Source: Parcubacteria group bacterium
GTDB taxonomy: Bacteria; Patescibacteriota; Minisyncoccia; Phycocordibacterales; DATDWN01
Direction of reading: 5' to 3'
NCBI GenBank assembly: GCA_035438705.1
Contig: DAORIV010000001.1
Span: 43,593-107,592 of the forward strand
Length of the DNA: 64,000 nucleotides
Part shown: positions 1 to 64,000 of the stretch, one piece after another
Position numbering within the stretch: position 1 is the stretch's first letter
Layout of the letters: each line of letters begins with the position of its first letter
Translations under genes and position numbers: made by a program
Notes under the pieces: model-generated
What the model saw: only the letters and a program-made list of their open reading frames with translations
Databases searched by the model: none
What the model was told of the DNA's origin: nothing

Positions 1-860
1 TCACAAATTCTATACAAAAAGTTTTACCAGAACCAGAGTCCAGTTTACTTGGGGGACTACTTTTAGGAAGTAAACAAAGTTTGGGGAAAGAGTTACTTAC
101 AGAGTTTCAACGAACTGGTGTTTCACATATAGTGGTTCTCTCTGGTTACAATATTGCCATTGTTAGTGAAAGTATAATTAATTTTCTAAAATTTTTACCC
201 AAAAATGTTTCTTTTGGTTTTGGTGTATTAGGAATTATTTTATTTACAATGCTTGCAGGTAGTGGTGCCTCTGGAGTCCGAGCTTCTATTATGGTTTTGG
301 TTGCACTATTGGCAAAACATTTTAATCGTGAATACAAAGCAAGTAGAGTTTTGGGTTTTACAATTATTTTAATGCTTGCGCCCAATCCACTTCTATTAGT
401 TTTTGATCCTTCTTTTCAATTATCTATTCTGGCTACGATTGGTATTGTGTATGTTTCACCAATTGTTGAAACTTATTTTGAAGGTGTTACAAATAAATGG
501 GGGATAAGAGAAACTCTATCAACTACTGTGGCCACACAAATAACAGTTCTTCCATTTCTAGTATTCAATACAGGTTTGCTTTCACTTGTTTCACTTCCTG
601 TAAATGTTTTGATTCTTGGAACAATACCCATAACTATGTTTCTCGGATTTACAACAGGACTACTTGGATTAATTAATTTTTATCTTTCAGTCATTCCAGG
701 ATTTTTTACCTACTGGCTTTTATGGTATCAATTAAAAGTAGTTCATTTAGGTTCATCAATTTCATTTGGAGCAATAAATCTTCCATTATTCAATCCAGTA
801 ATAGTAATTTTTATCTACGCATTTATTTTTACTGTTTTATATAAACTAAGGAAAGTTTAA
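1..860 (+). CDS. comEC: ComEC/Rec2 competence-domain protein, 5-prime truncated by the window edge; reading frame is open back to nt 3
   Basis: Polytopic membrane protein with a GVSHIVVLSGYNIAIV motif typical of the ComEC competence domain; no stop upstream in frame; stop at 858-860. Confidence 0.65.
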   Translation, partial: TNSIQKVLPEPESSLLGGLLLGSKQSLGKELLTEFQRTGVSHIVVLSGYNIAIVSESIINFLKFLPKNVSFGFGVLGIILFTMLAGSGASGVRASIMVLVALLAKHFNREYKASRVLGFTIILMLAPNPLLLVFDPSFQLSILATIGIVYVSPIVETYFEGVTNKWGIRETLSTTVATQITVLPFLVFNTGLLSLVSLPVNVLILGTIPITMFLGFTTGLLGLINFYLSVIPGFFTYWLLWYQLKVVHLGSSISFGAINLPLFNPVIVIFIYAFIFTVLYKLRKV

Positions 861-1454
861 CTATTTTACTTCCAAGAAATTTTTTTCTATTACACTCCAG
901 TTTAGGTTTGCGAAGAAATCTTCTACATATTGTTTCTTGCCACTTGGTTGGTAGTCTGCGACATATGAATGTTCCCACATATCAAGAGCAAGTATTGGAG
1001 CGCATCCTTGTAGTTGTCCCAAGTGTTGTTCGTCCACCCATGATGTAAGTAGTTTATTTTCTTTTTTATCAAACCAAAGCATTGCCCAGCCAATACCTCT
1101 AATCATCGCGATTGTTTTAAAGTACTTTAGAAAAGTTTCTACTGTTCCATAATTTTCTTCAATAGCTTTTTTCAGTTGTCCATCGGAAAGGGGGGTAGCT
1201 CCACCTGACAAAGACTCAAAATAGATTTCATGATTTCTCATCCCATTGTACTCAAAACTGAATCGTCTAATTAATTCATTCATTACATAAGTATTTTTCT
1301 CAGCATCCTCCGTCCACAATTCAAATAATTTTTGGTTTACTAAATTAGCATTTTTAACATATCCAGAATACAGCTTTAGATGCTCTTCAATATTTTTTGC
1401 CGAAATACCTTTTAACTCCCCAAGATTAAATTTTTTCTCTTCAAATTGTGCCAT
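861..1454 (-). CDS. sodA: Fe/Mn superoxide dismutase
   Basis: DMWEHSYV metal-binding motif and overall SodA/SodB-like sequence; likely true start at MAQFEEKKF (ATG 1452-1454). Confidence 0.85.
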   Translation of the reverse strand: MAQFEEKKFNLGELKGISAKNIEEHLKLYSGYVKNANLVNQKLFELWTEDAEKNTYVMNELIRRFSFEYNGMRNHEIYFESLSGGATPLSDGQLKKAIEENYGTVETFLKYFKTIAMIRGIGWAMLWFDKKENKLLTSWVDEQHLGQLQGCAPILALDMWEHSYVADYQPSGKKQYVEDFFANLNWSVIEKNFLEVK

Positions 1455-1492
1455 GTTTAGTTTTATATTTATTAATATGTATACTATATCAC

Positions 1493-2395
1493 ATGGAGGA
1501 AGTCTCATTTTATAGGAAGTATTTAAAGTGGTATTTTATTTTAGGTCTACTGGTTATAGTAATCCTTCTTTTATATGCAGTATTTTTTAAAAACACTGAG
1601 GGGGTTTTGAAATTCACCATTATGGATGTGGGGCAAGGGGATAGTATATATATCGAGTCTCCAACAGGAGTCCAGATAATTGTAGATGGTGGTCCTGGTA
1701 ATAATCTTTTAAAAGAAATACCAAAAGTTTTGCCATGGTATGACAGAAGTGTGGATATGATTTTTGTGACCAATCCTGATAGTGATCATTATGAAGGGTT
1801 TATTAAGTTTTTAGACAAGTATTCAGTTGGGGGCCTCGTGGAATCCGGAACAACAAATAGTTATAGTGCTTTTGTGGTTTTTCAGGAAAAGATAAAAGAA
1901 AAAGGTATTACAAAAACTCTAGCTCGTAGAGGGCTGACAATAGATATAGGTGGAGGAGCATATATTCAGATACTTTTTCCAGATAGAAATGTTTCTGAGG
2001 TCAGTCCAAACACAGGCTCAATTGTAATGAAGCTTGTATATGGAGACACTTCAGTTTTGCTACAAGGTGATTCTGTTGCAAGTATTGAGCAATACCTATT
2101 AGAAATTGATGGCGATTATTTAAATAGTGATATTTTAAAAGTGGGGCATCATGGTTCCAAGACTAGCAGTGTAAAAGAGTATGTTGAAAAAGTGTCACCA
2201 GACTATGCTGTTATTTCTGCGGGTTCGGATAATAGTTACGGGCATCCACATAAAGAAGTTATCGAGACGTTAAGAGATTTGAACATTAAAATAATAACAA
2301 CATGCAATAATGGTGCTATATATTTTGAATCAGATGGTAAAGATTTTGTTTTAAAAAATAGAAATACAGAAGAGGTTGAAGTGGGTTGCAAATAA
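1493..2395 (+). CDS. ComEC-type metallo-beta-lactamase domain protein with N-terminal TM helix (the ComEC C-terminal module as a separate ORF)
   Basis: FTIMDVGQGDSIYIE ... VGHHGS motifs typical of the ComEC MBL domain; ATG at 1493 within the GTG-initiated ORF 1448. Confidence 0.7.
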   Translation: MEEVSFYRKYLKWYFILGLLVIVILLLYAVFFKNTEGVLKFTIMDVGQGDSIYIESPTGVQIIVDGGPGNNLLKEIPKVLPWYDRSVDMIFVTNPDSDHYEGFIKFLDKYSVGGLVESGTTNSYSAFVVFQEKIKEKGITKTLARRGLTIDIGGGAYIQILFPDRNVSEVSPNTGSIVMKLVYGDTSVLLQGDSVASIEQYLLEIDGDYLNSDILKVGHHGSKTSSVKEYVEKVSPDYAVISAGSDNSYGHPHKEVIETLRDLNIKIITTCNNGAIYFESDGKDFVLKNRNTEEVEVGCK

Positions 2396-2403
2396 TTGAC
2401 TAA

Positions 2404-2655
2404 ATGACAAAAAATGTTATTGTGTGTTTGGAGGGTATTCATTTGGCGTACGAACTCAGGTACAGGGTAGCGGGTGAGAGTGTGATGAGTGGTATCGAGA
2501 AGTTGTCTGGGAGTCACGACTCAGCACTCGCACAAGCAAAACATCTGGCACAGAATCTTGCCTTTTCACCGAACAATCTCTCGGATTTCACTTTCTGTGG
2601 TCCAAACGGAGAAAGGATCCCGATCCAAGTGACCAGAGAAAGAGTTCCAGGGTAA
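2404..2655 (+). CDS. hypothetical 83-aa protein in a conspicuously GC-rich (~50%) segment; could instead be a structured RNA
   Basis: ORF fills the whole GC-rich island, starts 9 nt after the ComEC-MBL stop, ends just before the terminator hairpin. Confidence 0.3.
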   Translation: MTKNVIVCLEGIHLAYELRYRVAGESVMSGIEKLSGSHDSALAQAKHLAQNLAFSPNNLSDFTFCGPNGERIPIQVTRERVPG

Positions 2656-2657
2656 TA

Positions 2658-2697
2658 CAAAACGACCGGTTCCATTAGGACCCGGTCGTTTTTAGTT
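2658..2697. terminator. bidirectional rho-independent terminator (ACGACCGG-loop-CCGGTCGT, A-run before, T-run after)
   Basis: perfect 8-bp stem with flanking A/T runs between convergent genes. Confidence 0.6.
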
Positions 2698-2706
2698 TTG
2701 TATAAA

Positions 2707-2949
2707 CTATACTATTCCTGCTTTATGGAGAGTTGCGTAAGCCCCGTTCTTTTGAATGGTTTTTATTCCTTTTGCAGATAGTGTTAAAGTCACTGACTTT
2801 TTAAGTTCAGGTATGTATATTCTCTTTTTTTGAAGGTTAGGATATCTTCTTCTGATACCAGTTGGGTTAAACTGGGTTGCACGAGTTCTGTTAGAGTATC
2901 CTCCTCCTAATTTAGACGTCTTTCCTGTAATGTCGCATACTTTTGCCAT
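2707..2949 (-). CDS. rpmB: 50S ribosomal protein L28
   Basis: MAKVCDITGK... 80 aa, L28-like. Confidence 0.8.
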   Translation of the reverse strand: MAKVCDITGKTSKLGGGYSNRTRATQFNPTGIRRRYPNLQKKRIYIPELKKSVTLTLSAKGIKTIQKNGAYATLHKAGIV

Positions 2950-2981
2950 AGTGTGGAATATGTTAGCATATTATCTACATA

Positions 2982-3596
2982 ATGCAAATAGATTTCATAT
3001 TCTCAATAGTAATATTAATATTTTCCGTAGTTGTTCATGAGGTGGCTCATGGCTATATGGCGTATATGCTAGGGGACAACACAGCTAAATATGAAGGTAG
3101 ATTAAATCTCAATCCACTGAACCATTTAGAACTTTTTGGTTCATTTTTATTGCCAGTTGCCTCATATTTTCTAGGAGGTTTCATTATCGGTTGGGCAAAA
3201 CCAGTGCCATTTAACCCATATAATCTAAGGGACCAAAAATGGGGTGAAGCTAAGGTTGCAATGGCAGGACCTCTTTCAAATATACTAATAGCTCTATTTT
3301 TCGGATTACTAATACGCTTCGGTATCCTCACTTCACTAGGAGAATCCTTTTTATATATAGGGACAATGATTGTGTTTATTAATCTTGTACTTGCTACATT
3401 TAATTTAATCCCGATACCTCCACTAGATGGCTCGAAAATACTGTTTTCATTTTTACCGTATAGTAAAAACAACATAAGAGACTGGATGGAACAGAATGGT
3501 ATTTTCCTCATGTTGTTTTTTGTATTTTTCTTGTGGAAGTTTATTGTGCCTATTGTTTACTGGGAATTCATACTCATTACCGGTTTGAGTATATAA
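2982..3596 (+). CDS. M50 family (site-2 protease-like) zinc metalloprotease
   Basis: HEVAHG (HExxH) in a TM helix, polytopic membrane protein of 204 aa. Confidence 0.7.
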   Translation: MQIDFIFSIVILIFSVVVHEVAHGYMAYMLGDNTAKYEGRLNLNPLNHLELFGSFLLPVASYFLGGFIIGWAKPVPFNPYNLRDQKWGEAKVAMAGPLSNILIALFFGLLIRFGILTSLGESFLYIGTMIVFINLVLATFNLIPIPPLDGSKILFSFLPYSKNNIRDWMEQNGIFLMLFFVFFLWKFIVPIVYWEFILITGLSI

Positions 3597-3616
3597 ATTG
3601 ATATATAGAAGAACAG

Positions 3617-3645
3617 TTGCATTTTTCTCAAGGATATATTAGAGT
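3617..3645 (+). promoter_or_regulatory. candidate promoter TTGCAT-17-TAGAGT ending 9 nt before the rpsL ATG
   Basis: -35/-10 hexamers with 17-bp spacer. Confidence 0.3.
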
Positions 3646-3654
3646 AACCCGTAC

Positions 3655-4068
3655 ATGTCAACGATAAATCAATTGGTTAGAAGAAGAAGAAAGAATGTTA
3701 AAACAAAGCCGAAGGCCGTGGCTCTTACTCGTGGTTTCAATAACCTTACAAACAGACCTGTATTTTATCCTGCACCTTTTAAAAGAGGTGTGTGTACAAA
3801 GGTGACTACAAAAACTCCAAAGAAACCTAACTCAGCTATTCGAAAGATTGCGAGAGTCAGACTTACAAATGGTATGGAAGTAACAGCATATATTCCTGGA
3901 ATGGGACACAACCTGCAAGAACACTCAGTTGTTCTACTTAGAGGTGGAAAGGTTAAAGACGTTGGCGTTAGATACACTATAGTTAGAGGTATGCTAGATG
4001 CTACAGGAGTAGAGAAGAGAATGAAGGGTCGTTCAAGATACGGTGCAAAGAGACCAAAAGCTAAATAA
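3655..4068 (+). CDS. rpsL: 30S ribosomal protein S12
   Basis: [10 protein letters not shown]..., [29 protein letters not shown] hallmark. Confidence 0.95.
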
Positions 4069-4079
4069 TTTAAAAACAA

Positions 4080-4550
4080 ATGCGAAGAAAAGTTACAAAT
4101 AGAAATATAGTTGGACCAGATAGTAAATACAACTCAGAAAAGGTTGGTAAATTTGTTAATTACATAATGTGGAGAGGTCAAAAAGAAACAGCAAGAGGTA
4201 TTGTTTATGAGGCAATGGATATAGTAAAGGATACTGCCAAAGTAGAGGATCCGATGGAAGTTTTTGATACAGCCTTGAAAAACTCCGGACCACTTACAGA
4301 AGTAAGAAGTAGAAGAGTTGGAGGTGCTAACTACCAAATTCCGAGAGAAGTAAGACCAGAAAGAAGAACTTTCCTTGCTATGAAATGGATTATAGAAGCA
4401 GCAAGAGATGGAAAGGGAGCTCCTATGGCAAAAAGACTAGCTGATGAAATACTACTAGCAGCTAAAAACGAAGGTAAGGCGGTGAAGAAGAGAGAAGATA
4501 CACATAAGATGGCAGAAGCTAACAAAGCTTTCGCACACCTTGCATGGTAA
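4080..4550 (+). CDS. rpsG: 30S ribosomal protein S7
   Basis: S7 family sequence, 156 aa, directly downstream of rpsL. Confidence 0.95.
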   Translation: MRRKVTNRNIVGPDSKYNSEKVGKFVNYIMWRGQKETARGIVYEAMDIVKDTAKVEDPMEVFDTALKNSGPLTEVRSRRVGGANYQIPREVRPERRTFLAMKWIIEAARDGKGAPMAKRLADEILLAAKNEGKAVKKREDTHKMAEANKAFAHLAW

Positions 4551-4552
4551 AA

Positions 4553-4578
4553 GAAAATCCCCTGAAGGGGATTTTTTA
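4553..4578 (+). terminator. rho-independent terminator (AAATCCCC-GAA-GGGGATTTTTT)
   Basis: hairpin plus T-run after rpsG. Confidence 0.6.
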
Positions 4579-4597
4579 TAATGAAACTTTGCAATAA

Positions 4598-4628
4598 AAA
4601 CAAAGGCCTCATGACGAGGCCTTTTGTA
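4598..4628. terminator. bidirectional terminator (AGGCCTC-ATGAC-GAGGCCT flanked by A-run and T-run)
   Basis: hairpin located between rpsG (+) and the 3-prime end of minus-strand ORF 4630..4860. Confidence 0.55.
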
Positions 4629-4629
4629 A

Positions 4630-4860
4630 CTATTGTTCTGGTGGAAATTCGATCTGTTCGACCGGTTTCCATTCAGCGAGTTCACGAGTCAGAACATGAC
4701 CTTTCCTTTCTCCTTCTTTTGCGACAACAGTTATGGTAACTGTCATGCCTCTCGGCGTAAATGTTGCCGAAACAGGGTTGAATAGGATGAGGTTTCTGGT
4801 GACACCACTGTTACGAGCCCCACCAGCACGTCGTACAATTTCGGGGATAGTTGCTTTCAA
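4630..4860 (-). CDS. hypothetical 76-aa protein, antisense insertion in str operon, GC-richer than surroundings
   Basis: only ORF in a 450-bp gap between rpsG and fusA; ends at bidirectional terminator. Confidence 0.4.
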   Translation of the reverse strand: MKATIPEIVRRAGGARNSGVTRNLILFNPVSATFTPRGMTVTITVVAKEGERKGHVLTRELAEWKPVEQIEFPPEQ

Positions 4861-4903
4861 GTTTCCTCCGTCTTTTATGGATTTTTACATATGATAAATT
4901 CAA

Positions 4904-4932
4904 TTGCAATATGGGTGTTTTTAGTATATAGT
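4904..4932 (+). promoter_or_regulatory. candidate promoter TTGCAA-17-TATAGT upstream of fusA
   Basis: hexamers with 17-bp spacer. Confidence 0.4.
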
Positions 4933-4944
4933 TTTCGTTGAATT

Positions 4945-4963
4945 ACCCAATTGGGTTTTTTCT
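4945..4963 (+). promoter_or_regulatory. palindrome ACCCAATTGGGT followed by T-run in fusA leader (attenuator-like)
   Basis: perfect 12-nt palindrome plus TTTTTTCTTT about 40 nt before the fusA ATG. Confidence 0.35.
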
Positions 4964-4998
4964 TTACTTTAGTAAAATTAATAATTATAAATTTATTT

Positions 4999-7140
4999 AT
5001 GAATCGCGATTATACATTAGATAAGGTTAGAAATTTTGGGATCATTGCTCACATTGATGCAGGTAAAACTACTACATCAGAACGTGTACTTTTCTACACA
5101 GGAATGACGCACAAAATTGGTGAAGTGCATGAGGGAGAAACAGTTACTGACTGGATGGAGCAGGAGCGTGAAAGAGGAATTACGATCACGGCCGCTGCTA
5201 TTACTTGTTTCTGGAATCCAACATACATGCCTAAGGGCCAAAGACCTGAGTACCGTTTCAACATTATTGATACTCCAGGTCACATTGATTTTACAGCAGA
5301 AGTAAAGAGATCTCTTCGAGTGCTAGACGGTGCAGTGGTTGTGTTTGACGGAGTTGCTGGGGTAGAACCGCAGTCAGAAACTAACTGGAGATATGCTGAT
5401 GATGGAAATGTTCCAAGAATTTGTTTTATCAATAAACTAGATAGAACAGGAGCATCTTTTGAAAGAAGTTACGCATCTATTTTAGACAGACTTACAAAAA
5501 ATGCTGTAAGAGTTCAAATACCAATTGGACTAGAAGAAAACTTCCAGGGAGTTATTGATCTTTTGAAAATGAAAGCATTCTACTTTGAGGGTAATATGGG
5601 TATGAACATTCGTGAGGAAGAAATTCCAGCAGAATTTCTGGAGGAGGCTAAAAAATATAGAGCTGAACTTGTTGAAAAAATTGTAGAACAAGATGATGCT
5701 TTGATGTCAGCATATCTAGATGGAAAGGAGCCTTCATTTGAGGATATGAAGAAAACTTTAAGAGCAGCTACTCTTAAGGTAAAACTTATTCCTGTTTTCG
5801 CTGGCTCAGCATTGAAAAACAAAGGTGTACAACTTGTACTGGATGGTGTTGTTGATTATCTACCAAGTCCTATTGATGTTCCGCCAGTTCACGGTATTGA
5901 TCCAAAAACAAATGCAGAAATATTTAGAAACTCATCTGATACAGAACCTTTTGCTGCTCTTGCTTTCAAACTTCAAAACGATCCATTCGTAGGACAACTT
6001 ACTTTCTTCAGAGTTTATTCAGGAAGTATAGAAGCTGGTACATACATATATAATGCAACTACAGGAGAGAAAGAAAGACTAGGTCGTATTGTGCGATTGC
6101 AAGCTGACAAACGTGAAGAAGTTAAAAAAGTTTTCGCAGGAGAAATCGCTGCAGCTGTAGGACTAAAGTCTGCGAAAACTTCTCATACACTTTGTGATGA
6201 AAACAATCCTATAATTCTAGATCCAATCAAGTTCGTAGCTCCTGTGGTGTCTCTACGTATTGAACCAAAAACTAAAGCAGACCAAGAAAAAATGGGTATG
6301 GCTTTGAAGAAACTTTCTGATGAAGATCCAACTTTCGTGATCTCTTCAAACACAGATACTGGTGAATCAATTATTTCAGGAATGGGTGAGCTACACCTTG
6401 AAATCATGGTTGATCGTATGAAAAGAGAGTTTGGTGTAGAAGTAAATGTTGGTAAGCCACAAGTTGCATATAGAGAAACTATTCTTGGAGAGGCAGAGGC
6501 TGAACACAAATACATCAAGCAAACTGGAGGTAAGGGTCAATACGGTCACGTTAAACTTACAATTAAGCCAATGCAAGCTATTGAAGAGGGAGAAAAGATT
6601 CCTAAAAATGTTAAAAGATATGAAGATTTTGAATTCATCGATAACATTAAAGGAGGAGTTATCCCACAAGAATTTATTCCAGCTGTTGAAAAGGGAGTGT
6701 ATGAAGCTATGGAAAGAGGAATTGTTGCTGGTTATAAAATGGTAAATATTTCATGTGATCTGACTTTCGGTTCATACCACGATGTGGATTCATCTGAAAT
6801 CGCATACAAAATTGCAGCTTCACAAGCTTTCCAAGAAGCAGCTAAAAAGGCAAGACCAGTTATTCTCGAGCCTATCATGAAAGTTGAAGCTATAATGCCA
6901 GAGCAATTCATGGGAGACGTAACAGGTTCACTTTCAGGTAAAAGAGGACAAATAGAAGGAATGGCAGAGAGAGGAATGCTAAGAGTTATTCATGCAAAAG
7001 TTCCTCTATCTGAAATGTTTGGTTATACAACTGATATTAGATCAATGACACAAGGAAGAGGAAGTGTGCAAATGGAATTTGATCACTATGAAGTGGTACC
7101 ACCTAACGTAGAGAAGCAAATTGTTGAATCAAGAAAATAA
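4999..7140 (+). CDS. fusA: elongation factor G
   Basis: [10 protein letters not shown]-domain, full EF-G architecture; ATG at 4999 ([15 protein letters not shown]) inside the longer predicted ORF. Confidence 0.95.
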
Positions 7141-7146
7141 TTAAAA

Positions 7147-7185
7147 TAAAAATCTCACAAAAAGTGAGATTTTTATTTTTTTTAT
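7147..7185 (+). terminator. rho-independent terminator (ATCTCAC-AAAAA-GTGAGAT + T-run)
   Basis: hairpin plus T-run after fusA. Confidence 0.65.
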
Positions 7186-7218
7186 TAACATCTTATCCAG
7201 ATATTTATATCATTTTGT

Positions 7219-7247
7219 TTGATACTAAAATTCTTAAGATATATAAT
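7219..7247 (+). promoter_or_regulatory. promoter TTGATA-17-TATAAT ending 7 nt before the ATG at 7255 (leaderless arrangement)
   Basis: consensus-like hexamers, 17-bp spacer. Confidence 0.5.
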
Positions 7248-7254
7248 ATGTGTT

Positions 7255-10200
7255 ATGAGTCTCTCTACTTCTGAAGATTATACTCCACATAGTGGTAATG
7301 AAAGAGTGATTGATCTAGATCATCTAGATGATTTGCCATTAAATGTAAAACAAGATGATAAAGATGTTTTGGGTGATTTTGATATCTTACATAAACAACT
7401 AGACCCTGAAGAAAGAAAATCCGCAGTCGTACATGATTTTTCTGCATATAAAAAACCAACAGAAATAATTGAAGGACCAGTTTCAGAATCTATTGACGGT
7501 TTAGATATCGAAGATTTGAGAACTAAAATTAATTCTAATTTAGAAGATAATAATTTTGATGCTGCATACAATATAATTCAAAAAATTGACAGTGAAAGTG
7601 TTTTACATGCTGTTTTAAGTGAAGCTATCACTTTTCTCATAAGAAAAAAAGAATTTTCAGTTGCAAAGAAATTTGTGCGACTTATTCATAACATGGACGT
7701 GTACACGACTGAACTTAATTACATATTGGAGAAAGAGAGGAATACTGACCCACTTTCAGATTTTAAATCTCAAAATGACGAGGTGGTGGTAAATAAAATT
7801 GAAATTAAAAAACCAAAAAAAGAAGTTGAACCGGTTTTTGCAAATACTGAGAAGGGAAGCATTTCGGATATTAATGAACGCACAATTGACGAGACTAACG
7901 AGGAACTTATCTCTGATGAAGATTATGATAATTTTGTTAAAAAAGGTGATGTCTCAGGCGATATACTGGTAAACATAGCTGACAGAATGGCAAGAGGAGA
8001 AAAAACAACTGAAAGAGAGCTGGCTATTTACCAAACCTTTGGCCCAAAAATTGAATTACTTTTGAGGAATAGAAAAGGTGATAAAGAAGCTGTGGTTGAA
8101 GGGGAAACTGTGGAAACAGAAGACTCACATGAGGTTGTTCCTTCAGTACCAGAAGTAAGTAGTAGTATTGAAAACACCGAAAAACTAGAAAAAGATCTTG
8201 AGGATTCTAGAAAAGAATTTGTTGCACAAGAAGCTGTTTGGAGGGCAAAAAACCAACAAAGTAAAAGTTGGTTTAGAAAAAATGTTCTAGGGAATTTAGG
8301 TATGGACAAACAAACTCCTTTAATCCCAGAACAATCAGAGCTTGAAGAAGCCAGAATTGTGTATAATCTCGCAAAGAAAAATAAACTTAGAGAAACTATA
8401 GGTATGGGGGACATCACTGTCTTATTAGAAGAAACAGAAAGAGAAAGAAAGACTCTCGAATCTTTAAAGTCTAGTTATTCACCAAAAGTTATTAAAGAGT
8501 CCCAACTTAATAGAGATATAAGAACTGGTTTTTTGGGACTTAATTCAAAAGAAGAAGATGGGGTTGTGTACGAAGTGGAAAAGGGAGTGTTTGCAGAAAA
8601 GTTTGAATCTATGTCCCAAAAAGCCATGGATAAATGGTCTAAACTTCCTAAGCCAGTTCAGATAGCTACAAGTACAGCACTTGTTACTGGAACAAGCTTT
8701 ACATTTGGTTTAGCTGCAGCAGCAGGCCCTTTGGGTTATGCAGGATATAGAGTTGCAAAAAGTGCACTATTTGGAGGAGTAGTAGCTCAACCACTTGGAA
8801 AATTTGTTGACAATATACACAATAGAAAAAATAAAGCTTCAGAAGAAGAAAGTCTGGAAGAATTTTCAGAGGGGATAAATATAGATAATTTTGAAGAAAA
8901 AGAAGCAGAAAGAATGGCTCGAGATGAAAAGATGGTGGATGAAAAGAAAAAGCAGAGATTTGTAAAGGCAATGACAAAAGTTGCTGCGGGAGGAATAGTA
9001 TCTGCTGGAATGGAAATGAGCGGTGCATCTAGTTTACTTTTTGATAAGGGAGACATAGACCTTCCTGGAAAAGGCACACTAAATGTTCCAAATGATTTCG
9101 GAGATGTAGATAAAAATTTAGATAAATTAGAAAAATTCAGACTAAATGCAAAAGAAGTTTTACCTACAGATGATAAATTAGATAACCTTCAGGAGTTTAA
9201 GCCTGCAGTTTCAAGTAATTTGGATACAACACAAGTAGTAAATGAAGCACCTTCAGACCTAATTATCCAGGATATTCATAATCTAAAGGCACAGATAATG
9301 TCACAGTATGGGGGAGAGGTACCAGATAGTCTAAAGCCAATCATGGAAAAAACTCCAAAAGAATTAATAAAAATATTTGATTTCAATAATCCAGGTAATA
9401 CTGATTTTAAACCTGGTGTAGATACTGAGGATTTAACTATAGATAGTAATGGAAATGTTTATTATGTACACCAAGATGGAAGCAGGCAAACTCTTTTTGA
9501 TTCACAAAAAGGAAAATTTTACCGATTTGATGGCACTGAAGCTGAAAAAACTATTTCTAGTATAGGAACTGATGGTTCAGAGATTTATCCAAATGGTCAG
9601 ATAGGAGATAAAGTTTATTCCAAACTAGATTTTGGAGGAAATAAGATTTTGACACCAGATCCTGTTGTTCAGACTGTTGGAACAGAAGTGCTGGAGGGTG
9701 ATCCAATTTTCAAAACTGAAGCTGTCTCTGTTTTGGATGTGAAAGATACCACCGAAGAAGAAGTAGCAAATAACACAGTTTCTCACACAGAACTTTCACA
9801 GGGTAAATCTGTAGATGTATTCAGAATGGGAGAAGATAAAATTGTTTCATATGATGGGGCAAGAATTGGTCAGGAGGTATTACAAAATGGTAAAAAAACT
9901 CTAGTTCTTGATGATACTTACCAAGACGGTGAACAGTATAGAAGTACAAGAGAAGCTTTTTCAAAAGCATTTGAGGCAAATGCAACAGTGGAAAACGTTG
10001 GTACGAATCCAATAGCAGAATCTTTTGAAGGTGGTAAAATATATATTACATACAACATTCCAAACGATCCTAATTCAGTTAGAGTTTATTTAAATGGTAA
10101 AGAGATAGCAGTTGGAGATACTACAGTCGTTGATAGTAAGGGAATTCCAAAGATAAAAATGCATGGCAATTTAAAAGGGGGTTGGTTTCTTGTCGACAAT

Positions 10201-10269
10201 GCGTACGAGAGGGCTTTCAAGCACATCGATAAGTTGATAAAAGCTGGCACTTTTAATTTTAAGAATTAA
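7255..10269 (+). CDS. large (~1004 aa) highly acidic hypothetical protein with central hydrophobic segment, inserted between fusA and tuf
   Basis: long uninterrupted ORF, D/E-rich, putative TM pair near residues 470-520; no recognisable family. Confidence 0.6.
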   Translation: MSLSTSEDYTPHSGNERVIDLDHLDDLPLNVKQDDKDVLGDFDILHKQLDPEERKSAVVHDFSAYKKPTEIIEGPVSESIDGLDIEDLRTKINSNLEDNNFDAAYNIIQKIDSESVLHAVLSEAITFLIRKKEFSVAKKFVRLIHNMDVYTTELNYILEKERNTDPLSDFKSQNDEVVVNKIEIKKPKKEVEPVFANTEKGSISDINERTIDETNEELISDEDYDNFVKKGDVSGDILVNIADRMARGEKTTERELAIYQTFGPKIELLLRNRKGDKEAVVEGETVETEDSHEVVPSVPEVSSSIENTEKLEKDLEDSRKEFVAQEAVWRAKNQQSKSWFRKNVLGNLGMDKQTPLIPEQSELEEARIVYNLAKKNKLRETIGMGDITVLLEETERERKTLESLKSSYSPKVIKESQLNRDIRTGFLGLNSKEEDGVVYEVEKGVFAEKFESMSQKAMDKWSKLPKPVQIATSTALVTGTSFTFGLAAAAGPLGYAGYRVAKSALFGGVVAQPLGKFVDNIHNRKNKASEEESLEEFSEGINIDNFEEKEAERMARDEKMVDEKKKQRFVKAMTKVAAGGIVSAGMEMSGASSLLFDKGDIDLPGKGTLNVPNDFGDVDKNLDKLEKFRLNAKEVLPTDDKLDNLQEFKPAVSSNLDTTQVVNEAPSDLIIQDIHNLKAQIMSQYGGEVPDSLKPIMEKTPKELIKIFDFNNPGNTDFKPGVDTEDLTIDSNGNVYYVHQDGSRQTLFDSQKGKFYRFDGTEAEKTISSIGTDGSEIYPNGQIGDKVYSKLDFGGNKILTPDPVVQTVGTEVLEGDPIFKTEAVSVLDVKDTTEEEVANNTVSHTELSQGKSVDVFRMGEDKIVSYDGARIGQEVLQNGKKTLVLDDTYQDGEQYRSTREAFSKAFEANATVENVGTNPIAESFEGGKIYITYNIPNDPNSVRVYLNGKEIAVGDTTVVDSKGIPKIKMHGNLKGGWFLVDNAYERAFKHIDKLIKAGTFNFKN

Positions 10270-10272
10270 TAC

Positions 10273-10569
10273 ATGAAAAACATTTTACCAAACGACATAA
10301 TCAAAGAGTGGGGATTGCAATCTTTGCCACAAGAAAAACAACTTGAAATGGTTGAAAGAATAGGGAAGATAATATATCAAGCTCTTATGGTCAGATCATT
10401 AGACATACTTTCTTTAGACGAGCAGGAAGAATTTGACGAGCTGTTAGATCAAGATTCGACTACTCCAGATGATGTTTTGGGTTTTTTACAAAAGAAAATC
10501 AAGAATTTCGACAAGATAGTTTTGGAGGAAAGAAGGAGTCTAAAAAATGATTTATTGATTGAGGTTTGA
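10273..10569 (+). CDS. hypothetical 98-aa acidic protein
   Basis: ORF starting 4 nt after the large protein's stop; likely co-transcribed. Confidence 0.45.
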   Translation: MKNILPNDIIKEWGLQSLPQEKQLEMVERIGKIIYQALMVRSLDILSLDEQEEFDELLDQDSTTPDDVLGFLQKKIKNFDKIVLEERRSLKNDLLIEV

Positions 10570-10572
10570 GGT

Positions 10573-10601
10573 TTGACTATTTCATTATTTTTGTCTAGTA
10601 T
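10573..10601 (+). promoter_or_regulatory. promoter TTGACT-17-TAGTAT for tuf
   Basis: matches the TTGACA-17-TAGTAT element recurring at 15437 and 19316. Confidence 0.5.
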
Positions 10602-10721
10602 AGTAATGCCGTCGGTGTTTTTTTGCATACGGTCCATTTTTAAGTTCCCAAAATTCAGGTTTTCTCGAACACTGAGTTTTTGGAATTTCTCTCTGGTATT
10701 TATATACAGGAGGAAGACAAA

Positions 10722-10742
10722 ATGGCAATTATTAATTATTAA
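10722..10742 (+). other. mini-ORF MAIINY preceded by GGAGG (8-nt spacer) in the tuf leader
   Basis: the only clear SD-like motif seen in the window; 6-codon ORF ending 16 nt before the tuf ATG. Confidence 0.2.
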
Positions 10743-10758
10743 TTAATTTATAAATATT

Positions 10759-11955
10759 ATGGCAGATTTTGATAGATCAAAACCTCACATAAACGTGGGA
10801 ACAATTGGTCACGTTGACCATGGAAAGACAACATTAACAGCAGCTATCCTAAACACATTGGGTAGACAAGGAGCAGGCTACAGCGCAAAAGTTGTAGGTA
10901 TCGATGGTATCGATAAAGCTCCTGAAGAAAAAGCAAGAGGAATCACTATTGCTCTTTCTCACAACGAGTATGAGACACCTACAAGACACTATGCTCACGT
11001 AGATGCTCCAGGACACGCCGACTACATCAAGAACATGATTACTGGTGCCGCTCAAATGGATGGTGCCATCCTAGTGGTTGCTGCAACTGATGGAGTTATG
11101 CCACAAACAAGAGAACACGTTCTTTTGGCAAAACAAGTTGGAGTACCAAAACTTATCGTATTCCTAAACAAATGCGACATGGTACCTGATAAGGAGCTTA
11201 TTGATCTAGTTGAAGAGGAAGTTCGAGAGTTGCTTACAAAACAAGGTTTCGACGGAGCAGGAGCTCCAGTTATCAGAGGTTCAGGACTAAAAGCTCTTGA
11301 GTCAGCTAATAATGATGATGAATGGGCAAAGAAGGTTCTAGAGCTTGCAAACGCACTAGATACATACTTCCCAGTTCCAGAAAGAGATCTTGATAAACCA
11401 TTCCTAATGCCAGTTGAAGACATCTTCTCAATTGAAGGAAGAGGAACAGTGGTAACAGGAAGAATTGAAAGAGGAATTGTTAAGGTTGGAGAGGAAATTG
11501 AATGTGTTGGTCTACACGAGACACAAAAATACACAGTTACTGGTATTGAAATGTTCAATAAATCTCTACAACAAGGACAAGCTGGAGATAACGCAGGTAT
11601 CCTACTTAGAGGTGCTTCAAAGGATGGTGTTCACAGAGGACAAGTTCTTGCTAAGCCAAAATCTGTAACTCCTCACACAGAATTTACAGCTGAGGTGTAC
11701 ATCCTAAAGAAAGAGGAAGGAGGAAGACACACTCCATTCTTCTCTGGATACAAACCACAATTCTACATCAGAACAACAGACGTTACAGGAGATGTGACTC
11801 TAAATGAAGGAGTAGAAATGGTTATGCCAGGAGACCAAGTAACTTTCAAAGTTAAACTTGTTGCCCCAGTAGCTCTAGAAGACAACACTAAGTTTGCTAT
11901 TAGAGAGGGAGGTAAGACTGTGGGAGCGGGAGTTGTAACTAAAATTATAGCCTAA
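10759..11955 (+). CDS. tuf: elongation factor Tu
   Basis: [22 protein letters not shown] motifs; 398 aa. Confidence 0.97.
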
Positions 11956-11997
11956 GCCACAGCGTTTCCAAATTTGGTCAATCTCATTGGCTAATAT

Positions 11998-12025
11998 CAA
12001 AAAACCACCATGAGGTGGTTTTTTG
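11998..12025 (+). terminator. rho-independent terminator AAAACCACC-ATGA-GGTGGTTTTTT
   Basis: hairpin plus T-run after tuf. Confidence 0.65.
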
Positions 12026-12044
12026 ATATTTATAATAAAAACAC

Positions 12045-12073
12045 TTGAAATAAAAACACATATCTGTTAGTAT
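12045..12073 (+). promoter_or_regulatory. promoter TTGAAA-17-TAGTAT upstream of rpsJ
   Basis: hexamers with 17-bp spacer. Confidence 0.4.
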
Positions 12074-12095
12074 TCTGAAATCAACAAATTGACAT

Positions 12096-12473
12096 ATGGC
12101 AACTAAAGAAACAACAAAAAAAGCACCTGCAAAGAAAGCTGTAAAAGCTAAATCTAACCCAGATGTTATTTCAAAACTTAGAATACGTGTAAGAGCTTAT
12201 GAATATAAGATTCTAGATGTTTCTGTAAGACAAATCATAGATACAGCTCTTAGATATGATGCTAAAGTAGAGGGTCCTATACCACTTCCTACTGAAGTTA
12301 AGAAATACACTGTAAACCGATCATCATTCGTTTACAAAAACGCTAGAGAGCAGTTTGAGATGCGAGTTCACAAGAGAGTTATCGACATACTAAACCCAAC
12401 TCCAAAGATTATGGAGGCACTGACAAACTTGTCGCTACCTTCAGGAGTAAACATCGACGTAAAGATAATCTAA
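12096..12473 (+). CDS. rpsJ: 30S ribosomal protein S10 with N-terminal K/A-rich extension
   Basis: S10/NusE core (RIRVRAYEYKILD...). Confidence 0.9.
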   Translation: MATKETTKKAPAKKAVKAKSNPDVISKLRIRVRAYEYKILDVSVRQIIDTALRYDAKVEGPIPLPTEVKKYTVNRSSFVYKNAREQFEMRVHKRVIDILNPTPKIMEALTNLSLPSGVNIDVKII

Positions 12474-12476
12474 ACT

Positions 12477-12500
12477 AAAAACCACCGGTAGGTGGTTTTT
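12477..12500 (+). terminator. terminator AAAACCACC-GGTA-GGTGGTTTTT
   Basis: hairpin plus T-run after rpsJ. Confidence 0.6.
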
Positions 12501-12523
12501 AGTTTTGTTTATGATAATGTGAT

Positions 12524-12763
12524 TTGGGGTTATTAATAGTGCACAAACTTATAATTGGGAGTTTTACCAAGCGAGAAATTGGCGAGGTATATACATCTCT
12601 AACTGATCACAGAAGAATTCTTCACAAAGGTCAGAGGTTTAAAGTTGTAGGTATAAGTAATCTAGAAGATTGGATTGCTTGCATGAAAGCTTTGGGCAGT
12701 GAGCCTTACTGGGAAGAGATTGCTATACCTTGTGATTTTTACTACGAAATTGAAACGGACTGA
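12524..12763 (+). CDS. hypothetical ~75-aa protein between rpsJ and rplC (start uncertain, TTG/GTG)
   Basis: ORF with its own downstream hairpin AACGGAC...GTCCGTT + T-run (12754-12790). Confidence 0.3.
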   Translation: MGLLIVHKLIIGSFTKREIGEVYTSLTDHRRILHKGQRFKVVGISNLEDWIACMKALGSEPYWEEIAIPCDFYYEIETD

Positions 12764-12794
12764 CAGGTGTTGTCGGTCCGTTTTCTTTTAGGAC

Positions 12795-12823
12795 TTGATA
12801 TTAAATTCACTTTCTGCTAATGT
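12795..12823 (+). promoter_or_regulatory. promoter TTGATA-17-TAATGT upstream of rplC (followed by ~105-nt leader)
   Basis: hexamers with 17-bp spacer. Confidence 0.4.
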
Positions 12824-12933
12824 ATGCAAATCGCCTTTTGGGGCTAGTTTTGAAGGAGACTATCGATGGGCAATGTTGAGGAAAATCTTTCCTCGTTACT
12901 GTCCGAAAAATGTCTCCAAATTAAATAAATAAT

Positions 12934-13542
12934 ATGAAATTTTTATTGGGTACAAAAGTAAATATGACACAAATCTTCGATGAGAAGGGTATTGTGCATC
13001 CTGCAACTGTTATAAAAACAGGTCCTATGACTGTTACTCAAGTAAAGACAGTTGAAACTGATGGATACAATGCTGTCCAAGTAGGTTTTGGTGTAAGAAA
13101 TGCAAAGAATATAAACAAAGCTCTTAAGGGTCATATGAAGGAAGGAAATTTTGCAAACTTAGTAGAATTCAGATTGGATGATGTTTCTGGATTTAAAGTT
13201 GGAGATGTTTTACCACTGTCATTTGTTGCAGGAGATGTAGTTACAACTTCAAGTATTTCAAAAGGAAAAGGATTCCAAGGAGGTGTTAAGAGACACGGTT
13301 TCAAAGGAGGTCCAAGATCTCACGGTCAAAAGCACTCAGAGAGAGAACCAGGTTCACTTGGAGGAGGAGGAAGAGATGGAGGAAGAGTTGCTAAGGGAAA
13401 GAGAATGGCAGGAAGAATGGGTGGGGATGTTATTACCTCAAAAGGTCTTACAATAGTTTCTGTGAATGCAGATACAAATGAAGTATTTGTTAGAGGTGCA
13501 GTGGCTGGTAGAAAAGGAACTCTTGTAGAGATTCTAGGTTAG
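12934..13542 (+). CDS. rplC: 50S ribosomal protein L3
   Basis: L3 family, 202 aa. Confidence 0.93.
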   Translation: MKFLLGTKVNMTQIFDEKGIVHPATVIKTGPMTVTQVKTVETDGYNAVQVGFGVRNAKNINKALKGHMKEGNFANLVEFRLDDVSGFKVGDVLPLSFVAGDVVTTSSISKGKGFQGGVKRHGFKGGPRSHGQKHSEREPGSLGGGGRDGGRVAKGKRMAGRMGGDVITSKGLTIVSVNADTNEVFVRGAVAGRKGTLVEILG

Positions 13543-13562
13543 GATAAATAGAAAATAAAAAT

Positions 13563-14234
13563 ATGGAAACAATAGTTTACAACTTAAAAGGAAAAGAAGC
13601 GGGAAAGGTAAAACTACCTGAATCTGTTTTTGGTCTAAAATGGAATGCAGACTTGGTTCACCAGGTTGTAACTTCTATGCAGTCTAGTGCTAGAGTTAAT
13701 GTTGCTCATACTAAAACTAGAGGAGAAGTTTCTGGAGGAGGAAAGAAGCCATGGCAACAAAAGGGAACAGGAAGAGCTAGACATGGTTCTACACGTTCAC
13801 CTATCTGGAGACATGGAGGTATTACTCATGGTCCTAGAAATGACAAAGACTATACAAGAAAGATAAACAAGAAAATGAAAGCTAAAGCTTTGTATACTAT
13901 TCTTTCTGCAAAATTCTCAAAAGGCCAGATTTTCTTTGTTGATGACCTATCTTTAAAATCAATTAAGACTAAAGATGCCAGAGAGACACTTGCTTCTTTT
14001 GCGAAAGTGGAAGGGTTCAAGGATATTCTTTCAAAGAAGAAAAATTCAGCTTATATTGCTTTATCTAATAAAGACGTAAATACAGAAAAAAGTTTCAGAA
14101 ATCTAAACAACTTACTTGTTGATGAAATTAGAAATATGAGCCCTCTAGATTTGATGAAATATAAATATGTTGTTATCTCTAATCCAGAAAAAGGTCTACC
14201 TCAAATAACAGAGAAACTTACTGCTAAAAAATAA
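13563..14234 (+). CDS. rplD: 50S ribosomal protein L4
   Basis: L4 family, conserved gene order. Confidence 0.9.
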   Translation: METIVYNLKGKEAGKVKLPESVFGLKWNADLVHQVVTSMQSSARVNVAHTKTRGEVSGGGKKPWQQKGTGRARHGSTRSPIWRHGGITHGPRNDKDYTRKINKKMKAKALYTILSAKFSKGQIFFVDDLSLKSIKTKDARETLASFAKVEGFKDILSKKKNSAYIALSNKDVNTEKSFRNLNNLLVDEIRNMSPLDLMKYKYVVISNPEKGLPQITEKLTAKK

Positions 14235-14239
14235 AAATT

Positions 14240-14521
14240 ATGAAGAAAGACTTAAACAAAGTAATAATTCGCCCACACATTACAGAGAAAGCAACAATTT
14301 CTTCTGAGAAATCTGTTTATGTTTTTGAAGTAGATTCAAAATCAACTAAAGCTTCTATAACTAGATCTTTTGAAGAGAAATATAAAATATCTCCAGTAAA
14401 AGTTTCAACAGTTACAATCCCAGCTAAATCTGTTTTTGTAAGAGGTAAAAAGGGGAGTAAGTCTGGATACAAAAAAGCTTATGTTTATCTAAAACCAGGA
14501 ACTAAGATAGAGAATCTATAA
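14240..14521 (+). CDS. rplW: 50S ribosomal protein L23
   Basis: L23 family, 93 aa. Confidence 0.85.
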   Translation: MKKDLNKVIIRPHITEKATISSEKSVYVFEVDSKSTKASITRSFEEKYKISPVKVSTVTIPAKSVFVRGKKGSKSGYKKAYVYLKPGTKIENL

Positions 14522-14537
14522 TATTTAATACAAGATT

Positions 14538-15380
14538 ATGAAACGATATAAACCAACATCAAAATCACGAAGAGCAATGACCACTATTTCTTTTGGTGAT
14601 TTTGTAACTGTAAATGAGCCAGTTAAGTCTCTAACTCACGGTTTTAGAAGACAAATGGGAAGAAACCATCATGGTAAAGTTACAACTCGACATAAGGGCG
14701 GAGGACACAAGAGGCTATTTAGAGAGATTGATTTTAGATATAACAAAATAGATGTTCCTTACACTATAAAAACAGTAGAGTATGATCCAAATAGATCAGG
14801 ATTCATCGGTCTAGCTCAATATCATGATGGTGAGAAAAGATATGTTCTACTTCCACAATCTGTAAAAGTTGGTGATGTTAGAATTACATCTAGTAATGCT
14901 GAGCAAATACCTGGAAACAGACTACAACTTAAAAATATAAACGCTGGTACATTTATATATAACGTAGAAGTTAAGCCAGAAGGTGGGGCTAAACTAGGAA
15001 GATCAGCAGGGAACTATGTAGAACTTGTGGCTAAAGATGCTGGAATGGTAGACATAAAGCTTCCTTCTACTGAAGTTAGAAAAATAAAGGATACTGCTTG
15101 GGCATCTATCGGAGAAGTTTCAAATAATGAAAACAGATTAGTAAATCTTGGAAAAGCTGGAAGAAGTAGATGGCTTGGTATACGACCTACGGTTAAAGGT
15201 ACAGCTCAAAACCCTGTTGACCACCCACACGGAGGAGGAGAAGGAAGACAAGGTAGAGGTAGAAAGAGAGCAATCTCAGTTTATGGTAAACCAACAGGTA
15301 AAGGACAAAAATCTAGAACACCTAAGAAATACTCAAACAAATTCATCGTGTCTCGCCGAAAGGTTGGAAAGAGAAAGTAA
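14538..15380 (+). CDS. rplB: 50S ribosomal protein L2
   Basis: L2 family (GRNHHGK..TTRHKGGGHKR, DHPHGGGEG). Confidence 0.95.
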   Translation: MKRYKPTSKSRRAMTTISFGDFVTVNEPVKSLTHGFRRQMGRNHHGKVTTRHKGGGHKRLFREIDFRYNKIDVPYTIKTVEYDPNRSGFIGLAQYHDGEKRYVLLPQSVKVGDVRITSSNAEQIPGNRLQLKNINAGTFIYNVEVKPEGGAKLGRSAGNYVELVAKDAGMVDIKLPSTEVRKIKDTAWASIGEVSNNENRLVNLGKAGRSRWLGIRPTVKGTAQNPVDHPHGGGEGRQGRGRKRAISVYGKPTGKGQKSRTPKKYSNKFIVSRRKVGKRK

Positions 15381-15393
15381 GAGTTTTCAAAAC

Positions 15394-15419
15394 AAAAGCG
15401 CCGAAAGGCGTTTTTGTTT
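15394..15419 (+). terminator. terminator AAGCGCC-GAAA-GGCGTTTTT inside the S10 cluster
   Basis: GNRA-looped hairpin plus T-run directly after rplB. Confidence 0.6.
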
Positions 15420-15436
15420 GAAATAGTGAATAAGTG

Positions 15437-15465
15437 TTGACATTTAACCTGCTTTTGTATAGTAT
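15437..15465 (+). promoter_or_regulatory. promoter TTGACA-17-TAGTAT (internal, before rpsS)
   Basis: perfect -35, 17-bp spacer, TAGTAT -10. Confidence 0.55.
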
Positions 15466-15686
15466 GACTGGCACTGAAGTGAAATTGGGTAGGGACCCAA
15501 TTGTAAAACCTTGAGTGTTCTGCTATTTAATTAATAGCAGAAAGCGAAAGGTGTACAGAACCTGTAAGGTTTTGCTTCGATCCATTAGGGATTTGAAGTA
15601 AGTCAGTACCACACGATTTAAATTTACTGAGTGGTTTTCTTTTTGCCAGTAGGCTTATACGGGCAGGGAATTAAAATAGACAAAAT
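15466..15686 (+). ncRNA. ~220-nt structured leader / candidate regulatory RNA upstream of rpsS
   Basis: perfect hairpins ATTGGGT-AGGG-ACCCAAT and CTGCTATT-..-AATAGCAG plus further stems between promoter and rpsS ATG. Confidence 0.3.
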
Positions 15687-16031
15687 ATGACAAGATCATC
15701 AAAAAAAGGTCCATATGTAGACGAAAGACTCCTTAAGAAAATTGAGGGTAAAAAGCCTATAGAAACAGGTGTTATTAAAACATGGTCAAGAGCATGTGTT
15801 ATTTCTCCTGAAATGGTAGGTTTTATTTTTGGTGTACATAACGGTAAGTCTCACATAGAGGTTTTGGTTTCTGAAGATATGGTGGGTCACAGACTAGGCG
15901 AGTTTTCTCCTACTAAGAAATTCATAAAACACGGAGGTAAGATGCAAAAAGAGCTAGAAATCAAGAAGAAGGAAAGTGAAATCGCTTCTGCTCAGGCAGC
16001 AAAGGCGGCTACTTCTGATGCAAAGAAATAA
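15687..16031 (+). CDS. rpsS: 30S ribosomal protein S19 with K/A-rich C-terminal extension
   Basis: S19 core, 114 aa. Confidence 0.9.
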
Positions 16032-16044
16032 TTAATAAACGAAT

Positions 16045-16479
16045 ATGAAGACAGCACAAGCAACATTAAGAAACTTTAGACAATCACCTCGAAAAATGAG
16101 AATGGTTGTTAATGCTGTGAGAGGTAAAAAAGTCTCAGACGTTTTAGTTAACCTTGATTTCGTCGCAAAAAGAGCTTCACTTCCAGTAAAGAATCTTATT
16201 CTTTCTGCTTTAGCAAATGCTAAGAACCTAGATATTCCTACAGAGAATTTGGTAATAAAAACAATAAAAGTTGATGGTGGAAGTATAATGTATAGAAGAA
16301 GACCAGCTTCTAGAGGAAGTGCTCACCCTATTAGAAAAAGAACAAGTTCTATCTTTGTTGAATTAGGAGAAGTAGAATCAAAAAAGAAAACAAAGGTAGT
16401 TAAGGAAGAAGTTTCAGAAGAGTCTAAGGAGGTTAAGGTAAAAGCAAAAAAGCCAAGAGCTAAAAAAGCAACAAAATAA
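16045..16479 (+). CDS. rplV: 50S ribosomal protein L22 (with basic C-terminal extension)
   Basis: L22 family, conserved order. Confidence 0.9.
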   Translation: MKTAQATLRNFRQSPRKMRMVVNAVRGKKVSDVLVNLDFVAKRASLPVKNLILSALANAKNLDIPTENLVIKTIKVDGGSIMYRRRPASRGSAHPIRKRTSSIFVELGEVESKKKTKVVKEEVSEESKEVKVKAKKPRAKKATK

Positions 16480-16483
16480 TAAT

Positions 16484-17143
16484 ATGACACATACAGTTCA
16501 CCCATATTCACATAGACTTGGAATCATAAGAGATTGGAAATCTCGATGGTTTGGAGTAAAAAGTAAATACAAAGACTTTCTAAAGAGTGACGTTTTGCTT
16601 AGAGAATATCTTGAAAAGAAGTTTAGAGGATTTTACGTAAGTAATGTTGAAATGGAAAGAGGAGAAAAATTCCTAAGAATCATAATTGAAACTTCAAGAC
16701 CTGGAATGATTATCGGCAGAAGTGGAGATGGTGCTGTAAAACTAAAAAATGATATTTTGAAATTTATCAATAGAAATAAACTTGTTTCAGGTGGAGAGGT
16801 GAAGGTTGATATAAAGGAAATAAAATCTCCAGAATCTAACGCTTCTATCGTTGCTCAAATGGTAGCTGATGGTCTAGAAAAGAGATTACCTTTCAGAAGA
16901 GTTACAAAACAAATGGTAGAGAAAGTAATGGCAAATAGAGATGTAAAGGGTGTAAGAATCATCCTTTCTGGAATTCTAGGTGGTAACTCAATGGCAAGAA
17001 CAGAAATGATTAAGAAGGGAAGAGTGCCTCTACAGACTTTTAGAGCAGATATTGATTATGCACAATCTACTGCAAGACTTACTCTCGGAGCTGTTGGAGT
17101 AAAAGTTTGGATATATAAGGGAGATATTTTTGCAAAGAAATAA
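16484..17143 (+). CDS. rpsC: 30S ribosomal protein S3
   Basis: S3 family (KH domain), 219 aa. Confidence 0.93.
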   Translation: MTHTVHPYSHRLGIIRDWKSRWFGVKSKYKDFLKSDVLLREYLEKKFRGFYVSNVEMERGEKFLRIIIETSRPGMIIGRSGDGAVKLKNDILKFINRNKLVSGGEVKVDIKEIKSPESNASIVAQMVADGLEKRLPFRRVTKQMVEKVMANRDVKGVRIILSGILGGNSMARTEMIKKGRVPLQTFRADIDYAQSTARLTLGAVGVKVWIYKGDIFAKK

Positions 17144-17166
17144 TTTAAGTATTAATAATAAATACC

Positions 17167-17589
17167 ATGTTGTTACCAAAAAAAGTAAAATATAGAAAAT
17201 GGCACACTATGAGAAAAAACCCTAATAAGGTTGGGGTTGCTTCTCGTGGAGCTACTATCTCATTTGGTTCACATGCTATTAAAGCAGTTCAAGGTGCAAG
17301 AATAATGTCTAATCAAATTGAGGCCGCAAGAAAGGCATTGTCTAGAGCTTTAGGTAAAACTGGAAAAATCTGGATCAGAGTTTTCCCAGATATGCCACTT
17401 ACAAAAAAGCCTGCTGAAGTAAAACTTGGAAAAGGAAAGGGAGATTTGTTTGGATATTGTGCTCCAGTAAAACCTGGAAGAATAATATTTGAAGTGGATG
17501 GTGTTACAGATGCTGTTGCTAGAGAAGCTTTGAGAAAGGCGGGAACAAAGCTTCCTTTGAATACAAAAATCATAGCAAAAGCGCACTAG
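17167..17589 (+). CDS. rplP: 50S ribosomal protein L16
   Basis: L16 family, 140 aa. Confidence 0.93.
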   Translation: MLLPKKVKYRKWHTMRKNPNKVGVASRGATISFGSHAIKAVQGARIMSNQIEAARKALSRALGKTGKIWIRVFPDMPLTKKPAEVKLGKGKGDLFGYCAPVKPGRIIFEVDGVTDAVAREALRKAGTKLPLNTKIIAKAH

Positions 17590-17604
17590 AATAATATAAA
17601 TACT

Positions 17605-17790
17605 ATGAAGATAAAAGAATTAGTAAAAAAGAATAATGCGGAACTAGTTAAGACTCTTTCAGAAAAGAGAACAGCTTTGAGGGACTTTAGATTTTCTGTA
17701 AGCGGAAGTAATGTTAGAAATGTTAAAGAGGGTAAAGTTCTTAAGAAAGATATTGCTAGAATTCTTACTTTGTTAAACAAGAAAGCATAA
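17605..17790 (+). CDS. rpmC: 50S ribosomal protein L29
   Basis: 61 aa, L29-like, conserved position. Confidence 0.85.
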   Translation: MKIKELVKKNNAELVKTLSEKRTALRDFRFSVSGSNVRNVKEGKVLKKDIARILTLLNKKA

Positions 17791-17804
17791 TCTAAAAAAA
17801 GTAT

Positions 17805-18053
17805 ATGAAAAAAACTGAAAATAAAACAAAATATGCAGGTAAGATGGATGGTGTGGTAGTTTCTGACAAAATGAAAGACACTGTGGTGGTTAAGGTAAAA
17901 AGATTTGTAAAACACCCGAAATATGATAAATATACATCTATCGATAAGAGATATAAGGCTCATGATGCTGGAAATACGAAGAAAGTAGGGGACAAAGTAA
18001 CAATTGTAGAAACAGCACCAGTTTCAAAAGATAAGAGACACAAGGTAATTTAA
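17805..18053 (+). CDS. rpsQ: 30S ribosomal protein S17
   Basis: S17 family, 82 aa. Confidence 0.9.
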
Positions 18054-18070
18054 AACATAAACTTAATTAT

Positions 18071-18442
18071 ATGATACAACCAAGATCAATCGTAAAAATT
18101 GCTGATAACTCCGGAGGTAAAATCGGAAGAGTTTTCAAGGTGCTTGGTTCATCTAAAAAAAGATATGCAAGAATAGGTGAGGTCGTAGTTATTTCAGTTC
18201 AGAAAGCTGAGCCTAGAAAAACTACAAAGAAAAAAGATGTTCTATACGCTTTAGTTGTTAGACAAAAAGCTCCATTTAGAAGAAAAGATGGGTCATATAT
18301 TAGATTTGATGAAAATGCGGTTGTAATCGTAATGAAAGACAAGCCGGAACCAGTTGCAGGAAGAATCTTTGGACCTATTCCAAGAGAGATTGGAGAGGTT
18401 GGATATCAAAAAATTATCTCTCTAGCTCCAGAAGTTGTATAA
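18071..18442 (+). CDS. rplN: 50S ribosomal protein L14
   Basis: L14 family, 123 aa. Confidence 0.93.
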   Translation: MIQPRSIVKIADNSGGKIGRVFKVLGSSKKRYARIGEVVVISVQKAEPRKTTKKKDVLYALVVRQKAPFRRKDGSYIRFDENAVVIVMKDKPEPVAGRIFGPIPREIGEVGYQKIISLAPEVV

Positions 18443-18460
18443 GGTATAACTTTAAATATT

Positions 18461-18679
18461 ATGCATATAAAAAAAGACGACAAAGTAATAGTGTTAACAG
18501 GAAAAGATAAGGGTAAAACTGGTTCTGTTATTAAATCTATGCCTAAAGAGGGTAAGGTTATTGTTTCAGGAATAAATATTTCAAAGAAGCACCAAAGAGC
18601 AAGAAAGTCTGGAGAAACTGGACAAGTTTTGGATAAAGCGATGCCAATAAGTAGTTCAAATGTTAAAAAGGTAAAATAA
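18461..18679 (+). CDS. rplX: 50S ribosomal protein L24 (short, KOW domain only)
   Basis: KKDDKVIVLTGKDKGKTG KOW motif, 72 aa. Confidence 0.85.
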   Translation: MHIKKDDKVIVLTGKDKGKTGSVIKSMPKEGKVIVSGINISKKHQRARKSGETGQVLDKAMPISSSNVKKVK

Positions 18680-18690
18680 TATATAAAAAG

Positions 18691-19284
18691 ATGGAAACTA
18701 TTAAACAAAAAACAGAAAAGGCCTTTGATGTTCTAAAGAGTGAATTTGGCTATAAAAATGCAATGCAAGCTCCTCACATAATGAAGGTGGTTATATCTTC
18801 TGGTATAGGATCTGTTAAAGATAAAAAGAAAATTGAACTTATTGCTGATAGACTTTCAAAAATTACCGGTCAAAAGCCTGTTAGAAAGGGAGCAAAGATT
18901 TCTATTGCTGCATTTAAGGTTAGAGAGGGCGATCCAGTAGGTATGCAAGTAACATTAAGAGGAGCTAGAATGTATGATTTTCTAGATAAGTTGATAAATA
19001 TAGCTCTACCTAGAACAAAAGACTTTAGGGGCATTTCAAGTAATGGTATAGATGAAATGGGCAACTATACTCTAGGAATAAAGGAAAATACTATTTTCCC
19101 AGAATCTGGAGATGAAGATTTGAAAGACATCTTTGGACTTGCAGTTACAGTAGTAACAAACGTTAAGGATCCAAAGGAAACAAAAGCGTTCCTTACTCAT
19201 CTAGGATTCCCATTTAAAAAAGTGGAAACTAAAGAAGCAAGAGCAAAAGTAGAAGTAAAGAAGGGGGGATTTAGAAAGAAATAA
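18691..19284 (+). CDS. rplE: 50S ribosomal protein L5
   Basis: L5 family, 197 aa. Confidence 0.93.
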   Translation: METIKQKTEKAFDVLKSEFGYKNAMQAPHIMKVVISSGIGSVKDKKKIELIADRLSKITGQKPVRKGAKISIAAFKVREGDPVGMQVTLRGARMYDFLDKLINIALPRTKDFRGISSNGIDEMGNYTLGIKENTIFPESGDEDLKDIFGLAVTVVTNVKDPKETKAFLTHLGFPFKKVETKEARAKVEVKKGGFRKK

Positions 19285-19311
19285 AAAGAGGCTCGAAAGA
19301 GCCCTTTTTAT
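19284..19311 (+). terminator. terminator GAGGCTC-GAAA-GAGCCCTTTTT after rplE
   Basis: hairpin plus T-run. Confidence 0.55.
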
Positions 19312-19315
19312 ATTG

Positions 19316-19344
19316 TTGACATTCATAGGCAGAATTGCTAGTAT
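19316..19344 (+). promoter_or_regulatory. promoter TTGACA-17-TAGTAT (internal, before rpsN)
   Basis: identical architecture to the 15437 promoter. Confidence 0.55.
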
Positions 19345-19377
19345 GAACCCCGAGCTTAAAGGCTCTATTTTAATTCA

Positions 19378-19563
19378 ATGGCAAAAACATCAGTATTAGC
19401 AAGAGCAGCAAAGAAGCCAAAGTTTTCTACTCGGGCTACAAACCGATGTTTTAAATGTGGTCGTGGAAGAGCATTTATGAGAGATTTCGGTCTCTGCAGA
19501 ATATGCTTCCGTGAACTTGCTAATGAAGGTAAGATACCAGGAGTGAAGAAATCGTCTTGGTAA
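19378..19563 (+). CDS. rpsN: 30S ribosomal protein S14, type Z (zinc-binding)
   Basis: 61 aa with CxxC...CxxC. Confidence 0.93.
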
Positions 19564-19632
19564 AATATTAAGTCAGTTTAGGTAAGTCCAAATCGCTAGA
19601 AGAGGAAACTACCTAAATATAATAAAAACAAA

Positions 19633-20019
19633 ATGGATCCAATTTCAAACATGATAGTAATGATAAAGAATGCATCTGATTCAAAGAAAGAGTCAGTAGT
19701 TTTTTCTTATTCTAAAATAAAATTAGCAATATTAGATCTTTTGCAAAAAGAAGGTTTTATTAAATCTTTTGGGAAAAAGGGCAAAAAGGTGGTTAAGTTT
19801 ATTGAAGTAGAATTAATGTATTCTGGTAAAGAGCCAAGGATTAATGGTGTAAAAAGAGTTTCAAAAACTTCTAAAAGAGTTTATTTTGGAACAAAGGAAA
19901 TAAAGAAGGTTAAAAATGGTTTGGGTAGCTTGATAATGTCAACTCCGAAAGGAATTATGACAGATAAAATGGCTCGTGAAGCAAAGGTCGGAGGAGAGGC
20001 ATTGTTTGAAATATGGTAA
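19633..20019 (+). CDS. rpsH: 30S ribosomal protein S8
   Basis: S8 family, 128 aa. Confidence 0.93.
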   Translation: MDPISNMIVMIKNASDSKKESVVFSYSKIKLAILDLLQKEGFIKSFGKKGKKVVKFIEVELMYSGKEPRINGVKRVSKTSKRVYFGTKEIKKVKNGLGSLIMSTPKGIMTDKMAREAKVGGEALFEIW

Positions 20020-20030
20020 TTTAAAAAAAT

Positions 20031-20564
20031 ATGTCAAGAATAGGTAAAAAAGTAATAAGTATCCCAGCTGGAGTTGAAGTGAGTTACAATCACCCAGTTT
20101 TTACTGTAAAAGGCAAAGAAGGGACTCTAATTAAGAATTTCAATAATAGTATAGATATAAAAATAGAAGGCAATGAAATAACTCTTGCTCCAAAAGTAGT
20201 TACACTACAAAACAAGGCTCTTTGGGGAACATATTCTTCTCACATACAAAATATGGTAAAAGGTGTCGTCGCTCCTTTCGTTAAGAAACTTATCCTTGAA
20301 GGTATCGGTTATAAATCTGAAGTAAAAGGTACAAATCTTGTACTTGCTTTAGGATTTTCTCACCAAGTAAATGTGCCTATTCCTGAAGGATTAAAAGTTA
20401 CAGCTGAGAAGAACCTAATTACTATGTCAGGGGCTGATAAGGAAGTAGTAGGTAGTTTTGCAGCAAAAGTAAGATCTCTTAAGAAACCAGAGCCATATAA
20501 AGGTAAGGGTATGAGATATGAAGGGGAGGTAATAAAGAGAAAACAAGGTAAGAAAACTGCTTAG
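20031..20564 (+). CDS. rplF: 50S ribosomal protein L6
   Basis: L6 family, 177 aa. Confidence 0.93.
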   Translation: MSRIGKKVISIPAGVEVSYNHPVFTVKGKEGTLIKNFNNSIDIKIEGNEITLAPKVVTLQNKALWGTYSSHIQNMVKGVVAPFVKKLILEGIGYKSEVKGTNLVLALGFSHQVNVPIPEGLKVTAEKNLITMSGADKEVVGSFAAKVRSLKKPEPYKGKGMRYEGEVIKRKQGKKTA

Positions 20565-20589
20565 TCTAGAGTAATGAATAAAGAATAAA

Positions 20590-20940
20590 ATGAAAACATT
20601 AAATTCAAAAATAACAAATAGAATCAGAAGAAGAAACAGAATTAGATCTAAAATTTCTGGAACTACTTCGGTGCCTAGACTTTCAGTATTTAAATCAAAT
20701 ACAAGTATTTCAGCTCAACTTATCGATGATACAAAGGGTGCTACTATAGCTTCAGCACACAGTAGAGAAGTAAAGGGCAAGGGTCTCCTAGCTAAGGCAA
20801 CTGAAGTCGGTAAACTTATTGCTGAAAGAGCTTCAAAGAATAAAGTTACTAAGGTAGTTTTTGATAGAGGAGGTTTTATTTATACAGGAAACGTGAAAGC
20901 TTTGGCTGAAGCAGCTAGATCAGGAGGTTTGAAGTTTTAA
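20590..20940 (+). CDS. rplR: 50S ribosomal protein L18
   Basis: L18 family, 116 aa. Confidence 0.9.
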   Translation: MKTLNSKITNRIRRRNRIRSKISGTTSVPRLSVFKSNTSISAQLIDDTKGATIASAHSREVKGKGLLAKATEVGKLIAERASKNKVTKVVFDRGGFIYTGNVKALAEAARSGGLKF

Positions 20941-20954
20941 TTTATAATAAAAAT

Positions 20955-21521
20955 ATGGAAACAGAAGTAAAAAATGAAGAAATAATATCTGAGGCTCTAC
21001 CACAAGAAACTACGAGCGATCGTGCTCCTAGAGAGTTTAAGAGAAACAGTAGAAAACCTGCTCCAAAAAGAGAAGCTAGAGTTAAACCTGAATTCGATCA
21101 AAAAATAATCGATATTAGGAGAGTAACACGTGTTGTAACCGGAGGAAGAAGATTTAGTTTTTCTGTAGCAGTTGTTATTGGTGACAGAAAGGGGAGAGTT
21201 GGGGTTGGTATGGGTAAGGCAGGAGATACTCCAGTAGCTATAGATAAGGCCGTTAGAGACGCTAAGAAGAATATGATAAAAGTTAATCTAACTAAACATT
21301 CTTCACCTTTGCATGAAGTAAGTGCAAAATACTCTAGCTCTAGGGTTCTAATAATGAAGGCACCAGGAAAAGGAGTTTTGGCAGGTTCATCAGTTCGTGT
21401 AGTATTAGAATTGGCTGGTATTAAAGAGGTTAGTTCAAAGATTTTCTCTAGAAGTAAAAACAAGATTAATAACGCTAAAGCTGCTGTGAAAGCTCTTTCA
21501 TTAATGAAAGCACCTAAGTAA
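20955..21521 (+). CDS. rpsE: 30S ribosomal protein S5 (with N-terminal extension)
   Basis: S5 family, 188 aa. Confidence 0.93.
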   Translation: METEVKNEEIISEALPQETTSDRAPREFKRNSRKPAPKREARVKPEFDQKIIDIRRVTRVVTGGRRFSFSVAVVIGDRKGRVGVGMGKAGDTPVAIDKAVRDAKKNMIKVNLTKHSSPLHEVSAKYSSSRVLIMKAPGKGVLAGSSVRVVLELAGIKEVSSKIFSRSKNKINNAKAAVKALSLMKAPK

Positions 21522-21528
21522 TAAAAAT

Positions 21529-21969
21529 ATGCAAAATAATAATTTAAAAAGAAAGACACCTAACAAGAAATCCAAACAAGTTGGAAGAGGTGGTAAACAT
21601 GCAAAAACTTCTGGTAGAGGTACAAAAGGCCAAAATGCAAGAGCTGGACACAAAAAGAGACCAGAAATCAGAGATTTTATTAAGAGAATACCTAAGCTTA
21701 GAGGAAGAGGTAAAAATATAAATACTTCTATACAATCAAAGCCTGCTGTAATAAAACTATCTGTATTAAACAAGTTATGTAAAAATGGAGACACAGTCTC
21801 TCCAGTAACTTTGGTTAAACACAACCTGGTAAAAACTTTTGGTAATGTTACTCCTAAAATTAAAATCCTAGGGGGAGGGGATTTTGATAAGAAATTGATA
21901 TTTGAAGGTTGCCAAGTGTCTACTTCTGCAAAAGAGGCTATAATAAAGGCTGGTGGTAGTATTAATTAA
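21529..21969 (+). CDS. rplO: 50S ribosomal protein L15 (follows rpsE directly; no L30 gene)
   Basis: L15 family (KRKTPNKKSKQVGRGGKHAKTSGRGTKGQ). Confidence 0.9.
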   Translation: MQNNNLKRKTPNKKSKQVGRGGKHAKTSGRGTKGQNARAGHKKRPEIRDFIKRIPKLRGRGKNINTSIQSKPAVIKLSVLNKLCKNGDTVSPVTLVKHNLVKTFGNVTPKIKILGGGDFDKKLIFEGCQVSTSAKEAIIKAGGSIN

Positions 21970-21988
21970 TTTCTAAGCCTAAAACAAA

Positions 21989-23260
21989 ATGAAAGATTTT
22001 TTCGGTAAAATAAGCCTAGTTTTTCAAGATAGTATTTTAAGAAAAAAGATACTATTTACATTAGGAGCTCTAGTTTTGTTTAGAGTTCTTTCTGCTGTAC
22101 CTATTTCTGGTGTGGATGCGGGCAGACTAGCTCAGTTTTTTTCAAATAATCAATTTCTAGGTTTGCTAAACGTCTTTTCTGGAGGTGGCCTTTCACAACT
22201 TTCTATAGTTATGCTTGGTGTAGGTCCTTATATTACTGGATCTATAATAATGCAACTTCTTACAATAATGTCTCCTAAACTAAAGGCGATGTATCAAGAG
22301 GATGGAGAAGCAGGCAGAAGAAAATTTGCTCAATATGGAAGAATAATTACTATTCCACTTGCAATACTTCAATCATTTTCATTCCTAAAAATACTTGAAA
22401 ATCAGCAAATTATAACCAATCTTTCAGGTATGACATTATTCGTAAACTTGGCTGTTATCACAGCAGGTTCACTTCTACTTATGTGGATTGGAGAACTTGT
22501 TTCTGAATATGGTATCGGAAATGGTATTAGTTTGATCATATTTGCAGGTATAGTAGCCTCTCTTCCAAGTGCTATAGGTCAACTCATATTTGCTTTTGAC
22601 CCATCACAGATTGTGGTTTATCTAACTCTTCTTTTCGCTTCTATACTAGTTATTATAGGGGTGGTTGTGGTTACAGAAGCAGAAAGACCAATACCAGTTA
22701 CATATGCAAAGCAGGTTAGGGGTAATAGGGTTTTTGGGGGAACATCAACATATCTTCCTCTAAGAATAAACCAAGCTGGAGTTATTCCAATAATCTTTGC
22801 TTCATCTATACTACTATTTCCTCAAATGATTTTAAGTTTTCTTCAAAACTTAAATAATGAAGTAGTTAAAAATGTATCTACAACTATCTTATCCTTACTA
22901 AACAATAGCTGGTTTTATGGGGTAGCTTATTTCTTGCTTGTATTCATATTCACTTACTTCTACACAGCTGTAACTTTTGACCCAGATCAAATTTCTACAA
23001 ATTTACAAAAGAATGGAGCATTTATTCCTGGTGTAAGACCTGGAAAATCTACTTCTGATCATATTTCTAGAATACTAACTAGACTTACTCTTGTCGGAGC
23101 TTCATTTTTGGCAGTTATAGCTTTATTGCCTATAGTTGTTGCACAAACAACTGGTATTACAGCAATATCTATTGGAGGTACTTCACTTCTTATTATAGTG
23201 TCAGTTGTAATTGATTTGGTTAAGAAAGTTGACGCTCAAGTATCTATAAGAGAATATTAA
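21989..23260 (+). CDS. secY: preprotein translocase subunit SecY
   Basis: 10-TM SecY family, 423 aa. Confidence 0.95.
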   Translation: MKDFFGKISLVFQDSILRKKILFTLGALVLFRVLSAVPISGVDAGRLAQFFSNNQFLGLLNVFSGGGLSQLSIVMLGVGPYITGSIIMQLLTIMSPKLKAMYQEDGEAGRRKFAQYGRIITIPLAILQSFSFLKILENQQIITNLSGMTLFVNLAVITAGSLLLMWIGELVSEYGIGNGISLIIFAGIVASLPSAIGQLIFAFDPSQIVVYLTLLFASILVIIGVVVVTEAERPIPVTYAKQVRGNRVFGGTSTYLPLRINQAGVIPIIFASSILLFPQMILSFLQNLNNEVVKNVSTTILSLLNNSWFYGVAYFLLVFIFTYFYTAVTFDPDQISTNLQKNGAFIPGVRPGKSTSDHISRILTRLTLVGASFLAVIALLPIVVAQTTGITAISIGGTSLLIIVSVVIDLVKKVDAQVSIREY

Positions 23261-23288
23261 AAAAAGACCTCCCTCGGGAGGTCTTTTT
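23259..23288 (+). terminator. terminator AGACCTCCC-TCG-GGAGGTCTTTTT after secY
   Basis: hairpin plus T-run. Confidence 0.6.
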
Positions 23289-23296
23289 GTTTACAT

Positions 23297-23306
23297 CTGG
23301 TATAAT
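23297..23306 (+). promoter_or_regulatory. extended -10 (TGgTATAAT) ending 7 nt before the adk ATG at 23314
   Basis: TGnTATAAT element; leaderless arrangement. Confidence 0.4.
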
Positions 23307-23313
23307 ATTCTTT

Positions 23314-23901
23314 ATGACACCACAAACCTTTATATTTATTGGACGTTCAGGATGCGGAAAGGGAACTCAAGCAGAATTATTAATGCAGAAACTAAAGGAA
23401 AAAGATGACAGTAATGAAATATTCTATTTAGAAACAGGTCAAAAATTTAGGGATTTTACAAGTAGTGGGGGTTACACAAGTGGTCTTTCAAAAGAAATAC
23501 AAAGTAAGGGTGGATTACAACCTTCATTTCTTGCAGTATGGATATGGTCAAGTATATTTGTTGAAAAAATAAATAAAGATCAGCATTTGTTCATTGATGG
23601 AACTCCGAGGAAATTTAATGAAGCTCTTATTTTAGCAGAGGCAATGAAATTTTATGGTAGAAAACCATATGTGGTATACATAGATGTAGGGAGAACATGG
23701 GCTGAAGAAAGACTGTCTTCAAGACACAGAGAAGATGATTTAACTTTGATGGTTAAAAGTAGACTAGATTGGTTCGATACTGATGTAGTTCCAGTTGTTG
23801 AATACTTTAAAAGTAATACCGATGTGGATTTTATAAGTGTTAACGGGGAGCAGTCTATAGAAGAAGTTCACAACGAGTTATTATCTAAGCTAGGTTGGTA
23901 A
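23314..23901 (+). CDS. adk: adenylate kinase
   Basis: GRSGCGKGTQA P-loop; ATG at 23314 inside the predicted ORF 23287. Confidence 0.85.
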   Translation: MTPQTFIFIGRSGCGKGTQAELLMQKLKEKDDSNEIFYLETGQKFRDFTSSGGYTSGLSKEIQSKGGLQPSFLAVWIWSSIFVEKINKDQHLFIDGTPRKFNEALILAEAMKFYGRKPYVVYIDVGRTWAEERLSSRHREDDLTLMVKSRLDWFDTDVVPVVEYFKSNTDVDFISVNGEQSIEEVHNELLSKLGW

Positions 23902-23938
23902 GTTTTACAAGTTCTGATTTTGATGTATTGTTAGGGTA

Positions 23939-24709
23939 TTGATGATAAATATAAAGAAAAAAGAGGAAATTGAAATAATGAAAGAAGGTGGAAAACGCCA
24001 TTCATTTATACTGTCCGAACTATCTAAACTGGTGGTGCCTGGAGTTTCTACTCAAGAACTTGAGGATGCCGCTCGAAAGTATATAGAAGAGGGTGGAGAT
24101 AAGGCAGCTTTTCTAAACTACACTCCAAGGGGTGCAAAAAGACCATATCCAGCTGGTTTGTGTGTGTCAGTTAATGATGAAATAGTTCATGGAATACCGA
24201 ATGAGAATCCTAAAGTTCTAAAAGAGGGTGACGTTGTAACTCTGGATCTCGGTTTAGTTCATAAGGGTCTAATAACCGATAGTGCAGTGACTTTACCAGT
24301 TGGAGAAGTTTCAAATGAAAATCAAAAAATGATTGAGCATTGTAAAGAGGCATTATATTTGGGTATAAATGCAGCCCGTGGAGGAAATACTGTGGGTGAT
24401 ATCGGTCATGCCATTGAGTCATTTATTAAACCCTTAGGTTACGGCTTATCAGAGGGATTGGCTGGTCATGGGGTTGGTTATAAGGTTCATGAAGATCCGT
24501 TCGTTCCAAATGAGGGAAATAGGGGGCAAGGAGAGAAACTCGTTCCTGGTATGGTGATAGCTATTGAGCCAATGATTACACTAGGTAGTAGTAAAATCAC
24601 GTTAGCAAAAGATGGTTATACATACAAGACCAGAGATGGTTCAAATGCTGCACATTTTGAACACACGGTGGCAATTACTGACGGAAATCCTATAATACTT
24701 ACAAAATAA
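23939..24709 (+). CDS. map: methionine aminopeptidase type I
   Basis: MetAP family (pita-bread fold motifs), 256 aa. Confidence 0.9.
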   Translation: MMINIKKKEEIEIMKEGGKRHSFILSELSKLVVPGVSTQELEDAARKYIEEGGDKAAFLNYTPRGAKRPYPAGLCVSVNDEIVHGIPNENPKVLKEGDVVTLDLGLVHKGLITDSAVTLPVGEVSNENQKMIEHCKEALYLGINAARGGNTVGDIGHAIESFIKPLGYGLSEGLAGHGVGYKVHEDPFVPNEGNRGQGEKLVPGMVIAIEPMITLGSSKITLAKDGYTYKTRDGSNAAHFEHTVAITDGNPIILTK

Positions 24710-24718
24710 TATAAATTT

Positions 24719-25318
24719 ATGCATCCAAAAAAAGAAAGAACATTTGTGATAATTAAACCAGATGGTATTCAGAGATCATTGATTGGAGAAATTATAACTA
24801 GGTTAGAAAAAGTCGGATTAAAATTTATTGCAGTGAAGTTCTTTGTTCCTACCATAGAACAATGTATGGAGCATTATAAAAAAGACGATGTCTGGCTTAG
24901 AGAAAAAGGTCAAAGAATACTAGATAATAGAAAAGAAAAAGGACTTGCTGTGGAAAAAGATGCAATGGGTTATGGTAATGAAATTATAGAGAGGTTGGTT
25001 AAATTTATGACATCAGGACCTGTTTTAGCCATGGTGCTCGAGGGTAATAAGGCAGTGGGTGTTGTCAGAAAGCTTGTTGGTGGTACTGAACCATTAACAT
25101 CAGATGTGGGAACAATAAGGGGAGATCTGACACTTGATTCATATGATATATCTGGTACAGACGGTAGAGCGGTGAGAAATTTAATCCATTGTTCAGATAA
25201 AGTAGAAGAGGCAGAAAGAGAGATAAAAATATGGTTTAAGGAAAATGAAATAGTAAATTATAGATTCGCACACGAAGAAATATTATATGATATCGATTTA
25301 AATGGTATTTTGGAATAA
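24719..25318 (+). CDS. ndk: nucleoside diphosphate kinase, unusually long (199 aa)
   Basis: FVIIKPDGIQR ... NLIHCSD (N-x-x-H-x-S-D active-site region) with insertions. Confidence 0.75.
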   Translation: MHPKKERTFVIIKPDGIQRSLIGEIITRLEKVGLKFIAVKFFVPTIEQCMEHYKKDDVWLREKGQRILDNRKEKGLAVEKDAMGYGNEIIERLVKFMTSGPVLAMVLEGNKAVGVVRKLVGGTEPLTSDVGTIRGDLTLDSYDISGTDGRAVRNLIHCSDKVEEAEREIKIWFKENEIVNYRFAHEEILYDIDLNGILE

Positions 25319-25574
25319 GTTCTGACACATTTTAAGATTTTCTCAAGTTACATAATTAAAAAGTAGGGATATAATAATAAATAGGGTAGTGAATGATATT
25401 TTCTACCTAAAATTTATTTTTGGGAGTCTTAAATTTCTAGAGTTCTTGGACCCTAGGTGCGGACACCCACCTACTATCACAGTAGGCAAATATCTTTACT
25501 ACCCCACTAGTAAACCCACGAAAGTGGGATTTCTAGTTTAAGAAAAATAAAGTACAATTATAAATAGTAATTTT

Positions 25575-25970
25575 ATGAACAAAAGACTTTTTCGAAATAC
25601 TGCTATTTTGTTTTTTATAATTGGAGGTTCTAACTATTTAGGTAATAAACTGTATTTATATTGGACTACTTGGTGGCACGATATGATAATGCATTTTATT
25701 GCGGGTGTAGTGGTAGCAATGACATCTATTTTGTTCTATCAATTATTCTTTAAAAAATCAGAATGGTCTAAAAGTAAACTAGTCATGTTTTCTGTGGCAG
25801 TTACTATGATCGTCGGTTTGCTTTGGGAGTATTTTGAACTTTATTTTGAGATAACATCATTTGCTGACGGCTTGTCTTTCTGGACTGATACTTTGTCAGA
25901 TTTATTTCTGGATACTGTAGGAGGTTATCTGGGTGCTTTATATTCTATTAAAATATCAAAAAATGAGTAA
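25575..25970 (+). CDS. hypothetical small polytopic membrane protein
   Basis: 131 aa, 3-4 predicted TM helices. Confidence 0.5.
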   Translation: MNKRLFRNTAILFFIIGGSNYLGNKLYLYWTTWWHDMIMHFIAGVVVAMTSILFYQLFFKKSEWSKSKLVMFSVAVTMIVGLLWEYFELYFEITSFADGLSFWTDTLSDLFLDTVGGYLGALYSIKISKNE

Positions 25971-27336
25971 ATTACAAATTACATTCTATTCTGGTGTTGG
26001 AACAGTAACTGGCGCGAATTTTTTACTGGAAAGCTTGAGAACAAGAATATTAGTTGATTGTGGCTTAATACAGGGAACTCCGGATTCATACATTTTAAAT
26101 AAAAAATCTTTTGAATATGATCCAAAATCTGTAGATTATTTATTTATAACCCATGCACATATGGATCACATCGGTAGGGTGTGTAAGCTAGTTAGAGAGG
26201 GGTTTAGTGGAACTATTTATTCTACAGAAGAAACAAAAAGTTTGGCGAATGTAATGATAGCTGATGCCCTGAAGGTTATGAGTATGAAAGAAAAAGATCT
26301 AAATGCTGAAGTAAAAGAGGAGCCACTATATACATTGAATGATTTTAATAAAACCATGGCATTATGGAGAACTTTGCCATATTACAAAAAAACTAAAATC
26401 AACAATGAGTTTGAAGTTTTTCTAAAGGATGCTGGACATATACTTGGATCAAGTATGTATGAGTTCTTTTTTGAGGGCAAGAAAATTGTTTTTACTGGAG
26501 ATTCAGGCAATTCTCCGGCCCCACTTTTGAAAAATACAGATAGTATTACCGATGCCGATTTTCTTATAGTTGATAGTGTTTATGGAGATAGAAATCATGA
26601 AGATAAGGAAGTTAGAGATGAGAGGTTTAAAGAAGTTCTTTTAGATACAGTAAAAAGGGGAGGGGCATTGGTTATTCCAGCTTTTTCTATTGAAAGAACT
26701 CAAGTGGTTTTGTATATTCTTAATAATTTAATTGAAGAAAAACAAATACCATCAATTCCAGTTTTTCTAGATTCTCCATTGGCACTAAAGGTGACTGATA
26801 TTTATAAGCATTTTACAAAAGATTTTAATAAAAATGTTAAAGAAGAAATATCTTCTGGAGACAATATATTTAATTTCCCAAAGTTAAATATAATCCACAG
26901 TAAAGAGGAGTCGAATGAGATATTTAAAACTCCTAATCCCAAAATTATTATTGCTGGAAGTGGAATGTCTTCTGGTGGAAGAGTGGTTGGTCACGAAATG
27001 CAGTTTTTGCCAGATCCAAATTCAACCATTTTATTAATGGGTTACCAGGCTGTAGGTACTTTAGGCAGAAGAATTCAAGAAAAGCCTTCGTATGTTGAAA
27101 TAAATGGTCAAAATATACCTGTAAAAGCAAGAATAGAGAATATTACAGGTTACTCATCTCATAAAGATTCAGATGGTATTGTGGATATGGTTTCAAATAC
27201 AGCAAATACAGTTAAGAAAGTGTTCGTGGTAATGGGGGAGCCAAAATCTGCTTTGTTTCTAGCACAAAGATTGAGAGATGAGTTGGGGGTTAGTGTAACA
27301 TACCCAGAGCAAGGCATAAACTACAAACTATTTTAA
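25963..27336 (+). CDS. MBL-fold beta-CASP family RNA-metabolising hydrolase (RNase J / CPSF73-like)
   Basis: FITHAHMDHIG metal-binding motif, beta-CASP-like length; start at MSKLQITFYSG overlaps the upstream gene by 8 nt. Confidence 0.75.
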   Translation: MSKLQITFYSGVGTVTGANFLLESLRTRILVDCGLIQGTPDSYILNKKSFEYDPKSVDYLFITHAHMDHIGRVCKLVREGFSGTIYSTEETKSLANVMIADALKVMSMKEKDLNAEVKEEPLYTLNDFNKTMALWRTLPYYKKTKINNEFEVFLKDAGHILGSSMYEFFFEGKKIVFTGDSGNSPAPLLKNTDSITDADFLIVDSVYGDRNHEDKEVRDERFKEVLLDTVKRGGALVIPAFSIERTQVVLYILNNLIEEKQIPSIPVFLDSPLALKVTDIYKHFTKDFNKNVKEEISSGDNIFNFPKLNIIHSKEESNEIFKTPNPKIIIAGSGMSSGGRVVGHEMQFLPDPNSTILLMGYQAVGTLGRRIQEKPSYVEINGQNIPVKARIENITGYSSHKDSDGIVDMVSNTANTVKKVFVVMGEPKSALFLAQRLRDELGVSVTYPEQGINYKLF

Positions 27337-27366
27337 AAAAACCGGCATATGCTGGTTTTTTTAAAA
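27335..27366. terminator. bidirectional terminator (ACCGGCATATGCTGGT hairpin with A-run / T-run)
   Basis: between convergent beta-CASP gene and rplT. Confidence 0.55.
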
Positions 27367-27367
27367 G

Positions 27368-27712
27368 TTATTTAACTTGAGCGACTATTTTCTTGAATAC
27401 TTCTGGATTTTCTGTTGCTAGAGTAGCGAGTATTTTTCTATCTAGTAGGATGCCTTTCTTCTTAAGCCCTCCCATTAGTTTAGAGTATGAAGTTCCAAGT
27501 TCCTTTGCACCGTATGAAATCTTCACATTCCACATATTTCTAGCATCGCCTTTTTTGTCTCTTCTGTGAGCAAATGCGTAAGCTCCAGCGTGGTATAGAG
27601 CATCCCAAGCTTGTCTTTCTTTAGACTTTCTACCATGTCTAAAACCTTTTGTTCTTTTTAGAACATTTTTTCTTCCTTTCAGTGCATTTACTCCTTTTTT
27701 AACTCTTGTCAT
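27368..27712 (-). CDS. rplT: 50S ribosomal protein L20
   Basis: L20 family, 114 aa. Confidence 0.93.
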   Translation of the reverse strand: MTRVKKGVNALKGRKNVLKRTKGFRHGRKSKERQAWDALYHAGAYAFAHRRDKKGDARNMWNVKISYGAKELGTSYSKLMGGLKKKGILLDRKILATLATENPEVFKKIVAQVK

Positions 27713-27767
27713 GGTATTTCTTTAAAATTTAATTACTTAATATGCTATTTAAATTATTTTATATCAA

Positions 27768-27953
27768 TTATTTGATATAAAATGCCTTGTCTTTGTTACT
27801 CATAGGGAAGTTAACTCCTCTTTTCTTTGAAAGTTGTGATCTTCGAGACTCCTTAGCATTGAAATGGTTTTGGCCAGTTTTTCTAGCTTTTATTTTTCCA
27901 TTCTTACTAACTTTCAATCTTTTAGTGAATGATTTGTTTGTTTTTGTGCTCAT
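27768..27953 (-). CDS. rpmI: 50S ribosomal protein L35
   Basis: 61-aa basic protein between infC and rplT. Confidence 0.8.
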   Translation of the reverse strand: MSTKTNKSFTKRLKVSKNGKIKARKTGQNHFNAKESRRSQLSKKRGVNFPMSNKDKAFYIK

Positions 27954-27976
27954 AATTTTGTATTCAAATTTATATT

Positions 27977-28513
27977 TTATGCTCGTTCTATCACAATACT
28001 TAGTCCCTTAGGAGACTTTTTGGCAGGGTCAGCCACTTTGTATTCCTCAGTTATTAACTTTAGAACTCTCGCCATTCTTTCCTCTAGGAACTTAATATCC
28101 ATGTATTTAGTCCTTCCTGGCAAAAATAGGTCTATTTTTATACGATTTCCTTCCTTTAGCCAGCTACTTGCTTTTTTAGCCTTTAGCTCTAGGTCGTGGT
28201 CCCCAGTACCTACTTTTACCTGTATATTCTTGACTTCTACAGTATGAGCCTTGGTTTTAGCCACCTTTAGCTTCTTGTTTTCGGCATACTGAAATTTACC
28301 ATAATCCATGATTTTTGCAACTGGTGGAATGGCTTTTGGCGATATTTCAATAAGATCCATTGCTAGCTCTCTTGCTTTGTCTAAAGCTTCTTTGAAGGAG
28401 ATAACTCCAAGGTTTGAACCGTCCTCGAGTATTACACGTAGTTCTGGTGCTTGGATTTGGTTATTTATTCTTATGTGTGTGGACAATTTATTGTTATTTA
28501 ATATTAAAATCAA
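27977..28513 (-). CDS. infC: translation initiation factor IF-3 (non-ATG start likely)
   Basis: IF-3 N and C domains (INNQIQAPELRVIL...), classic infC-rpmI-rplT operon. Confidence 0.9.
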   Translation of the reverse strand: MILILNNNKLSTHIRINNQIQAPELRVILEDGSNLGVISFKEALDKARELAMDLIEISPKAIPPVAKIMDYGKFQYAENKKLKVAKTKAHTVEVKNIQVKVGTGDHDLELKAKKASSWLKEGNRIKIDLFLPGRTKYMDIKFLEERMARVLKLITEEYKVADPAKKSPKGLSIVIERA

Positions 28514-28633
28514 TTATGAATATAACACATTTATTTGGTGTTTACAATGAACTTTAACTTTAGTCTATTGCCTACCTTTTAAAAAAGTATATGATTATAG
28601 TTATTATAAGAATTTAATATTTCATCAAACAAT

Positions 28634-29203
28634 ATGAAGAATTCACTAATTTGGGCAGGGGTTATCGTAGTTATACTAGGTCTATTTATTTGGAGGATGG
28701 GTCAGGATACAAATACAAGCTTAGACTCTACCTTGGAAACACAAGAAGTCAGCACAACAACTGAAAAAGTTACTAAAACTCAACCTGTTGCAACAAAACC
28801 TGCGCCAGTAACTGGGATGAAAGTATCTCTAGGAGGAATTTTTGCTGAAAAGGGTAACTATCAATGTGATTATGAGCAAGCTACTCAACAAAATAGAAGT
28901 AAACATGTCATTTATATTTCAAATGGAAAAATGCGAGCAGAGTTTAGGACTTCTGAGGGTCTAAATAGTGATAATACATTAATGGTTTATGATGGTAGAT
29001 ACTTGTATGTTTGGACAGAAGGTAAGTCAACTGGAACTATTTCAGAACCAAAAACTATAAAAGATCTTCCTTCTCTAATACCAGAGGATATAAGTAGTGG
29101 AAGAATACTTGGCTCAGGTATAAATAATGTAAGTTGGAACTGTCACGCTTGGTCACTTGATAAGAGTAAGCTTGTACCGCCATCTTACGTGAGGTTTAAC
29201 TAA
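28634..29203 (+). CDS. hypothetical membrane-anchored/secreted protein (189 aa)
   Basis: N-terminal TM/signal anchor, Thr-rich linker. Confidence 0.5.
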   Translation: MKNSLIWAGVIVVILGLFIWRMGQDTNTSLDSTLETQEVSTTTEKVTKTQPVATKPAPVTGMKVSLGGIFAEKGNYQCDYEQATQQNRSKHVIYISNGKMRAEFRTSEGLNSDNTLMVYDGRYLYVWTEGKSTGTISEPKTIKDLPSLIPEDISSGRILGSGINNVSWNCHAWSLDKSKLVPPSYVRFN

Positions 29204-29245
29204 TAATACCATAAAACCACCTCTACGGTGGTTTTATGGTATTAT
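29203..29245 (+). terminator. terminator with long stem (ATACCATAAAACCACC-TCTA-CGGTGGTTTTATGGTAT)
   Basis: core AAAACCACCTCTACGGTGGTTTTA repeats at 31587. Confidence 0.6.
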
Positions 29246-29274
29246 TAGAATATTAAAATTTAATTAATCAAAAT

Positions 29275-31581
29275 ATGAATTTTAGGATTCTCTTTTTATT
29301 TGCGTTCATACTTTTAACAACACCATTTCATGTTCAAGCTAAAGATTTGTACGTAGACCCAAATGGAAATGATGCTGTTTCTTATGCAAACAACTCAGCA
29401 TCGACTCCTTGGAGAACTATCGGTCGTGCGGCATGGGGAAGTACGAATAGAGAGGCAAGAAATGGTTCTGAGGCCGCTAGAGCAGGAGATATTGTTATAG
29501 TTAATGCTGGCACATATACAGGAGTCGGAACGAACTCTAGAAATGAAATTTTGTATTACCAAGAAAACAATGGTACAGCTGGGAATCCTATTACGTTCAG
29601 AGCAAATGGTACTGTAAATCTAACTCAGACAGGGGCGGGTGCAATGATAGGTTCATACAGAAGAAATTATATTGTATGGGATGGTTTCACAATAAATGAA
29701 GCAACTGCAGCATCTGTGGCTGATACTGGCCCTGTTACAGTGTATGAGTGTACTGGATGTGTATTGCAAAACTTAAATATAAATGGGAACGGAGATGGAA
29801 ACGGCAGAATGGACAACCACAATGGAATTAGAATTGAAGCATCAAATAATATAACTATAAAAAATAATAGAATTCAAAATGTTTACACAGATCACAATGT
29901 TTATAACGGTGCTTGTGTTATGACATACTCCAGTCAGGGTCTGACTATTGAAAACAACCATTTTTCTGAATGTGGTTCAGGTGTGTTTATAAAAGGAGGT
30001 CCGTTCGGATCTCAAATCACAAACACTTCATATATAAGATACAACCTTTTTGAAAATGTGTATGAAAATAGAGGAGGGGATCTTTCTGGCGGTTGTATAG
30101 CACTTCATGCTGGGGCACCATATTCTGCATCAGCACCAATTCTTATATATCAAAACATCATGAAAAATTGTGGTTGGGCAGGTGTGAGAATATGGGCTTT
30201 TGATAGCACTAATCCGCTAAACAATCCGACTAACGCAAAAATATTTAACAATGTAATAGATAATGCTACAAACGGTATTTGGGTTACAGGAGGCCTTTTA
30301 ACAAATGCTGGTCATCAGTTTTGGAATAACATTATTACAAATACTACTGGAGATGCTATAGCATTTGGAACAACCCCATCAGAAAATGTAAAGAGTCGTT
30401 TTGATTCTGAACACAACCTATTCTATAGCAATTCTAGTATTGCTCAAGATGCTCCAGGAACTAGATATACTTTGGCAACATGGAAAGCAACCGGCCAAGA
30501 TTCTGCTTCGCCTGAGTCTGTAAACGCAAATCCACTATTTATAGGTCCATCATCAAATAATTATAGACTTCAGTCTGGTTCACCAGCATCATCTCTGGGT
30601 AGAGCTATATATGGAATTGGTGGTGTAACTGGTGCTGTAATACCTGTTGGAGCATATATAACAGGCAGTGAGCTGATTGGAATATCTAATGGAGGCAATA
30701 TACAAAACTCTAATCCAATTACACCAGTAACACCAGCCCCGACAGCAGATATTAGGATAAATAATTCCTCAACGGGTGTAAGTGTTAATGTGGGAACTTC
30801 AGTCGTTATTTCTTGGACATCAACTAATGCTACTTCTTGTACTGTTTCACCTAGCTCATGGAGTGGAACAGCTGGGACACAAACTGTCACCCCTATTTCA
30901 AGTGCCACTTATACCATTTCTTGTTCTGGTGCGGGTGGTTCGGTAACTGATTCTGTTTCAGTGACCGTAAATCCTGTTGTTGTAGATCCGGTACCAGTTA
31001 CTCCAGTTGCAACATCTACAGAAGAGTGGGTATTTTGTTCGAATGAAAATGGAACATGTACTTTTTCTGGAACTAAGGATGTTAGATATGGAGCACAAAA
31101 TTCATATAATATAAGAACAGTAACTGGTTCAATAGGATGTAACAATGATGTTTTTGGAGACCCTATTTTAAATGTCGTAAAGCAATGTCAATATAAAAAT
31201 ATTGTCACAAATACTACACCCACAACTACAACTCCAACAACTCCGACTGCCACAACAACTACTAGTAATGATAATTTAATTAAGGTTGGAGATAGAATAA
31301 AAACAACAGCTACAATAAATGTAAGATCATCTGCTGGGGGAAGAATTGTGGGTACTCAAAGAACTGGTAGGGTAGGAAGTGTTACCACAGGACCTTCTAC
31401 AGTTAGTAGGAGGGATTGGTTTAGAGTTAATTTTGAATCAGGAGTAGATGGTTGGGTTGCGGTGGATTATATAACTAAAATTTCTACAACCACACTTTCT
31501 CAAGAAGAAATATTAAATCAAATTGCAAATCTGTTCATACTTATTAAACAACTTCAACAACAACTTAATAATCTAAGATAA
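29275..31581 (+). CDS. secreted multidomain protein: signal peptide, right-handed parallel beta-helix (pectate-lyase-like), PKD/Ig-like domain, T/P linker, SH3b-like domain, C-terminal amphipathic helix
   Basis: beta-helix repeats (NNRIQN, NNHFSE, IMKN...), WTSTNATSCTVS..YTISCSGAGGS Ig-like, WFRVNFESGVDGWV SH3b-like. Confidence 0.65.
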   Translation: MNFRILFLFAFILLTTPFHVQAKDLYVDPNGNDAVSYANNSASTPWRTIGRAAWGSTNREARNGSEAARAGDIVIVNAGTYTGVGTNSRNEILYYQENNGTAGNPITFRANGTVNLTQTGAGAMIGSYRRNYIVWDGFTINEATAASVADTGPVTVYECTGCVLQNLNINGNGDGNGRMDNHNGIRIEASNNITIKNNRIQNVYTDHNVYNGACVMTYSSQGLTIENNHFSECGSGVFIKGGPFGSQITNTSYIRYNLFENVYENRGGDLSGGCIALHAGAPYSASAPILIYQNIMKNCGWAGVRIWAFDSTNPLNNPTNAKIFNNVIDNATNGIWVTGGLLTNAGHQFWNNIITNTTGDAIAFGTTPSENVKSRFDSEHNLFYSNSSIAQDAPGTRYTLATWKATGQDSASPESVNANPLFIGPSSNNYRLQSGSPASSLGRAIYGIGGVTGAVIPVGAYITGSELIGISNGGNIQNSNPITPVTPAPTADIRINNSSTGVSVNVGTSVVISWTSTNATSCTVSPSSWSGTAGTQTVTPISSATYTISCSGAGGSVTDSVSVTVNPVVVDPVPVTPVATSTEEWVFCSNENGTCTFSGTKDVRYGAQNSYNIRTVTGSIGCNNDVFGDPILNVVKQCQYKNIVTNTTPTTTTPTTPTATTTTSNDNLIKVGDRIKTTATINVRSSAGGRIVGTQRTGRVGSVTTGPSTVSRRDWFRVNFESGVDGWVAVDYITKISTTTLSQEEILNQIANLFILIKQLQQQLNNLR

Positions 31582-31616
31582 AAAATAAAACCACCTCTAC
31601 GGTGGTTTTATTTTTG
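31581..31616. terminator. bidirectional terminator AAAACCACC-TCTA-CGGTGGTTTTATTTTT
   Basis: identical core to the 29215 terminator; flanked by convergent genes. Confidence 0.6.
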
Positions 31617-32654
31617 GATGTGTTGAGTGATGCTGTAAATTGGTGAGATTATTGATATGGAGACGAACCCGATTATAATACCTACAATTATCATCATGAT
31701 TGGCTCAATTAGACTCGAGATATTTTTGGTGAATTCATCTATTTCCTGTTCATAATTTTTTGAGACGTAAATCAAAGATTCCGAAAGATTCCCGCTTTTT
31801 TCACCAGATGAAATTAATGCTGTCATTTCGTGAGGGAATAAAAAATTATTTTTTTGAGTATAAGAAGATAGTTGTTCGCCTTTTTCTGATATAGAAAGTA
31901 ATTTCTTTAGTTCTTTTTTGTATATGATATTTTGAGTGGTCCTTTCGGTTACAAGTATGCCTTCACTAAGAGACATACCACTCTGGAGTAGAACCCCGAG
32001 AGTCCTTGTTATGTTGCTTAATATGTATTTTTTTATAACATCACCTATAACAGGTGTAGATAGTGTTTTGTAGAAAGTAAAATATCTCACTCTTTTGTTG
32101 TTTTTAAGTATATATAATAATCCCAAGATAATTAATATTGTTAAGAGTAACAATATTAACCAATTATTTAGCACAAAACTACTAGTGTAGATTAGTATTT
32201 TTGTTGATGTCGGTATCTCAATGTTCATAGTTTTAAAAACCGGGGTAATTTTGGGAAATAAGTATACTATTAGAAAAATAGTAATACACAGTGTAGATAA
32301 ACCGATAACTATTGGATAAATAAGAGAGTTTATTAATTTTTTTCTGATCAAGTTTTTCTTTGTGATTTCCTCTGTGAGATATTCAAGATTTTCACTTAAG
32401 GTTCCACTTGATTCTCCATAATCAATAATATTTATACTAAACTCATTAAATACTTTTGGAAACCTAGCAAGACTTTTTGATAATTTTTTACCATTAGATA
32501 TGTCGGTGATTAGATGATTAATAATGGTTGAATGTTTTTTAGTAGACTGTTTTTGTATAGTACTTAAACTATCTATCAAACCCAAACCAGCTTTTGTAAG
32601 AAAAGTGAGTCTTTTGAAAAAAAATATCTGGTCACTATTTTTCATATTATTCAT
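31608..32654 (-). CDS. GspF/PilC-family platform protein, short (ComGB-like)
   Basis: T2SSF-like domains, 3 TM segments, 348 aa. Confidence 0.7.
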   Translation of the reverse strand: MNNMKNSDQIFFFKRLTFLTKAGLGLIDSLSTIQKQSTKKHSTIINHLITDISNGKKLSKSLARFPKVFNEFSINIIDYGESSGTLSENLEYLTEEITKKNLIRKKLINSLIYPIVIGLSTLCITIFLIVYLFPKITPVFKTMNIEIPTSTKILIYTSSFVLNNWLILLLLTILIILGLLYILKNNKRVRYFTFYKTLSTPVIGDVIKKYILSNITRTLGVLLQSGMSLSEGILVTERTTQNIIYKKELKKLLSISEKGEQLSSYTQKNNFLFPHEMTALISSGEKSGNLSESLIYVSKNYEQEIDEFTKNISSLIEPIMMIIVGIIIGFVSISIISPIYSITQHIQK

Positions 32655-33867
32655 TTGTTACTCTGAGTATTTCATCTATGGTTGTGACTCCATTCATAAC
32701 TTTTTCCAGCCCATCCATTAGTAGTGTTTTTGTATTGTTTCCTAAAGCAATTTTTTTCAATTCATTTAAACTTTTTTTATCATGAATTGCTTCTCTAATT
32801 TTATCGTCAATTATTAGTATTTCGTTAATTGAAATTCTTCCAGAGTATCCGCTCATACCACATCTTTTGCAACCCTCACCACGATATAAATTTATTACAT
32901 CTTCTGTCCTGTGGGATTTAATGAATTTTTTGTCTATATCGTTAGGTTTATATGTTGATTTACAGTATGTACATATTTTCCTAACCAATCTTTGTCCAAT
33001 TACAAGACTTAGTGTGGATGAAATTAAATACTCTTCAACACCCATATCAATTAGTCTGGGTATTGTGCCTATGGCATCATTTGTATGAATGGTCGATAAG
33101 AGTAGATGTCCTGTGAGAGCCGTATTTACTGCAATTCCAGCTGTTTCTTTGTCTCTTATTTCTCCAACCATTATAATATTGGGGTCTTGGCGCAAAATAC
33201 TCCTAAGTCCGTTTGCAAAACCAAGTCCATTTTTAGTATTAACTTGTATTTGTTCTACATCATCTATTGCATATTCAATAGGGTCTTCTATGGTCACAAT
33301 TGAAACATCAGGGGAATTAAGTAAATTTATTAAAGAATATAAGGTTGTAGTTTTTCCGGAACCTGTTGGTCCAGTAGCTAGTACCATGCCGTGAGGTTTT
33401 TTAAGGCATCTTATAATTTTTTCTTGATCACTATCACTAAAACCTAATTGTTTTAGCGTCACTTTTTGATTGTCCGTTGATAAAAGTCTCATTACTACAT
33501 TTTCTCCATAGTATGTTGGTACCATAGAAACTCTAATATCAACAAAATTATCTGGCTCAACAATAGAATATCTAAAACGTCCATCTTGTGCAGTTTGATG
33601 TTCATCAGTGCGTAGTTTACAGAGAACTTTAATTCTGGAAATTATTTCTTCATGAGTTTTCTTTGGGAGAAAAAATGGTTTTTGTAAAACCCCATCAATT
33701 CTAAATCTTACTTTTACAGTATCTGAGTTTGGGTCAATGTGGATATCTGAGACCTTATTTTTAATTGCTTTTTCAATTAGGTATTCAATTAGGTTTATGA
33801 TAGAAATATCTAGGTTTTCTTCAATTTCCTTTTCTAGTTGAGCCTGTTTTTCCTCAATGTTGGGCAT
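32647..33867 (-). CDS. GspE/PilB-family secretion ATPase, short form lacking N-terminal domain (ComGA-like)
   Basis: Walker A ATGPTGSGKTTTLYS, Asp box, Walker B, C-terminal CxxC pairs; 406 aa. Confidence 0.8.
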   Translation of the reverse strand: MPNIEEKQAQLEKEIEENLDISIINLIEYLIEKAIKNKVSDIHIDPNSDTVKVRFRIDGVLQKPFFLPKKTHEEIISRIKVLCKLRTDEHQTAQDGRFRYSIVEPDNFVDIRVSMVPTYYGENVVMRLLSTDNQKVTLKQLGFSDSDQEKIIRCLKKPHGMVLATGPTGSGKTTTLYSLINLLNSPDVSIVTIEDPIEYAIDDVEQIQVNTKNGLGFANGLRSILRQDPNIIMVGEIRDKETAGIAVNTALTGHLLLSTIHTNDAIGTIPRLIDMGVEEYLISSTLSLVIGQRLVRKICTYCKSTYKPNDIDKKFIKSHRTEDVINLYRGEGCKRCGMSGYSGRISINEILIIDDKIREAIHDKKSLNELKKIALGNNTKTLLMDGLEKVMNGVTTIDEILRVTNE

Positions 33868-33942
33868 GTTGGGTAGGGTTATTCACCGAACTCTACTCCC
33901 ATTCAAAGGTAAACACAAGTATTTGATGATACAATTGTCTTT

Positions 33943-36900
33943 ATGAAAAAAGTATATTTTATTGTATTTATATTGGGAGCATTATTGTTTAATAATTCAG
34001 TTTATTCTGCAACTGCGACATTTCAACACGGGGTCAATGGTTATACGGGTGGAGAGGACTTAGAAATAAGTAGTGATAACCCAAATACCAATTATATTTC
34101 AGGAGGAAGTAATTATTCTGATAGAAGTGGACTGCGTTTCTGTGGTTCGAAGTGTAATAAAATACTCTTACGTTTTAATTCTCTTGGAATAACGGGCAAC
34201 ATAACAAATGTTAGGCTCGAACTAAAAGAAAGTGGAAGACAAGGTGGGGCAAGTAATATATATGCATATAAAATATCTAAAAATGACTGGGTAAATAGTC
34301 AAACTACTTGGAATACATATAAGACTGGAAGCAATTGGGCATCTGCAGGAGGTGATATAGGTTCAGTATTATCTACAATATCTGCACCTGGGACAAACAA
34401 TTGGGCTAGTTTTGATCTCGGTGCAAACTGGACTATTACAGAATTACAACAAAATGGTATATTAATTGATACTGATATACCCGGATGGAATTATGTCTGG
34501 TTTTATACGAATGAGGCAAGTAATGTAACTGATAGACCAAAACTTATTGTTACCTATGATGGAACAACTCCCACAACCCCAACAACTCCAGCTCCAACTG
34601 TTACAATTTCTGCTTCACCTACATCTATAACTTCAGGTGGAAGTTCAACACTAACTTGGTCTTCAACAAATGCGACATCTTGTACTGCAAGTGGTTCATG
34701 GACTGGAAGTAGAGGAACTTCAGGAACACAATCAACTGGAACACTTACAACAAACTCAACTTTTACACTTTCATGTAGTGGAGCTGGGGGCACAACGAAT
34801 CAGTCTGTCACAGTAATTATCAATTCAACAACACCAGTAACACCAACATCTGGAGGATTAGAAATAGATCTTTCTTATGTAAATCAAAGTTCTCCAGAGT
34901 TTATAAGATTTAAGTCTGTAGTAGATGCTGCGTTAGCTGGAAATCCTGATTATGGTTTTTCAGGCGAACATGCTGCTCTTATGTATAAAATTACTGGTGA
35001 TGTAAGGTATGCTGATTATGCCATCGGTTTTATTGAGAATTGCCAAAATTCAAGATACGCAGGTGCTAATTGTGGAGTACAAGGTGCTGAAGCTTTAATT
35101 TCTAATGGAAACAGACCTCCAGTTGCTGGGGATTCGTATCTTGAAGTTGGTGATATTATAGGTTCTCTTGCACTTGTATATGATTGGGCTGGGTCTAGAA
35201 TGACACAATCTCAGAAAACAAGATGGGCTAATTATGCAAACCAGACAATTTATAATGTTTGGAATCCGAATCAAGCTTCATGGGGAGGAGTATCTCATCC
35301 CTGGACAGGATGGTCTATAAATAATCCTGGAAATAACTATTATTACAGTTTCGTTCAAGCGACAATGTACTGGGCTCTTGCAACAAATGATACAACACTA
35401 CTTTCTTTTGTTAGAAATCAAAAATTACAACCTTTGGTAAATTATTTCAATCAAATCCCAGGTGGAGGAAGTCTTGAAGGAACTGGTTACGGAACTGCTC
35501 ATATGAGAATGTTTCATCTGTATCAGGTCTGGAAAGATTCAACAGGAGAGGATCTTGCAAATGCGAATAGCCACTTAACAGATAGTATAAGACTTTGGTT
35601 ACATCAAACAACACCAAATAGAGCTTATTATGCACCAATAGGAGATTTATCTAGAAGTTCTTTCCCAGATCTATTTGATTATCATAGAAGACTTGTGCTT
35701 GAAGCTCGTAATCTAACAAATAATAACTCTGCAAAAGATACTGCTTCATGGTGGTTAAATAATATTTCTGTGACACAAATGTCTAGACGTATTGATTCTC
35801 AATATGATTTATTACCGAAAGGAATAAATACTAGTGTTGCGCCAAATGAACCTCTGTCATATAGAGCAAGCGGGATAGGTAGAGTATTTGCTAGAACAGG
35901 TTGGGATACAAATGCATTATGGATGTCATTTGCTGCAGGAAAATATAATGAAAGTCACGCACATCAAGATCAAGGATCGTTTACTTTAGCAAACAATGCA
36001 TGGCTTGCTGTTACAAATAATATTTATACGAATAGTGGAATTGAGCAGTCAACCGATTACCACAATATTATCAGATTTGTTCAAAATGGATCAGTAGTCC
36101 CACAAAGAGAGGGTACTGAATCTGTGATGACAGTAAATCAACTTGGAACAAATGGTGAAGTAGATGTAACTGGAAATATCACTCCAGCTTATGGAGGAAG
36201 TTCAGCTGTCCAAAGTTGGGTTAGAAATATTAGATTTTCTGGAAGGAAACTCACAGTTAATGATGGCTTTTCTGTGGCAGCAGGGACTCAAGCAATATTT
36301 CAAATTCATGTACCTGTTCAACCTGTCGTGAGTGGAAACACAATAACAGCAGGTAATTTAAGAGTAAGAGTCCTTGTTCCAGCATCTCCTACGATAACAG
36401 TAGTAAATCAAGGTAGGTATAGAATTGATATAAGTGGTGGAACAAATCAATATGTTGTCGAACTTTCGGATCAAGCAATTACTGGTACGACGATAATACC
36501 AGCACCCCCAGTTTCAGGTAGTCCAACAACTCCCACAACCCCAACAACTCCAGCTCCAACTGTTACAATTTCTGCTTCACCTACATCTATAACTTCAGGT
36601 GGAAGTTCAACACTAACTTGGTCTTCAACAAATGCGACATCTTGTACTGCAAGTGGTTCATGGACTGGAAGTAGAGGAACTTCAGGAACATTGTCTGTAA
36701 CCCCCACAACAACATCAACATATACATTGTCTTGTACAGGCATAGGCGGAAGTATAAATCAATCTACTACAGTTACAGTGAATACTGTGATTCCGACAAC
36801 ACCAGCATCAACACTATTTACATCAGGTCAAAGAGTTCAAACAACAGCCAACCTAAATGTTAGAGCAACTGCTTCATCAAACGGAACACTACTAGGCACG

Positions 36901-38799
36901 CAAAGCACTAGTGCATTAGGAACAATCACAGGAACATCAGTATATGCAAACAGTATAAACTGGTGGAATGTTAACTATGATACTGGAGTAGATGGGTGGT
37001 CATCAGAGCAATTCTTGCAAAATTATGTTGCGCCTACTACTCCAACAACACCTACTGCTCCGACACAACCGACAACACCAAGTGGCACAGGTAGTACTTT
37101 CTACCCTCCAATAAATACTAGTGACACATCAGATGCTCCTCTAATTAACTTTGCTGAAACATGGGCAAGAAACTGGAACTTTGGTGGACACAGTGTAACT
37201 ACTACAAACTGGAGTGGTTGGTGGGATTACAGTGATACTTCTTACGAGCCTTGGTTGTTCGATAGAGCATCAGTTGGTTACTATTTATACAAGAGAACAA
37301 ATGATTCTAAATGGTTAGATAAGTTTATGTCTGACTTTGCTTGGTACAGAGCAAGAATAGATGCAAATGGATTCTTTACACCTACATCCTATGACGATAA
37401 CAAATATGCTTACGTTAGACCATTTCTTTTATATGAAAGACAAACAGGTGACAATCAATATAGAAGTCAAGCACTAAATATTTATAATATGTGGCTTAGA
37501 GAATTTTCTAACACATATAGTACTTCTATTGGACTTTGGACTGAAAGAGAAATTGGTTTAGCTCTTGAAGTTGCTGTAGATTATTACGATCTTACAGGAA
37601 GTCAGGCAGCGCTTACTCGTGCGAATGCACTTGTTACTCAGTGGTCAGTTATGTCGGCAAATAATGGAGGTGCACCACTTCACACTGTAACTCAACATGA
37701 AGGTGGTGGGGGATCTCAAATGATTACTAGTCCGTGGATGAGTGCACTTTATTTTCAAGCTGCATATAAACTTTATGCATTAACCGGTAATACAGAAGTG
37801 TTACAACAAATAAGTAGATATGCTGATTGGATGGAGCAATATGGTTACTTCTCTGGAAATACAGTGGGGGTTTCAAGTGTTCCTACTGCAGCATATTATT
37901 TAGCTGGCCCAAACGGTCCTTACACTGCCGAGACACCTAGTACAGGAGATTTTTCTCACTGTTTAGATATCTCAAATATGATTAAGTTCGCAGTGGTTGC
38001 AAAACAAGCTCTTGGAGAGTCAACTACAGCAGTTGCAAACAGACAAGCACAATTAAAAACATGCGCAGCATATTATTTTGCTGACGCAACAAGAACTACA
38101 ACAAGTCTTCCAAGATACAGAGTAAATCCGGCCAGATCATTTAACTGGTGGGTGCGTTCAACAGTTGAGTACAGAACATCTGGAACAAACTCAACTCCAA
38201 TACCTACTCCAACAGTAACACCAACAATACCACCCACCACAACAACTCCAACTACACCTACATCAGGAGGAGCAGGTGGTGGAAGTTCAGCACCAAGTAC
38301 ACCATCTACACCAGTAACACCTACAACACCGAGTGCAGGGTCAGGAGCTGGGGTAGGTGGAGGAGGCGGAGTGCAAACTCCTAGCTTACCAAGTACAGGT
38401 GGCGGAGGAACATCTTCCACACCTAAACCAGTTATCACTCGCAATTTGTCACCAGGAACAAAGGGAACTGATGTAACACAATTACAAAACTTCCTAATCT
38501 CTACAGGATATCTAGCATCAGGACTAAACACAGGATACTATGGTAATGCTACCAAAGAAGCTGTACAGAAGTATCAATGTGCCACACTTAAACTATGTTC
38601 AGGAACACAAACAACTAATGGTTACGGAGTAGTAGGAACAAAGACAAGAACAGCACTAACTACAACAAACACTCCTGTGCAAACCATAACCTCTACACTT
38701 ACTGCAGAACAAAGAGTTGCAATACAGAAACAGATTAGTGATTTACTTGTAGTTGTCGCACAACTTATGGAGCAACTAAAAGCAATGCAGGGGAACTAG
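33943..38799 (+). CDS. giant (1618 aa) secreted multidomain protein: signal peptide, two near-identical PKD/Ig-like modules, heparinase II/III-like polysaccharide-lyase region, SH3b-like domain, second alpha/alpha-toroid-like region, T/P/G-rich linkers, C-terminal peptidoglycan-binding domain and amphipathic helix
   Basis: ESHAHQDQGSFTL (heparinase II/III-like H-x-H-x-D-x-GSF), PG_binding_1-like LSPGTKGTDVTQLQNFLISTGYL...TKEAVQKYQ, repeated Ig-like WSSTNATSCTASGSW modules. Confidence 0.7.
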   Translation: MKKVYFIVFILGALLFNNSVYSATATFQHGVNGYTGGEDLEISSDNPNTNYISGGSNYSDRSGLRFCGSKCNKILLRFNSLGITGNITNVRLELKESGRQGGASNIYAYKISKNDWVNSQTTWNTYKTGSNWASAGGDIGSVLSTISAPGTNNWASFDLGANWTITELQQNGILIDTDIPGWNYVWFYTNEASNVTDRPKLIVTYDGTTPTTPTTPAPTVTISASPTSITSGGSSTLTWSSTNATSCTASGSWTGSRGTSGTQSTGTLTTNSTFTLSCSGAGGTTNQSVTVIINSTTPVTPTSGGLEIDLSYVNQSSPEFIRFKSVVDAALAGNPDYGFSGEHAALMYKITGDVRYADYAIGFIENCQNSRYAGANCGVQGAEALISNGNRPPVAGDSYLEVGDIIGSLALVYDWAGSRMTQSQKTRWANYANQTIYNVWNPNQASWGGVSHPWTGWSINNPGNNYYYSFVQATMYWALATNDTTLLSFVRNQKLQPLVNYFNQIPGGGSLEGTGYGTAHMRMFHLYQVWKDSTGEDLANANSHLTDSIRLWLHQTTPNRAYYAPIGDLSRSSFPDLFDYHRRLVLEARNLTNNNSAKDTASWWLNNISVTQMSRRIDSQYDLLPKGINTSVAPNEPLSYRASGIGRVFARTGWDTNALWMSFAAGKYNESHAHQDQGSFTLANNAWLAVTNNIYTNSGIEQSTDYHNIIRFVQNGSVVPQREGTESVMTVNQLGTNGEVDVTGNITPAYGGSSAVQSWVRNIRFSGRKLTVNDGFSVAAGTQAIFQIHVPVQPVVSGNTITAGNLRVRVLVPASPTITVVNQGRYRIDISGGTNQYVVELSDQAITGTTIIPAPPVSGSPTTPTTPTTPAPTVTISASPTSITSGGSSTLTWSSTNATSCTASGSWTGSRGTSGTLSVTPTTTSTYTLSCTGIGGSINQSTTVTVNTVIPTTPASTLFTSGQRVQTTANLNVRATASSNGTLLGTQSTSALGTITGTSVYANSINWWNVNYDTGVDGWSSEQFLQNYVAPTTPTTPTAPTQPTTPSGTGSTFYPPINTSDTSDAPLINFAETWARNWNFGGHSVTTTNWSGWWDYSDTSYEPWLFDRASVGYYLYKRTNDSKWLDKFMSDFAWYRARIDANGFFTPTSYDDNKYAYVRPFLLYERQTGDNQYRSQALNIYNMWLREFSNTYSTSIGLWTEREIGLALEVAVDYYDLTGSQAALTRANALVTQWSVMSANNGGAPLHTVTQHEGGGGSQMITSPWMSALYFQAAYKLYALTGNTEVLQQISRYADWMEQYGYFSGNTVGVSSVPTAAYYLAGPNGPYTAETPSTGDFSHCLDISNMIKFAVVAKQALGESTTAVANRQAQLKTCAAYYFADATRTTTSLPRYRVNPARSFNWWVRSTVEYRTSGTNSTPIPTPTVTPTIPPTTTTPTTPTSGGAGGGSSAPSTPSTPVTPTTPSAGSGAGVGGGGGVQTPSLPSTGGGGTSSTPKPVITRNLSPGTKGTDVTQLQNFLISTGYLASGLNTGYYGNATKEAVQKYQCATLKLCSGTQTTNGYGVVGTKTRTALTTTNTPVQTITSTLTAEQRVAIQKQISDLLVVVAQLMEQLKAMQGN
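34565..34730 (+). repeat. intragenic direct repeat copy 1 (~166 bp, PKD/Ig-like module)
   Basis: apparently identical to 36526..36691 (by reading, and by identical antisense ORF translations). Confidence 0.85.
36526..36691 (+). repeat. intragenic direct repeat copy 2 (~166 bp)
   Basis: apparently identical to 34565..34730. Confidence 0.85.
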
Positions 38800-38805
38800 A
38801 GAAAT

Positions 38806-38834
38806 AAAAAAACCGCCACATAGCGGTTTTTTTA
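38806..38834. terminator. bidirectional terminator AAACCGCCACATAGCGGTTT with A/T runs
   Basis: between the giant gene (+) and the malic enzyme gene (-). Confidence 0.55.
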
Positions 38835-39989
38835 TTTGCTAACCTTTTTTACTGCATTTGCTACAGCTTTAGCAACTCTTTTATCAAATGGACTTGGAAT
38901 AATGTAACTAGGGGATAGCTCCTTGTAAGTGACTAGTTTAGCTATAGCTAAAGCTGATGCTAACTTCATTTCGGTGGTTATTTGTTTTGCACCACTATCT
39001 AATGCGCCCCGGAAAATCCCAGGAAATACTAAAACATTATTTATTTGGTTTGGGTAATCACTTCTGCCTGTTCCAAAAACTTTTATTTTGGTTTTCTTTG
39101 CATTCTCCATACTTATCTCTGGATTAGGATTTGCCAAAGCAAGAACTATTGGGTCTTTGGCCATTTTTTCTATCCATTCAGGTTTTAAAATATCTGCAAC
39201 TGAAACACCAATAAAAACATCAGCATCTTCCAGCACTTGTTCCAGGTTTCCTTCCATTGTCTTACTATTTGTTTTATCAGCAATAGCTTTTTTGTATTTG
39301 TTTAAGTCAGTTCTTTTTCTATGTAAGGCACTTTTACTATCTAACATGATAATATTCTTTGCATTCACGCCATAATCAATAAGTAGATTACATATTGCTA
39401 TTGCTGCAGAACCAGCACCGTTAATTATAGTTTTAATACTGTTCTTATCTTTTTTAACGACTTTTAATGCGTTTATTAATGAAGCAAGAACCACAATTGC
39501 TGTGCCATGCTGATCGTCGTGCATTACAGGTATGTTCAATTCTTTTTTTAGTCGTTCTTCTATCTCAAAACATTTTGGCGCTGAAATATCCTCTAAATTT
39601 ATTCCACCAAATCCAACTGAGATTATTTTGATTGTTCTAATAATTTCTTCTGTATCTTGTGTGTCTAAACAAATAGGGTAGGCATCTATTCCAGCAAACT
39701 CTTTAAATAATATTGCCTTACCTTCCATAACAGGCAGAGCACCGTAAGGTCCAATATTTCCAAGTCCCAGAACTGATGACCCATCGGATATTACAGCCAC
39801 AGAGTTTGATTTAACTGTGAGTTTATTAGCTAAATCTTTATTTTTTTTTAAAACTCTTGATACTTCTGCTATCCCTGGTGTGTATGCAACAGATAGCTCG
39901 TATTTATTAGTTACTTTTAATTTAGAATAAGTACCAATTTTACCTTTAATTTTTTTATGCAATTCAAGTGATTTTTTAAAATAATTCAT
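38832..39989 (-). CDS. NAD(P)-dependent malic enzyme (short bacterial form)
   Basis: YTPGIAEV, ISDGSSVLGLGNIGPYGALPVMEGK malic-enzyme motifs; start at MNYFKK (ATG 39987-39989); upstream in-frame extension to 40055 runs into repeat/hairpin sequence. Confidence 0.8.
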   Translation of the reverse strand: MNYFKKSLELHKKIKGKIGTYSKLKVTNKYELSVAYTPGIAEVSRVLKKNKDLANKLTVKSNSVAVISDGSSVLGLGNIGPYGALPVMEGKAILFKEFAGIDAYPICLDTQDTEEIIRTIKIISVGFGGINLEDISAPKCFEIEERLKKELNIPVMHDDQHGTAIVVLASLINALKVVKKDKNSIKTIINGAGSAAIAICNLLIDYGVNAKNIIMLDSKSALHRKRTDLNKYKKAIADKTNSKTMEGNLEQVLEDADVFIGVSVADILKPEWIEKMAKDPIVLALANPNPEISMENAKKTKIKVFGTGRSDYPNQINNVLVFPGIFRGALDSGAKQITTEMKLASALAIAKLVTYKELSPSYIIPSPFDKRVAKAVANAVKKVSK

Positions 39990-39992
39990 ACT

Positions 39993-40003
39993 GTGTTGGC
40001 GGG
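39993..40003. repeat. 11-bp direct repeat TGTGTTGGCGG (copy of the tRNA-Ser 3-prime end/flank; second copy 43133..43143)
   Basis: region reads GGCCCGCCAACACA on the minus strand, versus GGCTCCGCCAACACA at the intact tRNA-Ser 3-prime end. Confidence 0.6.
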
Positions 40004-40074
40004 CCACTCGGGTTAAGTACCGTCCGAGTGAGACGTTGTAAGGATATTTTAACACATTTATTGACGGTCAATTG

Positions 40075-40088
40075 AAGCACTCGGGTCA
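40075..40088. repeat. 14-bp direct repeat AAGCACTCGGGTCA (second copy 43105..43118)
   Basis: exact 14-mer at both ends of the GC-rich islet. Confidence 0.6.
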
Positions 40089-40234
40089 GGGTCTCAGTAG
40101 ACACGATAGACACTATAAAAAGAAAATCTAAAACTTATTTTTCTGTATAAAATATGATAGTATTATTAAAACACTTACCATTTACAAAACCAATTTTTTA
40201 TGATTATATAACCTCGGAGGTTATTTGAAAAACT

Positions 40235-40960
40235 ATGGAAAAACCCAAGATCTTACTTATCCACGGCTGGAACTATACGAACTACACATCCTCAGGATGT
40301 AAGAGTGCGTGGTCAAACCGATTAAAATTTGTGGAAGCATTGTCTCAACATTTCAATGTTGTGACTATCAACCTGCCTGGGTTTTGTGGTCAGGCCGATC
40401 CAGAAAAACCTTGGACTATTGATGATTATGTTGACCATGTCAACACGGTTGTCAGAGCAGAGAACCCGAACTTTGTCCTCGGATATTCTTTTGGAGGAGC
40501 GATTGTCCTTCGTTGGAAAAGCAGAACAAAAGATACAGTGACTGGAGTGATTCTTGTTTCTCCTGCAATTATTCGCAGGTACGAGAATAAGGATCTAAGT
40601 CTTGTTCAGGAGATTCTCAAGAAGGTTCTCCCAAACAGACTGATTTCTACTCTCAGGGATCTGTATCTAACACAGTTCGTGAAGAATCCGTATTACTCAA
40701 AAGCAACGAAGGTGATGCGCGAAACGTATCGCAATATCGTTGCTGTTGATTTGCGGAAAGACCTACAAGAACTTACCCAGCCAATCACGCTTATCTATGG
40801 TGAATTCGACAGTGCAACACCTGTCGAATTGGTCAAAGAGGTTCTTTCAAGCTCAAAAACGAAACACAAACTGAATGTGATTCCTGCTGGTGGGCATGAC
40901 ATTGCAAATTCTCACACAGCGGAGCTCATTTCCCTGATCACAAGAGAAATTGGAGGATAG
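40235..40960 (+). CDS. alpha/beta-hydrolase fold protein (esterase/lipase-like); GC-rich (~46%) relative to the genome
   Basis: LLIHGW ... GYSFGG nucleophile elbow, His near C-terminus. Confidence 0.65.
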   Translation: MEKPKILLIHGWNYTNYTSSGCKSAWSNRLKFVEALSQHFNVVTINLPGFCGQADPEKPWTIDDYVDHVNTVVRAENPNFVLGYSFGGAIVLRWKSRTKDTVTGVILVSPAIIRRYENKDLSLVQEILKKVLPNRLISTLRDLYLTQFVKNPYYSKATKVMRETYRNIVAVDLRKDLQELTQPITLIYGEFDSATPVELVKEVLSSSKTKHKLNVIPAGGHDIANSHTAELISLITREIGG

Positions 40961-40962
40961 AA

Positions 40963-42336
40963 ATGGTATTTGACCTTGAGACCTTAAGAAGAATCCTTCC
41001 GGATTCAAGATTTGTAAATTTGAGTGGTAATGAGATCTTCACAGTTCTCAATATCGCTCATCTAAAGCAGTTTGAAGCTACATCTTCAGAAGACAGAATT
41101 CTGTATTTCTGTGTGTATGAAGATGATCCTAATCTTATGGGTTGGTACAACAATCCATTTGACCGATCTCTCAACATTCAGAAAATCAGGACTGACGAGA
41201 GAGTTACTTTCGTTGTTGACCAGAGAGTCCCTGAAGACCGAGTTCATCGTATACGACACATTCGCGTCGGTAATATCTACGATGCGATTGATTGTATTCG
41301 CCGACACGTCCTATCCCAAATCAATCCTCAGGTGATTGGTGTGACAGGAAGTGTTGGAAAAACCACAGGAGTGGCTCTTATCCAAAGCATTTTGGAGAAG
41401 GGGTTGAGTTGCGGAAGGATATATTCAAAACGCCTCACTCCATTGACCTTGTCTTCGTGGCTGGTCAACTTTCTAGATTCATCACACCGTGTGTTGGCTC
41501 TAGAATATTCAATGTACCGAAAGGATCACATTGATAGACTGACTGACATCCTAACTCCTGATATTGGTGTATTCCTGAATGTGAAAAGGATGCATCTGGG
41601 AGTACAAGGGATAAACAGCTTGCAAGATATCGTTGAAGGCAAAGAGGCTCTGGTGCGTAAATCAAAGTTGGGAGTACTCAATATTGATGAGCCACTAGTG
41701 TCTCAACTCAAGAGGCATGGAGATCTGACTTTCTCACTTAGAGACAAGCAAGCAGATGCCTTCATATTCACTGATGGTGATGAAGCAGTGCTTATCTTGA
41801 ATAGCACGGGTCATGAAATCAGATTTGTGCCATACATCAAGACAAGTCTGTTTTACTACCAAGCGTCTGTTGCTGGTCTCATTGGAGTACAGTTCGGAAT
41901 TTCTCCTGAACTTATCACTAATGCTCTTGAGGATTTCAGACCAGCAGAAAACAGGATCAATTGGATTGATGTTAAGGGCCACCAAGTGCTGTTTGATGGT
42001 GATGTAACTGTAAGTGGCAGAATGGCCTCTCTATCAGAACATCACTACACAACCAGTATTTTGATGATCCATAGTTTTGACTTTGGTGAGGAAAATATCG
42101 ACTTGCAAGTCGATGATTTTTCTCAGGTTTTCTCAACATTTTCTGAAGTTAGAGTTCTAGACACTGAAGAAAATAGGACAATTATTTCAAAGTATTCATT
42201 GAGAAATATTATCTTTGTAACAAAAGATGACTTCCTCTCTGGACTTTCGAAATTTGAGTTCAAAGTTCTTCACTTCGGGACATACTTCAGGAAGTATAAG
42301 GACCTGAGTTTCCTCATGCAATTCATAGCCGTCTGA
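40963..42336 (+). CDS. Mur ligase family protein (MurF/MurE-like ATP-dependent amide ligase) with N-terminal extension; GC-rich
   Basis: GVTGSVGKTT Mur-ligase P-loop, central and C-terminal Mur-ligase-like regions. Confidence 0.6.
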   Translation: MVFDLETLRRILPDSRFVNLSGNEIFTVLNIAHLKQFEATSSEDRILYFCVYEDDPNLMGWYNNPFDRSLNIQKIRTDERVTFVVDQRVPEDRVHRIRHIRVGNIYDAIDCIRRHVLSQINPQVIGVTGSVGKTTGVALIQSILEKGLSCGRIYSKRLTPLTLSSWLVNFLDSSHRVLALEYSMYRKDHIDRLTDILTPDIGVFLNVKRMHLGVQGINSLQDIVEGKEALVRKSKLGVLNIDEPLVSQLKRHGDLTFSLRDKQADAFIFTDGDEAVLILNSTGHEIRFVPYIKTSLFYYQASVAGLIGVQFGISPELITNALEDFRPAENRINWIDVKGHQVLFDGDVTVSGRMASLSEHHYTTSILMIHSFDFGEENIDLQVDDFSQVFSTFSEVRVLDTEENRTIISKYSLRNIIFVTKDDFLSGLSKFEFKVLHFGTYFRKYKDLSFLMQFIAV

Positions 42337-42353
42337 GTAAAATCAGACGGCTA
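42328..42353 (+). terminator. hairpin AGCCGTCTGA-GTAAAA-TCAGACGGCT overlapping the stop of the Mur-ligase-like gene
   Basis: 10-bp perfect stem; weak T-run. Confidence 0.4.
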
Positions 42354-42490
42354 TTCGTTTAAATTATTATATTAATTTTTTATACAAATCAGCTTTCAAA
42401 AACTTATGTTTCTTAAAAGATTTACATCTTTTACAAACCAGAATCACATTACTCATATTAGAGAGTACAAGGATAAAACACTCGCACTAA

Positions 42491-43090
42491 TTAACAAATG
42501 ATATAATTTATAAAAGTAGAAAATATTATATATAAAGTGCCTAATGTAAAAAGAGATATGATCCATTTGTGATATTTAATAAATGAAGCTCTGTTTTTTA
42601 TTATATTAATATCCAAATGGTTTGTGCCCAGAGTATTATCCATTTTAAATGTTTCTTGAACATACTCCGACATGCTTGTAACCCGATCGTTAGATGGTTT
42701 ATTTTTATCTAAAATTATGGACTTGGCACCGTTTGATATTATCCAGGATATTTCAGCACTAGATATTTTTTTATTTTCTGATTCAAGATGATAGTTTAGA
42801 AAAACATACGACAATACAATATTTACTAAAAGGACAACAAATCCTATAAGTAAAACTACAACATTTATGTTGAGTTTATCTACATCAAGCAACATTAAAG
42901 AAAATGGTGCTATAACCCCAGAAACTACTGCAATATCTTTAATTTGTTCTCTATAAGAATCAATCAATATTTTGATATTTGAATTAAGTAATATCCTTCT
43001 TGAAATATCATCTTCTTCTAGATTTGCGGAAAAATTAGAGATCAAATCCTGTATTTCAGCTTCTAGTTTTTTTATATTTTCATCTTGCAT
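42491..43090 (-). CDS. hypothetical membrane protein with N-terminal coiled-coil segment
   Basis: 199 aa, 3-4 TM helices, AT-rich like host. Confidence 0.45.
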   Translation of the reverse strand: MQDENIKKLEAEIQDLISNFSANLEEDDISRRILLNSNIKILIDSYREQIKDIAVVSGVIAPFSLMLLDVDKLNINVVVLLIGFVVLLVNIVLSYVFLNYHLESENKKISSAEISWIISNGAKSIILDKNKPSNDRVTSMSEYVQETFKMDNTLGTNHLDINIIKNRASFIKYHKWIISLFTLGTLYIIFSTFINYIIC

Positions 43091-43137
43091 GTTAGTTAAA
43101 ACTAAAGCACTCGGGTCACACCGATACTAAATTGTGT

Positions 43138-43230
43138 TGGCGGAGCCGGATGGATTCGAACCATCGGTACCTTATTAAAGGGTACACCTCTTTAGCAAAG
43201 AGGCACGTTAGACCACTCTGACACGGCTCC
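43138..43230 (-). tRNA. tRNA-Ser (anticodon GCU), class II with long variable arm, CCA encoded
   Basis: GGAGCCG acceptor, anticodon loop TTGCTAA, T-arm GATGGTTCGAATCCATC, 3-prime CGGCTCCGCCA. Confidence 0.85.
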
Positions 43231-43257
43231 AATAAAATAACATTCAACATGCTTTCT

Positions 43258-43386
43258 TTTTAGCAAAGAGGCACGTTAGGTCAGGAATAGTTTTTTTTAA
43301 AAACTTTCCCGACCCGGACTCGCGTCTAGACGCTCCGTCTCTAAATTACTATCCCATAGTAATTTAGCACTCTGACACGGCTCCAA
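43258..43386 (-). repeat. partial duplicate of the tRNA-Ser 5-prime half (positions ~1-38) interrupted in the D-loop by an ~80-bp insert made of two perfect palindromes
   Basis: GGAGCCGTGTCAGAGTG...[CTAAATTACTAT-GGG-ATAGTAATTTAG ; GCGTCTAGACGC]...CTAACGTGCCTCTTTGCTAAA matches the intact tRNA, then diverges. Confidence 0.7.
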
Positions 43387-43444
43387 TTAATTTCAAGGTT
43401 AGCATATTTTATGTATTAGGTATATTATAGCGCACGGAGGACTT

Positions 43445-43894
43445 ATGCCAGATAGACACGGTTACACCGTTGAAGAATTTGCTCTTTTACTTTCTGTTGG
43501 TGAGTGTACTGTCTACAGATGGATTTACGAGGACACTATCCTGTACTTTAATTCTCGCATACCAAAGAAATATGCAAATAAAATAATAAAGCTTTGGTCA
43601 AAAACATGTACACCTTCTGAATTTTCAAGGCACCTTGGAGTCAGTCCTTCCAAGGTAGACATACTGATTAAAAAAGGAAAACTTCGAACTATTCGAGTGG
43701 TCAGAAAACCTCGGGTTTTTCTAAGAGATCTGGAGAAAATCAAAAATGATAAAAATCTGGTACAAAAGACAGATGTAATTAACAAAAATAAAATAGGTTT
43801 TGCTAGATATTCAAAAAAAAGAAAAACAGCAATTGCTCTATTGGGCTGTTATTCTCCAAATAGAAAAAAGCGGGGTAAAAGAGATATATTTTAA
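43445..43894 (+). CDS. small DNA-binding protein with two HTH (excisionase/MerR-like HTH_17) motifs
   Basis: YTVEEFALLLSVGECTVYRWI and SEFSRHLGVSPSKVDILIKKGKL helix-turn-helix signatures. Confidence 0.5.
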   Translation: MPDRHGYTVEEFALLLSVGECTVYRWIYEDTILYFNSRIPKKYANKIIKLWSKTCTPSEFSRHLGVSPSKVDILIKKGKLRTIRVVRKPRVFLRDLEKIKNDKNLVQKTDVINKNKIGFARYSKKRKTAIALLGCYSPNRKKRGKRDIF

Positions 43895-43896
43895 TT

Positions 43897-43929
43897 AAGG
43901 CGCCCGTCATTACTACGGGCGCCTGTTCT
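43897..43929 (+). terminator. terminator GGCGCCCGT-CATTACT-ACGGGCGCC + T-rich tail
   Basis: 9-bp GC-rich stem after the HTH gene. Confidence 0.55.
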
Positions 43930-43968
43930 ATTACATTTTTTAAAAAAATTCTGTATACTGGAAAAATT

Positions 43969-44055
43969 GGATAGGTGGATGAGTGGTTTAAATCAACGGT
44001 TTACTAAACCGTCGTAGGGTAAAACCTACCGAGAGTTCGAATCTCTCCCTATCCG
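43969..44055 (+). tRNA. class II tRNA (Ser-like, long variable arm) with anticodon loop UUACUAA, apparent anticodon ACU
   Basis: acceptor GGATAGG/CCTATCC, D-stem GAT/ATC, anticodon stem ACGGT/ACCGT, variable arm GTAGG..CCTAC, T-arm GAGAGTTCGAATCTCTC, discriminator G. Confidence 0.6.
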
Positions 44056-44058
44056 CAT

Positions 44059-44703
44059 TTAATGTGCAATTGTAAAGCCAATTACATCTTTTGCCCCCTT
44101 ACCAATCAGTATTTTTCTAGCTTCAGTTAGTGTGGTGCCAGTTGTAACAACATCATCAATCAGGAATATATATTTACCAAAAACCCTCTCATCAGCATCA
44201 AAACAATCAGATAAGTTTTTTACTCGTTCTTCTTTTGAGTTGCTATGACTTTGTTTTGGAGTCTCTTTCACTTTGCCAAGCCATTGTGGTGCATAAATAA
44301 GTAGTCTCTGGGTATCACAATCTATTATTGATTTGGCAATTAATTCACTTTGGTTATATCCACGTTGGACTCTTGATTCTGTGGTTATGGGAATCGGTAT
44401 TAACAAAAATTCAGCATTATTGTTGAATAATGATATATCAGAAATTACAGAAATAATTTCTTCGAATATAATTTTTCCAATAGTTTCTAATGGTGAGACA
44501 TTTTCTTTGTATTTCAATTCCCAAATTATTGCTTTTACTCTAGTGTCTTTATATTGAAATAAGGGGGTTATCCATTCTATATCGGTTACTTTTTGAGATT
44601 TGGGTAATGAATATATAGTTTTTTCGTCGAGCTTCTTCACTATTTCATAATTAGATCTTGGTGGAATGATAAAATCCAAGATACTTTTTCCGATCTCAAT
44701 CAT
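44059..44703 (-). CDS. comFC: ComF-family phosphoribosyltransferase-domain protein
   Basis: C-terminal PRTase motif FLIDDVVTTGTT; likely start at MIEIGKS. Confidence 0.7.
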   Translation of the reverse strand: MIEIGKSILDFIIPPRSNYEIVKKLDEKTIYSLPKSQKVTDIEWITPLFQYKDTRVKAIIWELKYKENVSPLETIGKIIFEEIISVISDISLFNNNAEFLLIPIPITTESRVQRGYNQSELIAKSIIDCDTQRLLIYAPQWLGKVKETPKQSHSNSKEERVKNLSDCFDADERVFGKYIFLIDDVVTTGTTLTEARKILIGKGAKDVIGFTIAH

Positions 44704-44779
44704 TCTATTTACAACAGTATTTACCATTATGGTATTTATTATACACCTAATATTGTGATACAATATTTTAAATATATTT

Positions 44780-45907
44780 ATGGCAAATTTCCTATCTCAA
44801 ATAACAGATTTATTTGCAAAGAAAAGTGGAAGTGTCTTAGGCATCGACATAGGTTCATCTTCTATAAAAGTAGTGCAAATAAGTAGAAAAAATGGTCATG
44901 CTATTTTAGAAACATACGGGGAACTTGCTCTCGGACCTTACACTGGGAAGGGGGTTGGGGAGTCTGTAGCTCTACCTCAAGAAAAAGTAATTGAAGCAGT
45001 TAAGGATATGCTTAAAGAAAAAGAGGTAAATATTACGACTATGTCTTGTGGAGTTGCCATACCTTTTGCATCAAGTTTGATGGCGGTAATTGAAATGCCA
45101 GATGTATCGAGGAAAGAATTGGAGCAAATGATTCCTATTGAAGCTAGAAAGTATGTTCCGGTGCCAATATCTGAGGTTACATTAGATTGGTATGTGATAC
45201 CAAAAGATAAAAATGCTGAACCTCTTGTTCCTGCGGACCCAAATGCTCCTAAACCAAAATCAACCATTGAAGTATTAATTGTTGCATTGCACAACGACAC
45301 TATAAATAAATACAAAAATATTGTAACAAATACTGGTTTAGATGTTGGATTTTTTGAGATTGAAATATTCAGTACTATGCGTTCTGTTTTGGATGATGAA
45401 ACTAAACCGGTTTTAGTTGTTGATATGGGAGCATCTAGCACAAAGTTATATATGGTTGAAAGGGGGATACTTAGAGCATCACATATGGTTGAAAGAGGTT
45501 CATATGACATAACAGATGAGTTGTCAAAATCACTTGGTATTTCTCTTACTGATGCAGAATATTTGAAAAGAGAAAAGGGTTTGATAGGAGAAACAAATGG
45601 AATTGCTTTAAAAAATGTTGCTTCCTTTACATTAAACTATATTTTTACAGAAGCAGATCGCTTTATACTTACTTATCAAAAAAAATACAATAAGGATGTC
45701 AGTAAGGTGATTCTTGTGGGGGGTGGTAGTGCATTAAAAGGTGTGGTTCCGTTTGCAAAAGAAATACTTGAAACAGAAGTTTTGGCAGGAGATCCTTTTT
45801 CAAAAGTGGTAGCACCTGCATTTCTAGAACAAGTTCTTAAAGAGACAGGTCCTGAGTTCGCTGTGGCAGTTGGAGTGGCTCTTCGAAAGTTGCAAGAAGT
45901 ACGTTAG
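44780..45907 (+). CDS. pilM: type IV pilus assembly protein PilM (actin-like ATPase fold)
   Basis: GIDIGSSSIKVVQ N-terminus, 375 aa, first gene of pilMNO set. Confidence 0.8.
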   Translation: MANFLSQITDLFAKKSGSVLGIDIGSSSIKVVQISRKNGHAILETYGELALGPYTGKGVGESVALPQEKVIEAVKDMLKEKEVNITTMSCGVAIPFASSLMAVIEMPDVSRKELEQMIPIEARKYVPVPISEVTLDWYVIPKDKNAEPLVPADPNAPKPKSTIEVLIVALHNDTINKYKNIVTNTGLDVGFFEIEIFSTMRSVLDDETKPVLVVDMGASSTKLYMVERGILRASHMVERGSYDITDELSKSLGISLTDAEYLKREKGLIGETNGIALKNVASFTLNYIFTEADRFILTYQKKYNKDVSKVILVGGGSALKGVVPFAKEILETEVLAGDPFSKVVAPAFLEQVLKETGPEFAVAVGVALRKLQEVR

Positions 45908-45962
45908 TTTGACTATTGCAAAATCAAGTATAAAATTTAATAAGATTTTTGGGAGGACTATT

Positions 45963-46145
45963 ATGCCTGAAGTCCAGTCATGTGATTGTAGGCAGGTAGG
46001 AAACGACGAAATGTTTGACCTCGGTCAGTCCTCAAGGGAACTGAGGAGTGTAAAATCCACAAGAAGGGGAATTCTGGTTTGTTTTTTTGTAGTATTTCTT
46101 ATTGCTTTTGGGATTATAACAAAAAGAATTCCCGTTCCTTTCTAA
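45963..46145 (+). CDS. hypothetical ~60-aa tail-anchored protein in GC-richer insert between pilM and pilN (could instead be an sRNA)
   Basis: ATG at 45963 within ORF 45870; C-terminal TM; followed by a strong terminator. Confidence 0.25.
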   Translation: MPEVQSCDCRQVGNDEMFDLGQSSRELRSVKSTRRGILVCFFVVFLIAFGIITKRIPVPF

Positions 46146-46148
46146 GTT

Positions 46149-46199
46149 AGCTCTGCACAAAATATTCGTAAGTATTTTGTGCAGAGCTTTCTGTTTTTA
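46149..46199 (+). terminator. strong terminator (17-bp stem AGCTCTGCACAAAATAT/ATATTTTGTGCAGAGCT + T-run)
   Basis: long perfect inverted repeat then TTTCTGTTTTT. Confidence 0.65.
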
Positions 46200-46253
46200 T
46201 ACACAGTTAATATAGTTTTTTGGGATAGCATATACTATAATTACGTATATATT

Positions 46254-46862
46254 ATGGAACCAAAGTTTCAAACTTCTTTTATTCCGAAAAAAATTGCAGA
46301 AGATGATTCTAGAAATAGAGTTAGCATCTCTGCTGAAACAAATATTTTTACACTTGCCGCCACAGTTGTATTTGTGGTCATTTCACTTCTCTATGGGGGA
46401 TTATTCTTTTATAAAGGGGTAATCATAAAACAAGTAGAAAAAGCTAGACAAGATTTGATAAGTGCTAGTGATGCCATACAGCCGGATAAAATTCAAGAAA
46501 TAATTGATAACAATACTAGAATAAATAATTCCTTGGAAATTTTAGATAAACACTTAGCAACATCTAGATTGATGATGTTTTTAAGTGATTCCACGATAAA
46601 AAAATTAAAATTTAATGAGTTTCTATATCAAAACAAAGATGGTGTTGCGTCTGTAATTATAGACAGTGAGGTTCAGACATACAATGCTTTTGCATATCAA
46701 CAAGAAGTTTTGGCTAAAAGTGAATATGTTAAAAATCCTACATTTACTGACATATCACTCTCTGATGATGGAAATGTTAAGTTTAAGTTTTCTGGAAGAA
46801 TAGAGCAAAGTCTTGTTTCTTACAAAAAAGCTCTTGAGTCAACAATAACAATAAACCAATAA
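46254..46862 (+). CDS. pilN: PilN-like pilus assembly protein
   Basis: N-terminal TM then coiled/periplasmic domain; ATG at 46254. Confidence 0.6.
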   Translation: MEPKFQTSFIPKKIAEDDSRNRVSISAETNIFTLAATVVFVVISLLYGGLFFYKGVIIKQVEKARQDLISASDAIQPDKIQEIIDNNTRINNSLEILDKHLATSRLMMFLSDSTIKKLKFNEFLYQNKDGVASVIIDSEVQTYNAFAYQQEVLAKSEYVKNPTFTDISLSDDGNVKFKFSGRIEQSLVSYKKALESTITINQ

Positions 46863-46863
46863 A

Positions 46864-47418
46864 ATGAAATCTTTATTATCGATACTAGTTATAGCAGTTT
46901 CAGTTGGAGTATATTTTGTATATATCAAACCACTTACTTTGGATATTAGAGTACAGATGGCAAAGAAACAGGAAATTGAAAAAGTGTTGAATAGAGTTAA
47001 AGAGATTAAAGAGAAAAGAGATTCTATATTGGATGAGTACAATGCAATTAGCGTTGAAGATATAGAAAAACTTAATAAAATCATTCCTGAAACCATTAAT
47101 TCAGTTGAAATATTTAATGATCTGGCTTCTGCAGGTGCCGGATACGGTTTAACTGTGCAGGAGTATAAGGCCGATGAAGATAATTCAAACCAAAACTCTG
47201 TTTCAGAAACAGTATCTGATCTTCCGTATAAAAAAACTAAACTCACGATTAAATTTACAGGACCATATTCTCAGTTTGTTGGATTTTTAGAAAAAATTGA
47301 GTCAAGTTTAAGAATAATAGATATAAATTCATTGAGTATAAAACAGGGGTCATCTTCTGATAGGGGTCCTGTTACCCTTGATTATGTGTTGGAAGCAAAC
47401 GTTTATTCTTTAAGATAA
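46864..47418 (+). CDS. pilO: PilO-like pilus assembly protein
   Basis: N-terminal TM, coiled-coil, 184 aa, position after pilN. Confidence 0.6.
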   Translation: MKSLLSILVIAVSVGVYFVYIKPLTLDIRVQMAKKQEIEKVLNRVKEIKEKRDSILDEYNAISVEDIEKLNKIIPETINSVEIFNDLASAGAGYGLTVQEYKADEDNSNQNSVSETVSDLPYKKTKLTIKFTGPYSQFVGFLEKIESSLRIIDINSLSIKQGSSSDRGPVTLDYVLEANVYSLR

Positions 47419-47422
47419 AAAT

Positions 47423-47746
47423 ATGAATGTAACACCCGCAATACAAAAATTAATTGTTACCATAGTGATATTAGTAGGTTTGGGTTATTTACTTTTCAAT
47501 ACTTTGACAAGTGATATTCCAGTGGATGACACTATGGTTGCAACTAAAGCTGAAGGGGAGGAGATACTTATATTGGCAGATAAACTCGATGCAGTTAACA
47601 TTAATGACTCTATTTTTTCATCACCACTTTTTACAAGCTTGGTTGATATTTCTGTTCCAGTTGTAGAAGAACCAAAAGGTAGACCAAATCCATTTTCACA
47701 AATAGGTAATGATACTGTTTCTACAGGACCAGGTGGAGTACGTTAA
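47423..47746 (+). CDS. hypothetical pilus assembly protein (PilP-position)
   Basis: N-terminal TM, 107 aa, within pil operon. Confidence 0.4.
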   Translation: MNVTPAIQKLIVTIVILVGLGYLLFNTLTSDIPVDDTMVATKAEGEEILILADKLDAVNINDSIFSSPLFTSLVDISVPVVEEPKGRPNPFSQIGNDTVSTGPGGVR

Positions 47747-47760
47747 TAACACAGCAAAAT

Positions 47761-49485
47761 ATGGATATTATTCAAATACTAGTACAAAAAGGACTACTGG
47801 ATAAAAAGGATGTTGATTCTATAAAAGATGAAGCCGTTTCATCCGGCTCAACTATTGAACAAGCGCTAATAAAAAGAGGTATCTCTCCTCACGATATTCT
47901 TCTCGCAAAAGGGGAATATTTTGATGTTCCTACTAAAAATCTTGGCGATATTGTAATTACAGAAAAAATTCTAAAATACATTCCAGAAGACTCTGCTTCA
48001 CACTATCATTTTATTCCAATAGCAGTGACTAAGGGTGTTTTGGAGGTTGGAATGGTTAATCCAGACGATATTGAAGCTAGGGACGCATTAAACTTTATTT
48101 CCTCAAAAACAGGTTTGCCATTTAAGATTTACTTAATAACAGAAACTGATTTTGAAAAAGTATTTTCACAGTACAAAGGTTTTTCAGCGGAAGTTTCTAA
48201 ATCTCTTTCTGAACTTGAGAATGAGTTAAAAATGGAAACTACATTAGCCGAAGAAAGAGTAAAAGCTGAAAATGCAGATACTACAGCTCAAGATACACAA
48301 CTTGCTGAAGACGCTCCGGTTACTAAAATAGTGGCTACAGTCCTTCGATATGCTACAGACGGCAATGCTTCCGATGTTCATATAGAGCCATGGAGAGAAA
48401 ATGTAAAAGTTAGATTTCGTGTAGATGGAACCATGAATACAAGTTTACTTCTTCCAATTAAAGTACATCCTGCTGTGGTTGCTCGTATTAAAATACTAAG
48501 TGAAATGAGACTTGATGAAAAAAGAAAGCCTCAAGACGGAAGATTTACAACTAGAATTGATGATAGAAAAATAGATTTTCGTGTTTCAACATTTCCAACA
48601 TATTTTGGAGAAAAAGTGGTGATGAGACTTCTTGATCAAGAGAAGGGTGTAAAAGGTTTAGATAAGTTGGGACTTAGTGAGAGAAACATTAGTATGATTA
48701 GAGCAGCAATTAAAAAACCTTTCGGATTAATACTTATTTCTGGTCCTACCGGATCTGGAAAAACAACCACATTGTATTCCATGTTGAATGAGTTGGATAG
48801 GGAACACCAAAATGTTCTTTCACTAGAAGATCCTATAGAGTATAACATTGAAGGTATTTCCCAATCTCAGGTACAAGCAGATATAGGTTACACTTTTGCT
48901 TCTGGACTTAGAACAACTCTTCGTCAGGACCCAGATGTAATCATGGTGGGAGAGATTCGTGATAAAGAAACTGCTCAGCTTGCTATACAGGCAGCATTGA
49001 CCGGTCACTTGGTGCTTTCTACTATTCACACCAATACAGCTACTGGAGTAATTCCTAGACTCATAGATATGGGTGTTGATCCTTACCTTATTGCGCCTAC
49101 ACTAATACTGGCAATGGCACAAAGACTTACCCAAGCCCTTTGTCCGGATGCTGGCAAGCCTGAAAAAATCGAGGGAAGTTTGAAGGCAATGATTGATAAA
49201 CAGTTCAGTGACCTACCTCAGAAATATGTAGATGAGTTAAATTTAAAAGATGTTGTGTATCATGTCGGCTCAAGTGATGAGTGTCCAAATGGTACAAGGG
49301 GCAGAATGGCGGTAATGGAAGTGTTTGAAATGGATAAGGATTTGGAAAATGCAATACTTAAGGGGGCAAACGAGTTGGATATTGCAAAAATAGTAAGACA
49401 AAAAGGAATGATAACAATGAAGGAGGATGCGATTGTTAAATCCATGAACAAACTAGTTCCTTTTGAAGAAGTTAACATGCTATAA
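47761..49485 (+). CDS. pilB: type IV pilus assembly ATPase PilB (full length with N-terminal GspE_N domain)
   Basis: Walker A ISGPTGSGKTTTLYS, Asp/His boxes, tetracysteine motif; 574 aa. Confidence 0.9.
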   Translation: MDIIQILVQKGLLDKKDVDSIKDEAVSSGSTIEQALIKRGISPHDILLAKGEYFDVPTKNLGDIVITEKILKYIPEDSASHYHFIPIAVTKGVLEVGMVNPDDIEARDALNFISSKTGLPFKIYLITETDFEKVFSQYKGFSAEVSKSLSELENELKMETTLAEERVKAENADTTAQDTQLAEDAPVTKIVATVLRYATDGNASDVHIEPWRENVKVRFRVDGTMNTSLLLPIKVHPAVVARIKILSEMRLDEKRKPQDGRFTTRIDDRKIDFRVSTFPTYFGEKVVMRLLDQEKGVKGLDKLGLSERNISMIRAAIKKPFGLILISGPTGSGKTTTLYSMLNELDREHQNVLSLEDPIEYNIEGISQSQVQADIGYTFASGLRTTLRQDPDVIMVGEIRDKETAQLAIQAALTGHLVLSTIHTNTATGVIPRLIDMGVDPYLIAPTLILAMAQRLTQALCPDAGKPEKIEGSLKAMIDKQFSDLPQKYVDELNLKDVVYHVGSSDECPNGTRGRMAVMEVFEMDKDLENAILKGANELDIAKIVRQKGMITMKEDAIVKSMNKLVPFEEVNML

Positions 49486-49508
49486 TTAAATTACTTTATA
49501 CTCAAGTT

Positions 49509-49901
49509 ATGGAAGCTGATAAAAAAAATTTAAAAATACTACTTGTTGATGATGATCGTTTTCTGTTGGATATGTATATTTTGAAATTTAAGAAATCAGG
49601 TCTAGATATTGATACTGCATCAAATGGTGCTGCAGCATTAGAAAAAATAAAATCTGGGGTAGAGTATGACATAGTGCTTTCTGACATAATTATGCCAAGC
49701 ATGGATGGACTAGAGCTTTTAAAGACCATGAGAACGGAAAAAATACTTCCAAATGCAACTGTCATAATGCTAACAAATCAAGCAGATGATTATGATAAAG
49801 CAAAGGCTTTGGGAGTTGATGGTTATATTATAAAAGCCACAACAATCCCATCTGAAGTTGTAGAAAAAGTATTAACCATTTATAAAAATAAGAAAAAATA
49901 A
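49509..49901 (+). CDS. stand-alone response-regulator receiver (CheY-like) protein
   Basis: LLVDDD...D(S)D..MP..DG REC motifs, 130 aa. Confidence 0.8.
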   Translation: MEADKKNLKILLVDDDRFLLDMYILKFKKSGLDIDTASNGAAALEKIKSGVEYDIVLSDIIMPSMDGLELLKTMRTEKILPNATVIMLTNQADDYDKAKALGVDGYIIKATTIPSEVVEKVLTIYKNKKK

Positions 49902-49903
49902 AA

Positions 49904-50971
49904 ATGTCAGCTGATTATAAAAAAGATTTTGAAAACTTAGTTTCAATAATGGTGCAAGAAGAGGCATCAGATTTACACTTGTCTGAAGGAAGAAAACCTA
50001 CAGTAAGAGCATCGGGGATATTGATACAACTTGAGAATTATCCAGTTATGGCTCATGCAGATATGAAAGGTATACTTGACGCGTTGCTTGATGAAGTTAA
50101 GAAAGAAGTTTTTGAACAAAAAAAAGAAGTTGATTTTTCTTACTTAACAACTGAAGGTTCACGTTTGAGAGGAAACGCTTTTCACAGAATGGATAAAATA
50201 AGTATTGCATTTAGACTTATCCCAAAACAAATAAAAACTTTAGCTGAATTAAAAATTCCTACTATTCTAGAGACATTTACAAGAAAAAAACAAGGTTTCT
50301 TTTTGGTGGTAGGTCCAACAGGTCAGGGTAAAAGTACAACTCTTGCTGCTCTAATTGAAATGATTAACCAAGAAAGACTTGCTCATATTGTTACCATTGA
50401 AGATCCTGTAGAGTATGTTTTTGAATCAAAAAAATCAATTATTGACCAAAGAGAAGTTCTAGAAGACACACCAGATTTTCATACGGCTTTACAAGGCGCC
50501 TTTAGACAGGATATAGATGTGCTTATGATTGGAGAAATGCGAACACCAGAAGATATAGCTACTGCTGTTACTGCTGCAGAAACAGGACATTTGGTTTTTT
50601 CTACGCTTCACACTAACAATGCTGCTCAAACTATAGATCGTATTATTGATTCATTTGACACCATGGCTCAGAAACAAATACGTACACAATTAGCTTCCTC
50701 TTTGCTTGCAGTATTTTCTCAAAGACTCATACCTACAGTTTCAAAAGGATTAGTTCCATCTGTAGAATTACTTATAAACAACAGTGCAGTCGCAAATCTT
50801 ATTCGTGAGGGTAGGACTCATGAAATCAATTCTGTTATTGAGACAAGTTCAGAGCAGGGAATGATAGATTCAAATAGGTATTTAAGTGATTTGGTTCGGG
50901 CGGGAGAGATATCTATCGAAAATGCTTTCTTGTATTCTCAAAATTCAAAAGGTCTAGAAAGAATGTTGTAG
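49904..50971 (+). CDS. pilT: twitching motility / pilus retraction ATPase PilT
   Basis: Walker A VVGPTGQGKSTTL, 355 aa PilT-size. Confidence 0.85.
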   Translation: MSADYKKDFENLVSIMVQEEASDLHLSEGRKPTVRASGILIQLENYPVMAHADMKGILDALLDEVKKEVFEQKKEVDFSYLTTEGSRLRGNAFHRMDKISIAFRLIPKQIKTLAELKIPTILETFTRKKQGFFLVVGPTGQGKSTTLAALIEMINQERLAHIVTIEDPVEYVFESKKSIIDQREVLEDTPDFHTALQGAFRQDIDVLMIGEMRTPEDIATAVTAAETGHLVFSTLHTNNAAQTIDRIIDSFDTMAQKQIRTQLASSLLAVFSQRLIPTVSKGLVPSVELLINNSAVANLIREGRTHEINSVIETSSEQGMIDSNRYLSDLVRAGEISIENAFLYSQNSKGLERML

Positions 50972-50988
50972 AATAAGAATACTTAAAT

Positions 50989-52197
50989 ATGATTTTTAAA
51001 TACAAAGCCATAACAAATACTGGAGAACAGAGAACAGGTACTATTGAGGCTTTTAATGTTGATATAGCAATTAATCAACTACAGAAATCTGGTTTAATTA
51101 TTTCTCAGATTTCTTCCAATGAAGAAGAAAAGGGTTTTAAGATTCCACTCATGTCTTTTTTTAATAAAATATCCAATAAAGACATTGTTATTTTATCAAG
51201 ACAAATAGCCACACTCTTTCAAGCCCAGGTTTCAGCTTTAAGAATTTTTAGATTACTTAGCGAGCAAGCCGAGAATCCTACTTTAAAAAAATATTTAGTT
51301 ACTATTTCTGAAGATATACAAGGTGGAAGTTCTATCTCAAAAGCAATTGAAAAATACCCAACAGCTTTTTCTAGTTTTTATGTAAACATGGTTCGTTCAG
51401 GAGAGGAATCGGGAAAGTTGGATGAGATTTTTAACTATCTGGCAGATTATATGGATAGAACTTATGAAGTTACTTCAAAAGCAAAAAATGCACTTATTTA
51501 TCCAGCTTTCATTATACTGACTTTCATAGGTGTTATGGTGTTGATGTTTACAGTTATTATTCCAAAAATTGCTTTGATGATTGAAGATTCAGGTCAACCA
51601 ATACCTTTTTATACTAAAGTAGTTTTGTGGGTGAGTGACCTTTTGGTAAACAATATAATTCTAATTGGTATAGGAGTTATAGTTATTTCATATTTAACTT
51701 GGCGTTATGCAAGAACTGAAGAAGGTTCATTATATTTGGATAAGCTAAAACTAGATGTCCCATATATCGGTAGTTTATATAGAAAACTATATCTCTCCAG
51801 AATATCAGACAACCTAAACACAATGATTATTTCTGGTATACCAATTATTAAAGCACTTGAAATTACATCCGCTGTTGTAGATAACAAAATTTATCAGGGA
51901 ATACTAACTGATGCATTAAAGAAGGTTAAAGAAGGTACACCACTCTCTGAGGCGTTTTCTCAACATAAGGAGATTCCTGTTTTGTTAAGTCAGATGATAA
52001 AGGTCGGAGAGGAGACAGGAGAATTGGGAAGTATTTTAAAATCATTGGCCAAATTTTATCAAAGAGAGGTTACTGGGGCTGTGGATACATTAGTAGGTTT
52101 AATTGAGCCAGTAATGATAGTGGGTCTTGGATTAGGAGTAGGTTTCTTGCTTGCGGCTGTGCTGATGCCAATCTATAACATCGCCTCCGCAACATAA
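50989..52197 (+). CDS. pilC: type IV pilus platform protein PilC
   Basis: two T2SSF repeats, 402 aa. Confidence 0.85.
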   Translation: MIFKYKAITNTGEQRTGTIEAFNVDIAINQLQKSGLIISQISSNEEEKGFKIPLMSFFNKISNKDIVILSRQIATLFQAQVSALRIFRLLSEQAENPTLKKYLVTISEDIQGGSSISKAIEKYPTAFSSFYVNMVRSGEESGKLDEIFNYLADYMDRTYEVTSKAKNALIYPAFIILTFIGVMVLMFTVIIPKIALMIEDSGQPIPFYTKVVLWVSDLLVNNIILIGIGVIVISYLTWRYARTEEGSLYLDKLKLDVPYIGSLYRKLYLSRISDNLNTMIISGIPIIKALEITSAVVDNKIYQGILTDALKKVKEGTPLSEAFSQHKEIPVLLSQMIKVGEETGELGSILKSLAKFYQREVTGAVDTLVGLIEPVMIVGLGLGVGFLLAAVLMPIYNIASAT

Positions 52198-52398
52198 AAC
52201 TTCCAAATCTGGCGAACTTCTTGTTTCGAGTTTGTAAATTTTCGTCAACGTATATCTAATACGTTTTCTCAGATTTATAAACTCTCAACATCGAATTTCA
52301 TTCAGATTTGAAAGTTTTACTTAAAAATTGGAATTATGTGTTGGGAAGATAAATCAGATTATGAAAGTTTTATCAAATTAAGATATAATTATCTGAAT

Positions 52399-52839
52399 AT
52401 GAATCATAAAAAAGGTTTTACCATAATTGAGTTACTTATGGTTATCGCAATAATAGGTTTACTTTCTACAATCGTGCTTACTTCATTAAGTGGTGCTAGA
52501 AATAGAGGTAGTGATGCTGCTGTAAAAAGCAACTTAAACAGTATACGTTCTGCTGCAGATCTATTTTATGATAACAATGGCACTTCTTATGGAACATTTG
52601 CAATTGGTAATTGCGTTTCAGGTTCTGGAATGTTCGGCAATTCAACAATAATTTCTGCTATCAATGCAGCTATTTCTGCAGGTGACGGCACCTCGAGGTG
52701 TGTATCTTCTGGAACAGCATATGCTGTGGCTGTAGGCATGAAAACCATAGGTCAGTCATGGTGCATAGATAGTTTGGGTAGATCTAAGCTGTATCTTGGT
52801 AATCCAGTTTCAGCTATTTCTGGGTCTAGCTGTAATTAG
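52399..52839 (+). CDS. type IV pilin (major pilin paralog 1)
   Basis: class III signal KKGF|TIIELLMVIAIIG with Glu+5; C-terminal Cys pair (WCIDS...SSCN). Confidence 0.85.
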   Translation: MNHKKGFTIIELLMVIAIIGLLSTIVLTSLSGARNRGSDAAVKSNLNSIRSAADLFYDNNGTSYGTFAIGNCVSGSGMFGNSTIISAINAAISAGDGTSRCVSSGTAYAVAVGMKTIGQSWCIDSLGRSKLYLGNPVSAISGSSCN

Positions 52840-53008
52840 CTTGTGCCTTATCCACAGTGCCACTTTTAATGGGTTTGAAGCAGAAGTATAATATGTATAT
52901 TCGTTTAGTAAAAACGGTAAACTCTCAAAATGTAAATAGCGAGAGGAACGGTCGAGTGGTAAAATTAAATTTATTTATAAGAAAAAATAATAATTTTTAA
53001 AATTAATT

Positions 53009-53446
53009 ATGTCAAAAAGATTTTCACAAGGTTTTACACTTATTGAGTTGTTGGTTGTTATTGCAATTATCGGTATTCTATCATCAGTTGTTCTAGCTTC
53101 TCTTAACACAGCAAGAGGAAAGGGAGCAAACGTTGCTGTAAAAAGTAACCTAAACAACATGAGAGCAGCAGCAGAACTTTTCTACGATAACAACTCTAAT
53201 GTTTACACAGGTTTCTGTGCTACACAAACAGCAGCTATGGCTTCAGCGGCTTCAGCGGGAGGTGGAACAGCAGGAGCATCATCAAACGATTGTAATGATG
53301 CTGCCGGTGCGTGGGCTGCTTACTCTCTACTAAAGGTAGCAGAAGGAACAACAGTTCTATGGTGCGTAGACTCAACAGGAGCATCAAAGGGACAAACAGC
53401 AGCTAACCAAACATCACTTGGTACAACAGCTACAGCTTGTATATAA
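53009..53446 (+). CDS. type IV pilin (major pilin paralog 2, Ala-rich, GC-richer)
   Basis: SQGF|TLIELLVVIAIIG; WCVDS...TACI. Confidence 0.85.
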   Translation: MSKRFSQGFTLIELLVVIAIIGILSSVVLASLNTARGKGANVAVKSNLNNMRAAAELFYDNNSNVYTGFCATQTAAMASAASAGGGTAGASSNDCNDAAGAWAAYSLLKVAEGTTVLWCVDSTGASKGQTAANQTSLGTTATACI

Positions 53447-53468
53447 TATTTATCTTATATAAGTTATC

Positions 53469-53492
53469 AAAACCGGCTAATGGCCGGTTTTG
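53469..53492 (+). terminator. terminator AACCGGC-TAAT-GGCCGGTTTT
   Basis: hairpin plus T-run after pilin 2. Confidence 0.6.
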
Positions 53493-53576
53493 TGTTTATA
53501 AGTTTGTTGTTAATCAAATCAAATCTCTAGTATAATTATAAGTACATAAATTATTATTATTATTATTTTATACATT

Positions 53577-53987
53577 ATGATTGAAACAAAGAAAGGTTTT
53601 ACCCTTATTGAGCTTCTGGTTGTAATTGCAATCATTGGTGTACTTTCAAGTATTACTCTAACTCAACTTAACTCATCCAGAAACAAGGGTGCTGACGCAT
53701 CAGTTAAATCTAATCTGGTAAACATGCGAGGCGTTGCAGAAAACCTGTATGATGCAGCTACTGGAACTAATGGTTTTAACCAAGTCTGTGCCAACTCTTC
53801 TATTTCGGCTATGCAGGCAGCAGCGGTTGCGGCAGGTGGAAACGGTGGTACTTGTGCAAACGCAATAGGATACTGGGTTGCATGGGCAGGACTAAAAACA
53901 AACACAGCAAATGCTTGGTGCGTAGATAGTGTGGGGAATTCAAAACAAATAGTTAAACCAGTCGGAGGCATAACCGTGTGTCCTTAA
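53577..53987 (+). CDS. type IV pilin (major pilin paralog 3)
   Basis: KKGF|TLIELLVVIAIIG; WCVDS...TVCP. Confidence 0.85.
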   Translation: MIETKKGFTLIELLVVIAIIGVLSSITLTQLNSSRNKGADASVKSNLVNMRGVAENLYDAATGTNGFNQVCANSSISAMQAAAVAAGGNGGTCANAIGYWVAWAGLKTNTANAWCVDSVGNSKQIVKPVGGITVCP

Positions 53988-53991
53988 TTAA

Positions 53992-54837
53992 ATGGATCTA
54001 TTTTTTATAACATTAGTTTTTATACTAGGGGCTCTCGTAGGAAGTTTTGTTAATGTAGTTAGTTTGCGTCATGGTACAGGTCTTTCTTCTGCTGTTGGAA
54101 GATCAAGATGCTTTAGTTGTAATACTCAGCTTAAATGGTATGAGCTAGTTCCTATTTTCAGTTTCATATTTCTTAGGGGGGAGTGTAGAACATGTAGGAG
54201 TAGAATATCTATACAATATCCACTGATTGAGTTTTTAACTGGCTTAGTTTTTGTGGGGGTAATTGTGAGACAGATAAGTCTGTGGCCAATCTATAGTGGT
54301 TTTGAAAATGGTCTCATGTTTTCAACACTGCTTGCGGTGTATTATTTTCTAATTTTCAGTATTTTATTCGTGATTATGATTTATGATTTTAAGCATAAAA
54401 TAATTCCGAATTTCTTCGTTTATTCTTTTATACTTCTGAGTCTTTCAAAGCTACTGTTATTTATGTATCTGAAATATCCTGCACTAGAAAAAATAGATTT
54501 ATTTGATATGGCAGCACCTCTCATACTTTTCTTGTTTTTTGCAACTATGTGGATAGTTTCATCGGGAATGTGGATTGGTTTTGGGGATGCAAAGCTCGTT
54601 TTCGGTATCGGGGCATTACTTGGTTTTGCATACGGTATAGGAGCAGTGGTTTTAGGTTTTTGGATAGGGGCAGTATGGAGTATTTTGTTAATAATAAAAA
54701 ATAAAATATATAGAAGTAATAGTAGTATAGGCATGAAAACTGAAATACCGTTTGCACCATTCTTAATACTTGGAACAATAATAGTGTTTATTTTTAGAAT
54801 CGATGTTATGAATTTATCAGCTTTTTTTGGAGTTTAG
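53992..54837 (+). CDS. pilD: prepilin peptidase PilD (A24 family) with N-terminal zinc-finger
   Basis: CFSCNTQL...CRTCRSRI N-terminal Cys tetrad, polytopic membrane peptidase/methyltransferase-like. Confidence 0.8.
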
Positions 54838-54846
54838 ATAAGTAGT

Positions 54847-55419
54847 ATGTTTAAAACAAACAAAGCATTTTCACTAGTAGAGTTGATTGTTACTGTTTCA
54901 ATTATGACAGTAATACTTTCTGTAGTTTTATACAACTATGGTGGTTTTAATGACAAGTTGGCGCTTTCCGCTGGAGCACAGGAACTTGCAGTTTCTATAA
55001 GACAGGCACAAGCATTTGGTATTAATGTTAAGGAATCTGCTGTTAGTAGCGGACAGTTTAACTATGCCTATGGGATATCTTTTAGTAATCAAACACCTGG
55101 AAGTTACTACATATATGTAGATTCAAACTCAAACAATAAATATGATTCAGGTGGAGGAGAGTTGGTAGAAAGAGTAGATTTTAAAAATGGAATAACTATA
55201 AACAATATTTGTGATTCTACGACTTGTCCAGCATCTGGGGTTACTACTATGAGTGTGAGATTTCTAAGACCCAACCCTGATGCACGAATATATTTTTTAA
55301 ATAGTAGTGGGACTGTAGTATCTGGTCCGATCTCATATGGAAGAGTACAACTTCGCTCACCTAAAGGAACTTTTTCATATGTTATTATTGAAAGTACTGG
55401 TCAGATAGTTGTTCAATAA
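54847..55419 (+). CDS. minor pilin/pseudopilin (FimT/GspH-like)
   Basis: KAF|SLVELIVTVSIM prepilin leader. Confidence 0.7.
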   Translation: MFKTNKAFSLVELIVTVSIMTVILSVVLYNYGGFNDKLALSAGAQELAVSIRQAQAFGINVKESAVSSGQFNYAYGISFSNQTPGSYYIYVDSNSNNKYDSGGGELVERVDFKNGITINNICDSTTCPASGVTTMSVRFLRPNPDARIYFLNSSGTVVSGPISYGRVQLRSPKGTFSYVIIESTGQIVVQ

Positions 55420-55987
55420 AATGTGTACCAACAAAGAATTAAAAAAAGGATTTACATTGATTGAGATTATGGTTTCAATTTCAGTGTTTGCAATAGTGAT
55501 GCTTGTCTCAAGTGGATCAATTTTTAGTGTTTTTGATGCAAATAGAAAATCGCAAACTCTTAGAAGTGTTATGGATAACCTGAATCTGTCTTTGGAGTCT
55601 ATGACCAGGACTATTCGTTTTGGAAGTGTTTACCATTGCGACATTACTCAAGGTGGGGCATTGAGTACTACTAGAGATTGTGCGGGTGGGGCTACTTCTA
55701 TTGCTGTTCTGGATTCTGCAGGGCAACAAATTGTATATAGATTAGACGGCACAAGAATTTCTAGAAGTATAAATGGTGGGGCATATCAGTATGTTACCGG
55801 TACAGATGTATCTATTAACAGCCTTAACTTTTTCGTTCTAGGTTCTACACCTTATTCAAGCGGTAGCAATATAATACAACCAAAAGTAATTATTTCCGTA
55901 ACTGGTCATGCGGGTACAAAAACTTCAAGTCGTACGGATTTTAGATTGCAGACTATGGTATCCCAAAGACTTTTTGATTCACAATAA
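55409..55987 (+). CDS. minor pilin (PilW/GspJ-like)
   Basis: KKGF|TLIEIMVSISVFAI prepilin leader. Confidence 0.7.
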   Translation: MFNKMCTNKELKKGFTLIEIMVSISVFAIVMLVSSGSIFSVFDANRKSQTLRSVMDNLNLSLESMTRTIRFGSVYHCDITQGGALSTTRDCAGGATSIAVLDSAGQQIVYRLDGTRISRSINGGAYQYVTGTDVSINSLNFFVLGSTPYSSGSNIIQPKVIISVTGHAGTKTSSRTDFRLQTMVSQRLFDSQ

Positions 55988-55988
55988 A

Positions 55989-56519
55989 ATGAAAAAAATT
56001 ACTAAAAAAACAGGATTTACTTTAGTTGAGACACTTGTAGCAATAAGTATTTTGTCATTGTCTATATTGGCAGGCTTTACTGCAGTACAAAATGGTCTTA
56101 AATCCTCACTCACAGCCAAAAATCAAGTCATTGCTTTTTATTTGGTACAAGAGGCAATGGAATATATCAAGAATAAAAGAGATAACAATGCTTTGGATTT
56201 TATCAATGGGGGAAGCAGTACATGGTTAACAGGTTTATCTTCGTGTGCAAGTCCATCAGTGTGTTATATAGATGTACCAACAGATACAATTACCGCTTGC
56301 TCCGGGGTAAATACTACATGTCCTAATTTGGTTGTTAAAAACTCAAATGGTTTATATGGCTATAATGCAGCGGGTGTCACAACAAATTTTAAAAGGGCAA
56401 TTTCTTATCAAGTAGTTAGTGCTGATGAAGTAACTGTTACCATATGGATAAGTTGGACACAGGGGATTACAACAAAATCATTTCAGGTTACTCATTCTTT
56501 GTTTAACAGACTGCAATAA
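55989..56519 (+). CDS. minor pilin (PilV/GspI-like)
   Basis: KTGF|TLVETLVAISILS prepilin leader; ATG at 55989. Confidence 0.7.
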   Translation: MKKITKKTGFTLVETLVAISILSLSILAGFTAVQNGLKSSLTAKNQVIAFYLVQEAMEYIKNKRDNNALDFINGGSSTWLTGLSSCASPSVCYIDVPTDTITACSGVNTTCPNLVVKNSNGLYGYNAAGVTTNFKRAISYQVVSADEVTVTIWISWTQGITTKSFQVTHSLFNRLQ

Positions 56520-56521
56520 TT

Positions 56522-56983
56522 ATGAATAATAAAAATAAAAAAAAGGCTGGTTTTACTATACTTGTAGCTGTGATAGTTACCGGAATGCTTCTTATAGTAA
56601 GTTTTGCTGTTGTAAATATTGCAGTAAGACAATTGATACTCGCTAATTCAAATGAGGAATCACAACATGCATTTTATGCGGCAGATAGTGGAACAGAGTG
56701 TGCTGTATACTGGGATTTTAGAAATGGTGTGAGTGCTTTTGCAACCACAAGTTCAAGTCTTATTTCCTGTGGAACAATGATAAATCAGTCTGTTGGCGGA
56801 GGGGGGCTAGGGAATGCTACAAGTACATTTCAGCTAAATTTCACAAAAGGATGTGCTGTGGTGCAAGTAGGTAAACACTATATTTCTGGAAATTTGGTTA
56901 CAATAATAGACTCTCGAGGTTATAACACTTGTGCCGTGGGAGCAATAAGAAAACTAGAGAGAGCTGAAAAACTTACCTACTAG
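56522..56983 (+). CDS. minor pilin (PilX-like)
   Basis: KAGF|TILVAVIVTG leader, 153 aa. Confidence 0.6.
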   Translation: MNNKNKKKAGFTILVAVIVTGMLLIVSFAVVNIAVRQLILANSNEESQHAFYAADSGTECAVYWDFRNGVSAFATTSSSLISCGTMINQSVGGGGLGNATSTFQLNFTKGCAVVQVGKHYISGNLVTIIDSRGYNTCAVGAIRKLERAEKLTY

Positions 56984-57003
56984 AAATCATACTTTTTTGG
57001 TAG

Positions 57004-59010
<2,007 letters not shown>

Positions 59011-59046
59011 TTCTTTCATTATTGTGGTATTATCGATTTTAAGGAT

Positions 59047-59325
59047 ATGGTAAATAAAGATGAAGTAAAGAATTTAGCTGATCTGGCTAGAGTCAGGTTA
59101 AGTGATGAGGAGGCTGAGGCTCTATCAAAAGAGATAGATTCTATCTTGGCGTATGTCGGACAAATAAAGGATGCCTCTGTGGAGGATGAGGTTTTGGTTC
59201 CTGTGTTGAAAAATGTAATGAGAGAAGATGAACCTAAAAACAAAGATGATGAATATACAGAAGATATACTAAATAATGCGCCAAGTAGAGAGGGGAGATT
59301 TCTGAAAGTTAAAAAAATTTTATGA
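59047..59325 (+). CDS. gatC: Asp/Glu-tRNA(Asn/Gln) amidotransferase subunit C
   Basis: 92 aa GatC-like, immediately upstream of gatA with 4-nt overlap. Confidence 0.85.
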   Translation: MVNKDEVKNLADLARVRLSDEEAEALSKEIDSILAYVGQIKDASVEDEVLVPVLKNVMREDEPKNKDDEYTEDILNNAPSREGRFLKVKKIL

Positions 59326-60749
59326 TAGATCTACATAAATTAACCATAAAAGAAGCTCGGGAAAATCTTCAAAAAAAAGTATTTTCAGCAAAAGATTTAG
59401 CTCTGAGTTATTTATCTAGAATAAAGGAAGTTAATGGAGATATTAATGCTTATCTGGAAGTATATGATGATGTAATAAAACAGGCTGAAGAAGCTGATAA
59501 AAAAATAGCAAATGGAGAAGATTTGCCACTGCTCGGAATACCTTTGGCTATTAAAGATAACATATTGGTAAGGGGCAAAAGAGCTACTTCAGCATCTAAA
59601 ATTTTGGAAGGTTTTATTTCTCCTTATGATGCGACAGTTATTACCAAGCTAAAAGAAGCTGGGGCAATTTTTCTGGGTAGGGTAAATATGGATGAATTTG
59701 CAATGGGTGGTTCTACAGAGAATTCAGCATTTGGAGTTACAAAAAATCCTCTTGATTTTACCCGTGTTCCAGGGGGTTCTTCTGGGGGCTCTATAGCTGC
59801 CGTGGCAATGGATGGGGCATTAGCTTCGCTTGGTTCTGATACTGGTGGTTCAGTTCGTGAACCAGCTTCATTTTGTGGTGTTGTGGGTTTAAAACCTACA
59901 TATGGAGGTGTTTCAAGACATGGTTTAATGGCACTTGGCTCTTCACTAGATGTTATAGGTCCTATTACAAAGACTGCAACAGATTCAGAAACACTTTTTA
60001 ATTGTATTAAAGGTATTGATCCTATGGATAGTACAACTTACAGTGAAGATACTTATCCAAAAGCAGTTGTAAAAGATAAAATGGTGATCGGTGTTCCATA
60101 TCATATTTTAAATAAAGGGGGTATTTCAAAAGAGGCGAGAGAAGTTTTCGATAATTCAGTAGATAAATTAAAAAAATTAGGTTTTGAAATAAAAGAAATA
60201 GAGTTGCCTAATATAGAATACTCGCTTGCTGTTTACTATATTATTATGCCTGCGGAAGCGTCTTCAAATTTGGCTCGTTTTGACGGAGTAAGGTTTGGTT
60301 TGCATAAAGACGGAGATAATCTGTTAGAAGATTACTTGAAAACAAAGGGGGAAGGATTTGGAAAAGAAGTAAGAAGAAGAATATTAATTGGAACTTATGT
60401 TCTTTCAGCTGGTTATCATGATGCATATTACAACAAAGCACTGAAGCTTAGATCCAAAATTTCAAAAGATTTTGAGAAAGCTTTTAAAGACGTAGATGCG
60501 ATAATTACACCGACAACTACTGGAGTAGCGTTTAAGATTGGTGAAAAAGCAAATGACCCACTATCACTTTACTTAGAAGATATTTTCACAGTTCCTGCCA
60601 ATATTGTGGGTATTCCAGCGATATCTATACCATCAGGAACAATTTCTGTTTCTGAAAAAGAGCTTCCACTTGGTTTGCAAATAATGTCAAAACATAACGC
60701 TGAGAATATTCTGTTTCATATTTCTAAAAAGTTTTTGGGGGAAAACTAG
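59322..60749 (+). CDS. gatA: Asp/Glu-tRNA(Asn/Gln) amidotransferase subunit A
   Basis: amidase signature GGSSGGS..., 475 aa. Confidence 0.93.
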   Translation: MIDLHKLTIKEARENLQKKVFSAKDLALSYLSRIKEVNGDINAYLEVYDDVIKQAEEADKKIANGEDLPLLGIPLAIKDNILVRGKRATSASKILEGFISPYDATVITKLKEAGAIFLGRVNMDEFAMGGSTENSAFGVTKNPLDFTRVPGGSSGGSIAAVAMDGALASLGSDTGGSVREPASFCGVVGLKPTYGGVSRHGLMALGSSLDVIGPITKTATDSETLFNCIKGIDPMDSTTYSEDTYPKAVVKDKMVIGVPYHILNKGGISKEAREVFDNSVDKLKKLGFEIKEIELPNIEYSLAVYYIIMPAEASSNLARFDGVRFGLHKDGDNLLEDYLKTKGEGFGKEVRRRILIGTYVLSAGYHDAYYNKALKLRSKISKDFEKAFKDVDAIITPTTTGVAFKIGEKANDPLSLYLEDIFTVPANIVGIPAISIPSGTISVSEKELPLGLQIMSKHNAENILFHISKKFLGEN

Positions 60750-60783
60750 ATACTCTATAATTACTGCTGTATAATATAAAAAT

Positions 60784-62208
60784 ATGGCGGATGATAAAGC
60801 TAAAAGCGACAAACCTGCAGCGGGTGGAAGTGATCCATTTGTTGAAATTGTATGGACAATCCTAGCTATTTTGCTTTTGGTCACAGCAATAAACAGTATA
60901 TCTGCTTTTCTAAGTCAAAGTAAGTTTTTTTCTAAAGGTTGGAAGTCTTTAACACCACAAGGTTTGCTTGCATCTACAACTAAACCAATTTCTTCACTTA
61001 TAAACCCAATCGGTGCAAAGTTTATAGTTACCTCAAGTAATGCAGATATTTATAACACCCCAGGTGGAGAAAAAATTTCAACAAAAAAACTTGGAGATAA
61101 GGGGGTGATTGTGGGCGGTCCAGTTAATTACAATGGTCAAAAATATTGGCAAGTAAAGTTTGATGATGGTACAACGGGTTGGGTAAATGAAAAGGATATT
61201 GGTGCTATAGTGCAAAAAATTACTCCAATGAGTGAGATGGAAACTCTTATTGGCACACAAGTAGAGACAAATAAAGAGGCTAAAGTATATAGCAGACCTG
61301 GTGAGGATGAAATTGCAACTGTTCCAAAAGGAAGTAAGGCTATTATAATTGAAGGCCCTCTAATTGTAGACGGTGTGAAATACTGGCACGTCCGTTTTGA
61401 TGATGGTACAGAAGGATGGGTAGATGAAGATGCTTTGGATAGTTTGAGTGGAGAAAGGGAACCTCTATCTAAAAAACCAAGCCTAATTGGCGGGAATGTG
61501 GAGACTAGTAAAGATGGCACTAAAATTTATGATAGTCCTGGTGGGAATGTTGTGGGAACAAAAGAAAAAGGTGTGTCGGGTAAAATTATTGAAGGTCCTC
61601 TGGTTGTAGACGGTGTGAAATACTGGCACGTCCGTTTTGATGATGGTACAGAAGGATGGGTTTCTGAAAATGATTTAGTTTACGTGGAACAGGATAACAG
61701 TGGGATAATTTTAAGTATAGTTAAGTTTTTAAGTAACCTATTTTCATTTACTAAATTTTTGTTGGTTGTCGTTTCATTAGGATTAATATTTTGGATAGTT
61801 TATTTATTGAATGGAATAAATAGATTGGCTTCCGAACAAAATAAATTATTGTATCCAAATGGTAGTGTTTCAGAATTACCAAACACTGAGGTTGGTAATC
61901 CAAGATGGGAAAGGGTTCTAAGTCACACTATTTCTCAGAATGAAAATGATTGGAGACTTGCGATCATGGAGGCAGATATAATGTTAGGGGATTTGCTGGA
62001 AACAATGTCACTTCCAGGCAATACTATTGGTGATAAACTTAAAGCCATTGAGAAGTCTGATTTCCTTACACTAGATAATGCTTGGGAGGCCCATAAGGTT
62101 AGAAATCTTATTGCTCATGAAGGCATGAACCATAAAATTACTCAAAAAGAAGTAAATAGAGTTATTGATTTATATAAATCTGTATTTGATGAATTTAAAA
62201 TAATATAA
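60784..62208 (+). CDS. membrane protein with three tandem SH3b-like repeats, a second TM and a C-terminal domain containing an R-x4-H (HEPN-like) motif
   Basis: repeats ...GPLVVDGVKYWHVRFDDGTEGWV...; TM at ~20-45 and ~310-340; KVRNLIAHEG near C-terminus. Confidence 0.6.
   Translation: MADDKAKSDKPAAGGSDPFVEIVWTILAILLLVTAINSISAFLSQSKFFSKGWKSLTPQGLLASTTKPISSLINPIGAKFIVTSSNADIYNTPGGEKISTKKLGDKGVIVGGPVNYNGQKYWQVKFDDGTTGWVNEKDIGAIVQKITPMSEMETLIGTQVETNKEAKVYSRPGEDEIATVPKGSKAIIIEGPLIVDGVKYWHVRFDDGTEGWVDEDALDSLSGEREPLSKKPSLIGGNVETSKDGTKIYDSPGGNVVGTKEKGVSGKIIEGPLVVDGVKYWHVRFDDGTEGWVSENDLVYVEQDNSGIILSIVKFLSNLFSFTKFLLVVVSLGLIFWIVYLLNGINRLASEQNKLLYPNGSVSELPNTEVGNPRWERVLSHTISQNENDWRLAIMEADIMLGDLLETMSLPGNTIGDKLKAIEKSDFLTLDNAWEAHKVRNLIAHEGMNHKITQKEVNRVIDLYKSVFDEFKII
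61348..61421 (+). repeat. SH3b-repeat DNA copy A (~74 bp)
   Basis: near-identical to 61588..61661 (53-nt perfect core). Confidence 0.8.
61588..61661 (+). repeat. SH3b-repeat DNA copy B (~74 bp)
   Basis: near-identical to 61348..61421. Confidence 0.8.
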
Positions 62209-62360
62209 TATTCTATCTCTTCTAGAGCTTTCTCTGTGGAATGTAAAATTCTCTCACGAGGATTTTAAATTATGCCCAACCTCCTCTCGAACCTTACAGG
62301 TTCAGTACACCTTTTGGATTTTTTGTTTCTATTCGAACAAAAAAGTCTCAAAAGGTCTTC

Positions 62361-62410
62361 GAGTCCGGACAAAAGCTGTCCCACAGCTTTTTCCGAGGCA
62401 CGCAAAAATC
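62361..62410. repeat. repeated hairpin element (CAAAAGCTGTCCCACAGCTTTTTCCG...) 3-prime of tRNA-Asp on the minus strand
   Basis: ~80% identical to 62670..62723. Confidence 0.5.
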
Positions 62411-62428
62411 CGCCTTTCAGCGGATTTG
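62400..62428 (-). terminator. terminator AAATCCGC-TGAAAG-GCGGATTTTT following tRNA-Asp
   Basis: hairpin plus T-run on minus strand. Confidence 0.6.
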
Positions 62429-62429
62429 T

Positions 62430-62506
62430 TGGCGCGCCCGGCCGGACTCGAACCGGTAACCTCTCCCGTGACAGGGGAGTGCTCTAACCAGTTGAGCTAC
62501 GAGCGC
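62430..62506 (-). tRNA. tRNA-Asp (anticodon GUC), CCA encoded
   Basis: GCGCTCG acceptor, D-arm TAGCTCAACTGGTTAGAGCA, anticodon loop CTGTCAC, T-arm CCGGTTCGAGTCCGG. Confidence 0.85.
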
Positions 62507-62560
62507 ATTTTCTGGTTAACAGGTAAAATCTACCAGATTTTTAGAAATATATCAATTTGT

Positions 62561-62582
62561 TTGTGTCGGCGGGAGGACTCGA
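62561..62582. repeat. 22-bp duplicate of the tRNA-Met 3-prime end (TTGTGTCGGCGGGAGGACTCGA); remainder not tRNA-like
   Basis: identical to 62727..62748. Confidence 0.6.
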
Positions 62583-62669
62583 CAACAACTCAAAATTCGT
62601 CGTCACTCATTTTGGTTTCTTTCCCAGCTCGCGACCTAGTTTGCTAACTAAGGTGCCCGCTCCGTTTTT

Positions 62670-62723
62670 CTAGTCCTCACAAAAGCTCTCCTAGAGCTTT
62701 TTCCGCGATACAAAAACAAATGC
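62670..62723. repeat. repeated hairpin element (CAAAAGCTCTCCTAGAGCTTTTTCCG...) 3-prime of tRNA-Met on the minus strand
   Basis: paralogous to 62361..62410. Confidence 0.5.
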
Positions 62724-62728
62724 TTTTG

Positions 62729-62802
62729 TGTCGGCGGGAGGACTCGAACCTCCGACCTTGGGCTTATGAGTCCCACGCTCTAACCACCTGAGCTACGCCG
62801 AC
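62729..62802 (-). tRNA. tRNA-Met (anticodon CAU; elongator-like, could be tRNA-Ile2/lysidine)
   Basis: GTCGGCG acceptor, D-arm TAGCTCAGGTGGTTAGAGC, anticodon loop CTCATAA, T-arm GGAGGTTCGAGTCCTCC, discriminator A, no CCA. Confidence 0.8.
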
Positions 62803-63036
62803 AATATAGGAAATATAACAGAAAATAAGGAAAAACGGAATATAAAACATACCAGGGACTTTTTCTAGATTCTTATTCGTCGACACTCATAAGAATCTAG
62901 AACGCAGATTTGCGACAATCCGTACTCGGATTGTAAACCGCAAATCTGTGCAAGTTCTGACGTAAACTACCCCAGGTAGTTTACTGTCCTCGAACAAGTA
63001 AGCAAAAACTCCTAAAAAGGAGTTTTTGCTTACTTG

Positions 63037-63107
63037 TTGCGGGACCAGGACTTGCACCTGGGTCTGCAGGTTATGAGCCTACCGAGATACTGCTTCTCTA
63101 TCCCGCT
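63037..63107 (-). tRNA. second CAU-anticodon tRNA (initiator-like 1:72 mismatch, atypical T-loop TGCAAGT); Met/fMet/Ile2 undetermined
   Basis: AGCGGGA/TCCCGCA acceptor with A1-A72, D-arm GAGA-AGCAGTA-TCTC, anticodon stem-loop GTAGG-CTCATAA-CCTGC. Confidence 0.55.
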
Positions 63108-63184
63108 ATTAAACTGACGGATGTATTCTACCATAAGTAGTTATGTATATCAATAATGGGATATTGCTGTGATATAATTCAATC

Positions 63185-63835
63185 ATGAATAAAATTGGTT
63201 CCGGTGTTCAGTACAATGCTTATGATATTGGAAACAATAGAATCAAAAAGATTCCAACCACTTTTTTTGAAAAAATTATAAGATTTCACAAGATTGCTAG
63301 AAAGTATAAACTCTATCTACACCCATTACATAATATAAAAACCTGTGTGCTTGCTAGTAAACAAACTAAAGAATCTGCTGAAAATTTATTGAAGCATATG
63401 GCAAGTATCGATCAAAGATTATTGGGTAATCCCAAAATCAATTCTGATTATAGTTATGAGCAAGATAAGGTGTATATATTTGGAGAGAAGCTTGATTCTT
63501 ATGACATTTCAAAACAAAAAGCATTAATCGATGCTTATATTGAAAATATATTGTCATGTTTTGATTATGGTTTTAGTGATACTAATTTTAATTTTATGAT
63601 AAACAGTGGTGTAACTGAAGACGGTAAGGTCATACTAATTGATTTAGGGGAGCTTAGTTGGAATAAGGAGGAAATAAGAAAATTGGTTATAAGTAAGCAT
63701 TGGGAAAAAAGGGGATCATTTAACAAATTAGAAGACGGCGAATTGAAAGATTATTTACGCAAGGAGCTAGAACAGAGAGTGAATATAGATAGCTTTGAAA
63801 ATAGATGGGGGTCAAAAATAAATAAGTATGAATAA
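63185..63835 (+). CDS. hypothetical protein (possible atypical kinase-like fold)
   Basis: 216-aa ORF; FSDTNFNF ... ILIDLGE loosely resembles catalytic-loop/DFG spacing of protein-kinase-like folds. Confidence 0.4.
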   Translation: MNKIGSGVQYNAYDIGNNRIKKIPTTFFEKIIRFHKIARKYKLYLHPLHNIKTCVLASKQTKESAENLLKHMASIDQRLLGNPKINSDYSYEQDKVYIFGEKLDSYDISKQKALIDAYIENILSCFDYGFSDTNFNFMINSGVTEDGKVILIDLGELSWNKEEIRKLVISKHWEKRGSFNKLEDGELKDYLRKELEQRVNIDSFENRWGSKINKYE

Positions 63836-64000
63836 GTTTAACTACTCCAAAGAGGAAGTATCTTTATTTAAGAAACTTTCTGCTCCTGCAAAAATTCAAG
63901 ATTATTTAAATTCAATATCTTTTAATTTTGAAAAGAATGGTCAGACTTGTTACTCACCTAGAGAAGTAATAAAAAATAAAACTGCACATTGTACAGAGGG
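63828..64000 (+). CDS. hypothetical protein, 3-prime truncated by window end
   Basis: ATG at 63828 overlapping upstream stop; MNKFNYSKEEVSLFKKL...AHCTEG. Confidence 0.35.
   Translation, partial: MNKFNYSKEEVSLFKKLSAPAKIQDYLNSISFNFEKNGQTCYSPREVIKNKTAHCTE

What the first reader, a model, noticed from the sequence alone, without database searches (positions are those of the whole stretch)
60784..62208. Membrane protein with three SH3b repeats and a C-terminal R-x4-H (HEPN-like) motif
The architecture is TM, then 3 SH3b-like beta repeats (two encoded by near-identical 74-bp DNA repeats), then a second TM, then a ~130-aa C-terminal domain containing KVRNLIAHEG. This matches the R-[NHQ]-x3-H catalytic signature of HEPN RNases. 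A surface-sensing module coupled to a putative intracellular RNase would be an abortive-infection or stress-sensor type single-protein system, and it sits next to a tRNA cluster.
Basis: inference. Interest (0 to 1): 0.55.

Follow-up and report, generated by a model that had tools for sequence, protein, structure and literature searches.

The report
Membrane-tethered HEPN protein of Paceibacteria
The gene encodes a membrane protein with three cell-wall-binding SH3b repeats outside the cell and a predicted HEPN-type RNA-cutting domain inside. It belongs to a large unnamed family that behaves like a conserved core gene of one group of ultra-small bacteria, not like a mobile anti-phage device.

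Summary
Two of the repeats share a 74-nt stretch that is 71/74 identical.

The abortive-infection reading is not supported. The family comprises at least 1881 clusters at 50% identity and at least 550 species-level genomes; all 80 retained loci come from Parcubacteria/Paceibacteria-type assemblies. In 78/80 genomes the gene sits directly after ligA-gatC-gatA. A tRNA(CAT)-tRNA(CAT)-tRNA-Asp cluster usually follows it. It is about as conserved as GatA and LigA. It has no partner gene, no defence-model hit above noise, and no match in phages, plasmids or IMG/VR.

Most members are about 220 aa, made of a TM hairpin plus HEPN. SH3b repeats, from 0 to about 6, are a variable insertion in the outer loop.

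My best reading is a core, membrane-tethered, dimerisation-dependent HEPN endoribonuclease. Its substrate is unknown, and tRNA or membrane-proximal RNA are candidates. In this lineage it is anchored to the cell wall.

No Pfam or NCBIfam family describes the HEPN domain, and I found no paper on it.

The parts
60784..62208 (+). Whole gene: 474-aa TM-(SH3b)x3-TM-HEPN protein
   Evidence: ORF list. An identical protein, P0256, is in JGI data under the name 'SH3-like domain-containing protein'. The full-length AF2 model has mean pLDDT 86.
60784..60834 (+). N-terminal cytoplasmic tail (aa 1-17), conserved MADDKK...KPA...DPFVEIVW signature leading into TM1
   Evidence: Alignments A1 and A3. Model confidence is low here.
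60835..60918 (+). TM1 (aa 18-45), signal-anchor helix
   Evidence: Hydropathy. AF2 helix 18-45.
61018..61209 (+). SH3b/GW-like repeat 1 (aa 79-142), extracytoplasmic
61258..61443 (+). SH3b/GW-like repeat 2 (aa 159-220)
61495..61686 (+). SH3b/GW-like repeat 3 (aa 238-301)
61348..61421 (+). First copy of the 74-nt near-identical DNA repeat (second half of repeat 2)
   Evidence: 71/74 identical to 61588-61661, with a 58-nt exact run. Orthologous repeats in relatives are 71-79% identical, while paralogous repeats are only 38-62% identical. The identical patch therefore looks like local gene conversion between old repeats.
61588..61661 (+). Second copy of the 74-nt repeat (second half of repeat 3)
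61699..61851 (+). Long helix aa 306-356 containing TM2 (hydrophobic core aa ~322-346) and a short cytoplasmic stalk
   Evidence: Hydropathy. AF2 helix 306-356. The flank after TM2 is rich in K/R across the family.
61852..61899 (+). Flexible linker aa 357-372, variable in length and sequence
   Evidence: pLDDT below 50 for aa 360-368. The corresponding alignment columns are variable.
61900..62205 (+). Cytoplasmic HEPN domain (aa 373-474): helix 1 373-382, helix 2 387-407, insert helix 415-421, helix 3 430-449, helix 4 454-470
61969..61977 (+). E396-A397-D398 in helix 2: the conserved acidic residues expected near a HEPN active site
   Evidence: E396 and D398 are invariant in A2, and D398 is invariant in A3. 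The position matches the helix-2 acidic residue described for HEPN in PMC3710099.
62092..62124 (+). H437-K438-x-R440-N441-x3-H445-E446-G447: predicted catalytic motif at the C-terminal end of helix 3
   Evidence: RNxxxH in 366/366 and H[KR]xRNxxxH in 364/366 family proteins. The invariant residues fall on one helical face. [quoted passage not shown]
57013..60749 (+). Conserved upstream neighbours ligA (57013-59010), gatC (59047-59325) and gatA (59322-60749); there is a 34-nt gap between gatA and the gene
   Evidence: The same order and strand occur in 78/80 related genomes, with a median gatA-to-X gap of 37 nt.
62430..63107 (-). Conserved downstream tRNA cluster, inverted in this window: tRNA-Asp(GTC) 62430-62506, tRNA(CAT) 62728-62802, initiator-like 72-nt tRNA(CAT) 63036-63107
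   Evidence: Cluster statistics across 64 genomes. A1.A72 mismatch in the 72-nt tRNA.

Best explanation
**What it is.** The gene encodes a member of a large, unnamed, vertically inherited protein family of Paceibacteria/Parcubacteria (Patescibacteria). The conserved core of the family is a two-helix membrane hairpin with both termini in the cytoplasm, followed by a short flexible linker and a cytoplasmic HEPN domain.

**How I expect it to work.**
- I expect it to be a metal-independent endoribonuclease. As in all characterised HEPN RNases, two copies would have to pair so that their R-N-x3-H motifs, helped by H437 and E396/D398, form one active site.
- Cleavage would leave 2',3'-cyclic phosphate and 5'-OH ends.
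- The membrane hairpin confines the enzyme to RNA at the inner face of the membrane and probably governs pairing.

**Role of the SH3b repeats.** In this organism and its relatives, the short outer loop has been expanded by SH3b/GW-type cell-wall-binding repeats. There are three here and 0 to about 6 across the family. They tie the hairpin to the organism's own, or a host's, cell-wall polymer. This is an accessory anchoring or modulating feature, not the core function.

**Biological role.** Fixed genomic position, conservation level and absence from mobile elements point to a housekeeping or regulatory RNA-processing or RNA-decay role. This would be an analogue of membrane-anchored RNase Y, or of eukaryotic Ire1/Las1-type 'domesticated' HEPNs, and not a defence toxin.

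**Shown versus inferred.** Architecture, HEPN fold, motif conservation, distribution and synteny are shown. Topology, RNase activity, dimerisation, substrate and role are inferred.

For: **Active-site layout.** It matches the published HEPN definition: Rx4H at the end of helix 3, a polar residue after R, an acidic residue in helix 2, and an insert between helices 2 and 3 (PMC3710099).

**Conservation.** RNxxxH is present in 366/366 members. W375, W390, E396, D398, H437, R440, N441, H445 and G447 are invariant.

**Weak sequence signal.** HEPN families are the most frequent Pfam matches among members: HEPN_Swt1 17/72, RiboL-PSP 8/72, and Cthe2314, Csm6_HEPN and pEK499_p136 3/72 each.

**Family size.** 1881 clusters at 50% identity with E<=1e-3, and at least 550 species-representative genomes; all 80 retained loci are Parcubacteria/Paceibacteria-type assemblies.

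**Synteny.** ligA-gatC-gatA-X in 78/80 genomes, with a downstream tRNA cluster in 54/64.

**Conservation relative to neighbours.** Median identity to the window is 53% for the X C-terminus, against 61% for GatA, 58.5% for LigA and 44% for GatC.

**Topology.** Positive-inside statistics support N-in/C-in.

**Ectodomain.** SH3b repeat number varies from 0 to 6. The ectodomain, when present, is always SH3b-like.

**Composition and mobility.** GC content matches the neighbours. There are no hits in phages, plasmids or IMG/VR.
Against: - No biochemical evidence exists. RNase activity, dimerisation and topology are all inferred.
- Foldseek against the PDB found nothing significant (best E 0.39).
- No Pfam HEPN model reaches its gathering score. 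The best is HEPN_Swt1 at 16.9 bits against 27.5.
- Sequence and profile searches of the PDB find nothing.
- The Ex3[KR] form of the helix-2 acidic motif is not present.
- Long-range synteny in this lineage also includes unrelated genes: type IV pilus genes, ligA and gatCA. Linkage to gatCA and the tRNAs therefore shows vertical inheritance, not a shared function, and the substrate remains a guess.
- I could not test whether these genomes lack RNase Y/E, nor whether the gene is present in every Paceibacteria genome.
Confidence: 0.55

Rival explanations
1. Envelope-state sensor of the Ire1 type. The SH3b ectodomain, or the short loop in minimal members, binds a cell-wall ligand of the organism or its host. 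This drives or releases dimerisation of the hairpin, switching the cytoplasmic HEPN RNase on as a regulated stress or attachment response instead of a constitutive enzyme.
For: - The architecture parallels sensor-TM-HEPN proteins. Anantharaman et al. 2013 proposed exactly this logic for bacterial membrane HEPNs (PMC3710099 section 15).
- HEPN RNases generally need dimerisation (established knowledge).
- The SH3b repeats resemble ligand-binding modules of autolysins, endolysins and InlB.
- Repeat number changes quickly between relatives, as expected for a surface-interaction module.
- Paceibacteria are reported to attach to host cells and to express cell-wall-binding proteins highly (PMC10936435).
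Against: - About two thirds of family members have only a ~28-aa loop with no recognisable sensor domain, so ligand sensing cannot be the conserved core mechanism.
- There is no evidence of any kind for ligand-dependent dimerisation.
Confidence: 0.2
2. Non-catalytic HEPN. The domain binds RNA (for example tRNA), a nucleotide or a protein partner and acts as a membrane tether or scaffold. One possibility is localising the GatCA amidotransferase or tRNA handling to the membrane.
For: - The gene follows gatC-gatA at a median gap of 37 nt in 78/80 genomes and precedes tRNA genes.
Against: - Non-catalytic HEPNs typically have lost the Rx4H motif (PMC3710099). Here R, N and H are invariant in 366/366 sequences, together with H437 and the helix-2 acidic residues.
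- The synteny block also holds unrelated genes (pilins, ligA), so linkage to gatCA is weak functional evidence.
- gatB is neither adjacent nor in the window.
Confidence: 0.13
3. One reading: a single-protein abortive-infection or toxin-type defence system. The surface module detects phage attack, and the HEPN RNase then kills or arrests the cell.
For: - Most characterised bacterial HEPN proteins belong to conflict systems such as TA, Abi, CRISPR and R-M (PMC3710099).
- Membrane-bound HEPN proteins occur in defence, for example Csx28 (bioRxiv 10.1101/2021.11.02.466367).
- There is one weak PADLOC CARF_HEPN hit at E 0.0035.
Against: - The chromosomal position is fixed between gatA and an initiator-like tRNA in nearly all genomes examined.
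- Each of the 80 loci comes from a different assembly.
- Conservation is comparable to core enzymes.
- There is no neighbouring antitoxin, MNT, cas or R-M gene.
- There is no significant PADLOC model.
- The family is absent from 50,697 phage records, 72,556 plasmids and 2.9 million viral contigs.
- Composition is native.
Confidence: 0.07

Closest known systems
HEPN superfamily, MNT-associated HEPN toxins and HEPN-T proteins (AF0298/2hsb, SO_3166 HepT/5yep, TTHA0636/1wwp, 7ae2, 8xdj)
   Same: - They share the four-helix HEPN core with an insert between helices 2 and 3.
- They share R-x4-H at the end of helix 3 with a polar residue after R.
- The second conserved His upstream of the motif (H437) recalls the AF0298/AbiV-type alternative histidine (PMC3710099).
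   Different: - Sequence identity is only 6-12%.
- There is no adjacent MNT nucleotidyltransferase or antitoxin.
- This protein is membrane-anchored, whereas those are small soluble proteins.
- This is a core, fixed-position gene, whereas those are mobile TA modules.
Swt1-like HEPN (Pfam PF18731) and other Pfam HEPN families (RiboL-PSP PF18735, Cthe_2314, Csm6_HEPN, pEK499_p136)
   Same: These are the most frequent weak sequence matches across family members. The PF18731 match spans nearly the whole domain (aa 372-466 to profile positions 24-109 of 115).
   Different: All scores are below the gathering thresholds (best 16.9 bits against 27.5). The protein cannot be filed in any of these families.
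Bacterial membrane-associated HEPN groups of Anantharaman et al. 2013 (DUF4145 with WP-signature TM; STY4199-like single-TM; TM-pair plus Zn-ribbon)
   Same: All have a predicted cytoplasmic HEPN on an inner-membrane anchor with possible external sensing. The proposed logic is also the same: stimulus-dependent RNA cleavage at the membrane (PMC3710099 section 15).
   Different: - The architecture differs. Here it is an N-terminal TM hairpin with an SH3b-expandable loop and a C-terminal HEPN. There is no WP signature and no Zn ribbon.
- Those Pfam families give no hit.
- The phyletic pattern differs, being lineage-wide in Paceibacteria.
Ire1 / RNase L KEN domain and C6orf70 (eukaryotic membrane-tethered or domesticated HEPN RNases), and Las1
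   Same: These are conserved, non-conflict HEPN RNases. Ire1 and C6orf70 are membrane-anchored, with a sensor on the far side of the membrane and a dimerisation-activated RNase (PMC3710099).
   Different: - This protein has no kinase domain.
- KEN is a circularly permuted HEPN.
- Those proteins are eukaryotic.
- There is no detectable specific sequence relationship.
Csx28 (type VI-B CRISPR accessory membrane HEPN protein)
   Same: It is a bacterial TM plus divergent HEPN protein (bioRxiv 10.1101/2021.11.02.466367).
   Different: - Csx28 is encoded next to cas13b and forms a membrane pore, whereas no cas genes occur here.
RNase Y (membrane-anchored decay-initiating endoribonuclease of Firmicutes)
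   Same: This is a functional analogy only. Both are housekeeping endoribonucleases held at the membrane by an N-terminal TM segment (PMC11313650 and PMC4608709, listed).
   Different: The catalytic domains are unrelated: KH plus HD and metal-dependent in RNase Y, against HEPN and metal-independent here. They are not homologous.
SH3b / GW cell-wall-binding modules (Pfam SH3_3 PF08239, GW PF13457; InlB, AtlE R2ab, phage endolysin CBDs, NlpC/P60 N-terminal domains)
   Different: Here the repeats are inserted in the loop of a TM hairpin and coupled to a cytoplasmic HEPN domain. In the known proteins they are coupled to a secreted hydrolase or an adhesin.

Membership tests
HEPN superfamily | [quoted passage not shown] | tested here: met
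   [not shown]
HEPN superfamily | Rx4-6H motif at the end of helix 3, with a polar residue (N/D/H) after R | tested here: met
   R440-N441-L-I-A-H445 lies at the C-terminal end of helix 430-449. It is invariant in A2 and A3 and present in 366/366 relatives. Definition from PMC3710099.
HEPN superfamily | Conserved acidic residue in helix 2 near the motif (often Ex3[KR]) | tested here: inconclusive
   E396 and D398 in helix 2 are invariant or nearly invariant. However, the Ex3[KR] spacing is absent.
HEPN superfamily | Metal-independent RNase activity from a dimeric composite active site | not testable with these tools
   This needs biochemistry or a multimer prediction.
Swt1-like HEPN (PF18731) or any other Pfam HEPN family | Score at or above the family's gathering threshold | tested here: not met
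   The best score is 16.9 bits (E 0.008) against GA 27.5. PF18731 is hit by 17/72 members, all below threshold, and other HEPN families are weaker.
HEPN-MNT (HepT/MntA) toxin-antitoxin | Adjacent minimal nucleotidyltransferase antitoxin gene | tested here: not met
   The neighbours are gatA upstream and tRNA genes downstream, here and in 78/80 and 54/64 related genomes respectively. There is no room for a partner ORF, since the median distance to the first tRNA is 91 nt.
Known anti-phage defence systems (Abi families, CRISPR accessory HEPNs) | Match to a defence-protein model and location in variable or mobile context | tested here: not met
   PADLOC gives no hit for the full protein and one noise-level hit (E 0.0035) for the domain. 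The gene has a fixed core-gene context. There is no match in phages, plasmids or IMG/VR.
Membrane HEPN groups of Anantharaman 2013 (DUF4145-WP TM, STY4199-like, TM-pair+Zn-ribbon) | The respective HEPN family signature plus a WP-signature TM, a single TM after a helical domain, or a C-terminal Zn ribbon | tested here: not met
   No DUF4145 or STY4199 Pfam hit appears among the families listed, even at E<=1-10. The architecture is TM-loop-TM-HEPN with no Zn ribbon.
Bacterial SH3 (SH3_3, PF08239) / GW (PF13457) cell-wall-binding domains | Pfam score above the gathering threshold, and an SH3-like beta-barrel fold | tested here: met
   [not shown]
Bacterial SH3 (SH3_3) / GW cell-wall-binding domains | Binding to peptidoglycan or teichoic acid | not testable with these tools
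   This needs pull-down of the recombinant ectodomain with purified cell walls.

The most novel reading that the evidence does not exclude
This family would be the first bacterial example of a 'domesticated', lineage-wide, probably essential HEPN ribonuclease. It would be a membrane-anchored core RNA-processing or decay enzyme of Paceibacteria, acting for instance on initiator or elongator pre-tRNAs or initiating mRNA decay at the membrane in place of RNase E/Y. In some lineages, SH3b repeats would couple it physically to the cell wall or to the host surface. That would make it a prokaryotic counterpart of Ire1/Las1, not a conflict-system toxin.
Probability: 0.3. Interest if true: 0.75.

Novelty: new variant of a known kind. 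Interest (0 to 1): 0.55.

Why it matters
Characterised bacterial HEPN proteins are almost all toxins or effectors of conflict systems such as TA, Abi, CRISPR and R-M. They are patchy and fast-evolving.

This family behaves differently. It has an intact catalytic-type motif, yet it acts like a core gene in a whole class of ultra-small, genome-reduced bacteria. Its chromosomal position is fixed, it is about as conserved as GatA and LigA, and it is always membrane-anchored.

If it is an active RNase, three things follow:
- It adds a missing piece to the poorly known RNA metabolism of Patescibacteria.
- It gives a bacterial parallel to eukaryotic domesticated HEPNs (Ire1, Las1).
- It supplies an annotation for what are at present at least 1881 sequence clusters of 'hypothetical' or 'SH3/GW domain' proteins.

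The variable SH3b insert also offers a testable link between the cell envelope, or host attachment, and cytoplasmic RNA cleavage.

Tried and rejected
**Sequence and structure searches**
- Sequence and profile searches of the PDB found only TM-helix noise and one irrelevant CBS protein.
- The afdb50 library was unavailable.

**Family libraries**
- NCBIfam has no model for the C-terminal domain.
- PADLOC gave only a noise-level CARF_HEPN hit.

**Mobile-element test**
- tblastn against phages and plasmids, and a scan of IMG/VR, were all negative.

**Neighbourhood checks**
- Looked for gatB next to gatCA, to test whether X sits in the 'gatB slot' with functional meaning. gatB is not in the window among the ORFs tested, nor in loci L001, L003 or L005. 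I could not check whole genomes. The idea that X replaces GatB was rejected because X has no GatB-like domains.
- Considered that the tRNA adjacency was a coincidence of this window. This was rejected, because it is conserved.
- Considered that synteny with gatCA proves a functional link. This was down-weighted, because the conserved block also includes pilins and ligA.
- The promoter and terminator scan around the gene was no better than shuffled controls.

**Repeats**
- Considered recent tandem duplication as the origin of the 74-nt repeat. This was rejected in favour of local gene conversion, because orthologous repeats are more alike than paralogous ones.

**Literature**
- Searches for HEPN in Patescibacteria, or for membrane-anchored housekeeping HEPNs, found no description of this family.

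**Could not be determined**
- Whether these genomes lack RNase Y/E.
Full report
**1. The observation**

The ORF at 60784..62208 (+) is real and encodes 474 aa. Hydropathy gives two strong hydrophobic segments, aa ~18-45 and ~322-346.

Pfam finds three SH3b-type repeats. SH3_3 scores 34.9 bits against a cut-off of 27, and GW scores 36.4 bits against 21.

A full-length AlphaFold2 model built on 65 homologues has mean pLDDT 86. It shows:
- helix 18-45;
- three beta domains at 79-142, 159-220 and 238-301;
- one long helix, 306-356;
- a disordered linker, 357-372;
- a five-helix C-terminal domain, 373-470.

The 74-nt DNA repeat exists: 61348-61421 versus 61588-61661 is 71/74 identical, with a 58-nt exact run. 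Orthologous repeats in close relatives are 71-79% identical, while repeats within one protein are only 38-62% identical. The repeats are therefore old, and the identical patch is best read as local gene conversion between repeats 2 and 3.

RNLIAH at aa 440-445 is the only R[NHQD]xxxH in the protein. About 1% of shuffles contain such a motif, so alone it would be weak evidence.

**2. The C-terminal domain is a HEPN domain**

An AF2 model of aa 340-474, built with 72 homologues, has pLDDT above 90 across the folded part.

- then Csm6, HEPN toxin 7ae2, YutE, Roquin, kanamycin nucleotidyltransferase C-terminal domain, Csx1, HI0074, sacsin HEPN, MtlR and LsoA.

The published definition of the fold (Anantharaman et al. 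2013, PMC3710099) has four elements:
- Rx4-6H at the end of helix 3;
- a polar residue after R;
- a conserved acidic residue in helix 2;
- an insert between helices 2 and 3.

In the model, R440-N441-x3-H445 lies at the end of helix 430-449. E396 and D398 are in helix 387-407, and a short insert helix sits at 415-421.

The invariant residues of helix 3 (A433, W434, H437, K438, R440, N441, A444, H445) fall on one helical face.

The sequence-level signal is weak but consistent. HEPN_Swt1 is the most frequent Pfam match among 72 members (17/72, best E 0.008). RiboL-PSP-HEPN, Cthe_2314 HEPN, Csm6 HEPN and pEK499_p136 HEPN also recur among the weak matches. None reaches its gathering score.

Two negative results should be stated plainly. 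Foldseek against the PDB is not significant (best E 0.39). Sequence searches of the PDB find nothing.

My conclusion is that superfamily membership is well supported, but the domain belongs to no described HEPN family.

**3. The family**

A search with the C-terminal 167 aa finds about 984 proteins. An exhaustive phmmer search of 1.84 billion cluster representatives finds 1881 clusters at E<=1e-3 and 1054 at E<=1e-10.

Source names are 'hypothetical protein', 'SH3-like domain-containing protein' or 'GW dipeptide domain-containing protein'. Organism labels include Zambryskibacteria, Paceibacterota, Minisyncoccia and Parcubacteria. An identical 474-aa protein is in JGI data (P0256).

Most members are about 185-245 aa. 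They consist of a conserved N-terminal tail (MADDKK...DPFVEIVW), TM1, a loop of median 28 aa, TM2 and the HEPN domain. The SH3b repeats are therefore an insertion into the outer loop.

Lengths step through roughly 220, 315, 390, 475, 550, 610 and 700 aa, corresponding to 0 to about 6 repeats. In the long members sampled that gave any match, the loop matched only SH3b/GW/SlpA-like modules; three (P0144, P0195, P0251) gave no meaningful match.

RNxxxH is present in 366/366 proteins collected, and H[KR]xRNxxxH in 364/366.

K+R counts average 3.6 in the 15 residues after TM2 and 1.7 before TM1, against 1.8 in the whole loop. This fits an N-in/C-in topology, with the SH3b repeats outside and the HEPN domain in the cytoplasm.

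**4. Genomic context**

The 80 best loci are all Parcubacteria/Paceibacteria-type MAGs, each from a different assembly.

Upstream:
- In 78 of the 80 loci, ligA, gatC and gatA lie immediately upstream on the same strand.
- One exception is a contig end and the other is a rearranged locus.
- The median distance from gatA to the gene is 37 nt, and it is 34 nt in the window.

Downstream:
- 54 of the 64 loci with enough sequence have a tRNA within 1.5 kb.
- In 52 of them the first tRNA has a CAT anticodon.
- The median distance is 91 nt, and 42 are on the same strand.
- The typical order is tRNA(CAT)-tRNA(CAT)-tRNA-Asp(GTC), often followed by two tRNA-Thr.
- The first is a 72-nt tRNA with an A1.A72 mismatch. 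It is nearly identical across genomes and is probably the initiator tRNA.
- In the window the same three tRNAs are present but inverted.

Conservation, as median identity to the window's proteins:

| Protein | Median identity |
|---|---|
| HEPN-containing C-terminus | 53% |
| GatA | 61% |
| LigA | 58.5% |
| GatC | 44% |

GC content matches the neighbours. No relative occurs in 50,697 phage records, 72,556 plasmids or 2.9 million viral contigs.

One caveat matters. The conserved block extends further upstream into type IV pilus genes, both in the window and in relatives. The synteny therefore documents vertical inheritance and low rearrangement. It does not establish a functional operon with gatCA.

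**5. Interpretation**

The functional reading as an abortive-infection or single-protein stress system is not supported. The gene has none of the hallmarks of a conflict system:
- it is not patchy or mobile;
- it does not evolve fast;
- it has no partner gene;
- it does not sit in a defence island.

The supposed sensor module is also absent from most family members.

My best explanation (confidence about 0.55) is a core, membrane-tethered HEPN endoribonuclease. Its activity would depend on pairing of two cytoplasmic domains, and it would act on RNA at the membrane. In this lineage it would be anchored to cell-wall polymer by the SH3b repeats. The substrate is unknown. The tRNA-centred neighbourhood makes tRNA or pre-tRNA a candidate, but that is only a lead.

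The rivals are:
- an Ire1-like, ligand-regulated version of the same enzyme (0.2);
- a non-catalytic binding or scaffold HEPN (0.13);
- a defence toxin (0.07).

**6. Comparison with known systems and novelty**

Structurally the domain is closest to MNT-associated and HEPN-T proteins, but it lacks their partner gene and their soluble, mobile character.

In logic it is closest to the membrane-associated bacterial HEPNs predicted by Anantharaman et al. (PMC3710099, section 15) and to eukaryotic Ire1 and C6orf70. It shares none of their specific signatures.

RNase Y is a functional analogue only.

No Pfam, NCBIfam or PADLOC model covers the domain, and no paper in the searched library describes it.

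I rate it a new variant of a known kind. It is a new HEPN family with a new architecture, namely a TM hairpin whose loop is expandable by SH3b repeats. For a bacterial HEPN, its core-gene behaviour is unusual.

Interest is 0.55. The finding is solid, and it gives a large 'hypothetical' family a testable function. Activity, substrate and physiological role all remain inferred.

Noticed in passing
window 62430-63107 (minus strand); loci L007-L086 downstream of the homologue: A tRNA cluster follows the gene in most Paceibacteria genomes: an initiator-like 72-nt tRNA(CAT) with an A1.A72 mismatch, a second tRNA(CAT), tRNA-Asp(GTC), and often two tRNA-Thr. In this window the cluster is inverted. In about a quarter of genomes only the first tRNA is inverted.
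   Followed up: yes
window 43969-44056 (+): There is a tRNA-Ser with anticodon ACT (A at position 34, anticodon loop TTACTAA). It lies about 800 nt from a tRNA-Ser(GCT) on the other strand (43138-43230). An A34 serine tRNA is unusual in bacteria.
   Followed up: partly
window 47761-56983 (+): A type IV pilus gene cluster lies directly upstream of ligA. It comprises PilB-like and PilT-like ATPases, PilC, a prepilin peptidase and several N-methyl pilins plus a PilX-like protein. The pilin-ligA-gatCA order is also seen in L001 and L003, which indicates long-range synteny in this lineage.
   Followed up: partly
window 29275-31581 (+) and 33943-38799 (+): Two large ORFs (768 aa and 1618 aa) contain segments similar to the SH3b repeats of the gene (tblastn E 2e-6 and 2e-5). 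The 1618-aa protein also has a PG_binding_1 domain. They are probably further cell-wall- or host-binding surface proteins.
   Followed up: partly
window 25933-27336 (+): A 467-aa metallo-beta-lactamase/beta-CASP/RMMBL protein (RNase J- or CPSF-like) is present, so at least one other major RNase family is encoded in the same genome segment.
   Followed up: no
L001 6784-7003 (-), 7117-7189 (+), 7234-7905 (+): In one related genome, a group I intron (Rfam, 68 bits), a tRNA gene and a LAGLIDADG-type ORF lie immediately downstream of the homologue.
   Followed up: no
window 63185-63835 (+): A 216-aa ORF just beyond the tRNA cluster has no Pfam match at E<=1e-5.
   Followed up: no
window 60747-60775 (+): A promoter-like match (TAGATA-17-TATAAT) sits in the 34-nt gatA-to-gene spacer and ends 9 nt before the ATG. 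The scan as a whole is no better than shuffled sequence, so its significance is doubtful.
   Followed up: no
L020 4407-5396: This is the one clear synteny exception. A 329-aa single-SH3b homologue has unrelated small membrane and hypothetical ORFs upstream instead of ligA-gatCA. tRNA(CAT) and tRNA-Asp still lie about 1.2 kb downstream.
   Followed up: partly
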